In this document: piece after piece, positions 1-64,000 of the stretch
How the letters are laid out: each line of letters starts with the position of its first letter
Numbering within the stretch: position 1 is the stretch's first letter
Assembly (NCBI GenBank): GCA_000993205.1
Contig: LBVU01000004.1
Coordinates: 27,338 to 91,337, forward strand
Direction of reading: 5' to 3'
Length of the DNA: 64,000 nucleotides
Source: Candidatus Woesebacteria bacterium GW2011_GWB1_39_10
GTDB taxonomy: Bacteria > Patescibacteriota > Microgenomatia > UBA8517
Notes under the pieces: model-generated
What the model was told of the DNA's origin: nothing
What the model saw: the letters and a program-made list of their open reading frames with translations, nothing else
The model's database searches: none
Position numbers and translations under genes: made by a program

Positions 1-796
1 TGTCCTTAATAACATACTCCCCTCCTTTGTAAAAAGAATTGGCAGCTACATCTAGTCCCAAAAAAACATCGCGTCCCAATGAATATTTTGTTTGTTTAAT
101 CGACTCTACAAATACCTCAAAAGCGTCCGCGTTAGTAAAAAGGTTGGGTGCATAACCCCCCTCGTGCCCCACTGAATGAATCGCTCCGCGTCTTGCTAAA
201 TTTTCACCGATGCTTAGATAAACTTCAGCTCCAATCTGAAGTCCCTCAGTAAAGGTTTTATTGCTGGCGGGAATGCACCAAAATTCTTGAAAATCCAGAT
301 TTCCCGCTCCATGAAGACCTCCGTTAATCATATTAAAAAGAGGGATGGGCATCTTTACACTTTTGGTTATTCCACCTTTTGAGGCTAAAGCAAAAATCCA
401 AGCATAAAGTTGTTGACCGAGCGCGGCAGCTCCTGCTTTGGCTACACCCTGCGAGATGGATAGAATTGCATTTGCCCCATATTTACTTTTATTTTCCGTA
501 CCGTCAATTTCAATCAAACGTTTATCTATTCCAAACTGATCTGTGGGGTCCATCCCAAGTATTGCCTGCCCTAAAACAGAATTAACGTTTTCTACAGCTT
601 TTAACACCCCTTGACCCAAATATCTCGGATTGTCCGCATCTCTTAACTCAAGCGCCTCATGCGTGCCTGTTGAGGTTCCGGCAGGAACGGCGGACACGGA
701 AACTATGCCGTTATCAAGCATACATGCGGTTTCAACAGTAGGCACTCCGCGACTGTCCAATATTTCCCTGGCCCAAACTTTAGATATTTTTGCCAT
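1..796 (-). CDS. eno: Enolase (phosphopyruvate hydratase), N-terminal ~265 aa; 3' end runs off the window
   Basis: Reverse-complement translation from the ATG at 794-796 gives MAKISKVWAREILDSRGVPTVE..., the classic enolase N-terminus. No stop before the window edge. Start lies 10 nt downstream of the ppsA stop. Confidence 0.85.
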   Translation of the reverse strand, partial: MAKISKVWAREILDSRGVPTVETACMLDNGIVSVSAVPAGTSTGTHEALELRDADNPRYLGQGVLKAVENVNSVLGQAILGMDPTDQFGIDKRLIEIDGTENKSKYGANAILSISQGVAKAGAAALGQQLYAWIFALASKGGITKSVKMPIPLFNMINGGLHGAGNLDFQEFWCIPASNKTFTEGLQIGAEVYLSIGENLARRGAIHSVGHEGGYAPNLFTNADAFEVFVESIKQTKYSLGRDVFLGLDVAANSFYKGGEYVIKD

Positions 797-805
797 AATT
801 TTTGA

Positions 806-3085
806 TTATATTTCTTTTTCTGCTTCCGCAACTACGCCCCTAACTCTGTTTATTGAATCCGGATTGATTGACAAACTTGTAATTCCCCATCTTACCAATT
901 TTTTAACTAAATCCTCATACGTGCTTGGGGCTTGCCCACAAATTGAACTGGTTACTCCGGCAGCATTGCATTTTGTTATAACCCGTTTAAGAGCCCACAA
1001 AACCGCGGGGGATCTTTCATTAAATTCCTGCGCCACTTCAGAATTATCTCGATCCGTACCCTGCATAAGCATGGTCAAATCATTACTGCCGATAGAGACT
1101 CCGTCGATTCCCACCTTAATAAAATCTTCTATTTGGATAACATTAACAGGAATTTCAACCATCATCCAAAATTTGAAGGATGATTTTTCAAAAAGCCCCT
1201 CAGTTGCTACGAGCCTTCTAACTTTTGCAAGCTCCTCAGGAGATCTTACAAAAGGAATCATCAAATGTAAATTGTCATATTTTTCGCGCACTCTTTTTAT
1301 AGCCGCAAGTTCCAAGTTAAACACCTCCGGGCTAGACACATAACGGAATGCGCCGCGGAACCCTAACATGGGATTGGGTTCTACAGGCTCCCAAGTCGCG
1401 CCCCCTTTTAGACTTCTATATTCGTTTGTTTTGAAATCAGTTGCTCTGTAAGTAACAGGTCTGGGATAGAAAGCCTTACAAAAGGTAGTTAAATCGTCCG
1501 CCAACTTATCGATAAAAATATCCTGCTTCTTGTCGGCAATGGCCTGTTTGGGATGGATACCGATGTTAGCAATCATGAATTCAGCCCTAAGTAGTCCCAC
1601 GCCGTCTACATACTGTTTAGCGATCTCCTGAGCGCGTTCCGGTTCAGCCAAATTCACATAAATTTTGGTGGCTGTTTTTGTCTTGACTATTTTCTCTTTG
1701 AGCTTGATTGCGGCTTCCTGCTTAACAGTTTTTGCGCCGACAAAAACCTGTCCCAGGGCGCCGTCAACCGTGACAATGGATCCTTCTTTTAGTTTTGATG
1801 TTCCGTCATGCGTACCGACGACGCAAGGAATACCGAGTTCTCTTGAAACTATGGCAGCGTGTGAAGTTTGACCACCTTCGTCAGTTACAATCGCAGCGGC
1901 CTTTTTCATAGCCGGAACATAATCAGGAGAAGTCATGGGGGCCACCAACACATCTCCTTTTTGCACTTTACCGATTTCTTTGGGTCTTTTAAGGATTTTT
2001 ACTGGGCCAGTTCCGAGGCCCGGGGAAGCAGCAGCACCTGTGACAATCGGTATTTCTGTTGTTTTAACAAACCCCATACCTTTTTGTGTTTTGACCGCCT
2101 TAGCCTCACTCCTATCTACCGCCGAAATAGTGGTAATCGGCCTTGTTTGAACAATATACAGTTTACCTTTTTCTTTTGCCCACTCGCAATCCTGAGGAAA
2201 ATAATAATGCTTTTGAAGTTTGTCCGCATACTTTGCCAATTCCACTATTTCCCCGTCGGTAATTTTTTGTTTATCCCGAAGTTTCTGAGGGACTTCTCTC
2301 TCGATTGTTTTTCCACCCTCTTTGGTTAATTGGATGCTCTGATCCGAAATTTCCTTGGAGAGGATAGCAAACGTTCCCTTTTGAACAACATAATTATCAG
2401 GTACTACTGAGCCCTGAACTATCATTTCCCCAAGACCCCAAACAGATTCTATTAGAATTCTTTCTTTATCGTTTTTAACAGGATCAATGGAGAACATGAC
2501 ACCGCTTACCTCGCTCTGAACCATTTTCATAACTATCACAGAAATTTTTACACTTTCATGCTTAATCTTATTTTCCACGCGGTAAAAAATTGATCTCGGG
2601 GTAAAAAGTGACGCCCAACATTCGCGTACATTTACAAGAAGGTTGGCATCTCCTTGAACGTTTAAAAAACTGGCCTGTTGCCCCGCAAACGATGTATCTC
2701 CGGAATCTTCTGCGGTAGCAGACGATCTGACAGCTACCAATGCTTTTTTAAATACTCCTGAAAGTTTTTTGTATGAGGCGATGATCGCCTGTGAGACGTC
2801 GTCGGGGAACTTTCCGTTAACTACCATCTTTTGAATTTTGGCAGATACGTCTCCAAGTTGAATCGGATCGTTTACATCTGTTACGCTTAGAATCTCATAA
2901 ATTTTCTTTGCTATTTCGTTTTCCGCCAAAAAGGCGTCATAAGCATTAATTGTAATTGCAAACCCATTGGGAACCGGAAACCCGGCCTTTGCCATTTCGC
3001 CAAGATTGGCACCCTTGCCGCCTACCAAGGGAGTGTCGTGTTTATCGATATCCTTGAAGAATTTAATTACAGGCAGTGTAACCAT
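806..3085 (-). CDS. ppsA: Phosphoenolpyruvate synthase / pyruvate,water dikinase (PEP-utilizing enzyme family)
   Basis: 759 aa. N-terminal VGGKGANLGEM nucleotide-binding motif, central phospho-His swivel domain GGQTSHAAIVSRELGIPCVVG, and a C-terminal PEP-utilizing TIM-barrel region. Size fits PpsA rather than the longer PPDK. Confidence 0.78.
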   Translation of the reverse strand: MVTLPVIKFFKDIDKHDTPLVGGKGANLGEMAKAGFPVPNGFAITINAYDAFLAENEIAKKIYEILSVTDVNDPIQLGDVSAKIQKMVVNGKFPDDVSQAIIASYKKLSGVFKKALVAVRSSATAEDSGDTSFAGQQASFLNVQGDANLLVNVRECWASLFTPRSIFYRVENKIKHESVKISVIVMKMVQSEVSGVMFSIDPVKNDKERILIESVWGLGEMIVQGSVVPDNYVVQKGTFAILSKEISDQSIQLTKEGGKTIEREVPQKLRDKQKITDGEIVELAKYADKLQKHYYFPQDCEWAKEKGKLYIVQTRPITTISAVDRSEAKAVKTQKGMGFVKTTEIPIVTGAAASPGLGTGPVKILKRPKEIGKVQKGDVLVAPMTSPDYVPAMKKAAAIVTDEGGQTSHAAIVSRELGIPCVVGTHDGTSKLKEGSIVTVDGALGQVFVGAKTVKQEAAIKLKEKIVKTKTATKIYVNLAEPERAQEIAKQYVDGVGLLRAEFMIANIGIHPKQAIADKKQDIFIDKLADDLTTFCKAFYPRPVTYRATDFKTNEYRSLKGGATWEPVEPNPMLGFRGAFRYVSSPEVFNLELAAIKRVREKYDNLHLMIPFVRSPEELAKVRRLVATEGLFEKSSFKFWMMVEIPVNVIQIEDFIKVGIDGVSIGSNDLTMLMQGTDRDNSEVAQEFNERSPAVLWALKRVITKCNAAGVTSSICGQAPSTYEDLVKKLVRWGITSLSINPDSINRVRGVVAEAEKEI

Positions 3086-3098
3086 ACAAATATATATT

Positions 3099-3124
3099 AA
3101 AAGGTAAAAGGTAAAAGGTAAAGA
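3099..3124. repeat. (AAAGGTA)x3 tandem heptamer in the divergent pps/trpR-like intergenic region
   Basis: aaaaggtaaaaggtaaaaggtaaag read directly. Inverse-orientation CTTTACC units follow at 3150-3195. Confidence 0.7.
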
Positions 3125-3224
3125 GGCTAATATAGCTATCTATCCAAATCTCACCTTTACAGTTCTTTACCACGCTTTACTATCTTTACCGCTTTGTGTT
3201 TATTCTTAATATCATATCTCGTCT

Positions 3225-3250
3225 ACTACCATAATTCGAATTATGGTAGT
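3225..3250. promoter_or_regulatory. Perfect 26-bp palindrome ACTACCATAATTCGAATTATGGTAGT ending 8 nt before the trpR-like start codon
   Basis: Read directly. An identical copy sits at 3702-3727 just after the same gene. Confidence 0.6.
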
Positions 3251-3257
3251 ATAAATT

Positions 3258-3698
3258 ATGTCGCAAGTTTCCAAACATTTTATGAGTTCCAAAATTTCCG
3301 AAAAAGTATATGGCGTTTTTATTAATTGCATTAAAAGTTCAAAATCTCAAACAGAAACAGTCGAATTTTTGAACGATCTTCTTTCTCCTCCCGAAAAGAC
3401 AATGTTGGCAAAACGCGTCGCTATAGCTTTTATGCTCCTTGAAAACAAATACACATATGAGGAAATTTCCAACACTTTAAAGATAAGTTTTGGCACAATC
3501 GCTAAAGTAAATTCGGCTTTCGCATTAAAAGGAAATGGCTATAAAAAGATTATCGGAAATTTTGTATTGAAAAAATCGATACGAAACTCTTTGTCTGAAT
3601 TTTTAGATTTGATAAAACCATCAACAAGAACATTGATGGGAGAAGTATTTCTTAAGCCTAAAATCAAATCAAAATTAAAACGCGAGGAACCACTATAA
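3258..3698 (+). CDS. TrpR/YerC-YecD-like small HTH DNA-binding protein
   Basis: 146 aa. LLSPPEKTMLAKRVAIAFMLLENKYTYEEISNTLKISFGTIAKVNSAF matches the Trp-repressor-like YerC/YecD pattern (helix-turn-helix). Confidence 0.55.
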   Translation: MSQVSKHFMSSKISEKVYGVFINCIKSSKSQTETVEFLNDLLSPPEKTMLAKRVAIAFMLLENKYTYEEISNTLKISFGTIAKVNSAFALKGNGYKKIIGNFVLKKSIRNSLSEFLDLIKPSTRTLMGEVFLKPKIKSKLKREEPL

Positions 3699-3701
3699 AC
3701 C

Positions 3702-3727
3702 ACTACCATAATTCGAATTATGGTAGT
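3702..3727. promoter_or_regulatory. Second identical copy of the 26-bp palindrome, 4 nt after the trpR-like stop
   Basis: Exact repeat of 3225-3250. Could act as operator and/or RNA hairpin. Confidence 0.6.
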
Positions 3728-3760
3728 AAATAGAACGCAGGGAGTATAATATACATAGTT

Positions 3761-4318
3761 ATGATCACTGAAAATATCATCGAGAGAGTCACAAAATTTC
3801 AGGAAGTATTGAAGGCCTTTCCGGAATTTAAATATTTAGGTGATCCTATTTTGAGAACTCCTACACAGCCCGTAGAATTGGAGGAAGGTTTTATAATTGG
3901 TAAAAAGTTAGGTGAAATTCTTATAAATTATAGAAAATTAACCGGTATTGGCAGAGGCCTCGCGGCCCCTCAAATTGGGATTGCAAGATCTGTTTTCACC
4001 ACCTATTTAGATGATAAAATTCAAATATATATAAATCCAAAAATAGTAAGCTCATCAAACAAATCCAATCTTTACCGGGAGTTATGTTTAAGTTCAGGTA
4101 TTATGTGGGCAGACGTTGAGAGACCTGTTTCTATCAAAATAGAGTGGATAAACGAATTAGGAGTAAAAGAAGATAAAGTTTTTGATAGTTTTATGGCTAG
4201 ACTTTTACAACATGAGGAGGCTCATTTGCGTGGTATTTGTAATTTAGATCAGGCTGTTGCGGGAACTATTGAAATACAACTAAGCGATCCACTTCAAGAA
4301 AAAATAAGAGAGAAATAA
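3761..4318 (+). CDS. def: Peptide deformylase
   Basis: 185 aa. Motifs GIGLAAPQIG, ELCLSS (EGCLS-like) and QHEEAHLRG (HExxH) are present. Confidence 0.8.
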   Translation: MITENIIERVTKFQEVLKAFPEFKYLGDPILRTPTQPVELEEGFIIGKKLGEILINYRKLTGIGRGLAAPQIGIARSVFTTYLDDKIQIYINPKIVSSSNKSNLYRELCLSSGIMWADVERPVSIKIEWINELGVKEDKVFDSFMARLLQHEEAHLRGICNLDQAVAGTIEIQLSDPLQEKIREK

Positions 4319-4319
4319 A

Positions 4320-5393
4320 TCAGTGCACGGGCTGGAAGAGTTTATTTTTAAGTTCAATAATCCAAGGCTCTGGGCCGGGATCAACTCCTTCCAAAATGGA
4401 AAGATAGTACCCAATCCACGCACAAAGATGTGGGATTTCCAAAGCCTGGGATAGCTCACTTTTGCACCTTAACTCATAACTCTTATATGACAGGCCTTGT
4501 TTTTCAAAAAGTTCTTTTGTCACCCCATATCTAAGTTTTACCCTTTCGTGATTAAAAGAACTTTCCAAAAATAAATATTTGATTTTATCTTTTGCAAAAT
4601 CGGGTTTAAGAGTCGCCTCCACCATTACATGGTCAACTTCCGGAAAATCAAAGAAAAGGCCGAAAGTTCGCCCTACTTCACAAATAACATTCCTCCCCGC
4701 GTTAAGTGAACCTATAAAAGGCCTTCCCCCGAAGAGGGCAGGAATTGCGCCATGAAACCATTCAGCTAATTCTTTGGCCAAGTTATCTTTTGTGAGAATT
4801 TCGGGTAGCCAATTTCGTCTGACGTCTTCCAGATCGGCTAGAGCTGCCATTACGTCCTCCTTAAAATACGGAATAACCCCCGCTTTAGCTAAAACACCAA
4901 GAAGAGCCCCAAGGGAGACGCCAAGTCCCGTTTTTGGGTAACCTGTGCGATTTGTATCTCCCGGAGTAACCACCGCCCCTTCTATCTCACCCGATTTAAT
5001 CATTTCGGCGATTTTTCCTCCTGTGGAAACTCCCAGAGTTTTTGATCCTCTTTTTTTTGCCTCCGTTATCGCCGACAAAGTTTCCTCGGTGTTGCCTGAG
5101 TAAGAATTGGCTATAACCAAAGTATCTGAATCTACCCAGCCGGGAAGTCCGTAATCGTTATATAAAACAAAGGGAAATTTCGAATCCTTCTGCATTAAAC
5201 TTTCGATTATTTTGGCCGCATTAGAAGACCCCCCCATGCCGCTAACAAGAACCGATTTAAACTCTATCATAGGAATATCAGCGTTAGTAGCTTGGGTAAA
5301 GCATTCACGGATCTGGTCCGGAAAAAGCGCCAAAGCTTTACCCACCTTCATTGGATCTATTTTTTCAAAATCGCTAAAATTATCTAAATTCAT
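4320..5393 (-). CDS. Bifunctional phosphoglucose/phosphomannose isomerase (archaeal-type SIS-domain PGI/PMI), putative
   Basis: 357 aa. SIS-like region SGMGGSSNAAKII. Sits in the glycolytic gene block. Confidence 0.5.
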   Translation of the reverse strand: MNLDNFSDFEKIDPMKVGKALALFPDQIRECFTQATNADIPMIEFKSVLVSGMGGSSNAAKIIESLMQKDSKFPFVLYNDYGLPGWVDSDTLVIANSYSGNTEETLSAITEAKKRGSKTLGVSTGGKIAEMIKSGEIEGAVVTPGDTNRTGYPKTGLGVSLGALLGVLAKAGVIPYFKEDVMAALADLEDVRRNWLPEILTKDNLAKELAEWFHGAIPALFGGRPFIGSLNAGRNVICEVGRTFGLFFDFPEVDHVMVEATLKPDFAKDKIKYLFLESSFNHERVKLRYGVTKELFEKQGLSYKSYELRCKSELSQALEIPHLCAWIGYYLSILEGVDPGPEPWIIELKNKLFQPVH

Positions 5394-6172
5394 GATGAGT
5401 TAATAATATCAGTAAGTTGCTCATAAATAAACTTATTATTCGCAACAATGAAAGTTCCATCGTCAAATACTTTAATTAACGCTCCAGCCTCATTTGCAAT
5501 TAAAAGTCCCGTAACTAGATCGTGATGGTGGGGCGGGTTGGTTAAATTGATATACGCCTCAACTCCTCCTCGAGCCAAAAAGCATAAAGCGATATTGCTA
5601 CTGTTGTCTTGACGTATTCTGTAACACTTTTCGGAAATATTTTTCATCGCATTCCATCCTTTTTCATAATTAACGAATTTACGATTTTTTGTAGGTATAT
5701 AAAATCCAATATACGAAGATTCCATCTGTTTTTGACTTGAAATATTTATTTTGTTTCCATTTATAAAAGCGCCTCTTCCGGAACTTGCGCTATATAGCTC
5801 GTCCGTAGCGGGAAGGTAAATTACCCCTACAACAGCCTTTCCATTATATTCCAAGCAAATGCTTACATTATAAAGTGGAATCCCTCGAACATAAGATTTT
5901 GTTCCATCCAAAGGGTCTATTACCCATCTATAATCCGATTTGTTGTCGATTTCAGGGCTTTCTTCGGAGAAAATTGAATGGTCCGGATATTTTTTGGTTA
6001 TTTCATCAATAATATATTTTTCTGAAGCCAGATCAGCGGTTGTTGCAATATCTTGAATATCTTTTTGTTTAACTATCCTTGCATCTTTTTGGAGATCAAG
6101 AAGAATTTTACCTGCGTTAACAGCCAGCTTTTCTGCAAAATTTTTGAATTCTATGTAATTATTCGAGGGCAT
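5390..6172 (-). CDS. Inositol monophosphatase / fructose-1,6-bisphosphatase family protein
   Basis: 260 aa. IMPase signature WVIDPLDGT plus a DPxDG context. Overlaps neighbours by 4 and 14 nt. Confidence 0.75.
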   Translation of the reverse strand: MPSNNYIEFKNFAEKLAVNAGKILLDLQKDARIVKQKDIQDIATTADLASEKYIIDEITKKYPDHSIFSEESPEIDNKSDYRWVIDPLDGTKSYVRGIPLYNVSICLEYNGKAVVGVIYLPATDELYSASSGRGAFINGNKINISSQKQMESSYIGFYIPTKNRKFVNYEKGWNAMKNISEKCYRIRQDNSSNIALCFLARGGVEAYINLTNPPHHHDLVTGLLIANEAGALIKVFDDGTFIVANNKFIYEQLTDIINSS

Positions 6173-7598
6173 GAATATTAACCCCAGCCGACCAATCGAT
6201 TTCTGGATATTTCTTTAAAATTTCTCTGATTTTCACCTTTAATGAGTCGTACTGTGCCTGAGTTTTACCTTCAAACTTAACTGTAATATACGGCCCATTT
6301 TGGCTAGCGCGGATTATAACCATTTCATCTTTTGTGTCAGCTCTAAATCCATCAATATCCACATATGATGCGTTTGAAAAAATATTTTTAACGTCTAAAC
6401 TAATATTTTCATTAATAAGTTTAAATTTGAGATCGTCAGCAAGTCCTAATTTTATTTCCGGACTTGAGATATATTTAGGGATTTGCCCAACAGCCTCTTT
6501 TAAGGAAAGCTTTTTACGCTTCAAGTAATCAAGAAGTCTTAAAGTTGCAAAAGAAGTATCGTCATGACCGTAAAAGCTATCCATAAAGAATATGTGTCCG
6601 GAAAGCTCCCCCCCGAACGGAGATCTTGATTCTTTAACTTTCGCTTTAATAAAACTGTGTCCTGTAAGCCACATAACTGGTTTACCCCCCGATGAGGTTA
6701 TGACATCTGAAGTCGCTTTTGAACACAACGTGTTAAATATTATTGGGGCGCCTGGCATATATTCCAAGATATCCTTGGCGTAAATTGCAACCAAGACATC
6801 ATTCCATATTAAATTGCCTTCCCCATCGACTATCCCAATACGGTCGCCGTCCGGATCATACGAAACTCCAAAATCCGCCTTTTCTTTTACAACTCTTTTA
6901 GCCAACCTTTCTTGCGCCTCGCGCTCAGTCGGATCTGGCGTGCCTAGCGGGAAATTTCCGTCCAAATTCGTATTTTGTTCAATTACTGTACAGCCGGCCC
7001 TACGTATGATTTCCGGCAAAAACATGCTTGCGGTAGCATTTAAGCCATCGACCACAACCTTCAGACCGCTGTCGGTAAGCGGAATCTTATTAAACAGATC
7101 CTCTACATAAAACGGGAACGCATCCTCTTGTTTGTAAGTCGCTTTTCTATCGAAAGATCTAAATTCTCCCGATTCTGTAATCTTTCTAATTTGTTGCACC
7201 TCATCTGTTAACAAAGTGTCTGAAAACCCAGCTGCCAATTTTAATCCATTGTAATTTTTAGGATTGTGGGAGGCAGTTACCATTGCCCCGCCTTTTGAAA
7301 GATAGTGGTACTGAGCAAAATACAAAATCTGAGAAAGCGTCAGCCCTATATCTATAACGTCAACTCCCGAATCCAAAAGAGCCTTCACAAAAGATTTTTG
7401 GAATTTCTCAGAAGTTAACCTAACATCGCGTCCGACTACTGCCATGCTAATTCTTCTTTCATATAAAAATGTGGCATAGGCTTTACCTAACGTGTAATAA
7501 ACATCTTCATTCAAGTCTTTGTCTACCACACCGCGAATATCGTAACCTCTGAAGATTTCCGGGTTGATATTTTTTACCAGTTTCATTGATGCTGTCAT
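6159..7598 (-). CDS. Phosphoglucomutase/phosphomannomutase (alpha-D-phosphohexomutase)
   Basis: 479 aa. Active-site TASHNP motif and GVVVGRD-like N-terminal region. Real start may be the internal MKLVKN. Confidence 0.8.
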   Translation of the reverse strand: MTASMKLVKNINPEIFRGYDIRGVVDKDLNEDVYYTLGKAYATFLYERRISMAVVGRDVRLTSEKFQKSFVKALLDSGVDVIDIGLTLSQILYFAQYHYLSKGGAMVTASHNPKNYNGLKLAAGFSDTLLTDEVQQIRKITESGEFRSFDRKATYKQEDAFPFYVEDLFNKIPLTDSGLKVVVDGLNATASMFLPEIIRRAGCTVIEQNTNLDGNFPLGTPDPTEREAQERLAKRVVKEKADFGVSYDPDGDRIGIVDGEGNLIWNDVLVAIYAKDILEYMPGAPIIFNTLCSKATSDVITSSGGKPVMWLTGHSFIKAKVKESRSPFGGELSGHIFFMDSFYGHDDTSFATLRLLDYLKRKKLSLKEAVGQIPKYISSPEIKLGLADDLKFKLINENISLDVKNIFSNASYVDIDGFRADTKDEMVIIRASQNGPYITVKFEGKTQAQYDSLKVKIREILKKYPEIDWSAGVNIHALE

Positions 7599-8269
7599 TT
7601 TAATCGTTTAATCATCAACAGGTCAAGCGCGGTAACTAAATCGCTTTTTCTTGTCTTTACTTCAATGTCAATTTCCGACATTCTTTCAATTAGACCCTTT
7701 AATTGTTCTTCCGAATATTTTGAACTTTGAACTTTTAACTTTGCGCTTCTCCAAGTCGGATACGGCATTGAATTTGAATCGACTTTCGCCCAATATAAAT
7801 CACGGAAAAGTTTGGCAATAAGAGTAAAAATAAATTCCGGAGCGTCTCTCTCTATAATCTTATGAAACTCCAGTATAGCTTGTTTGGAATTTCCCGGGTA
7901 GATATGTTCCAAAAAAGTCCAGATGATAACCGGCAATTTAAACTCTTCAATTTTGACATCTTTTGGAAGAGACGAAAGAAGAGTCTTTGGAATATAACCC
8001 TCATGATAAACAATCAGATTGCCCGGAAGATCGGTATATTTCTTATTTAGCCATTCAATTTCTTTTTTTCCCAGTCTTTTAATATCCCTTAGAACAAAGA
8101 ATCTCTCGTTGGAAAAAAGTGAAGTGGAAGATAATGTTTCTTGTAATTTGATAGAAGGATTATCCAAATAGTCAACTTCCCAACTTCTACCGCGTGCAGT
8201 TTCTACAAATTTTTGCAAACGGGCATATGATTTTCTCTCGTCATCACCATGTAAGATTATTGTCTTCAT
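7595..8269 (-). CDS. holA: DNA polymerase III delta subunit-like (HolA), putative
   Basis: 224 aa. N-terminal MKTIILHGDD and the LFSNERFFVLRD motif fit clamp-loader delta subunits. Short, as in reduced genomes. Confidence 0.5.
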   Translation of the reverse strand: MKTIILHGDDERKSYARLQKFVETARGRSWEVDYLDNPSIKLQETLSSTSLFSNERFFVLRDIKRLGKKEIEWLNKKYTDLPGNLIVYHEGYIPKTLLSSLPKDVKIEEFKLPVIIWTFLEHIYPGNSKQAILEFHKIIERDAPEFIFTLIAKLFRDLYWAKVDSNSMPYPTWRSAKLKVQSSKYSEEQLKGLIERMSEIDIEVKTRKSDLVTALDLLMIKRLK

Positions 8270-8289
8270 ATATAAATCGTTTCAAATGT

Positions 8290-8372
8290 TTTATTGTCAT
8301 TGCGAGGCATCCGAAGCAATCTGTCCATGTCAGAGATTGCCTCGTCGCCTACCGCTCCTCGCAATGACACAA
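8290..8372. repeat. Long nested inverted repeat (13-bp perfect outer stem TGTCATTGCGAGG/CCTCGCAATGACA plus an inner GAAGCAATCTG/CAGAGATTGCCTC stem)
   Basis: Seen directly between the holA-like and metallopeptidase-like genes. REP-like element or structured RNA. Confidence 0.55.
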
Positions 8373-8380
8373 GCCCCATA

Positions 8381-8797
8381 TTAATCAAAATTTTCAAAAT
8401 AACGCAGAACAAGCTCGTCTAACTTTTTACGAAAACTTCCTTTTTTTCTGTGAGTGTGGGGAACCAGGGCCCCTGAAAAATTATGAGGGATGTGTGTCAA
8501 CTCATGAAGAATAACCTTATCCTGATTTCTTTTATCCAATTTATCAAAATGTTCAGCCAGTACCTCAATAATATATCCAGGTTCTATCCCCAAGGACCTC
8601 TGCCAAAGAGCCGGCAAGCCCCACGTTCTTGCATATGCCCTAGCTTTGGAATCTGTAGATCTATAAAAAAAGAGACGCTCATACAAAATCCAATCCATTT
8701 TAAGCTCTGTTATCAGTTTAAGTGACCTTTTTGCAATATCCGGTGCATCCAACCATTCAACTGATTTTGAAGACTTCCGCTTTCTTTTTGACCTCAT
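8381..8797 (-). CDS. Putative HExxH zinc metallohydrolase (YgjP/DUF45-like)
   Basis: 138 aa. HELTHIPHNFSG resembles the HExxHxxxHNHS motif of COG1451-type metal-dependent hydrolases. Shorter than typical. Confidence 0.4.
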   Translation of the reverse strand: MRSKRKRKSSKSVEWLDAPDIAKRSLKLITELKMDWILYERLFFYRSTDSKARAYARTWGLPALWQRSLGIEPGYIIEVLAEHFDKLDKRNQDKVILHELTHIPHNFSGALVPHTHRKKGSFRKKLDELVLRYFENFD

Positions 8798-9120
8798 GAC
8801 AACTCCAAGGATATCACACTTTATATACTTCAGCTCCCTCTTTTACAACCTCTTGAGTTTTGAGACCAACCACTTCGCCTTTATTTGCTGAATCCTTCTT
8901 TTCATGCTCTACCTGGATAGAATCGACATTTTGTTCAAACAAAGTCTCTCCGTCCCTCATAAATTTAACTTCATCGTTAACAGAAAGAGTTCCGTCAAGT
9001 TCGATTATGGCAACCCCTAATTTATCGTAATAGTGAGTAACTTTACCTATTTTAAAAATAATTAATCACCCCAGTTCTAAATTCGAATATCGAAAATCGA
9101 ATGTTTAAAATTTAAAACAT

Positions 9121-9660
9121 CTAAGCCTTCGTATTTGTTTTGGATTTGATATTTCGTGCTTCGGATTTACTTTCCCCCAATTTAAACGCATGTGTTAAAG
9201 CAATTGCAAGAGCGTCGGCAGCATTATCAAAATGAGTTTTTTTATGCGCGCCGCTTTTTACACGACTGCCTAGAATCTTTCTAATATGTGCTTGTACTTC
9301 TTTTTTGTTAGCTCTTCCTGAACCGGTAATCATTTTTTTAATTGTTCCGGGCGCGTATTCTTCGACATGAACATTTGTTTTACTTGCCGCCAGTAACATC
9401 ACACCTTGAGCTTGACCAACCGCTATTACTGTTTTTGCATTCGTTGCAAAAAATATTTTCTCAAAAACAAAAACATCAGGTTTATGTTTTTTAATGAGAG
9501 CAACAATTTCTTCAAAAATGAGGTCCAGTCTGCGTTCCTTAAGAAGAGTTTTACTTGTTTCGATCAACCCCCATGTGACGACTTCGTTTCCCTTTCCGTT
9601 TAAACGAACAAGTCCGAAACCGGTTGTGGCCGTACCGGGATCTATTCCTAAAATAAGCAT
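9121..9660 (-). CDS. ruvC: Holliday junction resolvase RuvC, with a repeat-derived C-terminal extension
   Basis: ILGIDPGTATTGFG RNase-H-fold N-terminus from the internal ATG at 9658-9660. The tail ESKSEARNIKSKTNTKA is encoded by TTCG/ATTTG repeat DNA. Confidence 0.8.
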   Translation of the reverse strand: MLILGIDPGTATTGFGLVRLNGKGNEVVTWGLIETSKTLLKERRLDLIFEEIVALIKKHKPDVFVFEKIFFATNAKTVIAVGQAQGVMLLAASKTNVHVEEYAPGTIKKMITGSGRANKKEVQAHIRKILGSRVKSGAHKKTHFDNAADALAIALTHAFKLGESKSEARNIKSKTNTKA

Positions 9661-9852
9661 AACTAAATTATACCCTAACAAAAAACGAAAAGGGCAGGTA
9701 TCTGTCGATAAATAAAATTTGACAGAACCTGCCCCAATAATTTCTAAGTGCCACAAACACCTTGTCCTGCCGCATAAGCTTTGGCATGGCGGTATTTATG
9801 GCACCTATTCGCCAATTACCTTCCGGATAAAAATTCCGCAGGTATTTGGCAA

Positions 9853-9926
9853 GATGGCCGGGAAGGATTTGAACCTTCGATCTCTCAGATCCTATCTGAG
9901 CGCGTTAAACGACTACGCTACCGGTC
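9853..9926 (-). tRNA. tRNA-like, anticodon AGG (Pro-type?). One A-C mismatch in the acceptor stem; possible pseudo-tRNA
   Basis: Hand-folded cloverleaf. Acceptor TGACCGG/CCGGCCA, D-stem GCGT/ACGC, anticodon stem CTCAG/CTGAG with loop ATAGGAT, T-arm GAAGG-TTCAAAT-CCTTC. Confidence 0.4.
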
Positions 9927-9928
9927 AA

Positions 9929-10027
9929 AAGCGGGTGGAAGGATTCGAACCTTCGACCTTCTAACCATCTATGCCGTTCGGCACAGATTAAACAAGTTAA
10001 CTGCTCCACCAGTTTGAGCTACACCCG
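9929..10027 (-). tRNA. Atypical 99-nt tRNA-like gene. Perfect acceptor, D and T arms, but a ~25-nt insertion forms an 8-bp hairpin in the anticodon/variable region
   Basis: GCGGGTG...CACCCGC acceptor, GCTC/GAGC D-stem, GAAGG-TTCGAAT-CCTTC T-arm. The internal TCTGTGCC-GAAC-GGCATAGA hairpin leaves no canonical anticodon arm. Confidence 0.45.
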
Positions 10028-10144
10028 CACAAAAAAATTAAAGAACTAAAAGGAAACCCTCCGCAGGATATTGTTTCTCAGGGTTTCCTTGACCAGCCGG
10101 TTGTGTCGAATGACAAAACCGTTCCCATAGATATCCCTATGGTA

Positions 10145-10217
10145 AAGACGCCGCAAGGATTTGAACCTTGGATCCAGGTGCTGCGCACCTGAGCCTTGCC
10201 AGACTTGGCTACGGCGC
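10145..10217 (-). tRNA. tRNA-Cys(GCA), putative
   Basis: Acceptor GGCGCCG/CGGCGTC (one G-U), anticodon stem CAGGT/ACCTG with loop GCGCAGC, T-arm CAAGG-TTCAAAT-CCTTG, discriminator U. C33 is unusual. Confidence 0.55.
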
Positions 10218-10274
10218 CGAAAAACACCAGAACACGAGTCTACAAAAATTTAAAAACTTTGTCAATACATTTAG

Positions 10275-10544
10275 TTATTTTCTCTTTGAAGATTTTTTGA
10301 TTTCCTTAACCTCTTTACCGAAAAAATAAATATAAAGAATGTCCAAAATTCCCATTGTGTTTATTAATAATAACGCAATAAACCAGGGCTTGCTGTCCTG
10401 CTTTGCAGCCTTCCAAAGAGCCCAACCTTTCCAGAAAAGACTCCAGATCAAAACGGGTACCAAAAGTAAAGATAGTCCAGACATCATGTTTTCCCAAAGC
10501 GCTCCAGGATACCAATAGTTGCCATAACTATAATTCCACATCAA
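10275..10544 (-). CDS. Small hypothetical membrane protein
   Basis: 89 aa with two hydrophobic helices and a Trp-rich N-terminus. No recognisable domain. Confidence 0.35.
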   Translation of the reverse strand: MMWNYSYGNYWYPGALWENMMSGLSLLLVPVLIWSLFWKGWALWKAAKQDSKPWFIALLLINTMGILDILYIYFFGKEVKEIKKSSKRK

Positions 10545-11161
10545 ATTCTACTCACCTCCCCAAATCTCCTTTCAACTTCTTTCCAATTTACAATGCTCCA
10601 AAATGCCGCTATATACTCTGCTCTCATATTTTTATATTTTAAATAGTAGGCGTGTTCCCAAACATCTAAACAGAGAATGGGTGATAGCGAATAGCTGATA
10701 GTAGAATCTTGGTTTGAAGAATCAGATATTTCAAGTTTCCCATCATTTACAACAACCCATGCCCATCCACTACCAAAGTGTCCGAGAGCTACGGCTGAAA
10801 ACTTTTCTTTAAATGTGTCGAAGTTTCCGAAATCTTTTTGAATTTGGATCATTAGATTTTGTTTCGGATTTCGAATTTCGGAATTCGGATTTGGTTCCAT
10901 AATTTCCCAGAACATATTGTGATTTGCAACACCACCTGCATTATTTTTAACCTTTTGACGAATCTCCTCAGGAACCTTGTCGAGATTTTTGAGGAGTTCG
11001 TTTATATCCATATTTAGTAGGTCATCGTGACCGGCCAAAAGATCGTTCAAATTTTTAACATAGGAGGCATGGTGCTTGTCATGATGAATATGCATAGTTT
11101 CCTCGTCAACAAATGGCTCAAGTGCTTCGTAAGCATAGGGGAGGTCAGGAAGAATGAACAT
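10541..11161 (-). CDS. sodA: Superoxide dismutase (Fe/Mn family)
   Basis: 206 aa. HHDKHH N-terminal metal-ligand region and the C-terminal DVWEHAYYL signature. Contains an in-frame (TTCGRAA)n repeat insert at 10872-10903. Confidence 0.85.
   Translation of the reverse strand: MFILPDLPYAYEALEPFVDEETMHIHHDKHHASYVKNLNDLLAGHDDLLNMDINELLKNLDKVPEEIRQKVKNNAGGVANHNMFWEIMEPNPNSEIRNPKQNLMIQIQKDFGNFDTFKEKFSAVALGHFGSGWAWVVVNDGKLEISDSSNQDSTISYSLSPILCLDVWEHAYYLKYKNMRAEYIAAFWSIVNWKEVERRFGEVSRI
10872..10903. repeat. In-frame (TTCGRAA)-type heptamer tandem inside sodA (encodes SEIRNPK)
   Basis: gtttcggatttcgaatttcggaattcggattt read directly. Confidence 0.7.
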
Positions 11162-11202
11162 AATTAAATGTAACTTCCCTCAAGACTCGTGTCAACCCTC
11201 TA

Positions 11203-11259
11203 CCCAAGGACAGTCCTTGCATACGCACAAAAATCATTACTCAAGGACTGTCCTTGGGT
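11203..11259. promoter_or_regulatory. Two copies of a near-palindromic CAAGGAC-N-GTCCTTG site forming an 18-bp perfect inverted repeat, just upstream of a TTGACA-17-TACATT sodA promoter candidate
   Basis: ACCCAAGGACAGTCCTTG ... CAAGGACTGTCCTTGGGT read directly. Minus-strand TTGACA lies at 11191-11196. Confidence 0.5.
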
Positions 11260-11261
11260 AA

Positions 11262-11615
11262 TTAATCTACTTTGATAATCTTAGATGAAGAAACCAGTCC
11301 ACCTTCTATTTCAATCGCGACAACGTCAATTCTAAGTTTTTTGGGCAAGTCCGGATGGAGTAACGAATAATATTCACCTGTCTTTTTGATTTTGAATAAC
11401 TTGGACCTAGTGACCGCTTCTTCAGGAGCCCCAAACTTGCGTGACCATCTAGCCTTTACTTCTACAAAGACGAGAGTCTCCCCGTCCAATGCTACAATAT
11501 CAATTTCTCCAAAACGGGACCTGAAATTACGGTCTTTTATTTTGTATCCCCCAGATTCAAGAAGTTTTACAGCGTAATCTTCGGCAAGATTCCCAAGTTC
11601 ACTTGTTTTTACCAC
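11262..11615 (-). CDS. yraN: YraN-family (UPF0102) endonuclease
   Basis: 117 aa. GEIDIVA...LVFVEVKAR PD-(D/E)xK-like motif typical of YraN. Confidence 0.7.
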   Translation of the reverse strand: MVKTSELGNLAEDYAVKLLESGGYKIKDRNFRSRFGEIDIVALDGETLVFVEVKARWSRKFGAPEEAVTRSKLFKIKKTGEYYSLLHPDLPKKLRIDVVAIEIEGGLVSSSKIIKVD

Positions 11616-11967
11616 TCTTTATGCTAGCACGCACGGCAGCTCTTTTAAAAATCATTTCCACCTCTGTAGGTGCTTTCTCTCTGGTATAATAAAGTTTAGC
11701 GCGCCTAACTCCTTCTGTACCCTTCTTGATAATGAGAATACGATCGATTGAAGGAAGATTAAGAGGAAATATTTTTTCAACTCCTATTCCCCCTTCGGCA
11801 ATTTTTCTAACAACAAAAGTCTTTCCGGGCTCTCGGCCTCTGATCGCAATAACCATTCCCTCAAAAAAGGCCTCGCGGGTTTTGTCTCCATCTTTAATCT
11901 TTTGAACAACGCGGATTTTATCCCCAATTCCAAACTCGACTTGTTTTAGCGTAATTTTCAATGCCAT
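11599..11967 (-). CDS. rplS: 50S ribosomal protein L19
   Basis: The internal start MALKITLKQ, GDKIRVVQKI...FEGMVIAIRG...TFVVRKIAEGGIGVEKIFPL matches the L19 consensus. Confidence 0.8.
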   Translation of the reverse strand: MALKITLKQVEFGIGDKIRVVQKIKDGDKTREAFFEGMVIAIRGREPGKTFVVRKIAEGGIGVEKIFPLNLPSIDRILIIKKGTEGVRRAKLYYTREKAPTEVEMIFKRAAVRASIKSGKNK

Positions 11968-12011
11968 AGGGGCTATTGTATACGAAACAAAGTCGCGGCT
12001 CAAGTCACATT

Positions 12012-15000
12012 TTACGATTTTGCTGTTTCCAGAATATCTGTTATTCCTTTGGCTAAGGTCTCGTTCCAGAATATTTGAAAGGGTAGCTTGACTTTTTTAC
12101 CTCTTTTTGAGATACCGTTATTGTCAAAAATCAAATAAGCTGTTTGGTCTCCGAGACTGCTAGTTAAAAGGTCTTTTAATCTTCTCAGAGTATTCGCGTC
12201 GGCGCTTGCCGGTATTTTGATATAAACTTCTCGTTGCTTTTTTTCGCTCAGACTGCTTAATGTTTCAATATTTTCTACAAGGATTGAAGGAGTTTCATCC
12301 CGAAAATCTACCTTACCCACTACCAACAATGGCTTTCCTTCAAGCCAAAAATCCCTGGTAGATTTAAATATTTTAGGAAAAACTACCAGATCAATTTGGC
12401 CCGTGCCATCGTCAACTTTAACAAAAGCCATTTCGGCACCGCTTTTTTTAGTGGTAATTACTCTAACTCCACTCACAACCGCAGCAATTCTTACTAAATC
12501 CGAATAATATTCTTCAGGAGTGATTTCATAGATTTTATGAGTCGATTGAAACTCCAAGGGTCCCACGAGCTCACTTATTGGTCTTGCCGTCAAAGAAAAC
12601 CCCAATAGTTGCCGCTCAAGGGACTCTAATTCATCGTCGCCGAATTCCTGAATATTTTCTATCGTTATCACTGAAGCCGCTTCAGTTTTTTTTAAATCTC
12701 CGATGGCAAAAAGTCCCGGTTGATTATCGTCTCCCTTGGGAACGCTTACTTTTTCCCGAACTCTATCAATTGATGCCAGAAGTGCAGAACGCCCGCCAAA
12801 CATATTCATTGCGCCGACTTTTATTAAACTTTCGAGAACCTTTTTATTCACTTTTCTGGCATCTACACGACTCAAAAAATCAGCAAATGATTCGAATTTT
12901 CCTTTTTTTCTGGCAGTTAATATTATATCGATTGCCACTGCTCCGACATTTTTTACTGCCGAAAGTCCGAATCTTATTGCTCCATCTTGTATGGTAAACC
13001 CTATATTGCTCTCGTTTATATCAGGAGACAATACTTTAATTTTCATTCTCCTGCACTCGTTGACTGCCATCGAAATTTTATCTTTATCGGACGCTTCGGC
13101 TGTCAAAAGAGCCGTCATGTATTCAACCGGGTAATTGGCTTTCATATAGGCCGTATAATAGGCCACAATCCCGTAGGAGGCAGCATGGGCTTTATTAAAT
13201 CCGTATGATTGAAATGGTTCAAAAAGTTTCCAAAGTGTCTGAGCAAATTCTTTGGTTTGCCCATTTTTCACGATTCCCGATTCGAATTTCTCTCTTTGAG
13301 CCGCCATTTCTTCGGGAATTTTCTTTCCTACGGCTTTTCTGAACTTGTCAGCTTCCTCCCAACTATAACCGGCGAGGTCAATTGCGCAGAAAAGCAAATC
13401 GTCCTGATAAATTATTAAACCGTAGCTTGCTCCTAAAAATTTTTCCATCCTGGGATCTAGGTATCTCACCATCTTTGGATTTGATTTTCTTTTAATATAT
13501 TCCGGAATAACTGCTAAGGGCCCCGGACGATAGAGAGCAACCATGGCCATTAAATCCTCAACACGGTTGGGCTTGAGTTCCTTTAGGTATTTTGTCATGC
13601 CCCCGCTTGCAAACTGAAAGACCCCCATTGTTTCGCCACGGGCAAGCATTTCGAAAGTCTTTTTATCGGTTAAAGGAATTGTGTGAAGATCGGTTTTTGT
13701 GCCGTAAGTTTTTTCCACAATGTCGATAGCTGAACCTAAAATGGACAGGTTTCGAATTCCAAGAATGTCAAATTTTATTAATCCAACTTCCTCTGCCGCG
13801 TGCATTTCGTATTGTGTTATTATTTTTTCACCCGACGGCTCGCGTTGAATCGGAGAAAAATCAGTTATATTGGTTGGCGCAACTACTACGCCCGCTGCAT
13901 GGACAGAAACATGTCTGGCACTTCCCTCGACTTGCATTGCTAAATCCAGTACCTTTTTTGTTTCAGCGTCGGTTCCGTATAAGTCTCTAAGTTCAGGTGT
14001 TTCTTCAAGGGCCTTAGAAATAGTTATAGGAAAACCCTGTTTTGGAGGTGGAATCAGTTTTGCAATTTTGTCTCCCACATTATATGGATACCCCAAAACA
14101 CGTGCCACATCGCGCACGGCAGCCCGGCTTAGCATTCTTCCGAAAGTGCATATTTGAGCCACATTATCTTTGCCGTAAGTTTTGGTTATATATTCAATAA
14201 TTTCGTCGCGTCTATCGTCCGCAACATCGAAATCAATATCGGGAGGGCTTGGACGATAAGGATTAAGGAATCTTTCAAAGGGCAAATAATAAGTTAGCGG
14301 GTTAACTGTAGTAATTCCCAAAACATACGAAACAAGGCTCCCTGCGGCCGAACCTCTGGTATTGGTAATAATTCCGACTGAGGCGGTCCAATTTGCCAAA
14401 TCTCTAACTATTAAAAAATATGCTGAATATCCTTTTTGACTTATAATATCGAGTTCATGTTCAAGTCGTATGAGTTCTTCAGGGCCTGCGTCAGGGAGCT
14501 TTTCACTCAGTTTTTCGTGTGCAAGTTTACCTAACTGTTCATCAGCCGTTACTCCGTTTGGTAATGGGAACTTGGGAAAAAACCATTTTCCAAGCGTAAT
14601 TTCCACATTACATTTTTCGGATAGTTTGACCGTATTTTCTAACGCGTCGGGATAGTCAGGAAATAGTGCCGCCATTTCCGAAGGAGACCGAACGTAAAAT
14701 GTCTGCGCGTCTATATACCTTAAACGTTTGGTTTCACTCATAGTTTTGCCTGTAGCTACACAAACCAGCGCATCCTGGGCGAAGGCATCTTCTTGTTTTA
14801 TATAGTGGGCATCATTGGTTGCAACCAGCGGGATCCCATATTCCCTACTGAGTTTGATTATTCCGGCATTCCATTTATTTTCGGTTTCCTGAAGTTCGTT
14901 TAATGTACTTTTTATTTCTGCTGTCGGTGCTTTTGTGAGCCACTTTGCATATTCGTGTCTTTGTATTTCAAAATAGAAATCATCCTTGAATGTGTCTACA

Positions 15001-15497
15001 TAAAAATCGACAAGGTTTTTGATATTTTCTTTATCATCCCTGGCAATTGCCTGCCCAATTTCTGCCTGCGGACAACCCGACGTACAAATTAAACCTTTTG
15101 AATACTTTTTTAATGTTGCGTGATCCATTCTCGGGCGATAATAAAAACCGTCAACTTGAGCAATTGAAGCCAGTTTCATTAAATTTTTATAGCCTTCGTT
15201 ATTTTTAGCCAAAAGAAGTATATGAAAGTTTTGCGCCCTGCCTTTTTCTGCTTTTTCATGAAGATCACCCGTAGTTATATACCCCTCCATTCCCAAAATT
15301 GGTTTTATACCCTGTTTGAGTCCCTCTTTATAAAACTCAACCTCTCCGTACATTACTCCGTGATCTGTTATGGCGACAGATTCCATCCCTTGTTCTTTGA
15401 CATGATTAAAGAGTTTCTTGATTTTACTTAACCCATCAAGAAGTGAATACTCTGTGTGAACATGAAGATGGGCAAATTTAGACATTTTCTGATTCAA
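12012..15497 (-). CDS. dnaE: DNA polymerase III alpha subunit
   Basis: 1161 aa. N-terminal PHP domain HLHVHTEYSLLDG, polymerase core and a C-terminal OB region. Confidence 0.9.
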   Translation of the reverse strand: MNQKMSKFAHLHVHTEYSLLDGLSKIKKLFNHVKEQGMESVAITDHGVMYGEVEFYKEGLKQGIKPILGMEGYITTGDLHEKAEKGRAQNFHILLLAKNNEGYKNLMKLASIAQVDGFYYRPRMDHATLKKYSKGLICTSGCPQAEIGQAIARDDKENIKNLVDFYVDTFKDDFYFEIQRHEYAKWLTKAPTAEIKSTLNELQETENKWNAGIIKLSREYGIPLVATNDAHYIKQEDAFAQDALVCVATGKTMSETKRLRYIDAQTFYVRSPSEMAALFPDYPDALENTVKLSEKCNVEITLGKWFFPKFPLPNGVTADEQLGKLAHEKLSEKLPDAGPEELIRLEHELDIISQKGYSAYFLIVRDLANWTASVGIITNTRGSAAGSLVSYVLGITTVNPLTYYLPFERFLNPYRPSPPDIDFDVADDRRDEIIEYITKTYGKDNVAQICTFGRMLSRAAVRDVARVLGYPYNVGDKIAKLIPPPKQGFPITISKALEETPELRDLYGTDAETKKVLDLAMQVEGSARHVSVHAAGVVVAPTNITDFSPIQREPSGEKIITQYEMHAAEEVGLIKFDILGIRNLSILGSAIDIVEKTYGTKTDLHTIPLTDKKTFEMLARGETMGVFQFASGGMTKYLKELKPNRVEDLMAMVALYRPGPLAVIPEYIKRKSNPKMVRYLDPRMEKFLGASYGLIIYQDDLLFCAIDLAGYSWEEADKFRKAVGKKIPEEMAAQREKFESGIVKNGQTKEFAQTLWKLFEPFQSYGFNKAHAASYGIVAYYTAYMKANYPVEYMTALLTAEASDKDKISMAVNECRRMKIKVLSPDINESNIGFTIQDGAIRFGLSAVKNVGAVAIDIILTARKKGKFESFADFLSRVDARKVNKKVLESLIKVGAMNMFGGRSALLASIDRVREKVSVPKGDDNQPGLFAIGDLKKTEAASVITIENIQEFGDDELESLERQLLGFSLTARPISELVGPLEFQSTHKIYEITPEEYYSDLVRIAAVVSGVRVITTKKSGAEMAFVKVDDGTGQIDLVVFPKIFKSTRDFWLEGKPLLVVGKVDFRDETPSILVENIETLSSLSEKKQREVYIKIPASADANTLRRLKDLLTSSLGDQTAYLIFDNNGISKRGKKVKLPFQIFWNETLAKGITDILETAKS

Positions 15498-16134
15498 TTA
15501 TTCTAACTTGATTTCTACCGGCTTTTTTTGCTTCATAAAGCTTACCGTCAACCTTTTGAAAAAAATCCTCAAACTTTCCACTCTTAAAAATGCCTGCTCC
15601 CAAGCTTACTGTTATTCCGGGAATAACTTCGTGGCTGACTGTAAAATGATCGATTCCTGCAATTTTGATTCTAAGACGTTCAGATATCTCTTTTAGTTCT
15701 TTCTCATTTTTAAAAAAACCAAGGATACCTATTTCTTCTCCACCCCACCGGGCGATAAAATCACCCTCTCGCAACGATTCCTTGAGACTGTTTCCGACAA
15801 GAGCCAGGACTATGTCACCGACACCGTGGCCATATTTGTCATTGAAATCTTTGAAATGATCAATATCAGCTATAATGAATCCAAACTCTACTCCTTCATC
15901 AACTAATTTCTGTACCTTTTTGTCAAACTCGCTTCTGTTCGGCATTTTCATTACGTTATCTTGAGAACCTTTTAAATCGGCTATTGTCAGCATTCCTGTC
16001 AACATTTTTCTTACTTGCTCCTCATTAAAAGTCCCATCTTTCAACCCATCGAATATCCTATCAACTCTTGCCCTATGATGATCTTTTCTACTTAATAATT
16101 CAGAACCGGCAGGTAAGTTCGTTTTCTCACTCAT
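15478..16134 (-). CDS. GGDEF-domain protein (diguanylate cyclase-like) with a variant GGEEI active-site motif
   Basis: 218 aa. DHFKDFNDKYGHGVGD and RWGGEEIG read directly; the Phe of the GG(D/E)EF motif is replaced by Ile. Confidence 0.65.
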   Translation of the reverse strand: MSEKTNLPAGSELLSRKDHHRARVDRIFDGLKDGTFNEEQVRKMLTGMLTIADLKGSQDNVMKMPNRSEFDKKVQKLVDEGVEFGFIIADIDHFKDFNDKYGHGVGDIVLALVGNSLKESLREGDFIARWGGEEIGILGFFKNEKELKEISERLRIKIAGIDHFTVSHEVIPGITVSLGAGIFKSGKFEDFFQKVDGKLYEAKKAGRNQVRIIESENV

Positions 16135-17468
16135 TTTTGTATCCCTTCTAAAAGTTTCTCACGTACAATTTGTGGGTTTCCCTTTCCTTGTAGTTTTTTT
16201 TGTGTCATGCCAATCAAAAATCCTATCACGTTGCCATTGCCGGTTTGATAATCGGAAACCGCTTTCTCATTTTCTATTAAAACACTTTTCACAGCGTTTT
16301 CAACTTCTTCGTTTGACGAATATGCGACACTTGTTAATTCGATTATTTTCTTGACTAACCCCGCCGGTTCCGGAAACTCTTGATCCAATTTTCTATTTAT
16401 CATCAAATCCGCTATCGTCCTTGCTGACAGGGTCGCACCCTGTCCAAATTTACTCTGAGCTTGCCGAAGGGCTTCCTCAAAATAATTAGCTCGGTCCAAG
16501 TCTGAAACCAAAATATTCGCAAAGTCTTTCGAAAGTTCGTATTCTTTCTCAAATCTCACCCGTTTCTGTTCCGGCAGTTCAGGAATTGTTAATTGTAAAT
16601 TCTTAATTATTAATTCCGAAAGCTCTATCGGGGGTAAGTCAGCTTCAGGAAAATATCTGTAATCATGGGCGTCAGCTTTTGAACGTTGAGAGAATGTAGA
16701 TTGTTTAACTTCATTGTAACCTCTCGTTTCCTGCACCAACTCCTCCCCTTTTTCTAAAGCTTCGGTCTGTCTTTTAATTTCCACAGAGGCGGCTTTTTCC
16801 AAAAACTTAAACGAGTTGATATTTTTTAGTTCGACTCTATAGTTTGGTAATTTATTCGCAATTACCTGTTCGCTATTCGCTAACGATATATTTGCTTCCA
16901 GTCTCATACTCCCTTTTTCCATGTCTGCGTTACTTATTCCCAAATACCGAACAATCAGTTGAACATCTTTGAGAAAAGAAATTATACTTTCTATGTCATG
17001 AAAATCAGGTTCAGTCACCATCTCCATTAAAGGAACCGAACTCCTGTTAAAATCAATTAAAGAAGATTTGACCCCGTCGATTGTTTCGTGAACAAGCTTC
17101 CCCGTATCCTCCTCAAGATGAACTCGTCGAATTCTTTTACCGGCAAAATTTCCACCAACACAAAACGGCAAATCGTACTGAGAGATTTGATAACTTTTTG
17201 GGAGATCTGGATAAAAATAATGCTTTCTGTCGAATTTGCTAAATAAATTAATCGTAGACCCCATCGCAAGACCAAACTTGATTGTTGAAATGACAGCTTC
17301 ATAGTTTGTATAAGGAAGTGCTCCGGGTAATCCCATACAAATAGGGCAAACTTGTGTATTTGGTTTTTTGCTAAAATGATCGGCTGAACATGTGCAAAAT
17401 AGTTTAGTTTTAGTGGCAAGTTCAATGTGAACTTCCAGACCAATAATTGGAATTAATGTGTTTTTCAT
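16131..17468 (-). CDS. gatB: Asp/Glu-tRNA(Asn/Gln) amidotransferase subunit B
   Basis: 445 aa. IGLEVHIELATKTKLFCTCS N-terminus typical of GatB. Confidence 0.85.
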   Translation of the reverse strand: MKNTLIPIIGLEVHIELATKTKLFCTCSADHFSKKPNTQVCPICMGLPGALPYTNYEAVISTIKFGLAMGSTINLFSKFDRKHYFYPDLPKSYQISQYDLPFCVGGNFAGKRIRRVHLEEDTGKLVHETIDGVKSSLIDFNRSSVPLMEMVTEPDFHDIESIISFLKDVQLIVRYLGISNADMEKGSMRLEANISLANSEQVIANKLPNYRVELKNINSFKFLEKAASVEIKRQTEALEKGEELVQETRGYNEVKQSTFSQRSKADAHDYRYFPEADLPPIELSELIIKNLQLTIPELPEQKRVRFEKEYELSKDFANILVSDLDRANYFEEALRQAQSKFGQGATLSARTIADLMINRKLDQEFPEPAGLVKKIIELTSVAYSSNEEVENAVKSVLIENEKAVSDYQTGNGNVIGFLIGMTQKKLQGKGNPQIVREKLLEGIQK

Positions 17469-17471
17469 TTT

Positions 17472-18869
17472 TTAGAATGCAACTTTTGGAACATAATCAA
17501 TAGCTTTGTGGTAAAGTTTGCCTAATTCAAAAAGTGCCGGCTCCGAAAATCTCGAACCCATCAGCTGAAACCCAAGAGGTAAACCTTGTTTTGAAAACCC
17601 GCTTGGAAGGGCAAGAGAAGGAATTCCGCAAAGATTCGCCGTGGCAGCGTAAACATCGGTTAAATACATTGTAAGAGGATCCGAAACTTTATCTCCCAAC
17701 TTAAACGGCGGGGTTGGGGCAACCGGGGCGATAAGAGCGTCCACTTCATCAAATACTTTGTCTACCTCACTAATTATTTTAGATCTGACCTTCATGGCTT
17801 TAAGATAATAAGCATCGTAATATCCTGCGGATAAAACATAAGTTCCAAGCATTATTCTTCTTTTTGCCTCATCCCCAAAAGAATCGCGCCCATTTCCGTA
17901 GCGTATTCCGTCAAATCTTCCCAAGTTAGATGAAACTTCAGCCGGCTGAATAACATAATAGACGTCAATTGCATATTTAGTGGAAGGAAGAGCCACTTCT
18001 TTAAATTCAATTCCTTCTTTTTTCAAAACTTCTATCCCTAGGGTTATTGTTTTTTCAACCTCCGGATCAATCCCCTCAGTAAAAAACTCTTTCGGAATCC
18101 CCACTCTTAATTTCGAATTTCGAATTTCGAATTTCGAATTTACGACAGTGCCGTCATATCCATCTTCTCCTTTTATAACATTAAAAACAGTCTCTACATC
18201 CTCAACAGTTCTCCCTATGGGCCCAACAGTATCCAGTGAAGACGCCATCGCAATTACCCCATACCGGGACACTGCGCCATAAGTGGGTTTGATCGCAACG
18301 CTAAAACAATAATTCGCAGGCAATCTAATAGAGCCGCAGGTATCGGTTCCTGTTGTAATCAAACTCATATTCGCCGCAAGCGCGGCACCGGAACCACTTG
18401 AAGATCCTCCGGGCACATATTCCTTATTCCAAGGGTTTTTTGTAGGACCAAAATCGCTATTTTCACCTGATGAGCCATGCGCCCAGGCATCGCAGTTCAA
18501 TTTACCTATCGGGATTGCCCCGGCATTTTCTATCCGGGATACGCTGGTTGCAGAGTAAGGCGGAATGTAACTTTCCAAAACTTTTGACCCTGCAGTGGTT
18601 CTAATTCCTTTTGTTAAAAAAATATCTTTATATCCAACCACAACCCCTGCCAATGGATTTTCTTTGAAAAACTCTTCAGTATATTGATCTAGATCATTAA
18701 ACTTTTTAGCCTTGGAATATGCGATTTCATCAGAAGTTGTTAAAAAGATATTATATTCTTCATTATATTTTTTAATTCGTTCGAGATACGCGTCCACAAG
18801 TTGCACAGCAGAAAATTCCTTTTTGATAAGTCCATCTTGCGTTTCTTTAATTGTTAGTGGAATTTTCAT
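17472..18869 (-). CDS. gatA: Glutamyl-tRNA(Gln) amidotransferase subunit A (amidase signature)
   Basis: 465 aa. GGSSSGSGAALAA amidase signature and the GKLNCDAWAHGSSGENSDFGPTKNPWN block. In-frame (AATTTCG)x4 insert at 18109-18141. Confidence 0.88.
   Translation of the reverse strand: MKIPLTIKETQDGLIKKEFSAVQLVDAYLERIKKYNEEYNIFLTTSDEIAYSKAKKFNDLDQYTEEFFKENPLAGVVVGYKDIFLTKGIRTTAGSKVLESYIPPYSATSVSRIENAGAIPIGKLNCDAWAHGSSGENSDFGPTKNPWNKEYVPGGSSSGSGAALAANMSLITTGTDTCGSIRLPANYCFSVAIKPTYGAVSRYGVIAMASSLDTVGPIGRTVEDVETVFNVIKGEDGYDGTVVNSKFEIRNSKLRVGIPKEFFTEGIDPEVEKTITLGIEVLKKEGIEFKEVALPSTKYAIDVYYVIQPAEVSSNLGRFDGIRYGNGRDSFGDEAKRRIMLGTYVLSAGYYDAYYLKAMKVRSKIISEVDKVFDEVDALIAPVAPTPPFKLGDKVSDPLTMYLTDVYAATANLCGIPSLALPSGFSKQGLPLGFQLMGSRFSEPALFELGKLYHKAIDYVPKVAF
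18109..18141. repeat. (AATTTCG)x4.5 tandem inside gatA (encodes NSKFEIRNSKL)
   Basis: taatttcgaatttcgaatttcgaatttcgaattt read directly. Confidence 0.8.
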
Positions 18870-18878
18870 GCCTAAAAA

Positions 18879-19193
18879 CTACTTATCGCTCCTTTCTGTC
18901 AAGATCGCGTCCACTTTAAAATAGCCGTTGTGTGTTTTGTTTGTCCCAGAAAGTGCTCCATTTTGGTCGATACTGCTTGGTTTGACTTCGTCTTCACGAA
19001 GCACGTTTGTCAGTCCCGCAGTCTGACTGGTAGGAGTTAGATCTGTCGTATCAACCTTACCCAGTTCACCAACATGTTCGAGTATCTGAGAAAGCTGGGG
19101 AAGAAATTTGTTGATTTCAGTATCAGTCAAATCCAATTTTGCCAACCTTGCTACATGAGTTACATCCGCCTTCGAAAGCTTTGCCATATCCAT
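18879..19193 (-). CDS. gatC: Asp/Glu-tRNA amidotransferase subunit C
   Basis: 104 aa. LSKADVTHVARLAKLDL...VDTTDLTP matches the GatC pattern. Directly upstream of gatA. Confidence 0.75.
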   Translation of the reverse strand: MDMAKLSKADVTHVARLAKLDLTDTEINKFLPQLSQILEHVGELGKVDTTDLTPTSQTAGLTNVLREDEVKPSSIDQNGALSGTNKTHNGYFKVDAILTERSDK

Positions 19194-19205
19194 ATAATAC
19201 CCGAC

Positions 19206-20144
19206 TCACATCATATTTTGAAGGGCCGTAATGCGTTCCGGCATTGGAGGGTGGGTGTTAAATAAACCAGCCATAAAGTTTACTGCCCGCTGACTTTTGT
19301 CGGGAACGGAATGGAAAGGATTCACGATATACAAATGCGCAGTCGCTTTATTTGCTGCCTCAAGTGGCTCCGTATCGGCAGATATTTTTTTGAGGGCGGA
19401 GATAAGCCCTTGAGGTTGTCTGGTTATCTCAACCGATCCTGCGTCAGCTGTAAACTCCCTGCGCCTACTGATCGCCAGTTGTATTAATTGGGCAATTATT
19501 GGTGAAAGTATGGCAAAAATTATTCCCAGCACCAAAAATATTGCTCCGATATTTCCATTGTCCCGATCTCTTGACCCTCGCCCGAAATAACTCATTCTTA
19601 AAAACCAATCTCCAAGAAGGGCAACAAGACCTACCATTACAGACACAATCGACATTAAACGAATATCGTAATTTCTGATATGAGAAATTTCATGAGCCAA
19701 AACTCCCTCGAGTTCAGTCCTGTTTAGTTTTGAAAGTAAACCGGTGGTTGCACAAATCACAGCGTGATCCGGATCTCTCCCTGTGGCAAAAGCATTGGGA
19801 GCCGTATCTTCTATTACATACAACTTTGGTTTGGGTATTCCCGCTCCGATACATATGTTTTCGGCTACCTGAGTAAACAGTTTGTCTTCGATGGTGTTTG
19901 CGTGGCGGGCACCCGAAATTCCCAAAACTATTTTGTCTGAATAATAATAACTAACGAAAGATGAAATCCCGGATATTATCATTGCCATACCAAAATAACC
20001 CATTCCACCTGGCTGGTAGCCCATATAGTAACCAAAAGCATTGGTAAGGATATAAGCGGCAACAAAAACAAAGAGAACAAAAAGCGCTACAACAAAAGCG
20101 CTTTTTATCTTATTGCTCATCTGAACTTCATATATATTCCGCAT
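19206..20144 (-). CDS. htpX: M48-family zinc metalloprotease HtpX
   Basis: 312 aa. N-terminal TM helices and the HEISHIRNYD HExxH motif. Confidence 0.8.
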   Translation of the reverse strand: MRNIYEVQMSNKIKSAFVVALFVLFVFVAAYILTNAFGYYMGYQPGGMGYFGMAMIISGISSFVSYYYSDKIVLGISGARHANTIEDKLFTQVAENICIGAGIPKPKLYVIEDTAPNAFATGRDPDHAVICATTGLLSKLNRTELEGVLAHEISHIRNYDIRLMSIVSVMVGLVALLGDWFLRMSYFGRGSRDRDNGNIGAIFLVLGIIFAILSPIIAQLIQLAISRRREFTADAGSVEITRQPQGLISALKKISADTEPLEAANKATAHLYIVNPFHSVPDKSQRAVNFMAGLFNTHPPMPERITALQNMM

Positions 20145-20189
20145 ACGTCATCCTGGAGTCCCGCTCTGTGGGACGATAGGATCTTATCA

Positions 20190-20756
20190 CTAAAGTTGAA
20201 CTTTGGGTGTTTTTGTATCAGCGTCGGTTACTTTTGTAAAATCCCCACTCTCCGGAGTCTCTAAACCCTTTAATGTTTCAAAATGAAACATGTCGGCAAC
20301 CAAATTGCTGGGAAAAGTTACACGTTTAACATTGTAATCAGCAGTAAGGTCGATTAAGAGTCTTCTTGCATACATTACTTTATCACTCGTATCCCTTAGA
20401 TCATTCATCAGATTTGTAACAACTTCCGCTCCTTTAAGCTCGGGGTTACTTTCAACAACAACTTGAAGTTTTGGCAAAAGTTCAGAAATTTTTTTGGATG
20501 CGTCTTTACCGCTCGATACCATCTTTCTGGCATCAGACAACATTTCCAGTATTCCTTTTTCGTGCGTTAGATATCCTTTTACGGAAGACTCCAAATTGGG
20601 AATAAGTTCTGCCTGACGCTTCAGTTGGTTTCCAATTTCCTGAATCGAAGCTCCTACTCTCGTTTTTGTAGAAACAAAAAAATTGTAAATCGAAACTACC
20701 CAAAGAATTAAAATCAATACAATTCCTAATAATATATATTGCATAAATATCACCAC
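20190..20756 (-). CDS. lemA: LemA-family protein
   Basis: 188 aa with a single N-terminal TM and a LemA-like helical domain. The lemA-htpX pairing is common. Confidence 0.7.
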   Translation of the reverse strand: MVIFMQYILLGIVLILILWVVSIYNFFVSTKTRVGASIQEIGNQLKRQAELIPNLESSVKGYLTHEKGILEMLSDARKMVSSGKDASKKISELLPKLQVVVESNPELKGAEVVTNLMNDLRDTSDKVMYARRLLIDLTADYNVKRVTFPSNLVADMFHFETLKGLETPESGDFTKVTDADTKTPKVQL

Positions 20757-20760
20757 CCCT

Positions 20761-20853
20761 CAATTCTCAATTTTCAATTCGCAATTTTCAGTAAATTTTC
20801 ATTGCCTCAATGATCATTGAGTAATTCATTGTAAATTGTAAATTATTAATTGT
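20761..20853. repeat. Intergenic heptamer arrays (CAATTYT)x4 and (TTGTAAA)x3, plus the perfect 16-bp palindrome CTCAATGATCATTGAG
   Basis: Read directly between the polX stop and the lemA start. Confidence 0.65.
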
Positions 20854-20856
20854 AAA

Positions 20857-22563
20857 TTAAACCAACAGTTTCTCAAACGATTTCAGATCAAGACAATTGA
20901 CTATGTTGGTTTTCTCACACCATCCTCGTCTTGCTACCGAAACTCCAAACGTCATATTATTCATTCCGTCAATATGGTGTGCATCTGTTCCAAATGTTAA
21001 TTTCACACCAAGTTTCACAGCCTCACGGACTAGTGTATCGGGGAGATCCAAACGCATCGGGTCGCAATTTATTTCTATCCATTTATTATTTTTTAAACAA
21101 AACTCAAAAATTTCCGGCCAGTTTAGTTCCGCACCCTCTCTTTCATTTAATTTGCGCCCGGTGGGATGGGCGAATATTTTTACTCTTGGGTGGGATAGTG
21201 CGGCCATCACTCGTTTTGTTTGTACATCGCGCGGTAGGTCAAAATTTGAATGAATTGAGACCAGAGCAAAATCTAAAGTGTTTAATCCTTCACCGGGAAC
21301 AGGAAGGCTCCCATCGGATTTCATGTCAATTTCGAGGCTGTTAAATACTCTACGAATATATTTTGTGTTCATATTTTTAATTGAGTAGTTTATTTGTTCA
21401 ACCTCTTCCTTCTTCGCTTTTAGCTTTTCGGTAATTTGAAAATCCGTGTGTCCTTTTTGACTGGGATTGTGTTCTGTGAAAGCTATATATTCATATTTGA
21501 GCTCGTCAGCTTTTTTAACAACCTCTTCCATGGAACTGGCTCCCAAATCGTGACTTGTTTCTATGTCAAAACTTGAATGAATTTGAAGATCCGCTTTTAC
21601 ATCGGTTAGTTCGATCAATCTTGGGAGTGAATGATTTTTAGCCGCCTCAATTTCTCCGGTGTCCTCCCTAAGTTCCGGCTCGATATAATCAAGTCCAAGG
21701 AAATTATAAAAATCTTTCTCCGTCTTAAATTTTCGAATTTCGTGCTTCGGATTTCGAATTTCGCGAATTCCTTTTTCGCTAAGACTATATCCGTTTTTTA
21801 AAGAGAATTCGCGTAGAGCAATATTATGATGTTTACTGCCTGTGAAATGTTGTAGAGCTGCTCCGTATTGTTCAGTCGTTGAAACCAAAAGATCAATTTG
21901 GATATCCCCCGGAATTAAAATTGAAGCGGTTGTATCGCCAGCTTCAATTGTTTTTTGGCTATTCGGGTATTTTGTGAAATGTTCTATTACTTTTACCTTT
22001 TCACTTTTACCTTTTACCTTTGCTAAAATATCAATATCTCCAATTGTGGAAACATTTCGCCTAAGACTACCCAATGGGTCGATTTGGATAACGTTTTTAT
22101 CTTTTTTCATCCAATCAATAATAAATCCGGCGGTCGATGCGGCATATGGCAAAAGATGACGTTTTGTTTTTTTCTCCCTTACTTCAACTTCTTTGAGGAG
22201 TTTTTTAACCTCGGACGGTTCACCCTGAGCAATTAGGCGAAGGGCAGTTTTAATGCCAATTCCGGGCAACTCCATTAATTTGAAGGCTTCTTTGGGGATA
22301 TCCTTCATCAACTCATCAAAATGTCTGGAGTGACCAGTTTTGAAGAGCTCTCCTAGGTGTTCTGCGATTGAAGGGCCTATTCCTGGGACTTCTTCCAGCT
22401 TTCCATCATCCCAAAGGTCTTTAAGCTCGCTTGTGGCGTGTTCCACGGCATCTGCCGCGCGTTCATACGCAATTATTTGGAATTTATACTTGTTTTGGTC
22501 TTTTAATTGGTAGGCAGCCGCTACATCGCGAAGCAATTCTGCAATTTCCAAATTAGTCATCAA
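20857..22563 (-). CDS. polX: DNA polymerase X family protein with C-terminal PHP phosphoesterase domain
   Basis: 568 aa. N-terminal HhH/Pol-beta-like region (GIGPSIAEHL, LPGIGIKTA) and C-terminal PHP motifs (HSSFD, FGTDAHH). Carries two in-frame repeat inserts (21729-21770, 21990-22024). Confidence 0.82.
   Translation of the reverse strand: MMTNLEIAELLRDVAAAYQLKDQNKYKFQIIAYERAADAVEHATSELKDLWDDGKLEEVPGIGPSIAEHLGELFKTGHSRHFDELMKDIPKEAFKLMELPGIGIKTALRLIAQGEPSEVKKLLKEVEVREKKTKRHLLPYAASTAGFIIDWMKKDKNVIQIDPLGSLRRNVSTIGDIDILAKVKGKSEKVKVIEHFTKYPNSQKTIEAGDTTASILIPGDIQIDLLVSTTEQYGAALQHFTGSKHHNIALREFSLKNGYSLSEKGIREIRNPKHEIRKFKTEKDFYNFLGLDYIEPELREDTGEIEAAKNHSLPRLIELTDVKADLQIHSSFDIETSHDLGASSMEEVVKKADELKYEYIAFTEHNPSQKGHTDFQITEKLKAKKEEVEQINYSIKNMNTKYIRRVFNSLEIDMKSDGSLPVPGEGLNTLDFALVSIHSNFDLPRDVQTKRVMAALSHPRVKIFAHPTGRKLNEREGAELNWPEIFEFCLKNNKWIEINCDPMRLDLPDTLVREAVKLGVKLTFGTDAHHIDGMNNMTFGVSVARRGWCEKTNIVNCLDLKSFEKLLV
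21729..21770. repeat. TTCGAAT/TTCGTGCTTCGGATT repeat block inside polX (encodes IREIRNPKHEIRKFK). Shares the 18-mer AAATCCGAAGCACGAAAT with the ruvC tail
   Basis: Compared by eye with 9148-9168. Confidence 0.7.
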
Positions 22564-22583
22564 CTGTTATAATACACACTATT

Positions 22584-22657
22584 GGGGTCGTAGCTCAACT
22601 GGCTAGAGCGCTTCCCTGTCACGGAAGAGGTTGCGAGTCCGAATCTCGTCGATCCCG
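22584..22657 (+). tRNA. tRNA-Asp(GTC)
   Basis: Cloverleaf folded by hand. Acceptor GGGGTCG/CGATCCC, anticodon loop CTGTCAC, T-arm GCGAG-TCCGAAT-CTCGT, discriminator G. Confidence 0.85.
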
Positions 22658-22767
22658 CCCCAAATTCCCATTGACTTCGGTTTGATCATAGTCTAAATTC
22701 AGGCTAATTCGATTCCCTGCCCGGGGCTTGCCACTCCGAAGCCGAAGGCGAAGGGTGGTGAATATAT

Positions 22768-23304
22768 TTGAACTTTGATCTAAAAAAATTTCTAAAAAAC
22801 TTAAAACTTAACGAAGAAAATATCAGCATGGTTTTAGGAGCTTTAGTTATAGTGATTGTTGGAATTTTGATCGTAAACTACTTTAAGGATAAGAAAAGCG
22901 ACACTCTCACGGGAATTAATACAGGGAGCGAATCACAAAAAGAACACGTTGTAGTTAAAGGTGAAACTCTTTGGTCCATAGCAGAAGATAAATATGGTTC
23001 CGGTTACAACTGGGTAGACGTTAAAAAAGCCAACGAACTTAAATCGGATACGATTGAGGTTGGTCAAAAATTAACTTTGCCTGAAGTTTCAGCCAAAAAA
23101 CCTACATTGACAAAACCAACCTTGTCTGCAAACACTCAGACTCTATCTGGAGATACATACACTGTTGTTAAAGGAGATACTCTTTGGAGCATATCGTTAC
23201 GCGCATACGGAGACGGATACAAGTGGGTAAGTGTCGCAAAAGCAAACAAACTTGTTAATCCAAATGTAATCCACGTAGGAAATGTGTTAACGTTACCGCG
23301 TTAA
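22768..23304 (+). CDS. Membrane-anchored protein with two LysM peptidoglycan-binding domains
   Basis: 178 aa. N-terminal TM, then two copies of V(V)KGETLWSI...YG.GY.WV.VAKAN LysM repeats. Confidence 0.8.
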   Translation: MNFDLKKFLKNLKLNEENISMVLGALVIVIVGILIVNYFKDKKSDTLTGINTGSESQKEHVVVKGETLWSIAEDKYGSGYNWVDVKKANELKSDTIEVGQKLTLPEVSAKKPTLTKPTLSANTQTLSGDTYTVVKGDTLWSISLRAYGDGYKWVSVAKANKLVNPNVIHVGNVLTLPR

Positions 23305-23401
23305 TGTTATTAATTTACATACGCCAGTAAATTGGAATGTGTTTTGTATCTTACAAATCTGTTTTTTCAATATTTTGTCGATTTTTTGTTGTCTGTGGTT
23401 C

Positions 23402-23427
23402 GATACCATGATTCGAAACATGGTATC
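23402..23427. promoter_or_regulatory. 26-bp near-palindrome GATACCATGATTCGAAACATGGTATC upstream of the truncated trpR-like paralog
   Basis: One mismatch from perfect. Same TTCGAA-core architecture as 3225-3250. Confidence 0.55.
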
Positions 23428-23441
23428 ATTGTGTAATAAAA

Positions 23442-23839
23442 ATGTCACAGGTTTCTAAACACTTCATGAATCCAAAAATCGCAGATCTAAAAATGAGGTA
23501 ATTTCCTTTTTAGATGATTTGCTTTCCCCCGCAGAAAAAACTATGTTAGCTAAAAGAGTAGCTATCGCCTATCTACTACTTGAAAACAAATATACTTATA
23601 GGGAAATCTCCAAAACTTTAAAAATTAGTTTGGGAACCATTGCAAAAGTTCATGCAACATTTGCTTTAAAAGGAGAAGGTTACAGAAACATAATTGGAAA
23701 CTTGGTTACAAACAAAAATATTAAGAATTTATTATCCGAATTTTTAGATTTAGTTACACCGACCAAACGTACCCTGACCGGTGAAAAATACCTAAAACTC
23801 AAATATGAATCCAAAAACAAGCGTGAAGAGCCTCTTTAA
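23442..23839 (+). pseudogene. TrpR/YerC-like paralog with a disrupted N-terminus (19-codon MSQVSKHFM... remnant, then a frameshift). The HTH core 23519-23839 is intact and may be expressed from an internal start
   Basis: MSQVSKHFMNPKIADLKMR-stop at 23442-23501 matches the N-terminus of the 3258 gene. The shifted frame then continues LLSPAEKTMLAKRVAIAYLLLENKYTYREISKTLKISLGTIAKV. Confidence 0.45.
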
Positions 23840-23843
23840 GCTT

Positions 23844-23869
23844 GTTACTATGATTCGAAACATAGTAAC
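23844..23869. promoter_or_regulatory. 26-bp near-palindrome GTTACTATGATTCGAAACATAGTAAC immediately after the trpR-like paralog
   Basis: Read directly, one mismatch. Fourth member of the palindrome family. Confidence 0.55.
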
Positions 23870-23911
23870 AAAATTCCGTATAGCGAGTTTGATATAATCT
23901 GTAGTGCGAAT

Positions 23912-23985
23912 GCGGGTGTAGTTCACCGGTAGAATGCGTCCTTCCCAAGGATGAGAAGGCGGTCCGATTCCGCTCACCCGCTCCA
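23912..23985 (+). tRNA. tRNA-Gly(CCC), CCA encoded
   Basis: Acceptor GCGGGTG/CACCCGC perfect, anticodon loop TTCCCAA, T-loop TCCGATT (C at position 55), discriminator U then CCA. Confidence 0.78.
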
Positions 23986-24006
23986 ATCCCCGTTATAAAT
24001 CTGTGT

Positions 24007-24762
24007 TTGTTGTATAATCCAAAATATATGGAAGCTAAATCCGATCGTATTGTATCCAATAATAAATTACTCCCGCCAATTCCTCATATTGGCGGTCCGG
24101 GGGACCCCAAATTTGACCATATTTCTACCTTAGATATCGATAAAGACTCGAAAGATGCTATGGTACTTTGGGCAAATAGACAAGTGAGGGTAGAAAAAGC
24201 ATACACAGAACTTGACAATTTAACCAGGAATCCAGGTCTTCCCAGAGCCGAAGCAGAAGTTGCAAACGAAGTTGTAAACACCGCACTCGATAAGTTTTCA
24301 AAAATTAATCGCGAAATAGCCAAAGCTTTAGAAGCGGATGGACTTGCAGAGTCTATTTTAAATATATATTTTGATGAAATGTTTAACCAATTTTCTCAAG
24401 ACAGACTCCTGTTCAAACATCGAATCGAGGCGCAGACAACTGCCATTATCGATTCACCCATTGTCGAAAAAAGTGAGCTTACCAGCGCACTTTTATCAGA
24501 AGATTGGACAGCCAAGGAGAGAAGGAAAGCACTCGCCAACTTTGATAAGTTGCATTCCGGAATGAAAAGTCAGGGAATTGACGGGAAATACTTGCGAGAT
24601 CTAAACATGCTTTGGAGATGGGCAGACGGGGAGGTACCGGAAGACGTATCAGTCTTCAAAATCCTTGACGTCGCCGACAACCTTTATGGCGAAGCGGGTG
24701 CGGCTTTCCAGGAGATTTGGGAAGCGGAAGGGGACTGGGAGAAGGAAGGGAATGACAAATGA
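24007..24762 (+). CDS. Hypothetical acidic helical protein
   Basis: 251 aa with no recognisable motif. Lies directly downstream of tRNA-Gly. Real start may be the Met at 24028. Confidence 0.4.
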   Translation: MLYNPKYMEAKSDRIVSNNKLLPPIPHIGGPGDPKFDHISTLDIDKDSKDAMVLWANRQVRVEKAYTELDNLTRNPGLPRAEAEVANEVVNTALDKFSKINREIAKALEADGLAESILNIYFDEMFNQFSQDRLLFKHRIEAQTTAIIDSPIVEKSELTSALLSEDWTAKERRKALANFDKLHSGMKSQGIDGKYLRDLNMLWRWADGEVPEDVSVFKILDVADNLYGEAGAAFQEIWEAEGDWEKEGNDK

Positions 24763-24956
24763 ATTCGGAGAAAGAAGTTACGGGTCAGGTTATGCACTCC
24801 GACCCAGAGCTAGTTGGAAAAAATATCCACCCCACTCATTTTTCCGTTCAAAAAACTTCTTTGCGTAACAGTGATTACGATAGCGGCTATGAATGGATAG
24901 ATATGGGCAGTGGACATTTCAAACGCGTTCCAAAAAAAACCAAAGATGAAAGTTAA
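24759..24956 (+). CDS. Small hypothetical protein, translationally coupled (ATGA overlap) to the preceding ORF
   Basis: 65 aa. Start overlaps the upstream stop. Confidence 0.3.
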   Translation: MNSEKEVTGQVMHSDPELVGKNIHPTHFSVQKTSLRNSDYDSGYEWIDMGSGHFKRVPKKTKDES

Positions 24957-24961
24957 AAATG

Positions 24962-25897
24962 TCACAGAAAGCTCTTAATCTCTTCAAAACTCTTTGCCTC
25001 CATTAATTTTTGCCTAAGAATGCTCGCCCCTTTAAAATTATTGATATACATTTTGAAAAATTTCTTGATTATGGCGAAATTTTTGGTTCCTCCCCAAGTT
25101 TTTTCAAATAGTTCCATATGTCTAAGAAGCAATTTGATATATTCCGCTTTCGTATGTTCCCCTGAATCTTTTGAGAACACCCATGGATTTACAAAAATTC
25201 CCCGCCCTATCATTACCCCATCCACTCCGTATTTTTGGGCTTTTTTGACCACCTCGATGTAACTTTTAACATCTCCGTTTCCAATAATTATAGTATTGGG
25301 AGCGATTTTATCTTTAATTTTTACAATCTCGCCTATTTCTTCCCAATCAGCGGGGAAAGCGGACATTTGTTTTGCGGTTCTTGCGTGAATAGTTAACGCT
25401 GCCAAATCTTGTTTTAGAAGGAACGTGCACCAATCGCGTGCAATATTTTCATTTTTGCCAAGTCTGGTTTTAACACTCACGGGAAGAGCGCCTGCCCCTT
25501 TTTTAACTGATTTGATAATTTCGCCTGATAAATCGTAATTTCCTATGAGTCCAGCTCCTGCCCCACGTTTCATCACCTCCCGAACCGGACAGCCCATATT
25601 TATATCAACTCCGTCAAAGCCAAGGTCTGCTACAATTTTCGCAGCCTTTTTCATATTCCGAGGGACCGTTCCCCAAATTTGAGCAACAATAGGGTGTTGA
25701 TCTGAAGTAAATGTCAGTTTTCTTAGTGGAATCCCGTGGGAGTTGAAGACTAAGCCGTCACTGCTTACAAACTCAGTGAAGAAGACATCAGGCCTTCCCG
25801 CTTCCAATACAACCTGCCTAAAAACATTATCTGTAACATCATCCATCGGAGCAAGAACGGTAAATGGCTTATGTAGCTCTAACCAAAAATTATTCAT
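24962..25897 (-). CDS. dus: tRNA-dihydrouridine synthase
   Basis: LAPMDDVTDNVFR and DINMGCP motifs of the Dus TIM barrel. Start taken at the internal MNNFW so the overlap with the upstream gene is only 8 nt. Confidence 0.8.
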   Translation of the reverse strand: MNNFWLELHKPFTVLAPMDDVTDNVFRQVVLEAGRPDVFFTEFVSSDGLVFNSHGIPLRKLTFTSDQHPIVAQIWGTVPRNMKKAAKIVADLGFDGVDINMGCPVREVMKRGAGAGLIGNYDLSGEIIKSVKKGAGALPVSVKTRLGKNENIARDWCTFLLKQDLAALTIHARTAKQMSAFPADWEEIGEIVKIKDKIAPNTIIIGNGDVKSYIEVVKKAQKYGVDGVMIGRGIFVNPWVFSKDSGEHTKAEYIKLLLRHMELFEKTWGGTKNFAIIKKFFKMYINNFKGASILRQKLMEAKSFEEIKSFL

Positions 25898-26948
25898 GAA
25901 GTTCCAGACTTTTAATTTCCGGTAAACTCTTGCCGATAACTCCCTGCAAGTCGCCATACATTCCGTGTGTGTGATCTATAACCTTTCTAATTTCTTTTTC
26001 CTGTCTGGCCCACTTTACATTAAAATACCTTTTTTCTTTCTCTAATTCTTCCTGCAAATTACTAAATGCGTCCACTATTCCCTCTACCCTGTTTTTAAAT
26101 TCCGTCCCTGTTAAATATTGATAAAGAATTTTCATTTTCTCGTCTTTGCCTTCGCTTGAAGTCCTTTCGTGGAACAAACTCACCAGATTGAAACGTAAGG
26201 ACCAGGAAAGCGGAATAAAATGTTTCCAACTTACTATCCAAACTCCGTCACGATAAGCAAAGCTGTCCACCCCCTCGGGTAAATTAACTGTAACAAGAAC
26301 TGCCAGGTCGGCCTTGGCCTGACGCTGATCTTCTTTTAATTTCGAAATCCAGCCATTACTCCATTCGGCATTCTTGCTTTCCCAAAGAATTTTACCGCAA
26401 GATCTACCCAGTTTATCGACCACCTCTTGCTCCACATCTGCCCCTCTTTGCCCCTTTTTAACTTCCAAAATTTTATCCGTAGGGAACTCTTCTCTAAGTT
26501 TTGTTTCTAGTTCAAGTTCGAGCGTTTCTCCTTGGGTTTGTTGCGAACCTTGTTGGATCTTTGTTTTGAGGGATTCGATTTGATCCAGGGCTTGTTGAAG
26601 TTTATTGTCCTTTTCCAAATCTTTTAGTTTATGTTCTTCGTCCGCTTTTTGTCTGACCTCAACCTTAATTCTTTCTTCTTCATCCATTAGTCTCTTCTTC
26701 ATTTGAATTTCGCGTTCCTCGTCTTTCTCGCGAAGTTTTTTGATTTCATCCAAAAGTTCGGAAATTTGATTTGTAAGTTTTTCTACGCGCTCCTTTGTTT
26801 CTTCTTCGCTTTTCCTTTTTACTTCTTCCAGTTCTTCTTTATGCTTTGACAACAAGGTTTGACTAACCTGTTCTTCAATTTCATGCTTTAGAGCCTCCGT
26901 AGCTTCAAATTCCTTGCCGCAATGAGGGCATTTAATTGTATTTTTCAT
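25890..26948 (-). CDS. Zinc-ribbon plus long coiled-coil protein with a C-terminal globular domain (DUF2130-like)
   Basis: 352 aa. N-terminal CPHCGKEF...C zinc ribbon, ~180 aa of E/K-rich coiled coil, C-terminal KGQRGADV region. Confidence 0.45.
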   Translation of the reverse strand: MKNTIKCPHCGKEFEATEALKHEIEEQVSQTLLSKHKEELEEVKRKSEEETKERVEKLTNQISELLDEIKKLREKDEEREIQMKKRLMDEEERIKVEVRQKADEEHKLKDLEKDNKLQQALDQIESLKTKIQQGSQQTQGETLELELETKLREEFPTDKILEVKKGQRGADVEQEVVDKLGRSCGKILWESKNAEWSNGWISKLKEDQRQAKADLAVLVTVNLPEGVDSFAYRDGVWIVSWKHFIPLSWSLRFNLVSLFHERTSSEGKDEKMKILYQYLTGTEFKNRVEGIVDAFSNLQEELEKEKRYFNVKWARQEKEIRKVIDHTHGMYGDLQGVIGKSLPEIKSLELHE

Positions 26949-26963
26949 TTAATACTGATTCTA

Positions 26964-27027
26964 ACACGAAAGAAAAAGAGGAGGCGAGAGACCTTGATAT
27001 TAGTTTTCACTAATCCTCTTTTTTCGT
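26964..27027 (-). terminator. Rho-independent terminator for the 27031-27477 gene
   Basis: On the minus-strand transcript, the stem GAAAAAGAGGA/TCCTCTTTTTC is followed by UUUCUUUCGUGUU. Confidence 0.55.
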
Positions 27028-27030
27028 TTT

Positions 27031-27477
27031 TTATTGAACTATGGTAGCGTACCAAAATCTTTGCAAATTGCCATCGCTATTATCTACTACCGGGTAAAGG
27101 ATATTGTTCGTTTTATCCCAGGCATAGATGGTTCCAATTTCAGGAGCAGGTGAATTTGGCGACGAACACATTGCTTTAACTCTTGCTCCGTTATCATTTA
27201 CAAAAGTTGCCCAAGAATAGACAAATCCATTCTCTCTGGTTTTTTCACCGTTAAAACCTTCAAATTTCCAACCACTCGCAGGCAACCACTCAGGGGTGGA
27301 GGTTGGGACTACTGTTGCGATAACCTGAAAGGTAGGTGTAGAAAGTGCTGTTTGTCCATTCACATCAAAGACTTCATTGGTTGATGCCCGATTCCTCAAA
27401 TAAACCAAGACAAGAAGGATCACAGCAACAACCAAAACAAGACCAGCTCCGGCAATCCACAATTTTTTGTTATTCAT
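27031..27477 (-). CDS. Hypothetical membrane-anchored or secreted protein
   Basis: Start taken at MNNKKLWIAGAGLVLVVAVILLVLV (N-terminal TM/signal anchor). No known domain. Confidence 0.4.
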   Translation of the reverse strand: MNNKKLWIAGAGLVLVVAVILLVLVYLRNRASTNEVFDVNGQTALSTPTFQVIATVVPTSTPEWLPASGWKFEGFNGEKTRENGFVYSWATFVNDNGARVKAMCSSPNSPAPEIGTIYAWDKTNNILYPVVDNSDGNLQRFWYATIVQ

Positions 27478-27564
27478 TTTGCCTCCTTTCGCAAAATGAG
27501 TCTCTCGCCTCTTTTTAAAGTTCTCTCCAAATCTATTGAAGATGTGCAAATTATACTCCAGAAA

Positions 27565-28470
27565 TCAAATGTTTCGTAAGTTTTTCTTAAGTTCCTCCAG
27601 GCTTTGAAAGTCATGAATTGAAACAGGTATAATCTTTTTACCAATTTTGCCCAATCTTTTTATCAATTTTTGAAAATCTTCTATATTAATCAGGTCAGTT
27701 TTAGTCAAGATTATAACTTCTGGTTTATTGGTTAGATCAAAGCCGAATTTTTCTAACTCACTTCTTACAGTTTTGTAATCTTTCAGATGGTCCTGTGATT
27801 CGCAGGAGATACAGTGAAGAAGCGTCGAAACCTTTTCAATATGTTTCAAAAATGCAATTCCCAACCCCTTCCCCTTGGAAGCTCCTTCAATCAATCCCGG
27901 AATATCTGCAAGACATCTATTCTCAAAAACCCCTAAATTTGGCTCGAGTGTTGTAAACGGGTAGTTGGCAGTTTCCGCTTTTGCGTTCGTCAATTCGTTC
28001 AAGAGACTGCTTTTACCGGCATTGGGGAGCCCTATCAAACCAAAATCTGCAAGTAGTTTGAGAGAAAGGATAATACGTTTTTCTTCTCCGCGTTCCCCCC
28101 GACTTCCTGTAGTACCCCCAAAACCCCCTCTTCCTCCGCGACAAATAAGTTTTTCCTCACCGGGTTTAGTTAATTCCAAAATAGATTCGCCGGATTCTTT
28201 ATCAATTATACTTGTTCCCGCCGGAAGTAAAATTTCAATATCTCTGCCTTGTTTCCCGGTTCTGTTGTTTTTACCTCCCATACTCCCGTTTTCTGCAATG
28301 AAAATATCTTTTTCACTAAATTGGTTTAAAAGATTAATATTTGATGAGGTCTTGATAAAAACACTGCCTCCATTGCCTCCGTTTCCGCCTGCTGGACCTT
28401 TAAACTTATTAGGCATTCCGGCTCCTCCGTGTCCGCCACGAATTGTAATTTCTGCTCTATCGATTAACAT
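27565..28470 (-). CDS. obg: GTPase Obg (lacks C-terminal TGS domain)
   Basis: 301 aa. Gly-rich Obg-fold N-terminus, G-domain motifs GLPNAGKSSL and DIPGLIEGA. Confidence 0.85.
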   Translation of the reverse strand: MLIDRAEITIRGGHGGAGMPNKFKGPAGGNGGNGGSVFIKTSSNINLLNQFSEKDIFIAENGSMGGKNNRTGKQGRDIEILLPAGTSIIDKESGESILELTKPGEEKLICRGGRGGFGGTTGSRGERGEEKRIILSLKLLADFGLIGLPNAGKSSLLNELTNAKAETANYPFTTLEPNLGVFENRCLADIPGLIEGASKGKGLGIAFLKHIEKVSTLLHCISCESQDHLKDYKTVRSELEKFGFDLTNKPEVIILTKTDLINIEDFQKLIKRLGKIGKKIIPVSIHDFQSLEELKKNLRNI

Positions 28471-28484
28471 CTGCTCATTATATA

Positions 28485-29528
28485 ATGTTTTTTATGTTAA
28501 ATTTTCCCAAAGGGAAAAAATTAGCTTTTGTGTATAATGTCAGACATGTTTACCCGGACTCCGATGATCCTTCAACTTTTAACGAAGCAGATTTTGACGA
28601 TCAGGAGACGATTGACTCAATTGTCTCTCATCTCAAAAATTTAGGTTTAGACGTTTTGCCGATAGAAGCAAATACTCAAGCAGAACCCATTTTAATCGAT
28701 AATAAAACGGAAATCGGCTTTGTACTTAATTATTCCGAGGAGGTGTTTAAGTCTGAGCCAAAAACTTATATGGCGGAGGTGCTGGAAAGAGTCGGCCTGC
28801 CTTTTTCCGGATGCTTTTACAAAACCCAAAAAATAATTATCAACAAAGGTGAGATGAAGAGATTGCTCCTAATCGAAGGTGTGTCGACTCTACCCTATCA
28901 GGTTTTTGAAGACGCTAAGGAAAATTTGGACTCCCAGCTCAGGTTTCCTCTTATCGTTAAACCTATCGCCCGCGGTTCTTCTGCCGGAATAACAAACAAG
29001 AGTATTGTAAATAATAACGAAGAGTTGTCCAGACAAGTCAAATTTGTATTGGACACTTTTAATGAACCTGCTCTTGTAGAGCCTTTCATTGAAGGCAGAG
29101 AGTTCTCCGTTGGCATGCTGGGAAACCCTCCGGAAATTTTTCCCATAATCGAGCCTTTGCATGACAAACTTCCAAAAGACTTTTACCATATTGACTCAAT
29201 GGAAGTTAAATGGAAAGTTGAAGACGAGCTGGGTGTGGATTATTTTAAAATACCTGCAGATACGGGCAATGATTTAAAGTCAAATATTGAAAATTTATGC
29301 CGTGCCACATGGAATACCTTGGAAATAAGAGATTTTTGCAGAATTGATTTACGAATAAATCAAAAAAATAATATTATTTATGTTCTTGATGTAAACTCTC
29401 CTCCGGGTTTAATTCCTCCGGAAATTTCCACTACCTCTTATTTTCCAATGGCCGCAAAAGTAAAAGGATATAATTATGAAGACCTTCTGTCCAAGATAAT
29501 CGATGCAGGCCTTAGCAGATATCAATGA
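28485..29528 (+). CDS. ATP-grasp enzyme, D-alanine--D-alanine ligase-like
   Basis: 347 aa. N-terminal KKLAFVYNV...DQETIDSIVSHLKNLGLDV pre-ATP-grasp domain and a central KPIARGSSAGI...EPFIEGREFSVGMLG ATP-grasp core. Confidence 0.55.
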   Translation: MFFMLNFPKGKKLAFVYNVRHVYPDSDDPSTFNEADFDDQETIDSIVSHLKNLGLDVLPIEANTQAEPILIDNKTEIGFVLNYSEEVFKSEPKTYMAEVLERVGLPFSGCFYKTQKIIINKGEMKRLLLIEGVSTLPYQVFEDAKENLDSQLRFPLIVKPIARGSSAGITNKSIVNNNEELSRQVKFVLDTFNEPALVEPFIEGREFSVGMLGNPPEIFPIIEPLHDKLPKDFYHIDSMEVKWKVEDELGVDYFKIPADTGNDLKSNIENLCRATWNTLEIRDFCRIDLRINQKNNIIYVLDVNSPPGLIPPEISTTSYFPMAAKVKGYNYEDLLSKIIDAGLSRYQ

Positions 29529-29666
29529 TCATCAAAAGAAAAGAGGGGTATTATGTTATCGGCAGAACATCAAGAAAGCACCTGGGAGGACCGTACAAAA
29601 AACGGGAAGATGCAGTTAATAGGCTTCGTCAGGTGGAATTTTTTAAGAAATCCCGATAAATGAATA

Positions 29667-30365
29667 TTGGATATGAAACTTAAACTTGTTGAAAAAAGAG
29701 AAGAGGCTAAAGGAACGGTATCTTTTTTTTGGGAGCCCGAAAAACCGGTGGATTTTTTGGCAGGACAATATTATTACTTCTCTATTCCAAAGCTAAAGTA
29801 TCCTGACTCAAAAGGCACAACCAGACATTTTACAATTTCCTCTTCTCCAACCGAAGGGAACCTTCTATGGATTACAACAAGAATAAGAGAAAAGTCAGGG
29901 TACAAAAAAACACTCAACGAACTTCCTATCGATACTGAAATCGAAGGAGAGGGCCCCAATGGAACTTTCATTCTTGACGAGAAAGACATAGGACCACAAG
30001 TATTCATTGCCGGTGGGGTCGGAATTACTCCGTTTAGGAGCATAATTAAATACGCTATAGATAAGAACATACAAACTCCAATGTATTTAATCTACTCAAA
30101 TTCTGATAGCCAATTCGTTTTTAAAGATGAATTTGACAAATGGGCAAGTCAAAATGATTATTTCAAAGTTTCATATTTCGATTCGTCTGTTTCTGGCCAC
30201 TTGGATAGCACAAAATTGCAGCCCCTACTTACTACATACAATATACTTCATACAACCTTTTGGTTGGCCGGTCCTCCCCCAATGGTAGACGCCATGGAGC
30301 AGGTTTTAGGTAAACTTAAGATTACTTCCGACAAAATCCGCTCCGAAAAATTCACAGGATATTAG
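29667..30365 (+). CDS. FAD/NAD(P)-binding oxidoreductase (ferredoxin-NADP reductase fold)
   Basis: 232 aa. RHFTISS (RxYS-type FAD site) and FIAGGVGITPF NAD-binding motif. Confidence 0.65.
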   Translation: MDMKLKLVEKREEAKGTVSFFWEPEKPVDFLAGQYYYFSIPKLKYPDSKGTTRHFTISSSPTEGNLLWITTRIREKSGYKKTLNELPIDTEIEGEGPNGTFILDEKDIGPQVFIAGGVGITPFRSIIKYAIDKNIQTPMYLIYSNSDSQFVFKDEFDKWASQNDYFKVSYFDSSVSGHLDSTKLQPLLTTYNILHTTFWLAGPPPMVDAMEQVLGKLKITSDKIRSEKFTGY

Positions 30366-30405
30366 CTTCACTGATTCCCTCAGTGTTATAATCTTTGCAG
30401 AGTTT

Positions 30406-30478
30406 GCCGAGGTAGCTCAGTTGGTAGAGCGGCGGTATCGTAAACCGCAGGTCGTGGGTTCGATCCCCACTCTCGGCT
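30406..30478 (+). tRNA. tRNA-Thr(CGT)
   Basis: Acceptor GCCGAGG/TCTCGGC, anticodon stem GCGGT/ACCGC with loop ATCGTAA, T-arm GTGGG-TTCGATC-CCCAC. Confidence 0.85.
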
Positions 30479-30491
30479 CCCAAGATAAATT

Positions 30492-31220
30492 ATGGCTATT
30501 ATGGCTAGAAATTATTCCAGGCTGGCATCGGTTGAAGAAAGAAGGAATCTAAGAAGAGCAATCACATACATTGTTCTTGCAATTTCAGGTCTTGTACTTC
30601 TCTTCTTTTTGGGAATACCGGTAATCGGAAGATTCACCGCTTTTGTTTCTGATCTTGGAAAAAGTAATAAGCCGATTACAAACACTGACAAGACTCCACC
30701 CGCACCACCAAGATTCAATACTTTCCCGGATTTTACAAACCAAAACCAAATAAGTCTTGCTGGCACCACCGAGTCGGGGACCACGATTAAATTGACATTT
30801 AACAGAAACGTAATAGATACTCTTGCCGACAAAGACGGTACCTTTACGTTTAGCAACCTGACCTTAAATGATGGCTACAATATTTTTTTTGCCACCTCTA
30901 CCGACGCTGCCGGGAATAATAGCCAACAAACACAAGAATATAAAATAGTTTTTGATAACAAACCCCCCGACCTGACAATAGAAAGCCCCGGTGACGGCTC
31001 AACTTTTTTTGGATCAAAGCAGAGGCAAATTACAATTCAGGGAATATCTGAAAGCGGAGTTCAAATAACAATTAACGATAGAGTCGTTGTTGTCGATGAT
31101 AATGGTAAATTTCAATATACATTAACTCTCAACGAAGGAGAAAATAAATTTACAATTAAAGCGACCGACCAGGCAGGAAACTCCATCGAAAAAGACCTCA
31201 TGTTAAGTTTTTCTCCTTAA
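30492..31220 (+). CDS. Membrane-anchored protein with Ig-like (Big-type) beta domains
   Basis: 242 aa. N-terminal TM, then repeated T/S-rich beta-strand segments (TIKLTFNR..., KFTIKATDQAGN). Confidence 0.45.
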   Translation: MAIMARNYSRLASVEERRNLRRAITYIVLAISGLVLLFFLGIPVIGRFTAFVSDLGKSNKPITNTDKTPPAPPRFNTFPDFTNQNQISLAGTTESGTTIKLTFNRNVIDTLADKDGTFTFSNLTLNDGYNIFFATSTDAAGNNSQQTQEYKIVFDNKPPDLTIESPGDGSTFFGSKQRQITIQGISESGVQITINDRVVVVDDNGKFQYTLTLNEGENKFTIKATDQAGNSIEKDLMLSFSP

Positions 31221-32373
31221 CACAAAGGGCAAGCAAAAATACCATCCACCCCATTATCCAGGGATAAAAAAGTGAATTTGAAAACAGACTATGAACTGCG
31301 AGAGCTAAGAACGAAGAACTAAGAACTAAAAAGTTGGGAGTATGTTTTACAGATAAGCCGATTCCTGATATTGAATAAATAAAAACTATTAAGCCAACAA
31401 CCCCAGTAGTTGTCAAAACAAACAAGAGACTTGAATCAGATCCTGAACAAGAGTGAGAAGTAAACGTCTGAGATCCAATATATTTTTGGTAAGCAACGCA
31501 CATATTGTTGTATCCAATCCCAAATATTGGAGACTTTGAAAATATTGCCAATGTAGATTGATAGTTTTCAACTTTTGCAATAGCTGAAAAACTTCTAAAA
31601 AGTTGAATGCTATGATTCTTTGTTGTGGGTAAAACAAAGACTAATACGACAAACAAAATCGATGGGATAATAATTTTCTTTAATATTTGTTTACCCCAAA
31701 TAAACAGAGTAAGACCCACAAAAAGCGCCAAATAGCTTGCCCTGGAATAAGTAAAGGCCAGAGAGACTAAAAGAAACATTAAAAATAGAATATTTTTGAA
31801 GTTCCAACTACTAATACATCGATGTATTAGTAGTAACAAGCCAAAAACAATAATCAGACCCAAAAATGTTGGATCAAGAAAAGTACCAACTAAACGAAAT
31901 AAATGCATATCCCAACCCCATTCAAAAAAAGGTTTAATGTCGGGGAATCTAAAAAACTGAATCCAACCAAATATTACAGATACGACAGAAACGGTTAGAA
32001 GAGAATCAACCAGCAATTTTTTATTCTTTGATCTACCCGCTGAAAAATTCAAAACATATATGAGAAAGTAAGAATAGGCAACCAAACGGAGAAGATATAA
32101 AAGTCCATAAAGTACCTCTATTTGTTTAAATATAAATAACCCAAAAATCCAGGAGAACGTCGCTACAACCAACAATCCTTGAATATACTTAAAAAAATCC
32201 GGTTTTTTGAACCTTTTAATAATTGCATGGACTGCCCCCAGTCCAACGATCACGTCCATCGGATGCAATATCCCAATTCTAATTATTTGTCCAAAAGGAA
32301 ATATTACAAAGAAAAGAAAGATGAATATATTATTAAAATTTAGGCGTTTTGTATTATCCATTGTTTGCTCCAT
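31198..32373 (-). CDS. O-antigen ligase / Wzy-like polymerase family membrane protein
   Basis: 391 aa, about 10 TM segments, a YSRASYLA motif region resembling the Wzy_C ligase domain. Confidence 0.5.
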   Translation of the reverse strand: MEQTMDNTKRLNFNNIFIFLFFVIFPFGQIIRIGILHPMDVIVGLGAVHAIIKRFKKPDFFKYIQGLLVVATFSWIFGLFIFKQIEVLYGLLYLLRLVAYSYFLIYVLNFSAGRSKNKKLLVDSLLTVSVVSVIFGWIQFFRFPDIKPFFEWGWDMHLFRLVGTFLDPTFLGLIIVFGLLLLIHRCISSWNFKNILFLMFLLVSLAFTYSRASYLALFVGLTLFIWGKQILKKIIIPSILFVVLVFVLPTTKNHSIQLFRSFSAIAKVENYQSTLAIFSKSPIFGIGYNNMCVAYQKYIGSQTFTSHSCSGSDSSLLFVLTTTGVVGLIVFIYSISGIGLSVKHTPNFLVLSSSFLALAVHSLFSNSLFYPWIMGWMVFLLALCVKEKNLT

Positions 32374-32903
32374 GACAGAAAGGAATGCAAAGACTGCATT
32401 ATACTAAAAACTATGTTTCTGGTTTTAAAAAAAGTAATTAAAAATTTCCCAAAGGGAAAAAAAATAATTTTTAAAAGCGTCGGTCTTTTTCCTTCCTCAA
32501 TATTTGCTTTCGCGTGCAGATCTGAATAGAAATTAATTTTCGAGATATATTCATGAAGATTGTCGGCAGTATTGTGAATTATTGGGGTATCGATCATTCC
32601 AACTCTGCCAGTTGACGGTTTCCAAACTTCATGAACACATCTTGCCCATTTCCCGGTTCCTTTTTTTACTAAACGGATAATTTTATCGTTCCCAAAATAC
32701 TGACCCAAAAAATAATTTTTCCTTATAAATTGATAGCATGAAAAATCATCGGATGTTTCAATTTTGAACTCTTTTAAAATTGTCTCATCTTTGTCCAAAA
32801 ATAACACCCAATCAGCTTTAGATTTTTTGAGTAATTTGTTTCGTGATGCCGCAAAATCTGTAATATTTTTTTTATTTAAGATAGCGGTCGTGAAGTTTTT
32901 CAT
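32340..32903 (-). CDS. Truncated GT2-family glycosyltransferase fragment (lacks the N-terminal nucleotide-binding half)
   Basis: 187 aa. Begins at the ASRNKLL...ADWVLFLDKDE (DxD) segment, which normally sits ~90 aa into GT2 enzymes. Confidence 0.4.
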   Translation of the reverse strand: MKNFTTAILNKKNITDFAASRNKLLKKSKADWVLFLDKDETILKEFKIETSDDFSCYQFIRKNYFLGQYFGNDKIIRLVKKGTGKWARCVHEVWKPSTGRVGMIDTPIIHNTADNLHEYISKINFYSDLHAKANIEEGKRPTLLKIIFFPFGKFLITFFKTRNIVFSIMQSLHSFLSWSKQWIIQNA

Positions 32904-35164
32904 TTAATTGATTTAAATACCTGTATACCCCCATCTACCCAAATTTCGCGTCCGGCTGCAATCTGTCCGGAACTACCTTCTTCAACTATTGTATACCGCA
33001 CTCCTGCATCACTCTTAATTTTTGCGCCTCTAATTGTTAATAGATAAATATAGTTATTTGCAAAATTATTTTCGAATTGATCGTTTACCCCAATCCTTGA
33101 GATTGAAAAATCTGACCCTTTTGAATCTTTAATAATTTCATTGACCGTTGAAAGTTGAACCGAGTACGGCGGAGGGCTTTGGGAATAATCGGTAATAAAT
33201 TTATCCCGGTAAAACCAATCGGTGCTGACTAAATTCCATATTCCGAAACTTCCGATTAAAAACGTAAGAATCGCCAAAACAATATTATTTTTAAAAGTTT
33301 TTACCAAAATGTAGCTTGCCATGATTAACGGGACTGGGAAAATCGCCAGATAATAATGTTCTGGAGGGGCTCCGTGCATGAATAACCCAAGATAAGGGAT
33401 GATTAAATTAATCAAAAGTAAAATAAAAGCCGTTTCTTTATTTTTGTCGCGAAGGGGCCTAAAAATCCAAAAGGCGGATCCGAAGGTTACAAAGGCAAAT
33501 AATGCGATCGATAAAGTATTTGAATTCGGAACAAACGAGTCTTTAAAAAACTGGTATACAGAGTAAATGTTTTGCGACAAGACTTTCAAATTAACACTAT
33601 TCTTGGGATACAAACCAAAAAAACCAAGTACCCGGTAGGGGATCCATGTTATAAGTTGAAGTGTTATTGCAAATTTGTTTGATATCTCATAAATGATGAA
33701 GGTAATATTGGGGATCAGGAAAGCTAAAAAGAAATATATTACGTATTTTAATTTTGGGCTGACTTTAAAATAAATAAAACATACGATAGTTGCCGGAATT
33801 AAAAGAAACGGGCTTGGAAAAAAATTCATCGAAAGCCCCAAAATCAGTCCTAAAACACCTAAACTTTTACCTTTATCATTAATCGACTTTAGTAAATACC
33901 AAAGATATGGGAAAAATATTATAGCGGCCGGTGCATTATAACGTGAGTTTCTGGTCAACACGATCCATGCTGGGGAAACCGCCAACAGGAAAGAGGAAAT
34001 CAATGCAATTTTTTCGTTAAATAATTTTTTAACATAGTAGTAGCAAACAAGGATTGAAACCGATTCGACGACCGCCCAAAAAATATTGATTACACTAGGA
34101 TTAAATCTTGCAAAAAAAAGAAGAACGGTATAGATCCAATATGAAATTGGCGGAATAAAAAACCATTCGTGTGAGGTTCTGGGGCCTATCAAAAATGTCC
34201 GTGTTCCATGGATAATATTCCAAACGTTCATATAGTCTGTTCCCATCTCACCATTTAAAACAAGGTTGGGTATTAGTCTATAAAATCTCAAAAATGTTCC
34301 AAGGATCAATATTCCTAAAACCATTAGCGTACTTTTTGAAAATCTGGCAAACATTTCAACTATCAAAGCAGGTAAAAGGCCGTAGTGTTTTTTAAAATAA
34401 TAATATCTGCTATGTGCAAATATTTGCTTTATTTGATCGGAACTCTTCGGCGTCCCTTTAGATTCCATGTGTATTGCTTCGGATTTTGAATCAAAATAAA
34501 TTTCATGTCCGTTCTTTTTTAGACGTTTCGAAACATCGTTTTCTTCAAAATATAAAAATAGATTCTCGTCAAATTTATCAATTTTTTCGTAGACCTCTTT
34601 CTTAATCATGAAGGCGCCAAGTTGCCCCACTTCTACTTTCCGAGAAGTTCGCCTATTCCAACTATCCATCAGGTAATCTTTAACTATTGGATTGACGGGA
34701 AAGATTTTGTTTATGAAAGATAGAAAAAATATTCCTCTAACCGGGGTTAATTCTTTAGTCGCTTCGGGAGTAAATCTCCCCGAAATGTTTTTAATACGTG
34801 GAACCACCATCCCAATTTTGCTGTCTTTTTTCAAGATATTGTAAATATTTTTAAAGGATTGGAGATCGATAAGAATATCCGAGTCAATCGAAAAAATAAA
34901 CTTTCCAACCGCGTGCCTAATCCCGAAATTACGCCCCGCCCCCCATCCTAAATTTTTTGAAGCAGAGATGTATTTAACCCAAGAATATTTTTTCTTAACA
35001 GTATTTTCCTCAAGTTTTTCACCATTATTGTCCACCAAAATAAATTCACCAGATTTAAATTTCGATTTGATTATTTTTAGTTTATCTAGACACTTGTAAA
35101 CTTCACCGCCGTGCCCGAAATGCCCAACAACCACCGATACTTTAATCGTTTTTCGAAGCTTCAT
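32900..35164 (-). CDS. Fusion glycosyltransferase: N-terminal GT2 catalytic domain plus C-terminal multi-TM GT-C/PMT-ArnT-like domain
   Basis: 754 aa. VSVVVGHFG...ILVDNNG...GWGAGRNFG...SIDSDILID GT2 motifs, followed by ~12 TM helices. Confidence 0.55.
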   Translation of the reverse strand: MKLRKTIKVSVVVGHFGHGGEVYKCLDKLKIIKSKFKSGEFILVDNNGEKLEENTVKKKYSWVKYISASKNLGWGAGRNFGIRHAVGKFIFSIDSDILIDLQSFKNIYNILKKDSKIGMVVPRIKNISGRFTPEATKELTPVRGIFFLSFINKIFPVNPIVKDYLMDSWNRRTSRKVEVGQLGAFMIKKEVYEKIDKFDENLFLYFEENDVSKRLKKNGHEIYFDSKSEAIHMESKGTPKSSDQIKQIFAHSRYYYFKKHYGLLPALIVEMFARFSKSTLMVLGILILGTFLRFYRLIPNLVLNGEMGTDYMNVWNIIHGTRTFLIGPRTSHEWFFIPPISYWIYTVLLFFARFNPSVINIFWAVVESVSILVCYYYVKKLFNEKIALISSFLLAVSPAWIVLTRNSRYNAPAAIIFFPYLWYLLKSINDKGKSLGVLGLILGLSMNFFPSPFLLIPATIVCFIYFKVSPKLKYVIYFFLAFLIPNITFIIYEISNKFAITLQLITWIPYRVLGFFGLYPKNSVNLKVLSQNIYSVYQFFKDSFVPNSNTLSIALFAFVTFGSAFWIFRPLRDKNKETAFILLLINLIIPYLGLFMHGAPPEHYYLAIFPVPLIMASYILVKTFKNNIVLAILTFLIGSFGIWNLVSTDWFYRDKFITDYSQSPPPYSVQLSTVNEIIKDSKGSDFSISRIGVNDQFENNFANNYIYLLTIRGAKIKSDAGVRYTIVEEGSSGQIAAGREIWVDGGIQVFKSIK

Positions 35165-35165
35165 A

Positions 35166-36419
35166 TTATGTCATCGAGATTCCGGGAAATGAAACTATAA
35201 ATTTACCTCCATTTTTGACAAAAGCCCGTTCTTTTTTAATTATTTCCTTTTTATAATTCCACGCAAGAAGCAATACATACTTCACACTATCTTTTCTAAA
35301 TATTTCCGGTGAAACAATTGGAATGTGCGTTCCCGGAGTAAACCGACCTTGTCTTTCGAGAGACTCGTCAACTATATAGTCCAAGATGTCATTGCCAATT
35401 CCACAAGTACTCAGAAAGGTATTTGCACGCCCTCCTGCCCCGTAGCCAACGATTCTTGACCCGCTTTTTTTAATACCCAATAACAATCTCTTTATGTTCA
35501 CTCTGTGTTTATCAATTTTTAAATCAAAGTTTTTTAGGATTTTCTCATCAACATGTCCAAGTCCGCATTCGTATTTTTTTAATTTTCCGACGCTGACTTC
35601 TATTTTCAGTTTATTGTTAGTTTTAAATTTAGCATAAACACGAATCGAACCGGAATGTATCGACATTTTTTTAACATCAAATATTTCCAGATTAAACTTA
35701 TTCAAAAACGGGTTTAATGTCGACAAGTTGTAATAACTTAGGTGTTCACCATAGAAAAAGTCATATTGCATCATTTTTAAAAGGTCGGGGAAATAGTGAA
35801 CCTCAAAAATTAATACCCCATCACTCTTAAGGAGCTTACTTATACCACTAAATACATTGTCCATATTGTCAATGTGAGCTAAAACATTATTTGCCAAAAT
35901 TACATCAGCCTTTCCATTTTTCTTCAAAATTCGATCCGCTACTTTAACCCCAAAATAATCGAAAACGACATTAATCCCTTTTTTCTTGGCAATTCTCCCA
36001 ACATTTACGGCCGGGTCTACCCCTAGAACTTTATAACCCATTTTTAAAAGCGGAGAGAGTAAGACTCCATCGTTGCTGCCAATTTCCACTATAAAGGAAT
36101 TCTCATTCAAGAATTTCTTTTTTACTTCCTCGGCATATTCCTGAAAATGCTTCGTTAGACTTACCGACGATAGATAATGATAATTTTTAAATAAAGTCTC
36201 GGAAGAAATAATATCCAAATTTTGAATTAGACCGCAACTCTTGCAAAAGAAAATTCGAAGAGGGTAATAATACTCTTTTCCCACCTCCCATGGTTTAAGA
36301 TAATTGCCAGCATGGGGCATATAGCCAAAATCCAGAAATTTGATCAATTTGCGACTTTTGCAAAACCTGCAGATACTTCTCTTTTTGAATTTACCTAATT
36401 TTGCCTTTCTCTTAGTCAT
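35166..36419 (-). CDS. SAM-dependent C-methyltransferase-like (Zn-ribbon + class I MTase + C-methyltransferase C-domain)
   Basis: CRFCKS...CKSCGL zinc ribbon, VEIGSNDGVLL (SAM motif I), C-terminal domain as in NDP-sugar C-methyltransferases. Start set at internal MTKRK. Confidence 0.55.
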   Translation of the reverse strand: MTKRKAKLGKFKKRSICRFCKSRKLIKFLDFGYMPHAGNYLKPWEVGKEYYYPLRIFFCKSCGLIQNLDIISSETLFKNYHYLSSVSLTKHFQEYAEEVKKKFLNENSFIVEIGSNDGVLLSPLLKMGYKVLGVDPAVNVGRIAKKKGINVVFDYFGVKVADRILKKNGKADVILANNVLAHIDNMDNVFSGISKLLKSDGVLIFEVHYFPDLLKMMQYDFFYGEHLSYYNLSTLNPFLNKFNLEIFDVKKMSIHSGSIRVYAKFKTNNKLKIEVSVGKLKKYECGLGHVDEKILKNFDLKIDKHRVNIKRLLLGIKKSGSRIVGYGAGGRANTFLSTCGIGNDILDYIVDESLERQGRFTPGTHIPIVSPEIFRKDSVKYVLLLAWNYKKEIIKKERAFVKNGGKFIVSFPGISMT

Positions 36420-36466
36420 TTGTGTGTAGTTTAGCAAAAATTGTGCTAACATTCTCTCAAATTGCC

Positions 36467-37225
36467 ATGGCCAAAGATTTTCTGATTCTCGGGGGAGAAT
36501 CCACATTAGCCAAATATTTTATTCAAACTTATGGGGAAAAGTGTGTGGCATTGAACAAAAAGAAGTGCGACATAACAAATATTAAGATTTTGGAGAAAGT
36601 TATAAAGAGAACCAGAGCAGAATATATCCTCAACTGCGCAGCAATTACCGATATTGGATACGCAGAAAAAAATCCTAAAGAATGTTTTAATGTTAACTCC
36701 ATTGCCGTCTGGAATTTAGATATACTTACCCGAAAATATAATAAAAAATTAATCCACCTTTCTTCAGACTATGCAGTTAACCCGACAAATGTTTATGGAT
36801 ATTCTAAGCTAATCAGTGAAAGGCTTATCAACAAGTCTAAAAACCTTATCATACGAACAAGTTTTTATAGCAATAAATATTACATAATAAACTCTCTCGT
36901 TTCGGGTAAAGTCACCAACGCTTACAAAAATGCTTTCTTTAATCCCGTATCCATAAACCGACTAGTCGGGGAAATTTACAAAAACAGAAACAAGCATGGA
37001 ATTCTTAATATTTTTACAGAGAAAAAAATATCCAAATACAGTTTTGCAACAATGGCAGCTAAAACTTTTAATATCGATCGAAAGTTAATTCAGCCGGTTG
37101 ATTTAATTAACGTTGAGGAAAAAGCAAACCTACCATTAAATTCATTCGTTCCATCAGACATCAAAATTCAGCTGGATGAAGATCTTCTTACTTTTAAAAA
37201 ACATTTAAAGCCTATCACGTCTTAA
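36467..37225 (+). CDS. dTDP-4-dehydrorhamnose reductase-like (RmlD/short SDR) protein
   Basis: LILGGESTLA Rossmann-like start and the YGYSK catalytic Y-x-x-x-K. Confidence 0.45.
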   Translation: MAKDFLILGGESTLAKYFIQTYGEKCVALNKKKCDITNIKILEKVIKRTRAEYILNCAAITDIGYAEKNPKECFNVNSIAVWNLDILTRKYNKKLIHLSSDYAVNPTNVYGYSKLISERLINKSKNLIIRTSFYSNKYYIINSLVSGKVTNAYKNAFFNPVSINRLVGEIYKNRNKHGILNIFTEKKISKYSFATMAAKTFNIDRKLIQPVDLINVEEKANLPLNSFVPSDIKIQLDEDLLTFKKHLKPITS

Positions 37226-38435
37226 GGGTCTTAAATATAAAGTACCCCGTAAAGGGCAGGGAAATTAGGGTTCCTATGATAGCCGATGCACCGGCCCCTA
37301 TTATTCCATAAGTTTGTGTGAGAGGAATAATTGTAACCCAAAGACCCAGGGTACTAACAATTGTTACGATTGCAGAATATTTTTGCTTCTCTTTTGCGAC
37401 CAATAAAGAATTTGTCGAACTGGCGATACCCCGAACTACACCAAGTACAGACAGAAGTTTTACAACAGGGATAGCACTCTCCCATCCTTTTCCAAAAAGA
37501 ATATTAACTATCGGTGCGGCAAAAACAAAAACAATTATTCCTGCAGTCGTCATTAATACAAAATTCGCTAAAGTATTTTTAATAAAAGCGGATTTAAGTC
37601 GGGCGGCCTCACCCGAAATCTTGGAAAAGATTGGAAAAGTTACTCTGTAAAAAATATCTCCAACTTCAGTCAGTGGAGCAGTCGAGATTTTATATGCATT
37701 TTGGTAAATTCCCAGTGGAGCGATACCTAAAATTTTACCGACAACGACATTGTCACTTTGTGTATAAAAATAGTCAAAAATCCCAAAAAGTGTTACCCAC
37801 TTACCCCTTTCAACTACTCTTTGTATCTTGACTTTATGAAAAGCAAACTTCGGCCAAGGTCTTGCAACAATAAATGTGTAAAAAACCTCAAAAACTGCAC
37901 TTGCTACAAGCCCCAAAACCATTCCGTATGCGGATTGTAAAATTATTACGCCAAGCACTGAAACCAAGCACTCTATCGAAAAAACCGAAATTCTATATAA
38001 AAATTCTTTGTTAAACTGCAATTCTTTTTGAAATTTAACAATTGAAGGATTAATTAATCCGCGGATTAAAGGTACTAAAGAAGCTATATACAAAAGAGCC
38101 TTTGATCCGGGCGAGTTGAAAAATCCCGAAATAGGAGATGCGGTAATAAAAATAAGGATTGAAATTAATAGACCGCGGATAATAGAAACTACCCATGCAG
38201 TATCTATATAGTTATCAATATCCTCCTTTTCCTGAATAAGAAAAATATTAATTCCGGTTTCTGTGATAATCTCTAAAAATCCCAAAATTATCGTAACTAC
38301 TCCAAAAACTCCCAAACTAAATGGAGTAAGAATGTGAGCGATAATCGCAATCCGGATAACACCAATAAGACGATACAGGACCCTAAAGGCAGTCATCCAA
38401 CTTAAACCTTTTAGTGTGTCTTTAAAATAACCCAT
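37215..38435 (-). CDS. Polysaccharide biosynthesis / Wzx-type flippase (MOP superfamily)
   Basis: 406 aa with ~12 TM helices. Sits inside the glycan cluster. Confidence 0.55.
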   Translation of the reverse strand: MGYFKDTLKGLSWMTAFRVLYRLIGVIRIAIIAHILTPFSLGVFGVVTIILGFLEIITETGINIFLIQEKEDIDNYIDTAWVVSIIRGLLISILIFITASPISGFFNSPGSKALLYIASLVPLIRGLINPSIVKFQKELQFNKEFLYRISVFSIECLVSVLGVIILQSAYGMVLGLVASAVFEVFYTFIVARPWPKFAFHKVKIQRVVERGKWVTLFGIFDYFYTQSDNVVVGKILGIAPLGIYQNAYKISTAPLTEVGDIFYRVTFPIFSKISGEAARLKSAFIKNTLANFVLMTTAGIIVFVFAAPIVNILFGKGWESAIPVVKLLSVLGVVRGIASSTNSLLVAKEKQKYSAIVTIVSTLGLWVTIIPLTQTYGIIGAGASAIIGTLISLPFTGYFIFKTLKT

Positions 38436-39379
38436 TATCTATTAATTATACCTGATACAAACCCTCCCATGACACCTAGGTCAGAAACTATTTGAAGAAT
38501 GGGTCCCCAGACAGCCACTCGGTAGTCTCGAAATTCAAGATATATTTTCCGAAACGCGTAAATTAAATAAAGAAAAAAGAAAAAAAGCAAATAGGCGAGT
38601 AGGTAGGGGAACTCAAAACTAAGAACTAATAACGAAAAACCTGCAAGGTAACGAAAGAGAACAAAAAGAGCTTTAATATTGTGCGACGCAAAGCCTTTTC
38701 CGGGAAATATCCAAATTTTTGATTTTGCGTCCCCTTTTGCATATTCATAAATCTTAGATCTGAAATCCTTGATCGACCCGGGCATCCCCCACTCTACGAT
38801 TGCATTTTTCATGCGTGAAATCTTAGCTCCATTTTTAATTAATTTATAGTTAAAAACTGTATCCTCCGCCGTTCTCTCCGCCCCCTCAGGAAACCCACCA
38901 ACCTTTTCCCAAATTTTCTTTGTGAAAGCAATTGAGCGTGTTGAAGGCAAAAAACTGACATCAAAATCTTTCGGCCTTGTCCCTAAAAATACGGACATTG
39001 CCTTTTTGACAGGGTGCGACCCTGTCATGCGGTAAAACCCCGCAACAACATCGACTCCTGCATTATCAAAAGGGGAAATTATGTTTTTTATCCAATAGGG
39101 AGAAGCTACGCAACCGGCATCGGTCATAAGAATAATTTCACTTTTTGCAATTTCCACACCCAGGTTGCGGCCTCTGGCCCTTGAACATTTTTCGACAAGA
39201 AGTTTAATACGACCTTCTCTTTTTTGATAATGTCTGATTATTTCAACTGTTTTATCTTCAGAGCCGCCATCAACAATGATAATCTGATCAGGTTTTTTTG
39301 GCTGCGCCAACAGAGAATCCAAAAGTCGCCCTATTGAATCTTCTTCATTTAGCGTTGTTATACAAATCGAGATATTCAT
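38435..39379 (-). CDS. GT2-family glycosyltransferase with C-terminal TM anchor
   Basis: SICITTLNEED...IIVDGGSEDKT...MTDAGC motifs (DxD-like). Confidence 0.75.
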   Translation of the reverse strand: MNISICITTLNEEDSIGRLLDSLLAQPKKPDQIIIVDGGSEDKTVEIIRHYQKREGRIKLLVEKCSRARGRNLGVEIAKSEIILMTDAGCVASPYWIKNIISPFDNAGVDVVAGFYRMTGSHPVKKAMSVFLGTRPKDFDVSFLPSTRSIAFTKKIWEKVGGFPEGAERTAEDTVFNYKLIKNGAKISRMKNAIVEWGMPGSIKDFRSKIYEYAKGDAKSKIWIFPGKGFASHNIKALFVLFRYLAGFSLLVLSFEFPYLLAYLLFFFFLYLIYAFRKIYLEFRDYRVAVWGPILQIVSDLGVMGGFVSGIINR

Positions 39380-40280
39380 TTGCCAGTTTGTCCCAAGTTT
39401 GGGATTTTACCCACTGCTTAACATTCTTGTCGCTAAAAGGCGACATTTTCCAATAGTCTTCTTTAACCTTATTATTCCAAAACAATTTTAACTTACATCT
39501 ATATGATATTGCTTCCAGAACCGCCAAATACCCTCCGGGAACACAATATTTTGCTTTTTTAAAAAACGGAGCCGGATCGGTAAACCCATGCACCTTTCCA
39601 TATTTCCCGCATTCTTTTCTAAGTTGACCATCACCGCAAAAGTCAACTTCATATTTAACCGCTTTGTTAGCCGCTGGTTTATTGGCCAACCATTCTAAAA
39701 ACTTACAAAGTCCGGTATTTTCCTCCAGTCTCCCCACATAAACGATACTATTTGCTTCTTTTGCTACACTGCTATGTATCACTGTAGCAGCACCATAAAT
39801 TATTTTATTAAATTTAACTTTTAAGTATTTTTCTAGAAATTTACCGACCCCAATTGTTCCTGCTGAAAGTTTAACGACAAGTCTTTTTTGCCAAATACTA
39901 AATTTTGATAATGGATTATCCCACTCCAGTCCGTGAATAGTCGTAAATACGGCTTTTTTAGGATACAAAAATCTAAACGGCAAATACCAAATAAAAATAT
40001 CGTGTATATGAACGACGTCTGCCTCCTGGATTAATTTTCGGTTTTTAAATATTTCCCGCCAGATAAACAATAGTCCCAAAAATTTTATGTGTGGATAAGA
40101 AAATCTTACAACTTCTATCCCATTTGTTATTTCTTTATCCTTTAATCCAGAGTTGTATTTCTCTGTAAGTATGGTCACGCTATTCCTTTTTCGCTTTAAG
40201 CTCTTAGCTACTTCGTAGACATGTTTTTCTACCCCTCCGATATGGGGATGGTAAAGACGAGTGATAAAAAGGATGTTCAT
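39345..40280 (-). CDS. GT4 (group 1) glycosyltransferase
   Basis: MNILFITRLYHPHIGGVEKHV N-terminus typical of the GT-B GT4 family. Confidence 0.65.
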   Translation of the reverse strand: MNILFITRLYHPHIGGVEKHVYEVAKSLKRKRNSVTILTEKYNSGLKDKEITNGIEVVRFSYPHIKFLGLLFIWREIFKNRKLIQEADVVHIHDIFIWYLPFRFLYPKKAVFTTIHGLEWDNPLSKFSIWQKRLVVKLSAGTIGVGKFLEKYLKVKFNKIIYGAATVIHSSVAKEANSIVYVGRLEENTGLCKFLEWLANKPAANKAVKYEVDFCGDGQLRKECGKYGKVHGFTDPAPFFKKAKYCVPGGYLAVLEAISYRCKLKLFWNNKVKEDYWKMSPFSDKNVKQWVKSQTWDKLANEYLDLYNNAK

Positions 40281-41053
40281 TTTTTCTGAGCCACTAAAAT
40301 CATCAAATTTGGTTTCCTTATTTGGATAGGAAGTAGCTTAAGTATTAATTTCTTTAATAAATAATATTTTCTAAATGCATAAAGAAAGTGTTCTTCAAGA
40401 ACTTTGTACCCGGACATCTCCAGCTCATATTTAAGAATTTCCGAAGTGTACGCCCTAAGGTGACCGTTAGGGTTTGTTCCTTTTTCTAACATAAGTTCCA
40501 ATCCTTCATTTAGTGGAACAGATATAATCAGCTTGCCATTTTTTTTCAAAACCCTAGAAAACTCTGAGTAGGCCCGAAAGGTACTGTTTGTTGGTAGGTG
40601 TTCAAGAACATCTAAGGCAAGTATTACATCCATTGATTCTCGATTAAACGGGATTTTGAGTATATTTCCAATTTTATACGTTCCGATTAATTTCCTGGAA
40701 ATAATTTTAATCGTAGATGAGGCTATATCTATACCGAAAAGGTTATATTTCGAATTTTGTAATGATTTTTCAACTTCACCAGTACCAACACCCACATCAA
40801 GTAGATTACCGTAACCAGCCTTTAACATCTTCAATATTTGTTTAACTTTATCTTTGTAGATAGAGCTCGAAACCAAGTCCTTATGTCCGATAGAATTAAT
40901 TCTGTTCCAAAACTTCGGGGTATTTAAATCTTTCTCAGCAACAAACATTGTTGAGTACGAATCTTTAAATTTCTTATTTCTACGACTTTTTGCCAAATTA
41001 TCTCTAACATTTTCAGCTTCAAAAAGATTTTGGGTATTGACAATGTATTTCAT
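40277..41053 (-). CDS. Class I SAM-dependent methyltransferase
   Basis: LLDVGVGTGE (motif I) and LALDVLEHL. Start set at internal MKYIV to avoid overlapping the lipase signal peptide. Confidence 0.6.
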   Translation of the reverse strand: MKYIVNTQNLFEAENVRDNLAKSRRNKKFKDSYSTMFVAEKDLNTPKFWNRINSIGHKDLVSSSIYKDKVKQILKMLKAGYGNLLDVGVGTGEVEKSLQNSKYNLFGIDIASSTIKIISRKLIGTYKIGNILKIPFNRESMDVILALDVLEHLPTNSTFRAYSEFSRVLKKNGKLIISVPLNEGLELMLEKGTNPNGHLRAYTSEILKYELEMSGYKVLEEHFLYAFRKYYLLKKLILKLLPIQIRKPNLMILVAQKK

Positions 41054-41074
41054 AGTTATGAAACTGTGTTTGTA

Positions 41075-42976
41075 ATGAGAAAAAGCTTGAAAGGTACCTT
41101 TTTTCTCATTGTTGTTTGTTTGTTGTTCTTCTTGGTACCTGCAAACTCCGGCACCCAAGCCCAGTCATCACTTTTCGAGGACAATTTTAACACAAATCCA
41201 AACGGTTCGGTTCCGAACAGTTGGACCATTGATGGTCCATCGGGTTGGAACGTCCAAAATGGAATGTATGGTATAAATACAGCTGGTGTAAGCAATACGG
41301 TTCCTAAAGATGAATATTGGGACTCTACTTGGAAAAATATTTCATTCGATGTTGACGCAATGTGGATGTCAGGGCAAGATAAAAATATTATTTTTCACTA
41401 TATTGGTACATATAGTTTTTATGAAATCCACTACAACGAAGATGATGGCGGAACCTTCCATATAGATCGGCATATTGATCAAACAAACGGAGCATCTGTG
41501 GCAACTCCACTTAAGAATTATCACTTAAACAACGGGGTACTTTACCATTTTAGAGTTGAATTATCAGATAACCACATAAAAATATTTGAGGGTGCGAACA
41601 CACTGTTTGACATCCAAGACAATACCCCAAACCCTATCTTAGGCGGAAAAATAGGGTTAAGAGCTGGGGGCACTGAAGTCTGGTTTGATAATGTCGTTGT
41701 CACTGAAATTTCAGCAGAAACACCCACTCCATCACCAACTCCAACTCCCACACCATCTCCAACACCCTCGCCGACCCCTACACCTGTTACTAAAGTATTT
41801 TTAATTCCTGGAACAGGGGCCAGCTGGAATGTAGATGCACTTATTAATTGCAAAGAGTCCGGTTATTCGGGAGACTGGACCATGGCGCCATATGCAAAAG
41901 AAGTTTATTCCCAATTACTAAGTTCGCTAACCGCCGCGGGTTGGGACACAACTACTTTTAATTATGACTGGCGAAAACAAGTTCCGGAAAATTCCTCGCT
42001 TTTTTCAAACTTTGTAAATTCAAATGTTGGTTTGAACGAAAAAGCAGACATCGTAAGTCATAGTTTGGGGGGCCTAATAGGCAGAAATTATTTGGAAAGT
42101 CAAAGCGGCGGAAAAGCGTCCAAACTACTCACCGTGGGAACTCCACACAAGGGCCTGGCAATTACCTATCCTGCTGTAGTTAACAACGAAATCTGGGCAA
42201 ATGACCTGGTCGAAAAAATAGCCGCAACTTTACTATTTAAGCATTGTGGTGTCCCTGCGTCATTTAAAAACATGCTTCCAATCTATGACTACTTAAGGAA
42301 TAGTAAAACAAATCAATTGAAAGATGTTAACAGTATGGAAACTAAAAACAATTACTTACCGACCAATTTTGTCAGTCCGTTTTGGGGAGTGAAAGTGGGA
42401 ACTCTGGCGGGAACTGGTAAACGGACACTAAAAATAATAGACGTTATTAAAAATTCTTCCTGGCCGGATGGGAAACCTGTAGGCCGGGAAAATGTGAACG
42501 AAGGAGATGGTATGGTTTTGATTGATAGTGCGCAAATTCCCGGAGCAGCTTCAAATGAAGTGATAAATCAATCTCATTCCGGAATTATCGCTTCAACCGA
42601 AGGGGTAAGTAAAATTTTAGAATTTCTTGGAGCGCCCGGAATTGAAGATCCGCCGTATTTTGACCCAACCTCTGCTTTAATTTTAGTTGGCTATCCCGGA
42701 AACTTCTGGATAACCGATCGGAATGGCGTCACTACTCAGAGCGATAAAGGAATGATCGCCATAATGAATCCTGAAGATGGCAACTATAGACTTCAGATGA
42801 TTCCAACTTCGGGAAGTACTTCTTTTATTGTTGCTCAATTCCTTCCTAACGGAAAAACTTTATATAAGGAATATAAATTTAAGGGAATCAGACAAAACCC
42901 TAAAGTTATTGAATTTAGCTCGAAAAACCCAAAAGAGAATATTTTGAATTCCCCCAAGTCATGGTTTGAGTATTGA
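41075..42976 (+). CDS. Secreted protein: signal peptide + concanavalin/LamG-like (DUF1080-like) domain + Pro/Thr linker + alpha/beta-hydrolase lipase domain
   Basis: Signal MRKSLKGTFFLIVVCLLFFLVPANS, (TP/SP)n linker, and a GxSxG nucleophile elbow in IVSHSLGGLIGR. Confidence 0.5.
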   Translation: MRKSLKGTFFLIVVCLLFFLVPANSGTQAQSSLFEDNFNTNPNGSVPNSWTIDGPSGWNVQNGMYGINTAGVSNTVPKDEYWDSTWKNISFDVDAMWMSGQDKNIIFHYIGTYSFYEIHYNEDDGGTFHIDRHIDQTNGASVATPLKNYHLNNGVLYHFRVELSDNHIKIFEGANTLFDIQDNTPNPILGGKIGLRAGGTEVWFDNVVVTEISAETPTPSPTPTPTPSPTPSPTPTPVTKVFLIPGTGASWNVDALINCKESGYSGDWTMAPYAKEVYSQLLSSLTAAGWDTTTFNYDWRKQVPENSSLFSNFVNSNVGLNEKADIVSHSLGGLIGRNYLESQSGGKASKLLTVGTPHKGLAITYPAVVNNEIWANDLVEKIAATLLFKHCGVPASFKNMLPIYDYLRNSKTNQLKDVNSMETKNNYLPTNFVSPFWGVKVGTLAGTGKRTLKIIDVIKNSSWPDGKPVGRENVNEGDGMVLIDSAQIPGAASNEVINQSHSGIIASTEGVSKILEFLGAPGIEDPPYFDPTSALILVGYPGNFWITDRNGVTTQSDKGMIAIMNPEDGNYRLQMIPTSGSTSFIVAQFLPNGKTLYKEYKFKGIRQNPKVIEFSSKNPKENILNSPKSWFEY

Positions 42977-42977
42977 A

Positions 42978-43640
42978 TCAAGATTTGTTTGCAAACCTGG
43001 CTTTTGCAAATACAAAAAGTTTGTAGATGATAATTATTCCAACTGTTATGAGTGCCGGACCGTGGAAAAACGAAAAAGGCGGGGTCCCTACGTCCGTCCC
43101 TACACCAATCGAGTGAATGCCAATTAAAACAAACACCAGATAATTAAGGATGTGGAATTTTCTCCAATTGACCCTCATATAAGGGGTAGCGGCACGAAGT
43201 AACCCTGCCCAGACGGAAATATTTAAAAGCCAAAAAGAGACCCTGCCCAATGTGTAGAAAAAATCGATTCTTGTCGGGCATAACAAACAAAAACCCGTAA
43301 AAATATAAAATGGGTCCAATCCCCGTCCCAAAAAATAATTAAAGAACATAAAACTAATTGGATGTAAGATAATCAAAATATAAGCAATTACTCCCTCAAT
43401 GATATGAAATCTGAATATCCAACCTCCAAGTTTGTTTGTCCATTTTTCCATAAATGCGCCAAGAATTATCTGAAAAAACAATAAGGTAAACGCGGTAAGT
43501 CCTAAAAATCTTTGGACAAAGTTTGCAATTGTGGAAGAATTTCTTAGTACATAAACAGGTGGAGTATTGGCAAGCAACGAAATAGGTACCAGACTTAATA
43601 CTCCTAGCCAAATAATGTAAAAAATGATTTTATTTTTCAT
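42978..43640 (-). CDS. Polytopic membrane protein, ferric-reductase/MsrQ-like (paired His in TM helices), putative
   Basis: FHIIEGVIAYILIILH and FHILNYLVFVLIGIH motifs. Start set at MKNKI because the upstream 84 nt are a tRNA. Confidence 0.35.
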   Translation of the reverse strand: MKNKIIFYIIWLGVLSLVPISLLANTPPVYVLRNSSTIANFVQRFLGLTAFTLLFFQIILGAFMEKWTNKLGGWIFRFHIIEGVIAYILIILHPISFMFFNYFLGRGLDPFYIFTGFCLLCPTRIDFFYTLGRVSFWLLNISVWAGLLRAATPYMRVNWRKFHILNYLVFVLIGIHSIGVGTDVGTPPFSFFHGPALITVGIIIIYKLFVFAKARFANKS

Positions 43641-43645
43641 ATTAG

Positions 43646-43717
43646 TGGACGACGTTGGAATCGGACCAACGACCTTTCGAATGTGAGTCGAATGTTCTAC
43701 CACTGAACTAGTCGTCC
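43646..43717 (-). tRNA. tRNA-Val(CAC)
   Basis: Acceptor GGACGAC/GTCGTCC, anticodon stem TTCGA/TCGAA with loop CTCACAT, T-arm GTTGG-TCCGATT-CCAAC, discriminator A. Confidence 0.78.
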
Positions 43718-43811
43718 TCCTCAATGTATTTTACCATGAAGGTTACCAAACCTGAATGGCAAGCTATGCTTACCATCTTGACAAGACTTAACACACCCCC
43801 TAAAGTAAAAC

Positions 43812-43831
43812 GTAATGATTCATATCATTAC
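43812..43831. promoter_or_regulatory. Perfect 8+4+8 palindrome GTAATGAT-TCAT-ATCATTAC ending 5 nt before the IMPDH-like start
   Basis: Read directly. Candidate operator overlapping the RBS. Confidence 0.4.
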
Positions 43832-43836
43832 ACAAT

Positions 43837-44895
43837 ATGAATCAAAAGTTTTCCCTAGCACTATCCTACGACGATGTTTTGTTGGTTCCCCAATTTTCAA
43901 AGATCGGGAGCAGGGGGGACGTGGATCTTTCAATTCAACTGACTCCAAAAATAGTTCTTAAAATCCCCCTTGTTAGTGCTAACATGTCTGATGTAACGGG
44001 GATAGAAATGGCAATAGAGATGGGTAAACTTGGCGGGCTGGGAATAATTCCCAGATTTATGATTCCGGAAGAGCAAGCTTCAATGATTGACGCAGTAAAA
44101 AAAGAGAAGGTAATGGTTGGCGCCGCAATCGGAATTAGAAATGGTATGTATGATAGGGCGGAAGTTCTTCTTAAAGCCGGTGCCGATATTTTTGTACTTG
44201 ATGTTGCCCATGGATATATGGAAAAAACTATCAATGCAGTCGCTGACTTTAAAAATAAATTTGGAAAAGTTGATCTAATTGCAGGCAACGTCGCAACAGA
44301 GGAAGCCGCCACCGCCTTGTTTAAAGTCGGAGCTGATTGTGTGAAGGTTGGAATAGGCCCGGGTTCAATTTGTACGACAAGGGTTGAAACCGGTTCCGGC
44401 GTTCCACAAATAACAGCAATTATTGACGCGGCAAAGGCGGCCAGAAAGTTCGGAAAAACAATTATGGCGGACGGCGGAGCTAAAAATTCGGGAGACATGG
44501 TGAAGGGGCTTGCCGCGGGAGCATCCGCAATCATGGCCGGAAGTCTTTTTGCTGGTACCGACGAAGCCCCGGGAAAAACTGTAATCATAAACGGTAAAAG
44601 ATTTAAAAATTACAATGCATCCACTTCACGAACAGAAAAGAAAAATCATATCAAAGTTGCGGGGGGCGAATTTGAAAAACATTACGCAAAACAAATCGAA
44701 GGAGTAGAAAGCCTTGTTCCGTCTAAAGGTCCGCTTACACCAATAATAGAAACTTTTTCCGCAAATATTCGTTCAGGTTTAAGTTATTCGGGTGCAATAA
44801 ATATTCCCGAACTTTGGGAAAAAGCTCAATTTATTCAAATAACTGCTATGGGGCGCCGTGAAAGTGAGGCCCACGATGTTATAGTACAATGCTAG
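43837..44895 (+). CDS. IMP dehydrogenase / GMP reductase family protein (no CBS insert)
   Basis: 352 aa. Catalytic loop GIGPGSICTTR. Size fits GuaC or CBS-less GuaB. Confidence 0.78.
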   Translation: MNQKFSLALSYDDVLLVPQFSKIGSRGDVDLSIQLTPKIVLKIPLVSANMSDVTGIEMAIEMGKLGGLGIIPRFMIPEEQASMIDAVKKEKVMVGAAIGIRNGMYDRAEVLLKAGADIFVLDVAHGYMEKTINAVADFKNKFGKVDLIAGNVATEEAATALFKVGADCVKVGIGPGSICTTRVETGSGVPQITAIIDAAKAARKFGKTIMADGGAKNSGDMVKGLAAGASAIMAGSLFAGTDEAPGKTVIINGKRFKNYNASTSRTEKKNHIKVAGGEFEKHYAKQIEGVESLVPSKGPLTPIIETFSANIRSGLSYSGAINIPELWEKAQFIQITAMGRRESEAHDVIVQC

Positions 44896-44939
44896 TACTT
44901 GTGTTTACTCCTTGACCCCAAATATAATGAAACTTACAT

Positions 44940-45491
44940 ATGTTCGGTAAAGTTGGTGCATTTTTTTTGGATATATTGGAAGTAGTTGTATTTGCTGTCG
45001 GCATTTTCTTTTTCGTCTACCTTCTCATTATGCGTCCCCATAAAATTAAAGGACAATCTATGCACCCCAACTTTCCGGATGGTGAATATTTACTAACCGA
45101 AAAAGTAACTTACTATACCAGAAGTCCTAAAAGAGGAGATGTCGTTGTTTTTACTCCTCCGATCTCAGAAACAGACGAATTTATTAAAAGAATTATTGGA
45201 CTTCCGGGAGAACGTATCATGCTCAAAGATAATCGCGTCTATATCAACGATACTCTTCTGACCGAATCATATCTTTCTAATGATATTTATACAGAAAACG
45301 AAGGATTTTTAAAGGATGGAGAAAATTATACGGTTCCGACCGATCAATACTTTGTAATGGGAGACAATAGACCCCACTCCTCCGATTCCAGGTCTTGGGG
45401 TTCTATTACTAAAAAATCAATTAGTGGAAGAGCTTGGATAATTTATTGGCCTCTTAATCTTTCGGAAGTAGTAAAAATACCAACGTATTAA
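44940..45491 (+). CDS. lepB: Signal peptidase I
   Basis: KGQSMHPNF (Ser box) and VMGDNRPHSSDSRSWG (GDNR...SxDSR box). Confidence 0.85.
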   Translation: MFGKVGAFFLDILEVVVFAVGIFFFVYLLIMRPHKIKGQSMHPNFPDGEYLLTEKVTYYTRSPKRGDVVVFTPPISETDEFIKRIIGLPGERIMLKDNRVYINDTLLTESYLSNDIYTENEGFLKDGENYTVPTDQYFVMGDNRPHSSDSRSWGSITKKSISGRAWIIYWPLNLSEVVKIPTY

Positions 45492-46327
45492 GAAGTTATC
45501 GCTTTGTAGACTCTTTGAAGTCTCTCTTCGGTTTCTTCAACTCCGCCTTTAAAGGTAAAGCTTATTTTTGTCTCTCTTTGCGATCTGATTAGCTTAACCG
45601 CAGTTTTTTTGGACAAATCGGGATCCCCGTCAACATAAAATACTTTCTGTAAATCCTCCTGCATCTTATCTATTTCTTCAGAAACAATCCTGATATGCTG
45701 ACTTGTATTTGGTACTTCCTGTTGAGACTTGGCTTTCATACGCCTCGCAAGCTCCTCTGCGCGACGCACACTGCCACTCTCCCTGAGAACAATCTTATAA
45801 GCCTCAATCATTAAGTTGGGATCATCAATGGCTGCAAGAGCCCTTGCGTGACCTTCAGTTATAAGTCCGGACAAAAGTCCGTCTTTAAGGGCATCGGGAA
45901 GAGAAAGAAGTCTTAATGAATTGCTAACGTAAGCGACTGATTTGCCAATTCGAACAGCAATTTCGCTGGTAGTTAAATTAAACTCATTCATAAGGCGCTC
46001 AAAGCCTTTGGCACGGTCTAAGGGGTTAAGGTCAACCCTTTGAACGTTCTCCACAAGTGCCATCTCAAGCATGCCTTTTGGTGAAGTTTCACGAATAATA
46101 ACCGGTACGTGGGTTAATCCGGCAAGTTTTGAGGCACGCCATCTACGCTCCCCCGCGATTATCTGAAACCCTGCCGGAGTTTTGGCAACTACCAGAGGTT
46201 CCAATATTCCGTGTTCACGAATAGAATCAACAAGGTCTACCAAGCTTTCAGGGGTGATTGCGCCACGAGGTTGAAGAGGATTTGGTTGAAGCTGTGTGAC
46301 TTCTATTTGTACTATTTCTTCCGCCAT
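45488..46327 (-). CDS. parB: Chromosome partitioning protein ParB/Spo0J
   Basis: LQPNPLQPR, ILEPLVV, IIAGERRWRAS ParB-box motifs. Confidence 0.85.
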   Translation of the reverse strand: MAEEIVQIEVTQLQPNPLQPRGAITPESLVDLVDSIREHGILEPLVVAKTPAGFQIIAGERRWRASKLAGLTHVPVIIRETSPKGMLEMALVENVQRVDLNPLDRAKGFERLMNEFNLTTSEIAVRIGKSVAYVSNSLRLLSLPDALKDGLLSGLITEGHARALAAIDDPNLMIEAYKIVLRESGSVRRAEELARRMKAKSQQEVPNTSQHIRIVSEEIDKMQEDLQKVFYVDGDPDLSKKTAVKLIRSQRETKISFTFKGGVEETEERLQRVYKAITS

Positions 46328-46342
46328 AATGTTTATAAGATA

Positions 46343-46600
46343 CTAGGCACTAGCAACTACACTAACAACTCTCTTACCCAATTTTTTAGTAAATTTAACG
46401 ACTCCGTCGGCAACAGAATAAAGCGTATGATCACGACCCAATTTGGCACCAATGCCTTTACCAAAAGTTGTACCGCGTTGGCGGACTAAAATTTGACCCC
46501 TGCCAACTTTTTCACCACCGGAAACTTTTACCCCAAGTCTTTTACCTGCCGGGCTAACATGTTGTGAAGCTTTTCCTCCCGCCGCTTTATGTGTTGACAT
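46343..46600 (-). CDS. rpmA: 50S ribosomal protein L27
   Basis: HKAAGGKASQ...KRLGVK..GGE.V..GQILVRQRGT.F..G...GRDHTLY..DG.VKF from the internal Met. Confidence 0.82.
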   Translation of the reverse strand: MSTHKAAGGKASQHVSPAGKRLGVKVSGGEKVGRGQILVRQRGTTFGKGIGAKLGRDHTLYSVADGVVKFTKKLGKRVVSVVASA

Positions 46601-46684
46601 CCTTCGCACAATATAAATGAAGTTTTCACAGTTGTCAAGGGGGTTGGTACGATGCATTAAATCATACTTCGTTCTTGAATGAAG

Positions 46685-46993
46685 TTAGGAAATTTTCTCC
46701 ACCAGAAGTCTTGTATATTGAGGTCTAAATCCTGTATGTTTCCTGTAGCGTGATTTTGCTTTAAATTTATAGACTTCGATCTTTTCTCCTTTTTCAAGTT
46801 CTGTTACAACCTTTAAGGCTACTTTTACATCTTTTAGTACCGGCTTGCCCACTTTTACCTTTTCTCCATCTACAAACAAAAGTACGTCTGTCACAAAACC
46901 TTTGATATCGACAAGTTTATCCACCAAAAGCTCTTTGCCTTCCTCAGCTTTATATTGCTTGCCACCGATCCGAACAATTGCATATTTATTCAT
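46685..46993 (-). CDS. rplU: 50S ribosomal protein L21
   Basis: MNKYAIVRIGGKQYKAEEGKELLVDKL matches the L21 N-terminus. Confidence 0.8.
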   Translation of the reverse strand: MNKYAIVRIGGKQYKAEEGKELLVDKLVDIKGFVTDVLLFVDGEKVKVGKPVLKDVKVALKVVTELEKGEKIEVYKFKAKSRYRKHTGFRPQYTRLLVEKIS

Positions 46994-47005
46994 AATATGG
47001 GTATT

Positions 47006-48067
47006 TTAGCGTTTATAAGACGAGCTGGCAATCCCCAAGCCTATTAACGTAGCCAGAAGTGAAGATCCGCCTGCTGAAACCAATGGGAAGGGTAGCCCAG
47101 TAACCGGCAAAAGCCCAATATTCATGCCTATATGAATAAATATTTGGATCAAATATGTCAGAAAAAACCCCGAAAGATATCCGCGTGCAGCCGGGCTTAC
47201 AGCCTGTTCAATGTAAGCCGTCAAACGGTAAAGAATAATGAAGCTGGCGAGAGTCGCGAGTAGCGCTCCAACAAAACCCAATTCCTCAGAAATGGCCGAA
47301 AATATAAAATCCGCTTGCTTTTCAGGTAAAAATGAAAGCTGAGTCTGGATACCCCGCCCTAATCCCAATCCTGTAATTTTACCGGACCCGGCAGCTATGG
47401 TAGACTGTAAACTATTATAACCTGCCCCCAAAGGGTCCGAGGAAGGACTAACAAAAGTAATAATGCGCTGCTGTTGATAGGGCGCCATTACGAACCAAAA
47501 AAGCGGAGAGACAACTAATAAAGCAACTCCACCGAAAAGAACATATTTTTTGTCAATTTTTGAAGAAATCAGAACACCTAAAAACCCAACCAGTGTTAGG
47601 ACAGACACCCCAAGAGAGGGTTGAATAAAAATAAGGAAAACCGGAAGAAGCGCCAGCGCAAAGGTTTTTACTATTTTTATAAAATCCAGTTTCCCAAAAG
47701 TAAGATAGTTGGCAAAAAAAATCAAAAGAAAAGGACGGACAATTTCTGCCGGTTGTAGACTGATGGGACCAATCGGTATCCAACGAATTGTTCCCCTTGT
47801 TACACTTCCAATTATTAGAGTTGCGAGAAGAAGGATAATTGAAAAAATATACAGATGCTTAGAAAAAAGAGAAATTATATCAAAATCCAACTGGGCAAAA
47901 ACAAAGAAAGCGCAAATTCCAATAAACACACTAAGAAAATATAACAGGAATATTGATGGAGCAACCGATTTTAAAATAATTATGCTTAGAAAAAGTAAAA
48001 ATATAATGGAGAACGAAAAACTAATATCTTTGGTTAAAAATCCAAATATCGGGTTTTGTCTTTTCAC
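47006..48067 (-). CDS. SEDS-family peptidoglycan glycosyltransferase (RodA-like; the second SEDS gene at 62226 is in the dcw cluster)
   Basis: 353 aa, 10 TM. QQQRIITFVSPSSDPLGAGYNSLQS SEDS signature loop. Confidence 0.75.
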   Translation of the reverse strand: MKRQNPIFGFLTKDISFSFSIIFLLFLSIIILKSVAPSIFLLYFLSVFIGICAFFVFAQLDFDIISLFSKHLYIFSIILLLATLIIGSVTRGTIRWIPIGPISLQPAEIVRPFLLIFFANYLTFGKLDFIKIVKTFALALLPVFLIFIQPSLGVSVLTLVGFLGVLISSKIDKKYVLFGGVALLVVSPLFWFVMAPYQQQRIITFVSPSSDPLGAGYNSLQSTIAAGSGKITGLGLGRGIQTQLSFLPEKQADFIFSAISEELGFVGALLATLASFIILYRLTAYIEQAVSPAARGYLSGFFLTYLIQIFIHIGMNIGLLPVTGLPFPLVSAGGSSLLATLIGLGIASSSYKR

Positions 48068-51000
48068 TTTGAAGCTTTAGAAACCTTAAATTTGCCTACA
48101 GTTAATCTTTTTATTTGTGCTTTATTTGTCATCCATTGAACAAGTTTTTTATCCAATGGAATTCTTTCCAACTTTACATCAACTTGTTGAGTAAGATTTA
48201 ACCCCAATCGTTTTCTTTCCTCTTGAATTTTGCGCACCAAATCACGTACCCTGGCCTCTTCTGAAAGTTCCAGTGTAATCTTTAAATCATATTCATCCTT
48301 CGTTGCATTCCAAAATAACTTTTTTACATTAATCTCATCCCTAATCAAATACTCAAGGTTTTTAGGTACTGGTTTTGAGGTCGTTGAATAGGAGTTTAGG
48401 GGTTGCTTAACTCCGATTTCTTTTTCCTTTCTAATGGAATGGGCTCTTTCTACAATCTCGCGGGCTATTTTCATTTCCTCCAATAGTTTGTGATTTGTTT
48501 TTTGAGATTTGAGATTTACATCCGGCCAGTCACTTAAATGCACTGACTCTTCTTTGGATAAATTCGTAAAAAGTGTTTCTGATATAAATGGCATGAAAGG
48601 GGCAAGAAGACGGGATAAAGTATGTAGTATATAGTATGTAGTCCGGTAAAAAGCATTCCTATCATTCTCGGACTCTGCGGCAGGGCCTACTCTACCCCTG
48701 GACCTTCTAATATACCAAAGGCTTAAGTCGTCAACAAACTTTTCAATTTCATTCGCCCCCGCATAAGCATCATATTTTTCAAGGCTATCCGTAACCAACT
48801 GCACAGCTTGGTTAAGTCTTGCTAAAATCCATTTGTCCAAAACGTTAGTACTATGTACTATGTACTTTGTACTCTGTACTGGACGCCATGCGTCCAGGTT
48901 CGCATAAGTTACAAAAAAATTGTAAACATTCCAAATTTTTAGATGAAATCTTCTTCTAATTTCATCGGCAATTCTATATCCAAACAGTAAATTTTCCCCT
49001 GGGTTCTGACGCGCAAACATCCATCTCATTACGTCGACTCCTATCTTGTCAGCGCCTTGAGTAAATTCGATCATGTTCCCTGAACTTTTGTGCATAGCAT
49101 TCCCCTTTTCATCAAATAGTGTGGCATACCCAAGAACTGTCTTAAAAGGTTCCGTGTCTTCCATAACCGTACTCATTGCAATAAGAGAATAAAACCAATT
49201 CTTAAATTGTCCGGGGAAACTTTCGGTAATGAAATCTGCAGGGAACCATTTTTCCCATTTGGTTTTATCTGTAAGATACAAAGGTTTGGTTTTGGTCACC
49301 TCAAAGTTTGCGGCTTTGTTGTTTTCGCTGATTGTTGAATATGGAATTATCCCTGCATCCAACCAAGGGTTACCAACAGGCTCAATTCTGCTCATAACAC
49401 TTCCGCATTTGGTGCACTTGATTTTAACTTCATCTATCTGAGGTTTGTGAGGAGTCCTGCCATCAAATTTTTTCCACCCGACAGTGGCGAGCTTTTTTAG
49501 CTCCTCTTTTGAACCAATCACGTCAAAGCTTCCGCATTTTTTGCATTCCCAAATAGGAAGGGCCAAACCCCAATACCTGTTTTTCTTGCTTATAAGCCAA
49601 TCGTGCATATTGGACAGCCAATCCATCTCACGGTCAAATCCAAATCCCTGAATCCAGTTAATCTTACTCGTGACATCTTTCATCCGTTCTCTAAGTGTCC
49701 TTGTGTCAAGGGCTTTTTGTTCTTCGTCTTCGTCGCCACATTTCTCCGCTTTTAACTTCGATGGAGAATCCATCGAAATGTACCACTCATCAGTTACCTT
49801 CCAAACGAGTTCAGTTTTACATCTCCAACAGGCAGGGTATCTATGAGTATATTTTTCAATTTTGTAGAAAAAATGATTTTCTTCCGCATCCTTTCTTCGT
49901 AAAAAGTCTAAAATTATTTCCGGATGCTTTTTGGCATTCAGTCCGGAAAATTCTCCCAGTCCTGCCACATATGACGCATCATCGTTGATCACAGGAATCA
50001 TCGGAAGACCGAGTTTTTTACCGAGTTTAAAATCCTCACTTCCCGCAGAAACCGCAGTGTGCACAAGACCGGTTCCTTCATCAACCGTGATCGGTAGAAT
50101 TAAACTATCTGTGGCAACAACATTATGGAATTTGGCATCGTTTTTTGACGAAGCCGCAACTACTCCGGGCAAATTGTCAAAAGCGCCTTTGTATCTTAGA
50201 CCTACAAGTTTCCCGCCTTTGATGGTCTTAATAACTTTATGATTCTCGCCAGCAAGTACCCGGGGAACCGCATCCTTTGCCAACCAATATTTTCTTTTCT
50301 TAACCTCAACAAGTGAATACTCCAGTTTTTCATCAACCGCTATGGCGATATTGGCAGGAATCGTCCAAGGAGTTGTTGTCCAAACCATAAAATACTCATC
50401 GATAACCCCAACCACAGGAAACGCCAAATATACAGATTCATGAGTAATTTCTTTGTAATCCTCAGTAAGCATTTCGTGCTGGGAAATTGCTGTTTCACAT
50501 CTCGGACACCAGGGAACAGAATCATTCCCTTTGTAAATCCAGCCGTTGTCATGGCACTTCTTCAAAAAACCCCAAATCATATAATTGTTGTCGTCGCTTA
50601 AAGTGTAATAGGAGTTGTCCCAATCCATAAAATAACCCAGACGTTTGCTTTGCTCTGTTTGAATTGACGAGTATTTTTTTACCCTGTCTCGGCAAAGCTG
50701 GACAAATTTGGCGACGCCAAAAGTTTCTATGTCTTTTTTACTCTTAAACCCAAGTTCCTTTTCAACCTCTACCTCAACCCAAAGACCCTGACAATCAAAG
50801 CCGTTTTGAAAACGTTGATTAAATCCTTGCATATTTTTATATCTACGCCACAGGTCCTTGTAGGTACGGCCCCAAGCGTGATGAACGCCCATAGGATTAT
50901 TGGCCGTAATTGGTCCATCAAGAAAAGAAAAGTATTTTTTAGAGTTTGAGTTTTTTTGAAGATATTTCTTTACTATTCCATTTTTAGTCCAAGTTCCAAG

Positions 51001-51072
51001 AAGCCTCTTTTCCATTTTAGGAAAATCGACCGCGAGATCTACAGGCTCAAAATAGGGTTTTTTGGAAGCCAT
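48064..51072 (-). CDS. ileS: Isoleucyl-tRNA synthetase (type 2)
   Basis: 1002 aa. HIGH-region MGVHHAWGRT, CP1 editing domain, KMSKS-region HKSSGN, C-terminal Zn ribbon CxxC pairs. Contains three in-frame heptamer tandem tracts. Confidence 0.9.
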   Translation of the reverse strand: MASKKPYFEPVDLAVDFPKMEKRLLGTWTKNGIVKKYLQKNSNSKKYFSFLDGPITANNPMGVHHAWGRTYKDLWRRYKNMQGFNQRFQNGFDCQGLWVEVEVEKELGFKSKKDIETFGVAKFVQLCRDRVKKYSSIQTEQSKRLGYFMDWDNSYYTLSDDNNYMIWGFLKKCHDNGWIYKGNDSVPWCPRCETAISQHEMLTEDYKEITHESVYLAFPVVGVIDEYFMVWTTTPWTIPANIAIAVDEKLEYSLVEVKKRKYWLAKDAVPRVLAGENHKVIKTIKGGKLVGLRYKGAFDNLPGVVAASSKNDAKFHNVVATDSLILPITVDEGTGLVHTAVSAGSEDFKLGKKLGLPMIPVINDDASYVAGLGEFSGLNAKKHPEIILDFLRRKDAEENHFFYKIEKYTHRYPACWRCKTELVWKVTDEWYISMDSPSKLKAEKCGDEDEEQKALDTRTLRERMKDVTSKINWIQGFGFDREMDWLSNMHDWLISKKNRYWGLALPIWECKKCGSFDVIGSKEELKKLATVGWKKFDGRTPHKPQIDEVKIKCTKCGSVMSRIEPVGNPWLDAGIIPYSTISENNKAANFEVTKTKPLYLTDKTKWEKWFPADFITESFPGQFKNWFYSLIAMSTVMEDTEPFKTVLGYATLFDEKGNAMHKSSGNMIEFTQGADKIGVDVMRWMFARQNPGENLLFGYRIADEIRRRFHLKIWNVYNFFVTYANLDAWRPVQSTKYIVHSTNVLDKWILARLNQAVQLVTDSLEKYDAYAGANEIEKFVDDLSLWYIRRSRGRVGPAAESENDRNAFYRTTYYILHTLSRLLAPFMPFISETLFTNLSKEESVHLSDWPDVNLKSQKTNHKLLEEMKIAREIVERAHSIRKEKEIGVKQPLNSYSTTSKPVPKNLEYLIRDEINVKKLFWNATKDEYDLKITLELSEEARVRDLVRKIQEERKRLGLNLTQQVDVKLERIPLDKKLVQWMTNKAQIKRLTVGKFKVSKASK
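48847..48880. repeat. (TGTACTN)x5 heptamer tandem inside ileS (encodes QSTKYIVHSTN). Further tracts at 48491-48518 and 48619-48642
   Basis: gtactatgtactatgtactttgtactctgtactg read directly. Confidence 0.75.
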
Positions 51073-51124
51073 ATGAAGCTATTATAAACTAGACCTGTCT
51101 AAAAGGAAATGTCGTATATTTTGG

Positions 51125-51583
51125 CTAATGTGTGGAGGACCTCTGAACTGCTATTTCCAGTCTATCGATACCATACTTTTCAAATTCCTTCTCATATTTT
51201 TCATAAATCTTGTGAACCCTTTCAGGAAGACAGAAATTCTTTTTGAGCCCTTCTTTTTCCTCCTTAGTTATACTTTTAAAAAAGTCTCTTTTTCCCATTC
51301 TTGTTTGCAATTCTTCCCAAAAGACATCTTCATGAAAAATTTCCATAATCTTATCTTCTTCCTTCCCCAAGGAGTTGGAAACTATTAATTCACCTTTAAA
51401 TTTTTCAAAAAGATCCTCATATCCGAGCTTTTCAGAAAGCTCCAGGAAATATTTTAGTAGTTTTTCGTGCCTGCTTGGGCTTTTGTACTCTTCCCCATTA
51501 TATTCGTCGACTGCTTCACGAACCCAACTGCCAACAATCAAAGTTAATATCAGTTCTTTGAGTTCACCTTTCGTAAATTTCAT
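51125..51583 (-). CDS. Hypothetical acidic helical protein, last gene of the R-M-like operon
   Basis: 152 aa with no recognisable motif. Start overlaps the specificity-subunit stop by 1 nt. Confidence 0.4.
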   Translation of the reverse strand: MKFTKGELKELILTLIVGSWVREAVDEYNGEEYKSPSRHEKLLKYFLELSEKLGYEDLFEKFKGELIVSNSLGKEEDKIMEIFHEDVFWEELQTRMGKRDFFKSITKEEKEGLKKNFCLPERVHKIYEKYEKEFEKYGIDRLEIAVQRSSTH

Positions 51584-52977
51584 TAATTTTCGTCTCCTTT
51601 TTCAATCATCTGCTCGACTTTTCTTTTCGCTTCTTCAAGCAATTCTTTGGATTTTTTGCGTGCTTCATGAGATTTTTTAACCAAGTCTGCAATTTTTTGT
51701 TGAGTTTCCTTTGGTAAAATTGGAATTAATATATTCTTTATTTGTTCGGGCTTCCAGTGAACGATAATAGACCCACCAGCATCCCTTTCTGCCTGCATCT
51801 GCCCTACCAGAGAGCTGATACAAAGGGATAAATACTCAGGTTCAATATCACCTTTTAACCTAAGCCTTAAAATCCCCCCAGAAATTATTCCTTCAATCGG
51901 TTCTTTTACAACATAAGAAATTCCCGGGGTAGCATCTTTCGTTAGTAAAATTTCTCCAACTTTTGGTTCATAATCTGATCTTAATTTTTGATAAAGCTCG
52001 TCTGATAAATACTTTTGATCTTTTGCTTCAATTCCAAATTTAGTTAAACTACTGACGCGAATAAATAGTTTTCCTACTTCTTGATATGCTTCGCTACCTG
52101 GCTCAAGACCTTTTTTAAATGTAATTAATTCTCCTAAGAGTTTGGCGTTGTTAGTTTTTATCTTCTCTAAGATTATTTGATATTTTGGCTGGAAGTAATC
52201 AGCATCAACTCTATCAACGTTTCCTGTATCGGAATAATTAACAATGTAACTAAGATCTTCCAGAATTTTATGATCTTTTAATCCCAATTCATCCAAAAGT
52301 AAATTTTCTGCTTGTTGATAAAATTCTTCAGACTGATCGAGTTGAGATTTAGATTTAAGAAAATAATGCTTCACTTTGTCGTTTGTTTCATTGTCTGGTA
52401 TAGGAATAAGTAGGTCTCTCAAACTGTCTTTAATAATGGTTGGTTGGCCAGAACCTTGGAGATGTCTTAAAATTAATTTTCTTCCAACGTTTGAGTTAAT
52501 AAAAGTAACAATAAATTCATTTAAGCTAGAACTTTTAAGTTTGATTAAGAAAATGTTGTCTGCGAGCGTCGCTTTATCTTTAACACTTGGCATAATATAA
52601 GCTTTTCCAAGGTATTCTCCAGTTTTTGAAATCAACACCTCACCTCCTTGAAGTTTGCTCTTTTTTAAAAATTCGTATGTGGCCTTATCTACATACCTAA
52701 TATTTTCGTTAAAATTATTATTATCTAAGTTTTGAATTCTTATCCATTTTGCGAAGTTAATACCGTCAGTCACATTAACATTTTGTTTCAATCTCGCGAA
52801 ACTGCCGTTAGACGTATAATCCGTAAGTATTTCAATTAAATCTCCGAATTCTTCATGTGGTATCGACTTTATTGCCAAATTTAAACTTAAACATTCCGGA
52901 TCGTAGTAATCTGCGTCGATTCGGTTGACACCCTCAAGTTGAGATTTTTGGATTATTGAAAAAGTCATTTTTAGCAA
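51583..52977 (-). CDS. hsdS: Restriction-modification specificity subunit (HsdS-like, two target-recognition domains)
   Basis: 464 aa. Duplicated R(I/V)DADY(Y/F).P-led TRDs separated by a conserved helical spacer, C-terminal coiled coil QQKIADLVKKSHEARKKSKELLEEAKRKVEQMI. Confidence 0.75.
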   Translation of the reverse strand: MLKMTFSIIQKSQLEGVNRIDADYYDPECLSLNLAIKSIPHEEFGDLIEILTDYTSNGSFARLKQNVNVTDGINFAKWIRIQNLDNNNFNENIRYVDKATYEFLKKSKLQGGEVLISKTGEYLGKAYIMPSVKDKATLADNIFLIKLKSSSLNEFIVTFINSNVGRKLILRHLQGSGQPTIIKDSLRDLLIPIPDNETNDKVKHYFLKSKSQLDQSEEFYQQAENLLLDELGLKDHKILEDLSYIVNYSDTGNVDRVDADYFQPKYQIILEKIKTNNAKLLGELITFKKGLEPGSEAYQEVGKLFIRVSSLTKFGIEAKDQKYLSDELYQKLRSDYEPKVGEILLTKDATPGISYVVKEPIEGIISGGILRLRLKGDIEPEYLSLCISSLVGQMQAERDAGGSIIVHWKPEQIKNILIPILPKETQQKIADLVKKSHEARKKSKELLEEAKRKVEQMIEKGDEN

Positions 52978-53687
52978 CTAACAGCTTTGCTTGTTAAAGT
53001 AAAATCCTTAATATCCAATGATTGATTATTTAATGTAAAGTCCTTATAAAATCTCTGGGAAGAAGTCTGAACTTCTACGTTTACTTTGTATTTTCCTCTT
53101 TGTAGGGCAAATTGTGGATGTTTAAAATCGTAGGCATAACTCCAATCATTAAAACCATAACAAGGATTCTCATTATGAAACTTAACTGCTACGGCCATTT
53201 TGCCTTCTTGTAATTCATCCAAACTTTTTGATGGCGATACGGAGGCAATAACCCCTTCAGGGAACTTCGAGATATCAATTTTCCTGTCTGAGGTAATTGG
53301 CTCCCCCTTGCTTGACCACCTGCCAAAAAAACTGCACAAAGTATTCCCATCTGTATTTAAAATCTTTAATTTTACTTTACAATATTCTGCCGATCTCCTA
53401 CGAAAAATAAAAAACCAACTTGGGTTGTCTAAATTTATAATATTTATATGTACGAACTTAAGAGTTCCATTTGGTGATTCGTCTTCTGAACCTAAACATA
53501 TTTTTATATTTGGTTTAGTAAAATAGTCATTAAAATAGATTCCGAGAAAAGAAAGTAAGAACCCGATATATACAGAAAAATAATCTACAGGTTTTGTGGA
53601 AACACTAATAGTCAAAAAGGCAAACACAACAATCAATGTAACCCAAAATAAATATTTTAAATTATCAAAAAAGTTGTTCATTTCCAA
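52971..53687 (-). CDS. Hypothetical two-TM membrane protein with a beta-rich extracytoplasmic domain, embedded between the methylase and specificity genes
   Basis: 238 aa. N-terminal helices LFWVTLIVVFAFLTISV and VYIGFLLSFLGIYF. Overlaps both neighbours (10 and 7 nt). Confidence 0.45.
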   Translation of the reverse strand: MEMNNFFDNLKYLFWVTLIVVFAFLTISVSTKPVDYFSVYIGFLLSFLGIYFNDYFTKPNIKICLGSEDESPNGTLKFVHINIINLDNPSWFFIFRRRSAEYCKVKLKILNTDGNTLCSFFGRWSSKGEPITSDRKIDISKFPEGVIASVSPSKSLDELQEGKMAVAVKFHNENPCYGFNDWSYAYDFKHPQFALQRGKYKVNVEVQTSSQRFYKDFTLNNQSLDIKDFTLTSKAVSC

Positions 53688-55654
53688 AACCCAAATCCTT
53701 CATTTTTGGCAAACTCAATAAACTTATCTGCGATTTCATCAAGATCGTGATCAACCGCTGGATCGCCTTTTGGATTTGTGACAATTTGACCTTCTTCATC
53801 TTTTTTGTAAACATAATCACCACTATTATCCTTACCACTCTTTTTGGAAACTGCCATAAATATTGGATAATCTTTTGGTACTTCTTGTTTTTCCTCCCAT
53901 TTTTGCAAGAATAATACAGAAGTCTTTGTTCCCGTGTGAGGTTTAAAAGTGTTAACATTAAGCCCAACCACCGCCAAAATTCTTGCTTTATCAAAAAGCC
54001 AACTCCTAATATAACTCATATTTGTGTTATTCAAGACCCCCTGGGGAAGAACTATTGCTAAGCGACCTCCGGGTTTAACCAAATTTAAAGCCCTCTCAAT
54101 AAATAGGATGTGGCGTTCGGATCTATCTTTTAATTTACCTTTATCATTTTTTGCAAGCTCGTACTCGTTAAGAAGCTGTCTCTCACGAATTTCACCCGCG
54201 AATGGGGGGTTTGTTAGAACAACATCAAAATCAAAGAACTTAAAATTGTCTTGATTATTTCTGTCTTTGTCATAATCATTAAATTTGTGAAGTCTTTCAA
54301 GTAGCTCCGCCCTCGCTCTCAATTTCTCCGAATCATCACCTTTCCATTCCTGAGGATTGAGCGAATTTAATCTAAAAATATGTGATCTTCCATCGCCGGC
54401 AATTAACATTAAAGCTCTGGAAATTTTTACAGGTTTATCATCAAAATCAATTCCATAAATATGTTTTCTTGCAAAGTCAGATTTTGTCTCGGCTGACTTC
54501 TCCGACATAAAATTATCCCAAATCCATTGCATTGCGTGAATTAAAAACCCACCTGAACCAGATGCGGGATCTATCACATATTCATCTTCTTTTGGGTTTA
54601 ACATTTTGACAGCCATATCAATTACATGGCGTGGGGTAAAATATTGACCTTTCTTACCTTTGGCAACATCGGGGAGTAGATATTCAAAAGCACGGTCAAT
54701 AATTCCTAAATCGGCATCGAGTAGTTTTACTTTTTCTAGTTGCCCTACACAAACTGATAAATGGGATGGAGAAAGTTGAATCTTTTCGCCATCGACAAAC
54801 ATTCCCGGCCATTCTTTTGTGGAACTTTCAAAAAGTCGTTCTATGTTATCGTAGGTAACTTGCGGGTTTGTTGATTGCCTAAATAGGAGTTCGCCTTTCC
54901 TATCTCGTGCGTATTTTTCATCATAAAGTTTCGCATAAATTAACTTAAAAATTTCATTAAACGAGTCAACTCCCGCTCCAGCCAATACGAGTTCTTCCAA
55001 GACTTTAATGATTTTTACTAAATCGTATTGTTTTTCCAGTTGATCCAAAGTCAGTTTTGCATCCTGAACATCTTCTATCGTTTGATCAACTCTAGGGATA
55101 TCACGAAGTGTGTTTTCAAAATTGTGAGGATACGGTCTATAAAGGATGACCCTAACAATACCGTTTGATAAAACTCCAATTGGAGCACCTTCAGCATTAA
55201 GATAACTTTTAATTTGCTCAATTCCGTCTTTTGCTTCGGGACTTTTTACCTCAATTATAATTTGGGGTGTTTCCTTGTCTTCCTTGTAGACGACAATATC
55301 AGCAGCCTTTTCACGAACTTCACGTCCAAAATTAACTTCTTTTTCGACAGCGATCCTGTCTAGTGGATAATTGTAAAATTTGGTAAGTTTAAAAAGCCAA
55401 AGCTGGCGAACAATTTCTTCCGGCTCACCAATTTGTTTTTCTTCATTCCAAATAGATAGATCTATATTTCTTTTGAGACACTTTAAGAAAAACCTACCCT
55501 TTTCTTTCTCAAATATATCGAGAGATTCTGAAGGTTTTATATTTTCAAATTCGGTTAAACCATACTGAACTTCGGGGTTTTTAAAAATTTTATTTATAAT
55601 TTCAGAGTTTAACTTTGTATCCATTTTAGTTTGATTCACTGGCAACCTTACCAA
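53678..55654 (-). CDS. Fusion protein: N-terminal PD-(D/E)xK nuclease domain (HSDR_N-like) + gamma-class N6-adenine DNA methyltransferase (HsdM-like)
   Basis: 658 aa. ADIVVY...IIIEVKSPE (D...EVK nuclease motif) in the first 180 aa; MTase motif I VIDPASGSGGFLIHA and motif IV TNPPFAGE. About 130 aa longer than canonical HsdM. Confidence 0.7.
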   Translation of the reverse strand: MVRLPVNQTKMDTKLNSEIINKIFKNPEVQYGLTEFENIKPSESLDIFEKEKGRFFLKCLKRNIDLSIWNEEKQIGEPEEIVRQLWLFKLTKFYNYPLDRIAVEKEVNFGREVREKAADIVVYKEDKETPQIIIEVKSPEAKDGIEQIKSYLNAEGAPIGVLSNGIVRVILYRPYPHNFENTLRDIPRVDQTIEDVQDAKLTLDQLEKQYDLVKIIKVLEELVLAGAGVDSFNEIFKLIYAKLYDEKYARDRKGELLFRQSTNPQVTYDNIERLFESSTKEWPGMFVDGEKIQLSPSHLSVCVGQLEKVKLLDADLGIIDRAFEYLLPDVAKGKKGQYFTPRHVIDMAVKMLNPKEDEYVIDPASGSGGFLIHAMQWIWDNFMSEKSAETKSDFARKHIYGIDFDDKPVKISRALMLIAGDGRSHIFRLNSLNPQEWKGDDSEKLRARAELLERLHKFNDYDKDRNNQDNFKFFDFDVVLTNPPFAGEIRERQLLNEYELAKNDKGKLKDRSERHILFIERALNLVKPGGRLAIVLPQGVLNNTNMSYIRSWLFDKARILAVVGLNVNTFKPHTGTKTSVLFLQKWEEKQEVPKDYPIFMAVSKKSGKDNSGDYVYKKDEEGQIVTNPKGDPAVDHDLDEIADKFIEFAKNEGFGFWK

Positions 55655-56243
55655 TTACCTTTCCCAAAAGTCTTGTTTCCGGGTATATCGGAATATTCTG
55701 ATATTTTGGATTTTCAGGTTTCAAATATATTCTACCATTTGAATTAATCAAACGCTTAATTGTTGTGCCATCGTTATCACGAGCAAGCACAACATCTCCA
55801 TTTCTAAATTCCTTAGCTTGCTGGATAATAACCTTGTCTCCGTCTTTTATACCCGCATCCGTCATAGAATCCCCTGTAACATCAACAATAAAAACATTTT
55901 GCGCTGTCTTCATGTCTTCAACTTCCTGCCAATCAAGATTTTCAAACGCATCTTTATATGGGCCAGCTGCAGTAAAACCTAAACTTGGGATAAGCGGTCT
56001 TGCCGATAAAATTTCAAATCCTTTATCTAAAATCCTTATGCCACGAGCCGTTCCTTCCTCTCTTTTGATAAAACCTTTTCTTTCCAAAACACTGAGAACA
56101 TCTATTACCGCTTGATTAGAAACCACGTCTAATTCTTCACGCAAATCCGCTAAGGTGGGAGGGTAACCTGAATTTTTAATTGAAGTGTGAATAAATTTTA
56201 AAACCTGTTTTTGCCTTTTTGTTAATTTTTGGACAGAAACCAT
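55626..56243 (-). CDS. lexA: LexA repressor (S24 peptidase)
   Basis: 205 aa. N-terminal winged HTH (LTKRQKQVLKFI...GYPPTLADLREEL), S24 catalytic Ser in VTGDSM and Lys in the GKVIGKV region. Confidence 0.85.
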   Translation of the reverse strand: MVSVQKLTKRQKQVLKFIHTSIKNSGYPPTLADLREELDVVSNQAVIDVLSVLERKGFIKREEGTARGIRILDKGFEILSARPLIPSLGFTAAGPYKDAFENLDWQEVEDMKTAQNVFIVDVTGDSMTDAGIKDGDKVIIQQAKEFRNGDVVLARDNDGTTIKRLINSNGRIYLKPENPKYQNIPIYPETRLLGKVIGKVASESN

Positions 56244-56253
56244 ACTTATTTAT

Positions 56254-56271
56254 ACTGACTATTTAGTCAGT
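56254..56271. promoter_or_regulatory. Palindrome ACTGACTA-TT-TAGTCAGT 10 nt upstream of the lexA start (candidate LexA autoregulatory box)
   Basis: Perfect 8-bp arms read directly. Confidence 0.45.
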
Positions 56272-56285
56272 TGTCAAGCTGTAAT

Positions 56286-57440
56286 TTAGTGGATTTTACG
56301 AAGAAAAGCAGGGATTTCGAATTTCTCACCAAAAACATCATCATCACCCGAATCATCAGAATTTTCCGGCGGTTCGGTATCCCTATTATTTTGATCGTCT
56401 TTTCTGTTTATAACAGGCTCACTTACAACGCCCTGTACGATTGGTTTTTGAACAGGTTTGCTCATTTGGGCTAAACGCGAACGGGTTTCGTCAAAACCTG
56501 TGGCAATTACAGTAATTCTGACTTGATCGTTTAGTCCTTCTTTAATTACTGCTCCAAAAATAACGTTAGCGTCAGGGTCGGCCGAGCTCGATATAATCCT
56601 CGCCGCTTCATCAACCTCAAACATTGTCAAATCATTTCCACCGGCGATATTAAAGAGAACCCCCCGCGCTCCCTCGATAGATAAATCAAGTAATGGCGAA
56701 GAAACAGCCGCACGTGCCGCCATTTGTGCCCTGTTTTCGCCGGCTCCGGTTCCAATACCGAGAAGGGCGCTTCCTGCGTCTTTCATAATTGTCTTGACGT
56801 CCGCAAAGTCTACGTTCACCAGTCCCGCAGTAGTAATAATATCCGCTATACCTCCAACTGCTTGGCCCAAAACCGAATCAACCACTTTAAACGCCTCAAG
56901 GAGGGTCATTTTTCGGTCGATGACATCCATTAAGCGTTGGTTTGGAATAACTATTAGTGTGTCTGTTGACTCCTTAAGTTTTTCAATTCCGTCCTCGGCT
57001 GCAACAGCGCGTCTCGTACCCTCAAACGCAAATGGCTTGGTAACAACTCCTACGGTTAGGGCACCGCTTTCTTTGGCCAGTCTTGCGATAACAGGCGCTG
57101 CCCCAGTACCGGTTCCACCGCCCATTCCCGCCGTTACAAAAACCATATCGCTATCAATTAAAAGTTCTTTTATTTTTTCTACCGACTCTTCCGCTGCTTG
57201 CGCGCCGATTTCCGGATTTCCTCCGACTCCAAGACCTTTTGTAAGTTTTTCTCCAATCTGAAGTTTTGTCGGAGCTTTATTTTGAAGAAGCACTTGCGCA
57301 TCGGTATTTAATGCAATAAATTCAACTCCGCTAATTGTACCCGCATCAATCATTGAAGAAACCGCGTTTCCTCCACCACCACCGACTCCAATTACTTTTA
57401 TTTTAGCGATTCTAGCTGAATCAGGTTTAACAAGTGCCAT
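56286..57440 (-). CDS. ftsZ: Cell division GTPase FtsZ
   Basis: 384 aa. [13 protein letters not shown] tubulin signature. C-terminal EIPAFLRK conserved peptide. Confidence 0.92.
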
Positions 57441-57447
57441 AGTATAC

Positions 57448-57500
57448 GGCCATGATTCTACATGGCCGAATTACAAATTACAAATATCAAATTTCAAAAT
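57448..57500. promoter_or_regulatory. ftsZ upstream region: palindrome GGCCATGATTCTACATGGCC (related to the trpR-flanking palindromes) followed by an (AATTACA/AATATCA/AATTTCA) heptamer array
   Basis: Read directly between the ftsA stop and the ftsZ start. Confidence 0.45.
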
Positions 57501-57548
57501 GAGGCAGTATTACCTAATATCTCAGTATCCAATCACTCAGTATCTATT

Positions 57549-58814
57549 TTATGGCAGGAGATCTTTAATTGAATCAATGACTTTTCCAAACATTCCGGTC
57601 ATCTTAGGTAGTCTTATCTTTTTCCCAAAACTTGTCAAGTTTTCACCCGGAGCTTCTTTTGCGCCATAGTGTAAAAGTCCGACGCATGTTGCAAATGATG
57701 GATTCATTATGTCATCAACCAAACCACCTATACCCCTCGGAACCCCAATGCGAACGGGTAGGGAAAGCATTCTCTTTGCAGAGTCTATCACACCCGCAGT
57801 TTCTGCTCCGCCACCGGTGATAATTGCTCCCGAAGGAATTCGCACGGCAAGACCTTCTCTTTCAAGTTCAATTCTAACCATAGTAAATATTTCGTTCAAC
57901 CTCGGCCTGATTATTCCCTCCAATAAGGTTTTTTTGGAAATCTTTCTAATTTCCGTGACTCCCAGACTTTCTAAATCCATTTCATCATCTTCGGTTTTTT
58001 CTTTTCCCGGTTTTTTGGAAAGCGCCAACTTAATTTTTTCCGCAGTTTCCAATGAAACACGAAGCCCTATCGCTAAATCATTAGTCACATTTTTCGCCCC
58101 GACCGGAATAACTCCGGAATATGTCAGAGCTCCATCAACGTAAACTACAATTGAAGTTGTTCCTCCGCCTACATCAATAAGCACACAGCCCAATTCCTTT
58201 TCAGTTGGGGAGACTGCAGCTTCCGCAGCGGCAAGACCTGAAAAAACAAGGTCCTCAATCCTAATACCCGCTTCTTGTATTGCCTTTTTGGCATTTTTAA
58301 TGGGTCCCACGCCTGCTGAAATAATATGTGTATCTACCTCAAGTCTTACTCCGCTCATCCCTACAGGATCCCGAACACCGGTCTCTCCATCGACAATAAA
58401 CTCTCTGGGTAACACGTGGATGATTTCACGGGAGGCTGGAACAGAAATGGCACTTGCCGCCTCAACTACTCTATCAACGTCATTTTGATTAATTTCACCA
58501 TTGGGATCAGAAACCGCCACAACTCCATGTGAATTTTGCGAATGAATATGGGCTCCCCCAATTGAAGTGTAAGCTGACTCCAAATTGTAACCTGCCATCC
58601 TTTCGGCCGCCTCAACTGATGCAATTGTTGCCTCCGTAGCTTCTTCTATGTCAACTATCTGACCCTTTTTTATTCCCCGCGATTCAGTTGTCGCAGCGCC
58701 CACCACATTAATTGAAGTTTCGGCACTTACCGGATCGATTGCAACTTGGCTAATAAGAGTAGCAATTTTGGTTGAACCCATCTCGATCGCTGCTACTATT
58801 CTTGTTTTTGGCAT
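57549..58814 (-). CDS. ftsA: Cell division protein FtsA
   Basis: 421 aa. Actin/HSP70-fold motifs (AIEMGSTKI, VIDVGGGTTS). Confidence 0.88.
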   Translation of the reverse strand: MPKTRIVAAIEMGSTKIATLISQVAIDPVSAETSINVVGAATTESRGIKKGQIVDIEEATEATIASVEAAERMAGYNLESAYTSIGGAHIHSQNSHGVVAVSDPNGEINQNDVDRVVEAASAISVPASREIIHVLPREFIVDGETGVRDPVGMSGVRLEVDTHIISAGVGPIKNAKKAIQEAGIRIEDLVFSGLAAAEAAVSPTEKELGCVLIDVGGGTTSIVVYVDGALTYSGVIPVGAKNVTNDLAIGLRVSLETAEKIKLALSKKPGKEKTEDDEMDLESLGVTEIRKISKKTLLEGIIRPRLNEIFTMVRIELEREGLAVRIPSGAIITGGGAETAGVIDSAKRMLSLPVRIGVPRGIGGLVDDIMNPSFATCVGLLHYGAKEAPGENLTSFGKKIRLPKMTGMFGKVIDSIKDLLP

Positions 58815-58822
58815 AATTTAGT

Positions 58823-59470
58823 TTATCTTAATACAGCATTTTTAAAACGCAAGTCAATTTCGGAAAATTTTTCTTCCTGATCCGATGTTTCGATTTTTGA
58901 GTATATTAATCTCAAACTTCCAAGTAGAACCTCCGGATCGCCGTACAATGGAAATATTACTCTAAGACCCACTGGCATATCAACAACCAAAGCATCATTT
59001 GCGATCGTTCCATATAGAACTTGATACATTTGATAAACGCCCAGGATCAAATTTAAGGCAATGAGATTGGGTTCCCGTCCTTCTTGAACTATGATTGGTA
59101 ACGAAGTAGTTCCTGCTTCAGTTAAAATATTCCCATCTTTGTCTATCAAAAATATTCTACCGGTTAAAATATCTTTTATAGCAAATAGGGGCTTTTTAAC
59201 TATCAAATTAATCTCGAGGATGTCTGGAAATTTATATTGAGTGGAAAAACTAGAAACCAAAGCGTCGGCTTTAAGGATTTTTGAGGTATTTTTCTTGACA
59301 TAAAACAAAGTTCTGGAATTTAAGGGTTTAAGTTTGAAATTTACTTCATCGGGACATTCTCCGAACTGACTTTTACAATCGATTCTAACTTTGATAAAAA
59401 AGGGGATAAAAAATAGCAAAATGAAACAAAACAATATCAAAAAAAGGGGAAGTTTTTTAATCATATGCAC
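58823..59470 (-). CDS. ftsQ: FtsQ/DivIB-like cell division protein (single TM + POTRA-like domain)
   Basis: 215 aa. N-terminal TM. Position between murG and ftsA fits FtsQ. Confidence 0.5.
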   Translation of the reverse strand: MHMIKKLPLFLILFCFILLFFIPFFIKVRIDCKSQFGECPDEVNFKLKPLNSRTLFYVKKNTSKILKADALVSSFSTQYKFPDILEINLIVKKPLFAIKDILTGRIFLIDKDGNILTEAGTTSLPIIVQEGREPNLIALNLILGVYQMYQVLYGTIANDALVVDMPVGLRVIFPLYGDPEVLLGSLRLIYSKIETSDQEEKFSEIDLRFKNAVLR

Positions 59471-60567
59471 CCTTCAACAAGGTCAACTACTTTTCGCGCA
59501 GCGTTCATGTCCGGATTGATATTTTTCCTTGTTTTGTCAACAATCGACCTCCAATCTGTTAAAATCCTATTTATTTCCTTAATGATTGCTTCAGAGGTGG
59601 CTTCTTTTTCAAAAAAAACGTAAGAAAAGCCGAGACTTTCTGCATATCTGGCGTTTTTTACCTGCTCTCCCAGAAAAGTTCTTGGGAGTGGAATTAATAT
59701 TGCGGGACGTTTGGCATAAAGAATCTCGGATATAGAATTAGCCCCAGATCTACTAATAACCAAGTCTGCCCTAGAATAATAATTTCCGATTTCTAAAGGA
59801 TTGATTGACGGATAAACTTTATAATTAATCCTCAGAATTGGTGACAATTTTTCTTTAAACTTTTCCACTTTTTCAAAATCTCTCTCACCTGTTATATGAA
59901 TTAAAATATTACGAGAGAGTATCGATTTTGCTACATTCATCACCAACTCGTTAATAAAGCTGGAACCACGGGAACCTCCAATAACCAATATTACCGGGGG
60001 TTTCCCCAAAACTGTCTTTGTTTTTATATTTAAAATATTGGTCATCAACGGGTTTCCGGTAACTATCGACTTGTTTTTTGGAAAGTATATTTGACTTTCC
60101 GGTCTGGACAGGGCAATTTTTGTCGCAAAAAAAGCGGAAGAGATAGATGCGCGGCCGGCTACCACTGTCTGCTCGTGTAAAATCACAGGAATTCTAAAAA
60201 TCCATGACCAAAAAATTACAGGGAATGAGGAATAACCGCCGAAAGAAAGAGTTACTTTGGGTTTAATTTTTAACATTAGCCAAAAGGCCTGGATAAAACC
60301 GACTGGAATTTTTAGAAGAGATGGAATTGTGTGTCTGGTAAATTTGGTTTGAATTTTTCCGGCTATAATCGGAATAAAGTTGACGCCAATTCTTGGGAAA
60401 GTCCGTGACTCTATTGTAGAAAATTTGGAACCCTCAATTGCCGTTAACGAGCCAATCCAATAGATTTCCGCTCCTTTCAGCGATTCCCGCCTTCTTATTT
60501 CTTCAACAACAGCGATTCCCGTTGTCGCAGCATGACCACCTGTTAAGAGTATTGTTTTTGAATTCAT
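59461..60567 (-). CDS. murG: UDP-GlcNAc:lipid I GlcNAc transferase MurG
   Basis: 368 aa. TGGHAATTG N-terminal motif, HEQT, GGSRGS C-domain motif. Confidence 0.85.
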   Translation of the reverse strand: MNSKTILLTGGHAATTGIAVVEEIRRRESLKGAEIYWIGSLTAIEGSKFSTIESRTFPRIGVNFIPIIAGKIQTKFTRHTIPSLLKIPVGFIQAFWLMLKIKPKVTLSFGGYSSFPVIFWSWIFRIPVILHEQTVVAGRASISSAFFATKIALSRPESQIYFPKNKSIVTGNPLMTNILNIKTKTVLGKPPVILVIGGSRGSSFINELVMNVAKSILSRNILIHITGERDFEKVEKFKEKLSPILRINYKVYPSINPLEIGNYYSRADLVISRSGANSISEILYAKRPAILIPLPRTFLGEQVKNARYAESLGFSYVFFEKEATSEAIIKEINRILTDWRSIVDKTRKNINPDMNAARKVVDLVEGCI

Positions 60568-60872
60568 ATTACCTAGAAGTATAGCCTATTTGCCAAAACT
60601 CTTCATTTTTTGAAAATATGACCTATAAGCTTGACTTTTTAATGTGGTGGTGGTACCATTAGCCTCAGTAAGTTAGATATACACTGGTTTTATTTACAAC
60701 CTGTAGTTTGATAGCTTGCTTTTTGTTTACTTGCACATTAACTAATTGAGGATCTTCTCTCTACTGAGTGGGTAGCCCCTTGGGTATCAGCTTATCTGGT
60801 GCCTAAAGTGCTACCTATTCTAGGGATGGCAGCTAATGCTGAATCAAAATTCTTTTGCAAAGGAGAAATAAA

Positions 60873-61397
60873 ATGAGAAACGAAAAAAGTTGGGAAGAAA
60901 TTGGCCTCGGTTGCCTTGGCGCTATCGCCCTGGTCGTCATCTTGGTTGTGGTTTCGGCCTTTATCACCACGCTCGTATGGGGATGGGTTGTACCACAGGT
61001 CTTTCCGACCGCAATCGCAAATGGTCTTTTGCCTGCGTCGCTGTCACTTGTCCAAGCATTCAAGCTGAGCATCCTGTTCGGCATTCTTGGATTGACAGGC
61101 GCTTCGGCAAGCTCATCCAGCTCAAAGACCTCATACAGCGGTTGTGGTGAACGCGTTGCAGTTGCAGCGATTGCCTTCCTTATCTGGATTCCACTCGCGG
61201 CGATTGTTATCGCTTTCTCGGCTTGGTTGGTGACGCTCGCCTGGGGTTGGGTCGTGCCTGATGTATTCAGCGGTGCGGTTGCTCAGCAACTTATTCCAGC
61301 CACGCTCGGTTTTTGGCACGCAGTGATGTTGAACATCTTGTTCAGCGTTCTGGGACTCAGCAGTCACCGCGCCTCGTCGTCATCTTCCAAAAAATAA
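60873..61397 (+). CDS. GC-rich (~55% GC) internally duplicated 4-TM membrane protein, likely horizontally acquired
   Basis: Strong SD AGGAG 7 nt upstream. Two ~80-aa repeats, each with ...L(V/A)WGWVVP.VF....A..L.PA.L......L.ILF..LGL....ASSSSSK. Base composition differs sharply from the flanks. Confidence 0.6.
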   Translation: MRNEKSWEEIGLGCLGAIALVVILVVVSAFITTLVWGWVVPQVFPTAIANGLLPASLSLVQAFKLSILFGILGLTGASASSSSSKTSYSGCGERVAVAAIAFLIWIPLAAIVIAFSAWLVTLAWGWVVPDVFSGAVAQQLIPATLGFWHAVMLNILFSVLGLSSHRASSSSSKK

Positions 61398-61425
61398 TTA
61401 AACCATCCGCATTTGAAGTGCAAAC

Positions 61426-61480
61426 AACCTGAAGCAGATTTGACCCTAAAAAGTCATTTCATAAACCTTCAGGTTTTTTC
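61426..61480 (+). terminator. Rho-independent terminator (9-bp stem AACCTGAAG/CTTCAGGTT + T6)
   Basis: Read directly downstream of the GC-rich gene. Confidence 0.5.
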
Positions 61481-61496
61481 TTGTCAAAATCGCTTG

Positions 61497-62238
61497 CAAG
61501 GTGACACCTTGAATGCTATTATAAATTATGCCCAGTCGTAACATTATAAAAGTTTATGTTGAAAACGGTTATTACCATATTTACAACCGTGGCGTTGAGA
61601 AACGAACCATATTCGAAGACGAACAAGACTACAGAACTTTTTTAAAGTATTTGAAAGAAAGCCTCTCTTCACCCTCCAATCTTAAAACAAAAACCAAAAC
61701 TTTCAGCGTTCGGGGTGTCACCTTTGACGCTACACCAAGGCAAGTTAAAAACTTCGACAAAAAAATTGATTTAATGGTTTATTGCCTTATGCCCAACCAT
61801 TTTCATTTACTTATAAAGCAGAAGGGACACAAAGATATCGGTGAATTTATGCAATCTTTGTCCACCAGATACTCCATGTATTTTAACAAGAAATATAAGC
61901 GGATAGGCAAACTCTTCCAAGGATCTTATAAGGCTATACTTATAACAACTGACGATTACCTTTTACACCTTTCTCGTTATGTACATTTAAACCCGACAGA
62001 ATTCACAAAAGATATTGAGAACGCTTATTCTTCATACGCCGAATATGTAGGCAAAAGAAAAACAAGTTGGGTTAAAACCAAAGAAATTTGGTCTTATTTC
62101 AATAAGGCGAGTATTGATTTTAAAAAACGCGGTAACACGTATCGTGACTTCGTTGAAAAATATCAAACAGACATCGAGTCAACCTTGGGCAAATTAACGC
62201 TTGAAGAATAGATGCATTCAAGGTGTCACCTTGAATGC
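61497..62238 (+). mobile_element. REP-associated tyrosine transposase (RAYT/IS200-like) unit: tnpA flanked by REP-type hairpins CAAGGTG-A-CACCTTG (5') and GCATTCAAGGTG-T-CACCTTGAATGC (3')
   Basis: Hairpins read directly at 61497-61516 and 62214-62238, bracketing the transposase ORF. Confidence 0.75.
61528..62211 (+). CDS. tnpA: IS200/IS605-family Y1 transposase (RAYT-type)
   Basis: 227 aa. HUH motif PNHFHLL and catalytic Tyr region LSRYVHLNP. Confidence 0.8.
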   Translation: MPSRNIIKVYVENGYYHIYNRGVEKRTIFEDEQDYRTFLKYLKESLSSPSNLKTKTKTFSVRGVTFDATPRQVKNFDKKIDLMVYCLMPNHFHLLIKQKGHKDIGEFMQSLSTRYSMYFNKKYKRIGKLFQGSYKAILITTDDYLLHLSRYVHLNPTEFTKDIENAYSSYAEYVGKRKTSWVKTKEIWSYFNKASIDFKKRGNTYRDFVEKYQTDIESTLGKLTLEE

Positions 62239-63338
62239 ATTGCATTTTCGTAAGATCCATATTTTGATATATTCAAAAGTATCCCGCACGCAGATAGTAT
62301 CATCACCAAACTTGTTCCTCCATATGACAAAAATGGCAACGGGATGCCGGTTAAAGGGGTTATGGAAACCATCGACGCTATATTCAAAAACGCCTGACCC
62401 GAAATCCAAGCCACGATGCCAATTGCAAGGACTTTTGAAAATTTGTCAGGTGCGCTCCTGGCAATTTTAACTCCTTTGACAAATAAATATATGTATAAGG
62501 AGATAATGGCAACCGATCCTATAAGACCCAGTTCCTCTGCAATAACGGCAAAAATTGAATCAGTTGAGGCTTCTGGTAAAAATAAATATTTTTGTCTTGA
62601 AGCCCCCAGTCCTACCCCAAATATTCCTCCTGACCCTAATGCCAATAGAATTTGTCTTATATGATAACCCTTTCCCAGTGGATCACTTGTTGTTTCAAAA
62701 AATGTAAGAAGTCTGTCTCTTCTGTAGGGGGAAACTAGAATAAGACCAATCGTTCCTAAGGCGCCAGTTATTAGTGCGCCAAGGAAATATAATAGATTCA
62801 CACCGGAAATAAATATCTGCGACAACCCGATTACGGCCACTACCAGTGTGGTTCCCAGATCCGGTTGCAACATTATCAAACCGGTTACTAGAACAAGAGG
62901 AATAAAATATGACGCGGCCCCTTTGTTTTTAGCAGCAATTTTTGCCAAATATATAGCAAGGCTAAGTTTAATTATCTCTGAAGGCTGGAAGTTGAAAGCC
63001 CCGATAGAAATCCATCTTCTAGCACCGAGGGCCGCAAAACTTAAATGAGGTAACAAAACAGCCAAGAGAAAAAGTATCGAAAGGAAAAAAAACGGTGTTG
63101 CGATTTTTTCCCAAAATGAGTAATGAACATTTATAGTAATAAACAGTGTAACGATTCCAACGATTGCCCACACCACCTGTTGACGAAGAAGAAAAAATTT
63201 ATCTCCGTATGCATTTAGCGCCTGAGGGGCCGAGGCATCGGCAACAAATATTAACCCCAATGCGACAAAGAAAAGTATCAACCAGAAAAGTTTTTTATCA
63301 ATATTTTTAACCTGCTTTGAAAGCACCAATTTTTTCAT
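62226..63338 (-). CDS. ftsW: SEDS-family protein FtsW (dcw-cluster copy); stop codon lies inside the 3' REP hairpin
   Basis: Start at internal MKKLVLSK (ATG 63336-63338). TFFETTSDPLGKGYHIRQ SEDS loop. The ~100 codons upstream in the ORF track are a non-coding run-on. Confidence 0.75.
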   Translation of the reverse strand: MKKLVLSKQVKNIDKKLFWLILFFVALGLIFVADASAPQALNAYGDKFFLLRQQVVWAIVGIVTLFITINVHYSFWEKIATPFFFLSILFLLAVLLPHLSFAALGARRWISIGAFNFQPSEIIKLSLAIYLAKIAAKNKGAASYFIPLVLVTGLIMLQPDLGTTLVVAVIGLSQIFISGVNLLYFLGALITGALGTIGLILVSPYRRDRLLTFFETTSDPLGKGYHIRQILLALGSGGIFGVGLGASRQKYLFLPEASTDSIFAVIAEELGLIGSVAIISLYIYLFVKGVKIARSAPDKFSKVLAIGIVAWISGQAFLNIASMVSITPLTGIPLPFLSYGGTSLVMILSACGILLNISKYGSYENAMHSR

Positions 63339-64000
63339 ATTGTGGCCAACCAAAGACCAAATATGGCAAGGAGTATACCTAAAAGCCATGCCCGCATTAC
63401 TATCTTTGGTTCTTCCCAACCGACCGCTAGAAAAGTATGGTGAATTGGAGCAAGCGGGAATATTGGTTTTTTGAGGACTTTCCATCCAACAATTTGGATT
63501 GCGGAAGAAGTCAGTTCGATAACAAAAATTCCGCCCATCACCAGAAGCGCAATAATACTCCCCGAAAGTAACCCAATAACAGCGAGGCTCGCCCCAAAAG
63601 ACAAGGCTCCTGAATCTCCCAGAAAAATTCTCGCAGGCCATATATTAAAATATAAGAATGCAAATAAGGATCCCAACCATAGCGCAACAAAAAGCGAAAG
63701 AGGAGTATCCAAGTGTCCAGCAATTATTACGCCAAACGCCGCCAAGCATATTATCAAAAGACCGGAGGCCAGACCATCCAAACCATCTGTGACGTTGAAC
63801 GCGTTTGAAAAAGCCACAAGCATAAAAGCAGCGAATGGTATATACCAAACACCCAAATCATAAACAACGTGTAAAAGTGGAATATTGACAATATGTATTC
63901 CTAAATCCTGATAAATAAAAAATCCGACAGTAAGTCCCAGAATCCACTGAAGAATAAATTTTTGCCAACGCCTAAGACCAAACCACAAACCCAAAACGCC
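63335..64000 (-). CDS. mraY: Phospho-N-acetylmuramoyl-pentapeptide transferase MraY, C-terminal ~220 aa (5' end beyond window)
   Basis: NAFNVTDGLDGLASG and IHHTF...GW.E.KIV (HHH-type) MraY motifs. Confidence 0.85.
   Translation of the reverse strand, partial: GVLGLWFGLRRWQKFILQWILGLTVGFFIYQDLGIHIVNIPLLHVVYDLGVWYIPFAAFMLVAFSNAFNVTDGLDGLASGLLIICLAAFGVIIAGHLDTPLSLFVALWLGSLFAFLYFNIWPARIFLGDSGALSFGASLAVIGLLSGSIIALLVMGGIFVIELTSSAIQIVGWKVLKKPIFPLAPIHHTFLAVGWEEPKIVMRAWLLGILLAIFGLWLATI

Follow-up and report, generated by a model that had tools for sequence, protein, structure and literature searches.

We found that, in the 64-kb stretch of DNA analysed here (the window), the gene of the SOS repressor LexA heads a run of five minus-strand genes, lexA-RM-X-S-Y, in which a nuclease-methylase fusion (RM) and a separate specificity subunit (S) are accompanied by two further genes, X and Y. 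Operons of this kind are very common in CPR (Patescibacteria) and are no one-off oddity. Taking the evidence together, we lean towards reading the five genes as a single operon, with a sigma-70-type promoter, a palindrome bound by LexA, a BsaXI-like RM/S enzyme and X and Y as exchangeable cargo. The RM fusion and S, placed under the lexA promoter together with swappable defence genes, form a real and probably damage-inducible defence cassette. The features are the following:

56272..56277, minus strand: -35 hexamer TTGACA of the lexA operon promoter, read from the sequence
56255..56270, minus strand: candidate LexA operator, CTGACTAAATAGTCAG, a perfect palindrome of 16 bp that takes up the 17-nt spacer separating -35 from -10
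56249..56254, minus strand: -10 hexamer TATAAA, 17 nt after the -35 hexamer
55626..56243, minus strand: lexA, 205 aa, self-cleaving SOS repressor (TIGR00498; Pfam LexA_DNA_bind and Peptidase_S24)
53678..55624, minus strand: RM, 648 aa, N-terminal PD-(D/E)xK endonuclease and gamma-class N6-adenine methyltransferase (Pfam, PDB match)
55094..55423, minus strand: endonuclease domain of RM (HSDR_N_2), candidate catalytic residues E94, D109, E125 and K127 in 648-aa numbering
53825..54703, minus strand: methyltransferase domain of RM (N6_Mtase, Eco57I), motif I DPASGSGGFL and motif IV NPPF
52971..53681, minus strand: X, cargo gene, 236 aa, two TM helices and an Ig-like beta-sandwich in the AF2 model
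51583..52968, minus strand: S, specificity subunit with two target-recognition domains (TRDs; two Methylase_S stretches, Pfam)
51125..51583, minus strand: Y, 152 aa, mildly acidic, trailing gene (cargo or neighbour); 1-nt overlap of its start with the stop of S

The ORF check of the window recovered all of these genes in the same order, with consecutive junctions of +1 nt (lexA/RM), -4 nt (RM/X, with ATGA), +2 nt (X/S) and -1 nt (S/Y), bearing out the tight packing directly after lexA that an earlier note on this DNA had described. Depending on the start codon, RM has 648 aa (ATG) or 658 aa (upstream TTG at 55654), S has 461 aa (ATG) or 464 aa (TTG at 52977), and X has 236 or 238 aa. Y is the last gene of the operon and is followed by ileS. 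On the minus strand inside the operon, we found a single weak terminator-like match, within the RM coding sequence, and none that was convincing.

The repressor itself appears canonical. LexA passed the equivalog cut-off of TIGR00498 (151.5 bits vs 110.95), and the Ala-Gly cleavage site, the Ser (GDSM) and the Lys (KR) are kept in 44-46 of the 46 sequences compared, that is, the window LexA and its cassette-linked homologues. Homologous palindromes recur in the promoters of related lexA genes (at least 35 of 44), their outer bases changing symmetrically (covariation), and most related loci also carry a TTGACA-like hexamer that is equally placed with respect to the operator. When 1.17 Mb was scanned with a PWM, strong operator matches came up solely at lexA promoters; no second operator-type palindrome was found in the 64-kb window, including upstream of any other gene, nor was an operator found upstream of the Y151-polymerase operon in locus L005. 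Judging from this conservation, the 16-bp promoter palindrome is most likely bound by LexA. Because of this, we expect basal and then damage-induced expression: autorepression by LexA would hold the operon at a homeostatic basal level, and DNA damage would raise it through RecA-stimulated self-cleavage of LexA.

Among the 76 related RM loci with usable upstream sequence, lexA lies upstream in 50 and is directly adjacent in 47, with gaps of -32 to +41 nt, and in one locus (L011) the lexA-RM adjacency is kept despite different upstream genes. Two lexA loci that were reached via Y and not via RM, L004 and L009, likewise have an R-M gene starting 3-7 nt after lexA. Since lexA precedes RM in so many loci and the conserved operator lies within the promoter, the link does not seem accidental. 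In about one third of the related cassettes a different gene lies upstream (UPF0758_N, in some cases together with an HTH protein) or there is none; the cassette can therefore occur without LexA. The 1-nt junction, the retained adjacency and the position of the operator within the promoter lend strong support to the LexA control that the earlier note had suggested. The same note had called the arrangement unusual; in CPR, on the contrary, it is the prevailing state of a family that numbers more than 7,700 members. The lexA link may already be described in a 2017 study of the SOS network of Patescibacteria.

We then considered the enzyme. Pfam searches placed HSDR_N_2 (aa 78-187, E 3.5e-21, 75.8 bits) and N6_Mtase (aa 318-610, E 9.8e-40, 137 bits, with Eco57I at 62 bits) in the one RM ORF, in agreement with the proposal that a PD-(D/E)xK nuclease and a gamma-class methylase share one protein, while HsdM_N gave no Pfam match in RM at E <= 0.1. 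The motifs ADIVVY, IIIEVKSPE, DPASGSGGFL and NPPF are all found in RM, and NPPF is invariant in the alignment of close homologues. The best PDB match of the whole protein was RM.BsaXI (8w0p, E 2e-28), the sole solved relative to which both the nuclease and the methylase regions align, and a profile search with the isolated N-terminal domain returned BsaXI residues 15-111 as its sole PDB match (E 1e-6). E94, D109, E125 and K127 of RM align to E73, D90, E105 and K107 of BsaXI, a catalytic tetrad that is essential by mutagenesis (PMC11997821), and they are invariant in close homologues and in distant ones at 36-46% and 41-49% identity. RM has more than 7,736 homologues, and the nuclease-methylase architecture is common to all 120 listed. 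Because the AF2 model of RM was poor (pLDDT 52), the nuclease fold is a prediction from sequence.

The two Methylase_S stretches of S fit the HsdS-like, two-TRD subunit that had been proposed. S also gave a full-length match to PADLOC Specificity_I (153 bits) and weak ones to HsdS structures in the PDB, and compared with its homologue in locus L001 its conserved regions are kept and its TRDs have diverged. The 64-kb window has 11 ORFs of 450 aa or more, and none of them is a helicase or HsdR, as the earlier note had stated; HsdR-sized ORFs flank only about 5 of 80 related loci. A 27-kb Trichormus plasmid and a Klebsiella plasmid each have an RM-like methylase gene beside an S gene, and no HsdR is annotated in the inspected regions of either. 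Therefore, considering the BsaXI relationship with its conserved tetrad, the two-TRD S and the HsdR not found nearby, the Type IIB/BcgI-like identity of RM and S is supported at the level of sequence, the fusion plus separate S resembling Type IIB as had been suggested. The two proteins would most likely assemble as BsaXI does, into an (RM)2S complex. In it, the two TRDs would recognise a bipartite site, adenines of the host DNA would be modified by the methylase domains, and the N-terminal PD-(D/E)xK domains would cut unmodified DNA with no need of an ATP-driven HsdR motor. Type IIB enzymes are defined by cutting both strands on either side of such a site, which releases a short fragment.

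The likeness to BsaXI (PDB 8w0p; PMC11997821) extends to the N-terminal nuclease, helical connector and gamma-class N6A methylase of the RM chain, to the separate two-TRD S subunit, to the lack of a translocase and to the residue-by-residue alignment of the tetrad. BsaXI RM differs in having 916 aa, with a C-terminal knob and paddle that are needed for its cleavage (PMC11997821), whereas the alignment with the 648-aa window RM stops at BsaXI residue ~628. As the window RM ends about 50 aa past its methylase domain, both knob and paddle are absent from it. Moreover, the PDB matches of the window S did not include BsaXI S, and neither LexA control nor embedded cargo is described for BsaXI. BcgI, the archetypal Type IIB enzyme (A2B), recognises a bipartite site and is, by its description, similar in combining a nuclease-methylase A subunit with a separate S-like B subunit; the A subunit (~640 aa) is close in size to the window RM, and the B subunit (~340 aa) is shorter than the HsdS-like S of 461-464 aa.

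The interval between RM and S turned out to be hypervariable. Unrelated genes lie between RM and S in 57 of 64 loci (~89%), the median distance being 816 nt and falling below 100 nt in only 4 of the 64, and clustering divided the 70 cargo ORFs into 47 groups, of which 35 have a single member. Among the cargo are DUF3800, NYN, OLD-family, Trypsin_2, PemK and GIY-YIG proteins as well as PD-T7-1/-4/-5-like, LmuA-like and PifA-like ones. In the window this position is occupied by X, whose AF2 model (pLDDT 92.9) has the expected two TM helices, predicted at residues 3-27 and 33-55; no specific structural relative of the model was found. Neither X nor Y matched Pfam, NCBIfam, PADLOC, PHROGs or PDB. 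X has only 3 close homologues, each flanked by RM and/or S of the cassette (RM and S in two; RM alone in the third, where the contig ends after X). A profile search added 456 remote clusters, with members outside R-M loci that stand alone beside recombinase/integrase genes.

Y has 13 homologues, all from CPR, in varied contexts. In L004 it comes after a type II R-M system in the same slot, in L005 after a DUF3800 gene that precedes a Y-family polymerase, and in L007 after a HEPN/NTase pair; in L009 its neighbours are NYN and DUF4145, within another lexA-M...S locus. It is also found without any R-M genes, and L001 keeps RM-X-S without Y. The two TM helices of X were found as described, and the acidity of Y is mild (33 D+E vs 28 K+R). 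We do not retain the idea that the membrane protein and the small protein are core parts of the module, as they occupy a hypervariable cargo position and Y also occurs away from R-M genes. X, as a membrane-anchored beta-sandwich, and Y would be exchangeable cargo riding on the operon, and they are probably auxiliary defence or exclusion genes rather than enzyme subunits.

We asked how other explanations compare with a LexA-controlled, Type IIB-like operon. It is unlikely, in our judgment, that the locus is a Type I system reduced to M and S, either an orphan methyltransferase or one served by an HsdR encoded elsewhere, with the HSDR_N-like domain structural or vestigial. This reading draws on PADLOC and the source databases, which class RM as a Type I methyltransferase (M subunit), on the resemblance of S to Type I HsdS, on the best NCBIfam matches, MAD2 and MAD5, which work with separate effector proteins, and on the scope of the HsdR search, which covered the 64-kb window and not the rest of the genome, a 553.7-kb contig. 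However, the features of a classical Type I system are lacking, with no HsdR in the window locus and no HsdM_N domain in RM, and HsdR is likewise missing beside the cassette in most of the 80 loci and in the shown flanks of the two plasmids. The invariance of the tetrad across distant homologues argues for selection on the nuclease activity. In addition, a Picosynechococcus plasmid encodes a 1179-aa methylase homologue without a separate S gene, and Type IIB enzymes are known to include a single-chain RMS form (PMC11997821).

We give still less weight to a multi-component defence whose actual effector would be X or Y. X could, for instance, be a membrane-disrupting abortive-infection protein licensed by RM/S; models for such licensing are PrrC by EcoprrI and the MAD proteins by MAD2/MAD5. 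X is indeed translationally coupled between RM and S, all three of its close relatives sit beside cassette genes, PrrC is a precedent for an embedded effector regulated by a Type I complex (bioRxiv 10.1101/2024.10.26.620412), and in MADS the deletion of mad5 is lethal unless mad2 or mad3 is deleted too (bioRxiv 10.1101/2023.03.30.534895). But the 47 unrelated families of the slot, together with the 4 loci where RM and S nearly touch, indicate that RM/S need no particular cargo; the solitary remote homologues of X and the absence of Y from L001 point the same way, and equivalents of MAD6-8 are absent. Least probable of all, and very improbable in our view, is that the adjacency to lexA has no regulatory meaning, the site after lexA being an insertion hotspot where R-M genes use their own promoter. 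Three different R-M types do follow lexA: that of the window, a type II system in L004 and another M+S pair in L009. L004 retains a 36-aa S remnant, showing that cassettes replace one another at this site, and several weak promoter-like matches lie inside lexA and RM. Against this, the promoter-like matches in the region numbered 28 vs 17.8 +/- 4.6 in shuffles and none is conserved, the short lexA-RM gaps leave no space for an independent promoter outside the lexA coding sequence, and the adjacency recurs in 50 of 76 loci although upstream genes differ. We therefore keep the single LexA-controlled operon as the preferred reading.

Membership in MADS was also considered and rejected. In NCBIfam, RM and S match MAD2 and MAD5 best, and MADS also has a regulator gene before the methylase gene and other genes separating M and S (bioRxiv 10.1101/2023.03.30.534895), but the scores are far under the cut-offs (318.7 vs 720 for MAD2, 199 vs 400 for MAD5), and MAD6, MAD7 and MAD8, mandatory in the model of the same authors, are missing here. 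The variable RM-S interval also resembles the EcoprrI-PrrC and Campylobacter rlo loci, where the hsd genes are interspersed with unrelated defence genes that are expressed along with them; those loci have HsdR and a plain HsdM, whereas in the present cassettes the slot separates an RM fusion from S and is filled in most loci, and the whole operon is under a LexA promoter.

CPR bacteria are abundant, their genomes are small and most of them have no CRISPR, so that restriction-modification is regarded as their principal defence. We tentatively propose, as a possibility with less than an even chance, that CPR have a conserved carrier operon made up of a canonical LexA and a Type IIB-like RM/S pair, with an RM-S interval that captures and swaps diverse single-gene defences; this would be an SOS-triggered, modular immune cassette. 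In such a carrier operon, damage from infection or from restriction would turn on restriction, methylation and lineage-specific auxiliary defences together. If the cassette works as we read it, a very large family labelled 'Type I M' or 'N-6 DNA methylase' would consist of HsdR-independent Type IIB-like restriction enzymes, and LexA in CPR would have a direct link to defence. New defence genes could then be mined conveniently from the RM-S interval, because 35 of the 47 cargo families are singletons and many have no annotation, and the RM/S enzymes could supply new bipartite-site Type IIB specificities.

In concept, a LexA-RM operon is similar to CapH/CapP of CBASS and to the SOS restriction alleviation of EcoKI, where a DNA-damage signal alters the defence output. 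It differs both from CapH/CapP and from EcoKI alleviation, in which restriction is lowered after damage (PMC11109961), in that canonical LexA is itself the first gene of the R-M operon; and, opposite to EcoKI alleviation, the LexA wiring found here would raise the expression of restriction and methylation.

Reading of the ORFs in the window confirmed that the minus-strand genes announced by the earlier note behind lexA are present and tightly packed, as five ORFs that are real and intact. Besides lexA, these encode a nuclease-methylase fusion (RM), a membrane protein (X), a specificity subunit (S) and a trailing 152-aa protein (Y):

55626-56243, minus strand, lexA
53678-55624, minus strand, RM, 648 aa from its ATG and identical to the 648-aa NCBI protein P0017
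52971-53681, minus strand, X
51583-52968, minus strand, S
51125-51583, minus strand, Y

The lexA stop is followed at +1 nt by the RM ATG, RM and X overlap through ATGA, X and S are separated by +2 nt and S and Y overlap by 1 nt. The operon is flanked upstream by ftsZ, ftsA, ftsQ and murG and downstream by ileS and ftsW, and GC dips to 0.32-0.33 over X and S versus about 0.40 in the flanks. The proposed absence of HsdR was also found to hold in the 64-kb window, as its 11 ORFs of 450 aa or more include neither a helicase nor an HsdR. We also noticed that positions 31000-41000, low in GC (0.33-0.38) and containing glycosyltransferase-type genes, such as the one for a 754-aa Glycos_transf_2 and PMT_2 protein (32900-35164), are probably a cell-envelope glycosylation island.

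Pfam analysis placed HSDR_N_2 and N6_Mtase on the RM polypeptide and two Methylase_S stretches in S, in agreement with the fusion and the two-TRD subunit that had been claimed, and found no HsdM_N domain in RM. Among solved proteins, RM is closest in sequence to the RM subunit of BsaXI (8w0p, E 2e-28), in a match that spans the methylase and, less strongly, the nuclease at the N-terminus. We also ran a profile of the ~200 N-terminal RM residues alone, including homologues of 36-46% identity, against PDB sequences. Results showed a match with one sequence only, BsaXI residues 15-111 (E 1e-6), and with no HsdR structure. Mutagenesis of BsaXI revealed that E73, D90, E105 and K107 are needed for cleavage, and these residues are conserved throughout Type IIB enzymes according to the same study (PMC11997821). 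They align to E94, D109, E125 and K127 of RM, which are unchanged in 22 RM homologues (67-83% identity) and also in five viral-contig homologues having 41-49% identity to RM by tblastn and 36-46% across the N-terminal domain in our alignment with distant homologues (A3). Unlike BsaXI, a Type IIB enzyme with a paddle and a knob, RM possesses neither. An AF2 model of full RM, based on 22 close homologues, had a pLDDT of 52, was unfit for fold search and was set aside.

The RM family is very large, with more than 7,736 proteins at E <= 1e-10. The best 120 of these come from many CPR lineages, show an identical Pfam architecture throughout and are mostly 641-656 aa long (one of 588 aa). We also considered the methylation-associated defence system (MADS), as its MAD2 and MAD5 are the nearest NCBIfam models of RM and S; membership was ruled out, considering that RM and S score far short of the cut-offs and that MAD6-8, demanded by the model of the MADS authors, are missing.

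We looked for the linkage with lexA in 80 metagenome loci carrying RM homologues of 57-80% identity and in one genome locus; a scan of genome contigs with the RM protein alone gave only that locus. Upstream sequence was usable in 76 of the metagenome loci: a LexA homologue lies upstream of RM on the same strand in 50, a 110-aa UPF0758_N gene (RadC N-terminal-like), often with an HTH_3 gene, replaces lexA in 16, and other content is found in 10. Direct adjacency of lexA to RM was observed in 47 loci, the gap ranging from -32 to +41 nt. The genes 5' of lexA vary between loci. In both lexA loci found through Y and not RM, an R-M gene begins 3-7 nt past lexA: locus L004 carries a type II N6_N4_Mtase and an MvaI/BcnI-type nuclease after lexA, and L009/L010 a different N6_Mtase and S. 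L004 is a close relative whose type II pair (5351-6998) stands in the ftsZ-lexA...Y-ileS frame that the window also has. Of S, L004 still keeps 36 aa from the 3' end, and the type II system has therefore taken the place of RM-X-S there. Judging from this linkage across loci, the predicted co-transcription of the R-M with lexA is a conserved trait, and the comparison shows a turnover of R-M cassettes downstream of lexA. No lexA was found beside the distant RM-S pairs of viral contigs and plasmids, and thus the lexA wiring looks like a CPR-clade elaboration. A phage origin of the cassette was rejected, as viral contigs hold only distant RM-S pairs without lexA. At the UPF0758_N loci (L030-L052, L055, L063, L073), which often also encode an HTH_3 protein of 69 aa, an unannotated protein of ~392 aa or both, the cassette may have a different regulatory head.

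The window's lexA exceeds the NCBIfam LexA equivalog cut-off. We compared 46 LexA proteins, its own and cassette-linked homologues, and the Ala-Gly site is kept in 44-46 of 46, as are Ser (46/46) and Lys (46/46), indicating cleavable LexA proteins rather than degenerate repressors. Upstream of lexA, on the minus strand, the promoter TTGACA-17 nt-TATAAA has its -35/-10 spacer filled by a candidate operator, the perfect palindrome CTGACTAAATAGTCAG (56255-56270, minus strand), and no second operator-type site was found elsewhere in the 64-kb window. At least 35 of 44 related lexA promoters have a homologous palindrome between their -35 and -10 hexamers, and its outer bases vary symmetrically (CTGAC..GTCAG, CCGAC..GTCGG, TAGAC..GTCAT), as would be expected for a dimer-binding site. 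When 1.17 Mb of fetched DNA was scanned with a weight matrix of 36 sites, strong matches appeared in lexA promoters only, including ~10 outside the training set. In addition, 18 of 43 related loci (among L019-L033 and L065-L090) have the exact DnaA-box 9-mer TTATCCACA at 19-129 nt before the start of lexA; the 42-nt spacer between ftsZ and lexA in the window has none. As background, the 708 kb of the same 80 loci hold 29 boxes in all, of which 18 fall in these short regions 5' of lexA; the box may represent a DnaA input to the lexA-RM promoter or the site of another factor.

X and Y had been listed with the module; that they are integral parts of it was not supported, as the RM-S slot is hypervariable and Y is replaced in the related locus L001. 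Both proteins are without match in Pfam, NCBIfam, PADLOC, PHROGs and PDB sequences, and their homologues gave no family in Pfam, PHROGs and PADLOC. Only three close homologues of X were found among 5.8 billion proteins, in the contexts RM fragment-X-S (L001), RM-X and then the contig end (L002), and what is left of the 3' end of RM (141 nt) followed by X and S (L003). L003, a scaffold (1-224 versus window 53822 onward), is 99.86% identical across X and the S start and departs abruptly from the window 141 nt before the RM stop, an unrelated minus-strand ORF replacing RM; it is either a strain variant without RM or an assembly chimera.

We counted cargo, the ORFs of at least 80 aa between RM and S, in 64 related loci with both genes. 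The interval has a median of 816 nt, is shorter than 100 nt in 4/64 loci and contains same-strand ORF(s) in 57/64, and the 70 cargo ORFs form 47 sequence clusters, of which 35 have a single member. Annotations include DUF3800 (the commonest), NYN, an OLD-family AAA_15+TOPRIM protein, Trypsin_2, GIY-YIG, PemK toxin, DUF4145, KAP NTPase, SLFN/AlbA_2 and DDE transposase, with PADLOC matches to PD-T7-1, PD-T7-4, PD-T7-5, PDC-S45, PDC-M35A, LmuA-like and PifA-like proteins. The closest precedents are Type I loci with embedded defence genes, for example PrrC in EcoprrI.

The 13 homologues of Y are from CPR throughout. Y follows a type II R-M and precedes ileS in L004, follows a DUF3800 gene and overlaps a Y-family polymerase gene in L005/L006, follows a HEPN/nucleotidyltransferase pair in L007/L008, and lies between NYN and DUF4145 within a lexA-M...S locus in L009/L010; these neighbours are the same kinds of genes that occupy the cargo slot. 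L001 retains RM-X-S with a DUF2130 gene and an AHSA1 gene at Y's place. Considering these varied contexts and L001 lacking it, Y is not a component of the R-M. The lexA and Y-family polymerase neighbours prompted us to consider Y as an SOS gene, an idea left without support because the operator is missing upstream of the Y homologue of L005/L006 (Y151). The DUF2130 gene family is also present elsewhere in this genome, as a 352-aa ORF at 25890-26948 (minus strand) has 71% DNA identity to the DUF2130 gene after S in L001, where it lies inside the cassette region.

In the main rival reading, RM and S form a Type I-style M+S pair, one that would only methylate or would rely on a distant HsdR. Source labels of the best 120 RM homologues indeed read 'Type I Restriction Enzyme', 'N-6 DNA methylase' or 'type I restriction enzyme M protein', and PADLOC assigns RM to MTase_I. 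However, the evidence at hand counts against this reading, and RM+S most likely acts as a Type IIB (RM)2S enzyme does, considering its likeness to BsaXI. Plasmids of cultivated bacteria with homologues also speak for the autonomy of RM+S: in Trichormus (27 kb) and in Klebsiella (IncF) the plasmid carries an RM-like methylase gene directly followed by an S gene, with no HsdR annotation in the examined flanks of the two pairs. X or Y, encoded with RM and S, could possibly be an effector licensed by them, and the lexA adjacency, with its exchange of cassettes, could possibly reflect a mere insertion hotspot, but the slot and linkage results, respectively, speak against these two readings.

The best-supported interpretation, as far as sequence can tell, is a LexA-autoregulated operon that would express a Type IIB-like (RM)2S enzyme, with X and Y as cargo. 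Autoregulation by LexA would keep the enzyme at a steady basal level of expression, DNA damage would lead to a stronger one, and X and Y would be co-expressed with the operon. Its ingredients are already known, namely Type IIB RM+S enzymes, LexA autoregulation and defence genes within hsd loci. In the accessible literature we found no description of the combination and its CPR prevalence, and nothing on R-M genes linked to lexA in CPR. The LexA network of Patescibacteria has been studied comparatively (Sanchez-Osuna, Barbe and Erill 2017, Environ Microbiol 19:3465, cited in PMC8565304), and that study may already mention a LexA-controlled hsdMS operon.

We also observed a lone RM homologue without a separate S gene, the 1179-aa 'N-6 DNA methylase' of the Picosynechococcus PCC 7002 plasmid pAQ6 (L118, 6971-10510). 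Type IIB enzymes are known to include an RMS form on one chain (PMC11997821), and the 1179-aa protein is probably a Type IIB-like enzyme of this form. As PCC 7002 is a cultivable and transformable cyanobacterium, the pAQ6 enzyme offers a possible experimental model.

Follow-up and report, generated by a model that had tools for sequence, protein, structure and literature searches.

A LexA-headed operon in a CPR genome encodes a nuclease-methyltransferase fusion resembling the RM subunits of Type IIB restriction enzymes

A candidate Type IIB system downstream of a LexA-type repressor gene

We found that a single gene in the window (the whole 64-kb stretch of DNA analysed) encodes an N-terminal PD-(D/E)XK nuclease domain, a helical linker and a gamma-class N6-adenine methyltransferase, and that it lies between a lexA gene and a gene for a specificity (S) subunit. 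Judging from domain content and homology, its product is probably the RM subunit of a two-component, ATP-independent Type IIB enzyme of the BcgI/BsaXI kind, expressed from a LexA-headed operon, and we put the probability of this reading at roughly 65%. The features of the locus are as follows.

56249..56277, minus strand: promoter with embedded operator (sequence, read by eye)
56277-56272, minus strand: −35 hexamer TTGACA
56271-56254, minus strand: palindrome ACTGACTAAATAGTCAGT
56254-56249, minus strand: TATAAA
55626..56243, minus strand: LexA-type repressor, 205 aa, first gene of the predicted operon (Pfam LexA_DNA_bind and Peptidase_S24)
53678..55654, minus strand: RM fusion gene, nuclease plus helical linker plus gamma-class N6-adenine methyltransferase (ORF, Pfam, PADLOC, PDB match)
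55094..55423, minus strand: PD-(D/E)XK nuclease domain, RM residues 78-187 (Pfam HSDR_N_2)
55343-55345, 55298-55300, 55250-55252 and 55244-55246, minus strand: nuclease catalytic codons E104, D119, E135 and K137, respectively
53825..54703, minus strand: N6-adenine methyltransferase domain, RM residues 318-610 (Pfam N6_Mtase)
54545-54571, minus strand: motif I, DPASGSGGF, RM residues 362-370
54200-54211, minus strand: motif IV, NPPF, RM residues 482-485
52971..53687, minus strand: cargo gene between RM and S, 238 aa (ORF, without family match)
51583..52977, minus strand: S subunit, 464 aa, two target-recognition domains (Pfam Methylase_S twice, PADLOC Specificity_I)
51125..51583, minus strand: tail gene, 152 aa (ORF; its start and the stop codon of S share 1 nt)

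For comparison, we collected about 80 related loci by a genome scan, mostly from CPR/Patescibacteria.

The RM gene joins a nuclease domain to an N6-adenine methyltransferase

The RM ORF is uninterrupted and encodes 658 aa counted from its TTG, and this 658-aa numbering is used for all RM residues here. Two database entries that are 100% identical to the protein have 653 aa (P0001) and 648 aa (P0002), and homolog alignments begin at M11; therefore, the true start is probably the ATG at 55624, giving a protein of 648 aa. The same length and architecture are found in more than 100 homologs, and identity is 56-83% across many CPR phyla. PADLOC model MTase_I (PDLC03034) matches the protein over its full length with 600 bits. 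A preliminary description had put the protein at about 130 aa longer than a typical HsdM, which agrees with the 445-544 aa of the solved Type I M subunits, among them EcoKI M with 529 aa. Public databases already assign an HSDR_N_2 domain to this protein family, yet the names used there go no further than 'N-6 DNA methylase' or 'Type I restriction enzyme'.

The same description had pointed to a D...(E)VK nuclease signature of HsdR-N type, N-terminal to motifs I and IV of the methyltransferase. We found that Pfam HSDR_N_2 matches residues 78-187 over all 110 model positions, with 75.8 bits (cut-off 25) and E=3.5e-21, so the signature belongs to a full-length domain match. The motif reads KAAD119IVVY...QIIIE135VK137SP, and E104 upstream completes the catalytic set. 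In the AlphaFold model of the N-terminal region, an alpha-beta-beta-beta-alpha-beta restriction-endonuclease core is predicted with confidence. Both the profile match and the model support assigning this region as a restriction-endonuclease-fold domain of HsdR-N type.

The closest PDB entry to the RM, by sequence (E=2.2e-28; profile E=3.9e-39) and by predicted fold (Foldseek E=1e-24, 662 columns), was the BsaXI RM subunit (PDB 8w0p); structures of BsaXI, BpuSI, DrdV and HsdR served for comparison. Sequence and profile alignment paired E104, D119, E135 and K137 one-to-one with BsaXI E73, D90, E105 and K107. Alanine substitution at any one of these four BsaXI residues abolishes cleavage (PMC11997821). 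An alignment in which the D/E/K residues fell away from the PD-(D/E)xK catalytic positions would have counted against the proposal, and the pairing shows the opposite. All four residues are unchanged in 121 of 121 close homologs, and D, E and K are retained in 84-87 of 90 distant representatives (33-56% identity). Mean identity to the query over the 121 homologs is 0.74 for the nuclease domain versus 0.79 for the methyltransferase domain. Since the catalytic residues pair with those of BsaXI and are invariant in the homologs, the suggestion that one protein could both cut and methylate has good support from homology.

The methyltransferase half was matched by Pfam N6_Mtase over residues 318-610 (137 bits, E=1e-39). 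Motif I precedes motif IV, and both are invariant or almost so in the 121 homologs.

The specificity subunit follows RM and varies independently of it

Pfam recognised two Methylase_S stretches in the window S, and the S gene lies downstream of RM on the same strand in all 66 homolog loci. A per-segment conservation profile across relatives revealed hypervariability of the first target-recognition domain (TRD1), and the identity of S does not follow that of RM (r=0.18). Both properties are expected of a diversifying restriction specificity.

A LexA-type repressor and a palindromic operator head the operon

The protein encoded immediately upstream of RM has a winged-helix domain, an S24 peptidase domain, an Ala/Cys-Gly cleavage site and a Ser-Lys pair, and its Pfam matches are strong (LexA_DNA_bind, E=1.4e-18; Peptidase_S24, E=1.1e-24). 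The cleavage-site Gly and the catalytic Ser and Lys are invariant in 56 of 56 LexA sequences, namely that of the window and those of 55 related loci. lexA stands immediately upstream of RM in 71 of 81 loci, and pairwise identities of LexA and RM co-vary (r=0.77). The lexA stop codon lies 1 nt ahead of the RM ATG. We read lexA, RM, the 238-aa cargo gene, S and the 152-aa tail gene as a single operon, as all five genes abut or overlap. Within the operon, scanning the minus strand for terminators and promoters gave nothing convincing.

Upstream of lexA, ACTGACTAAATAGTCAGT forms a perfect 18-bp palindrome between the −35 and −10 hexamers, and it is the sole perfect match within the window. TATAAA ends 5 nt ahead of the lexA ATG, giving the promoter TTGACA-N17-TATAAA, which the strict −10 rule of the promoter scan (T at position 6) passes over. 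We compared 69 upstream sequences, from the window and 68 related loci. The general promoter-operator layout is common to 53 of them, perfect outer half-sites occur in 17, and GAC-N6-GTC is present in 46, against 1.7% of background regions. Given its position and conservation, we infer that LexA binds the 18-bp palindrome.

A full-text literature search, which did not cover the 2017 paper on the SOS network, found no description of LexA-linked R-M in CPR, and a 2026 preprint on CPR methyltransferases is without mention of LexA or Type IIB. The 2017 study by Sanchez-Osuna, Barbe and Erill (Environ Microbiol) reportedly deals with the SOS network of Patescibacteria, and may already report the lexA linkage or the regulatory layout.

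A variable cargo slot separates RM from S

About 90% of the loci have an occupied slot between RM and S: 60 of 66 carry 1-5 extra co-directional genes there, including ATPases, nucleases, and abortive-infection and toxin-type genes. The 136 cargo and tail proteins fell into 96 clusters, 75 of them singletons. RM abuts S directly in six loci, which marks RM plus S as the constant core. A PDDEXK_1 gene after S (loci L001 and L007) was considered as a conserved second nuclease and set aside, being present in few loci only and not part of the core. Homologs on plasmids, one of them on a 27-kb Trichormus plasmid, are stand-alone M+S pairs.

In the window, the cargo gene has an in-frame ATG at 53681 that shares the sequence ATGA with the stop codon of RM, so that the gene appears translationally coupled to RM. 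Its 238-aa product, whose N-terminal region appears hydrophobic by eye, had no match in Pfam, NCBIfam, PADLOC or PHROG, and none of the 136 cargo and tail proteins from the related loci is homologous to it. The 152-aa tail protein likewise had no match in these four collections; one homolog was found, in the cargo slot of another locus (L023).

No motor subunit gene was found near the operon

The motor search covered 64 kb of the source genome. In the part of the window upstream of 48 kb, Pfam identified no HsdR or helicase among the ten largest ORFs, all of which have housekeeping functions (PEP synthase, DnaE, PolX, glycosyltransferases, GatB and others). The ORFs at 48-64 kb are accounted for by the ORF list and Pfam, and none is an HsdR or helicase. 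For five homolog loci the neighbouring genes were annotated with Pfam, and there, too, no HsdR/SF2 helicase adjoins the operon. In the 80 scan loci, the screen of the flanks was confined to LexA, S, RM, PDDEXK_1 and RadC-like genes. With no HsdR near the operon in the window or the five annotated loci, we rejected a classical Type I system.

Alternative readings of the fusion gene

We considered that the RM may not be a self-sufficient Type IIB enzyme but belong, as methylase or sensor subunit, to a larger MADS-like or Type I-like defence system, in which its nuclease would act only with partners, whether products of the RM-S slot or a motor or HsdR from elsewhere in the genome. The best NCBIfam matches are indeed to MADS families, RM to MAD2 with 318.7 bits and S to MAD5 with 199 bits; the gene order of MADS is the same; the extra genes found in most RM-S slots include ATPases and nucleases; and our genome view spans only 64 kb, so an HsdR could lie elsewhere. 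However, the two scores are far under the respective cut-offs of 720 and 400, the mandatory MAD6-8 are absent, the slot genes are not conserved, and the six loci with RM abutting S leave RM plus S as the constant core. The lack of a motor gene adjoining the operon, in the window and in the five annotated loci, and the stand-alone plasmid homologs also speak against such a system. We regard it as an unlikely reading. Because MAD2 and MAD5 are the closest named NCBIfam families and most loci have extra genes between RM and S, further partners for the RM are possible.

PD-(D/E)XK folds are occasionally reused as non-catalytic modules, and the nuclease fold might accordingly be kept here for DNA binding or complex assembly, in which case LexA would control a non-cutting methyltransferase whose role is epigenetic or linked to repair. 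The unusual conservation of RM across many CPR phyla and its tie to an SOS repressor would fit such a role. Still, a non-catalytic domain would not need conserved catalytic residues, whereas all four are unchanged throughout the close homologs and mostly retained by the distant ones; the hypervariable TRD1 of S and the abortive-infection and toxin-type genes of the slot point to defence. We consider this reading improbable. A last reading is that the D...EVK string arose by chance, as short D/E-x-K strings often do in proteins generally, or that the long ORF results from a spurious merger of two genes. The full-length Pfam match, the conserved residues, the confidently predicted fold and the more than 100 homologs of the same length and architecture refute it, and its probability is close to nil.

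Proposed mechanism

We infer that the Type IIB-like enzyme has nuclease activity, assembles as (RM)2S and cuts on two sides of its site, and that LexA binding makes it SOS-inducible. Two RM chains would assemble on one S, which would read a bipartite DNA sequence. The methyltransferase domains would methylate adenines of hemimethylated host sites, while on unmethylated foreign DNA the PD-(D/E)XK domains, which the helical linker tethers, would cut at fixed distances outside the site. LexA would hold expression of the operon low until DNA damage or infection led to RecA-stimulated LexA self-cleavage, upon which expression would rise.

Significance

The LexA-headed operon in this bacterial group is the only unusual feature of the fusion gene; the fusion itself, a textbook Type IIB design, carries little weight. 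We entertain, tentatively and as possible rather than probable, that a LexA-repressed BcgI-like enzyme, lexA and the hypervariable cargo slot form a CPR-wide, SOS-inducible defence cassette that has not already been described. If so, LexA would be cleaved upon DNA damage or phage attack, restriction and the cargo effectors would be induced jointly, and the cassette would be a regulatory class of its own, as against the usual constitutive or C-protein-controlled R-M. A restriction enzyme wired to the SOS response, combined with a slot that samples defence genes, would offer a testable model of how damage or infection might induce defence in a group without cultured members.

The practical value lies in correct annotation. 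Thousands of such CPR proteins are probably restriction enzymes in their own right and not orphan methylases, which would alter defence estimates for these CRISPR-poor bacteria with tiny genomes. The family is also compact (648 aa plus S) and, if active, a possible source of new Type IIB specificities.

Comparison with known systems

The locus resembles Type I systems in that its methyltransferase core and S are homologous to HsdM and HsdS and its nuclease domain belongs to the HsdR N-terminal type; unlike in those systems, it is the methylase and not a motor subunit that carries this domain. Unrelated defence genes embedded in operons of this type are a further likeness, recalling prrC and the 'rlo' genes of Type I loci.

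MADS shares the order regulator, MTase, two intervening genes and S (bioRxiv 10.1101/2023.03.30.534895). It differs in that MAD3, MAD4, MAD6, MAD7 and MAD8 are absent from the window locus by NCBIfam and PADLOC, and in that the window regulator is LexA. MAD6-8 are mandatory in the detection model of the MADS authors (bioRxiv 10.1101/2023.03.30.534895). We rejected membership in MADS on this absence and on the MAD2 and MAD5 scores, both of which reach less than half of their cut-offs. As the MAD2 match begins at RM residue 114, within the nuclease domain, MAD2 may carry the same nuclease-methylase fusion.

Type IIG enzymes (BpuSI, MmeI, DrdV) also have an N-terminal PD-(D/E)XK domain followed by a gamma-class methyltransferase. 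In those enzymes the chain also includes the target-recognition domain and cleavage is one-sided, whereas the window specificity resides on a separate S with two TRDs and the RM chain ends soon after the methyltransferase. Pfam MmeI_Mtase scored 23.9 on RM, under its cut-off of 27.

BcgI, by description, has the same two-gene design of RM (A subunit) and S (B subunit). Its A subunit has about 637 aa, near the 648 aa of the window RM, and its B subunit about 341 aa, shorter than the window S. An (RM)2S stoichiometry and an N-terminal E-x-K catalytic motif, PE-X12-ExK, have been reported for BcgI (PMC9159934); the first acidic position is thus PE in BcgI and D in the window RM. The predicted fold of the BcgI S has been described as skewed (PMC11997821).

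BsaXI RM and the window RM each combine an N-terminal PD-(D/E)XK domain, a helical connector and a gamma-class N6A methyltransferase in one chain, and each is accompanied by a separate two-TRD S subunit (476 aa in BsaXI, 464 aa in the window). In BsaXI, the RM gene precedes S and the stoichiometry is (RM)2S (PMC9159934); in the window, the S gene is set apart from RM by the cargo gene and the operon begins with LexA. The two RM proteins are only about 23% identical, and the alignment of the N-domain alone is weak (9.7 to 18 bits). BsaXI RM is also longer, 916 aa versus 648 aa, and the alignment stops near BsaXI residue 630, the window RM being without the C-terminal region. There, the 'paddle' residues D816 and E823 are also required for cleavage by BsaXI (PMC11997821), so its mechanism is not directly transferable to the window RM. 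Taken together, an RM fusion with a separate S is exactly the known Type IIB design, and the architecture itself is not new.

RM is a nuclease-methyltransferase fusion with conserved catalytic residues

The gene at 53678..55654 on the minus strand, here called RM, is a single unbroken ORF of 658 aa counted from TTG. Public proteins 100% identical to it have annotated lengths of 653 and 648 aa; their sources are Candidatus Woesebacteria GW2011_GWB1_39_10 and a Microgenomates bin. Homolog alignments begin at the internal Met-11, which makes the ATG at 55624 the probable true start; residue numbers below follow the 658-aa numbering unless said otherwise. Pfam gave two strong matches without overlap, HSDR_N_2 (PF13588) on residues 78-187 (110/110 model positions, 75.8 bits, E=3.5e-21) and N6_Mtase (PF02384) on residues 318-610 (E=1e-39), and both domains are already shown in public annotation. 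The nuclease string reads ...KAAD119IVVY...IIIE135VK137SP, and motif I (DPASGSGGF, 362-370) lies upstream of motif IV (NPPF, 482-485), the gamma-class order. The preliminary description had placed a D...(E)VK signature ahead of methyltransferase motifs I and IV; this signature is real, and the full-length HSDR_N_2 match excludes a chance motif. Its estimate of about 130 aa beyond a typical HsdM was also right, Type I M subunits with solved structures having 445-544 aa.

Four independent lines argue that the N-terminal domain is a real, intact predicted nuclease. The top match to RM among all PDB sequences was the RM subunit of the Type IIB enzyme BsaXI (single-sequence E=2.2e-28; family-profile E=3.9e-39). 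In both alignments, E104, D119, E135 and K137 pair with BsaXI E73, D90, E105 and K107, so the proposed positional conservation of D/E/K with catalytic residues holds. Replacing any one of these BsaXI residues with alanine abolishes cleavage, and the same study describes all four as strictly kept throughout the wider Type IIB family (PMC11997821). All four RM residues are invariant in 121/121 sequences (the query and 120 homologs with 67% identity or more), and in this set the nuclease and methyltransferase domains are about equally conserved (identity to the query averages 0.74 and 0.79, respectively). More distantly, 1.84 billion cluster representatives were searched and the best 150 analysed. 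The N-domain is present in 90 of them at 33-56% identity, with the catalytic D kept in 87/90, E in 84/90 and K in 84/90; some representatives lacking these residues are truncated proteins. The remaining 60 are either fragments or simple methylases beginning near residue 200, which makes the nuclease domain a module present in some members of the methylase clade and missing from others.

AlphaFold2 models of full-length RM (pLDDT 80) and of the N-terminal 200 residues alone (pLDDT 85) were both confident, and both have the alpha-beta-beta-beta-alpha-beta restriction-endonuclease core. The modelled catalytic acidic residues and lysine sit on three central strands (strand limits in 648-aa numbering): E104 on 91-97, D119 on 106-113, and E135 and K137 on 120-126. 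With the whole model, Foldseek ranked BsaXI first (E=1e-24, 662 aligned columns), with Type I M subunits below it (~410-550 columns).

Values from the comparison of the RM nuclease domain with other nucleases
BpuSI, Type IIG (nuclease domain): 9.8
Type I HsdR fragment 3h1t: 9.6
Other PD-(D/E)XK nucleases (TT1808, DUF820, Cas4): 8.3-8.6
DrdV: 7.8
EcoR124I HsdR: 6.3
BsaXI: 5.3

RM lies in a lexA-headed operon

Five minus-strand genes, from lexA to a 152-aa gene, overlap or abut:

55626-56243, minus: lexA, stop codon 1 nt ahead of the RM ATG (55626-56277 with its promoter-operator)
53678-55654, minus: RM fusion, second gene
52971-53687, minus: 238-aa protein, in-frame ATG at 53681 overlapping the RM stop as ATGA
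51583-52977, minus: specificity (S) subunit, 464 aa, two Methylase_S stretches
51125-51583, minus: 152-aa protein, the gene after S

Housekeeping genes flank the operon, with ftsZ, ftsA and murG upstream and ileS downstream, and G+C falls to 0.32 at 52-54 kb. No helicase/HsdR domain was found in the 10 largest window ORFs upstream of 48 kb. Elsewhere, positions 30000-38500, also of low G+C (0.34-0.36), encode glycosyltransferases, an O-antigen ligase-like protein, a polysaccharide transporter and a C-methyltransferase, probably a surface-polysaccharide island.

The ftsZ stop and the lexA ATG are 42 nt apart. The promoter runs TTGACA, ACTGACTAAATAGTCAGT, TATAAA (overlapping ACTGACTAAATAGTCAGT by 1 base), 5 nt, ATG; thus the spacer of this near-consensus promoter is taken up by a perfect 18-bp palindrome, of which the window has no second perfect copy. 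The -10 hexamer is so close to the ATG that a leaderless or near-leaderless transcript is suggested. This layout was seen again upstream of lexA in related loci. Among 69 sequences (the window and 68 related loci), the overall promoter-plus-operator pattern occurs in 53, perfect outer half-sites ACTGAC...GTCAGT in 17, and a GAC-N6-GTC core in 46, versus 1.7% of random regions; other lineages have variants such as ATAGACCAAATAGTCATA or CCCGACTATTTAGTCGGG that retain the core. The LexA cleavage-site Gly, catalytic Ser and catalytic Lys are kept in 56/56 sequences. We infer that LexA would repress its own operon, RM and S included, and that its self-cleavage in the SOS response would induce it.

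LexA and RM are linked among relatives

One genome per species was scanned, and a relative turned up in 323 species. The best 80 examined are nearly all CPR/Patescibacteria, with 56-83% identity to the window RM; the context counts combine scan loci with loci obtained by exact protein look-up. S lies downstream of RM on the same strand in 66/66 loci with enough sequence. In 71/81 loci (L001, L003, L005-L007 and most of L009-L088 in our numbering of related loci), and independent of flanking genes, no more than a few bases separate the end of lexA from the start of RM. Three further loci have LexA and one extra small conserved gene (118-147 aa, motif ...DNTEEDLILVPPSVLDNKLRDFE...) before RM:

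L068, 5936-6379: extra lexA-RM gene
L070, 3168-3524: extra lexA-RM gene
L088, 7586-7969: extra lexA-RM gene

In place of LexA, ~7 loci (L035, L036, L037, L040, L044, L085, L086) carry, just upstream of RM, a RadC-N-like helix-hairpin-helix gene with the motif ...LPEDERPREKLLKYGADKLSD.ELLAILLRTG.KGKS...; its product, often only ~110 aa and without the JAB domain, may be an alternative regulator.

LexA and RM co-vary in pairwise identity (r=0.77), and the two appear to be the core of the system, inherited together; S and RM show no such coupling (r=0.18). Target-recognition domain TRD1 of S (residues 41-220) is hypervariable, with 15-30% identity to the window copy, and far more variable than TRD2 (residues 260-420; 40-55% among relatives); of the two half-sites, one may be diversifying more rapidly. 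Taken together, these patterns indicate a restriction system with diversifying specificity.

Several contigs (L009, L011, L013, L015, L019 and others) are titled 'uncultured Gammaproteobacteria' or 'Bdellovibrionales'; their RM is 66-83% identical to the Woesebacteria RM in the same CPR-type operon, and they are probably mislabelled metagenome bins. Positions 1-2690 of the Moranbacteria locus L003, ~5 kb upstream of the LexA-RM operon, contain a separate N6_N4_Mtase gene beside a DEAD/ResIII/SWI2_SNF2 gene (Type III-like), and also a second peptidase gene, which is S24-only. Plasmid RM homologs in Klebsiella pneumoniae and Trichormus variabilis (42-48% identity) are 'N-6 DNA methylase + restriction endonuclease subunit S' pairs with neither HsdR nor LexA beside them; one, on a 27-kb plasmid, has 917 aa, the size of BsaXI.

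Variable genes occupy the slot between RM and S

The RM-to-S distance ranges from -13 to 3663 nt across related loci: RM and S are adjacent in six, and the remainder have 1-5 genes between them, 98/101 inserted ORFs running in the operon direction. The 136 inserted and tail proteins form 96 clusters, 75 of them singletons. Judged by Pfam, the slot families are a defence-island repertoire.

Pfam families in the RM-S slot (97 proteins: the window 238-aa protein and 96 from related loci)
NYN: 9
DUF3800: 9
DUF4145: 5
Trypsin_2: 5
AAA_21: 3
AAA_15, ClpP, GIY-YIG, T5orf172: 2 each
Schlafen/AlbA_2, PemK, RnlA, AbiU2: 1 each

The 238-aa protein has no family match and no homolog among the slot proteins of related loci. 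The 152-aa protein has no family assignment, and its sole homolog (11098-11577 in L023) occupies the RM-S slot of a Sungbacteria locus; its gene therefore behaves like mobile cargo.

RM and S as a putative cut-and-methylate enzyme

We put at roughly 65% the probability that RM and S form an ATP-free Type IIB (BcgI/BsaXI-like) cut-and-methylate enzyme. That one protein could both cut and methylate, as had been suggested, is supported by the homology to BsaXI. BsaXI and BcgI both assemble as (RM)2S; in each, the RM gene precedes S, and S has the order TRD1-CR1-TRD2-CR2. By analogy, one S subunit, reading a bipartite site, would be joined by a pair of RM chains, and this complex would methylate hemimethylated host sites. 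Where the DNA is unmodified, cleavage by the tethered PD-(D/E)XK domains would fall outside the site and need no ATP.

The main rival, that the RM-S core needs further partners as in the multi-gene defence system MADS, draws on the closest named NCBIfam families to RM and S, which come from MADS. The family scores are well under the cut-offs and the mandatory MAD6-8 are absent, grounds on which assignment to MADS was rejected, and we regard a need for partners as unlikely. Less likely still is a non-catalytic role for the nuclease-fold domain, which is hard to square with invariant catalytic residues. The MAD2 model NF047738 (NCBIfam) matches RM residues 114-629 from model position 75 of 654; since this match begins inside the nuclease domain, the MADS methyltransferase MAD2 may be a nuclease-methylase fusion too. 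Such a fusion would agree with the report that loss of mad5 (S) is lethal unless mad2 or mad3 is deleted as well.

Comparison with known systems

The nuclease-methylase fusion architecture is already known; what may be new is a LexA-headed operon found across CPR, together with its operator and cargo slot. A key patescibacterial SOS-network paper reportedly may already mention an SOS-regulated hsdMS operon, and we therefore make no novelty claim for the LexA-operon part. No description of the LexA-headed CPR operon was found in the searchable literature, which excludes that paper (Sanchez-Osuna et al. 2017). The significance hinges on whether the regulatory and cargo-slot organisation turns out undescribed, that of the fusion alone being moderate to low.

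Type I was rejected, as no motor was found near the operon, and so was Type IIG, as specificity sits on the separate S subunit. RM also falls outside the BsaXI subfamily: unlike BsaXI, it has no counterpart of the C-terminal region that bears cleavage-critical paddle residues. In size, RM is presumably closer to BcgI-A than to BsaXI, a comparison of lengths and not of aligned residues. By domain make-up and likely working, RM and S together are a putative two-subunit Type IIB enzyme.
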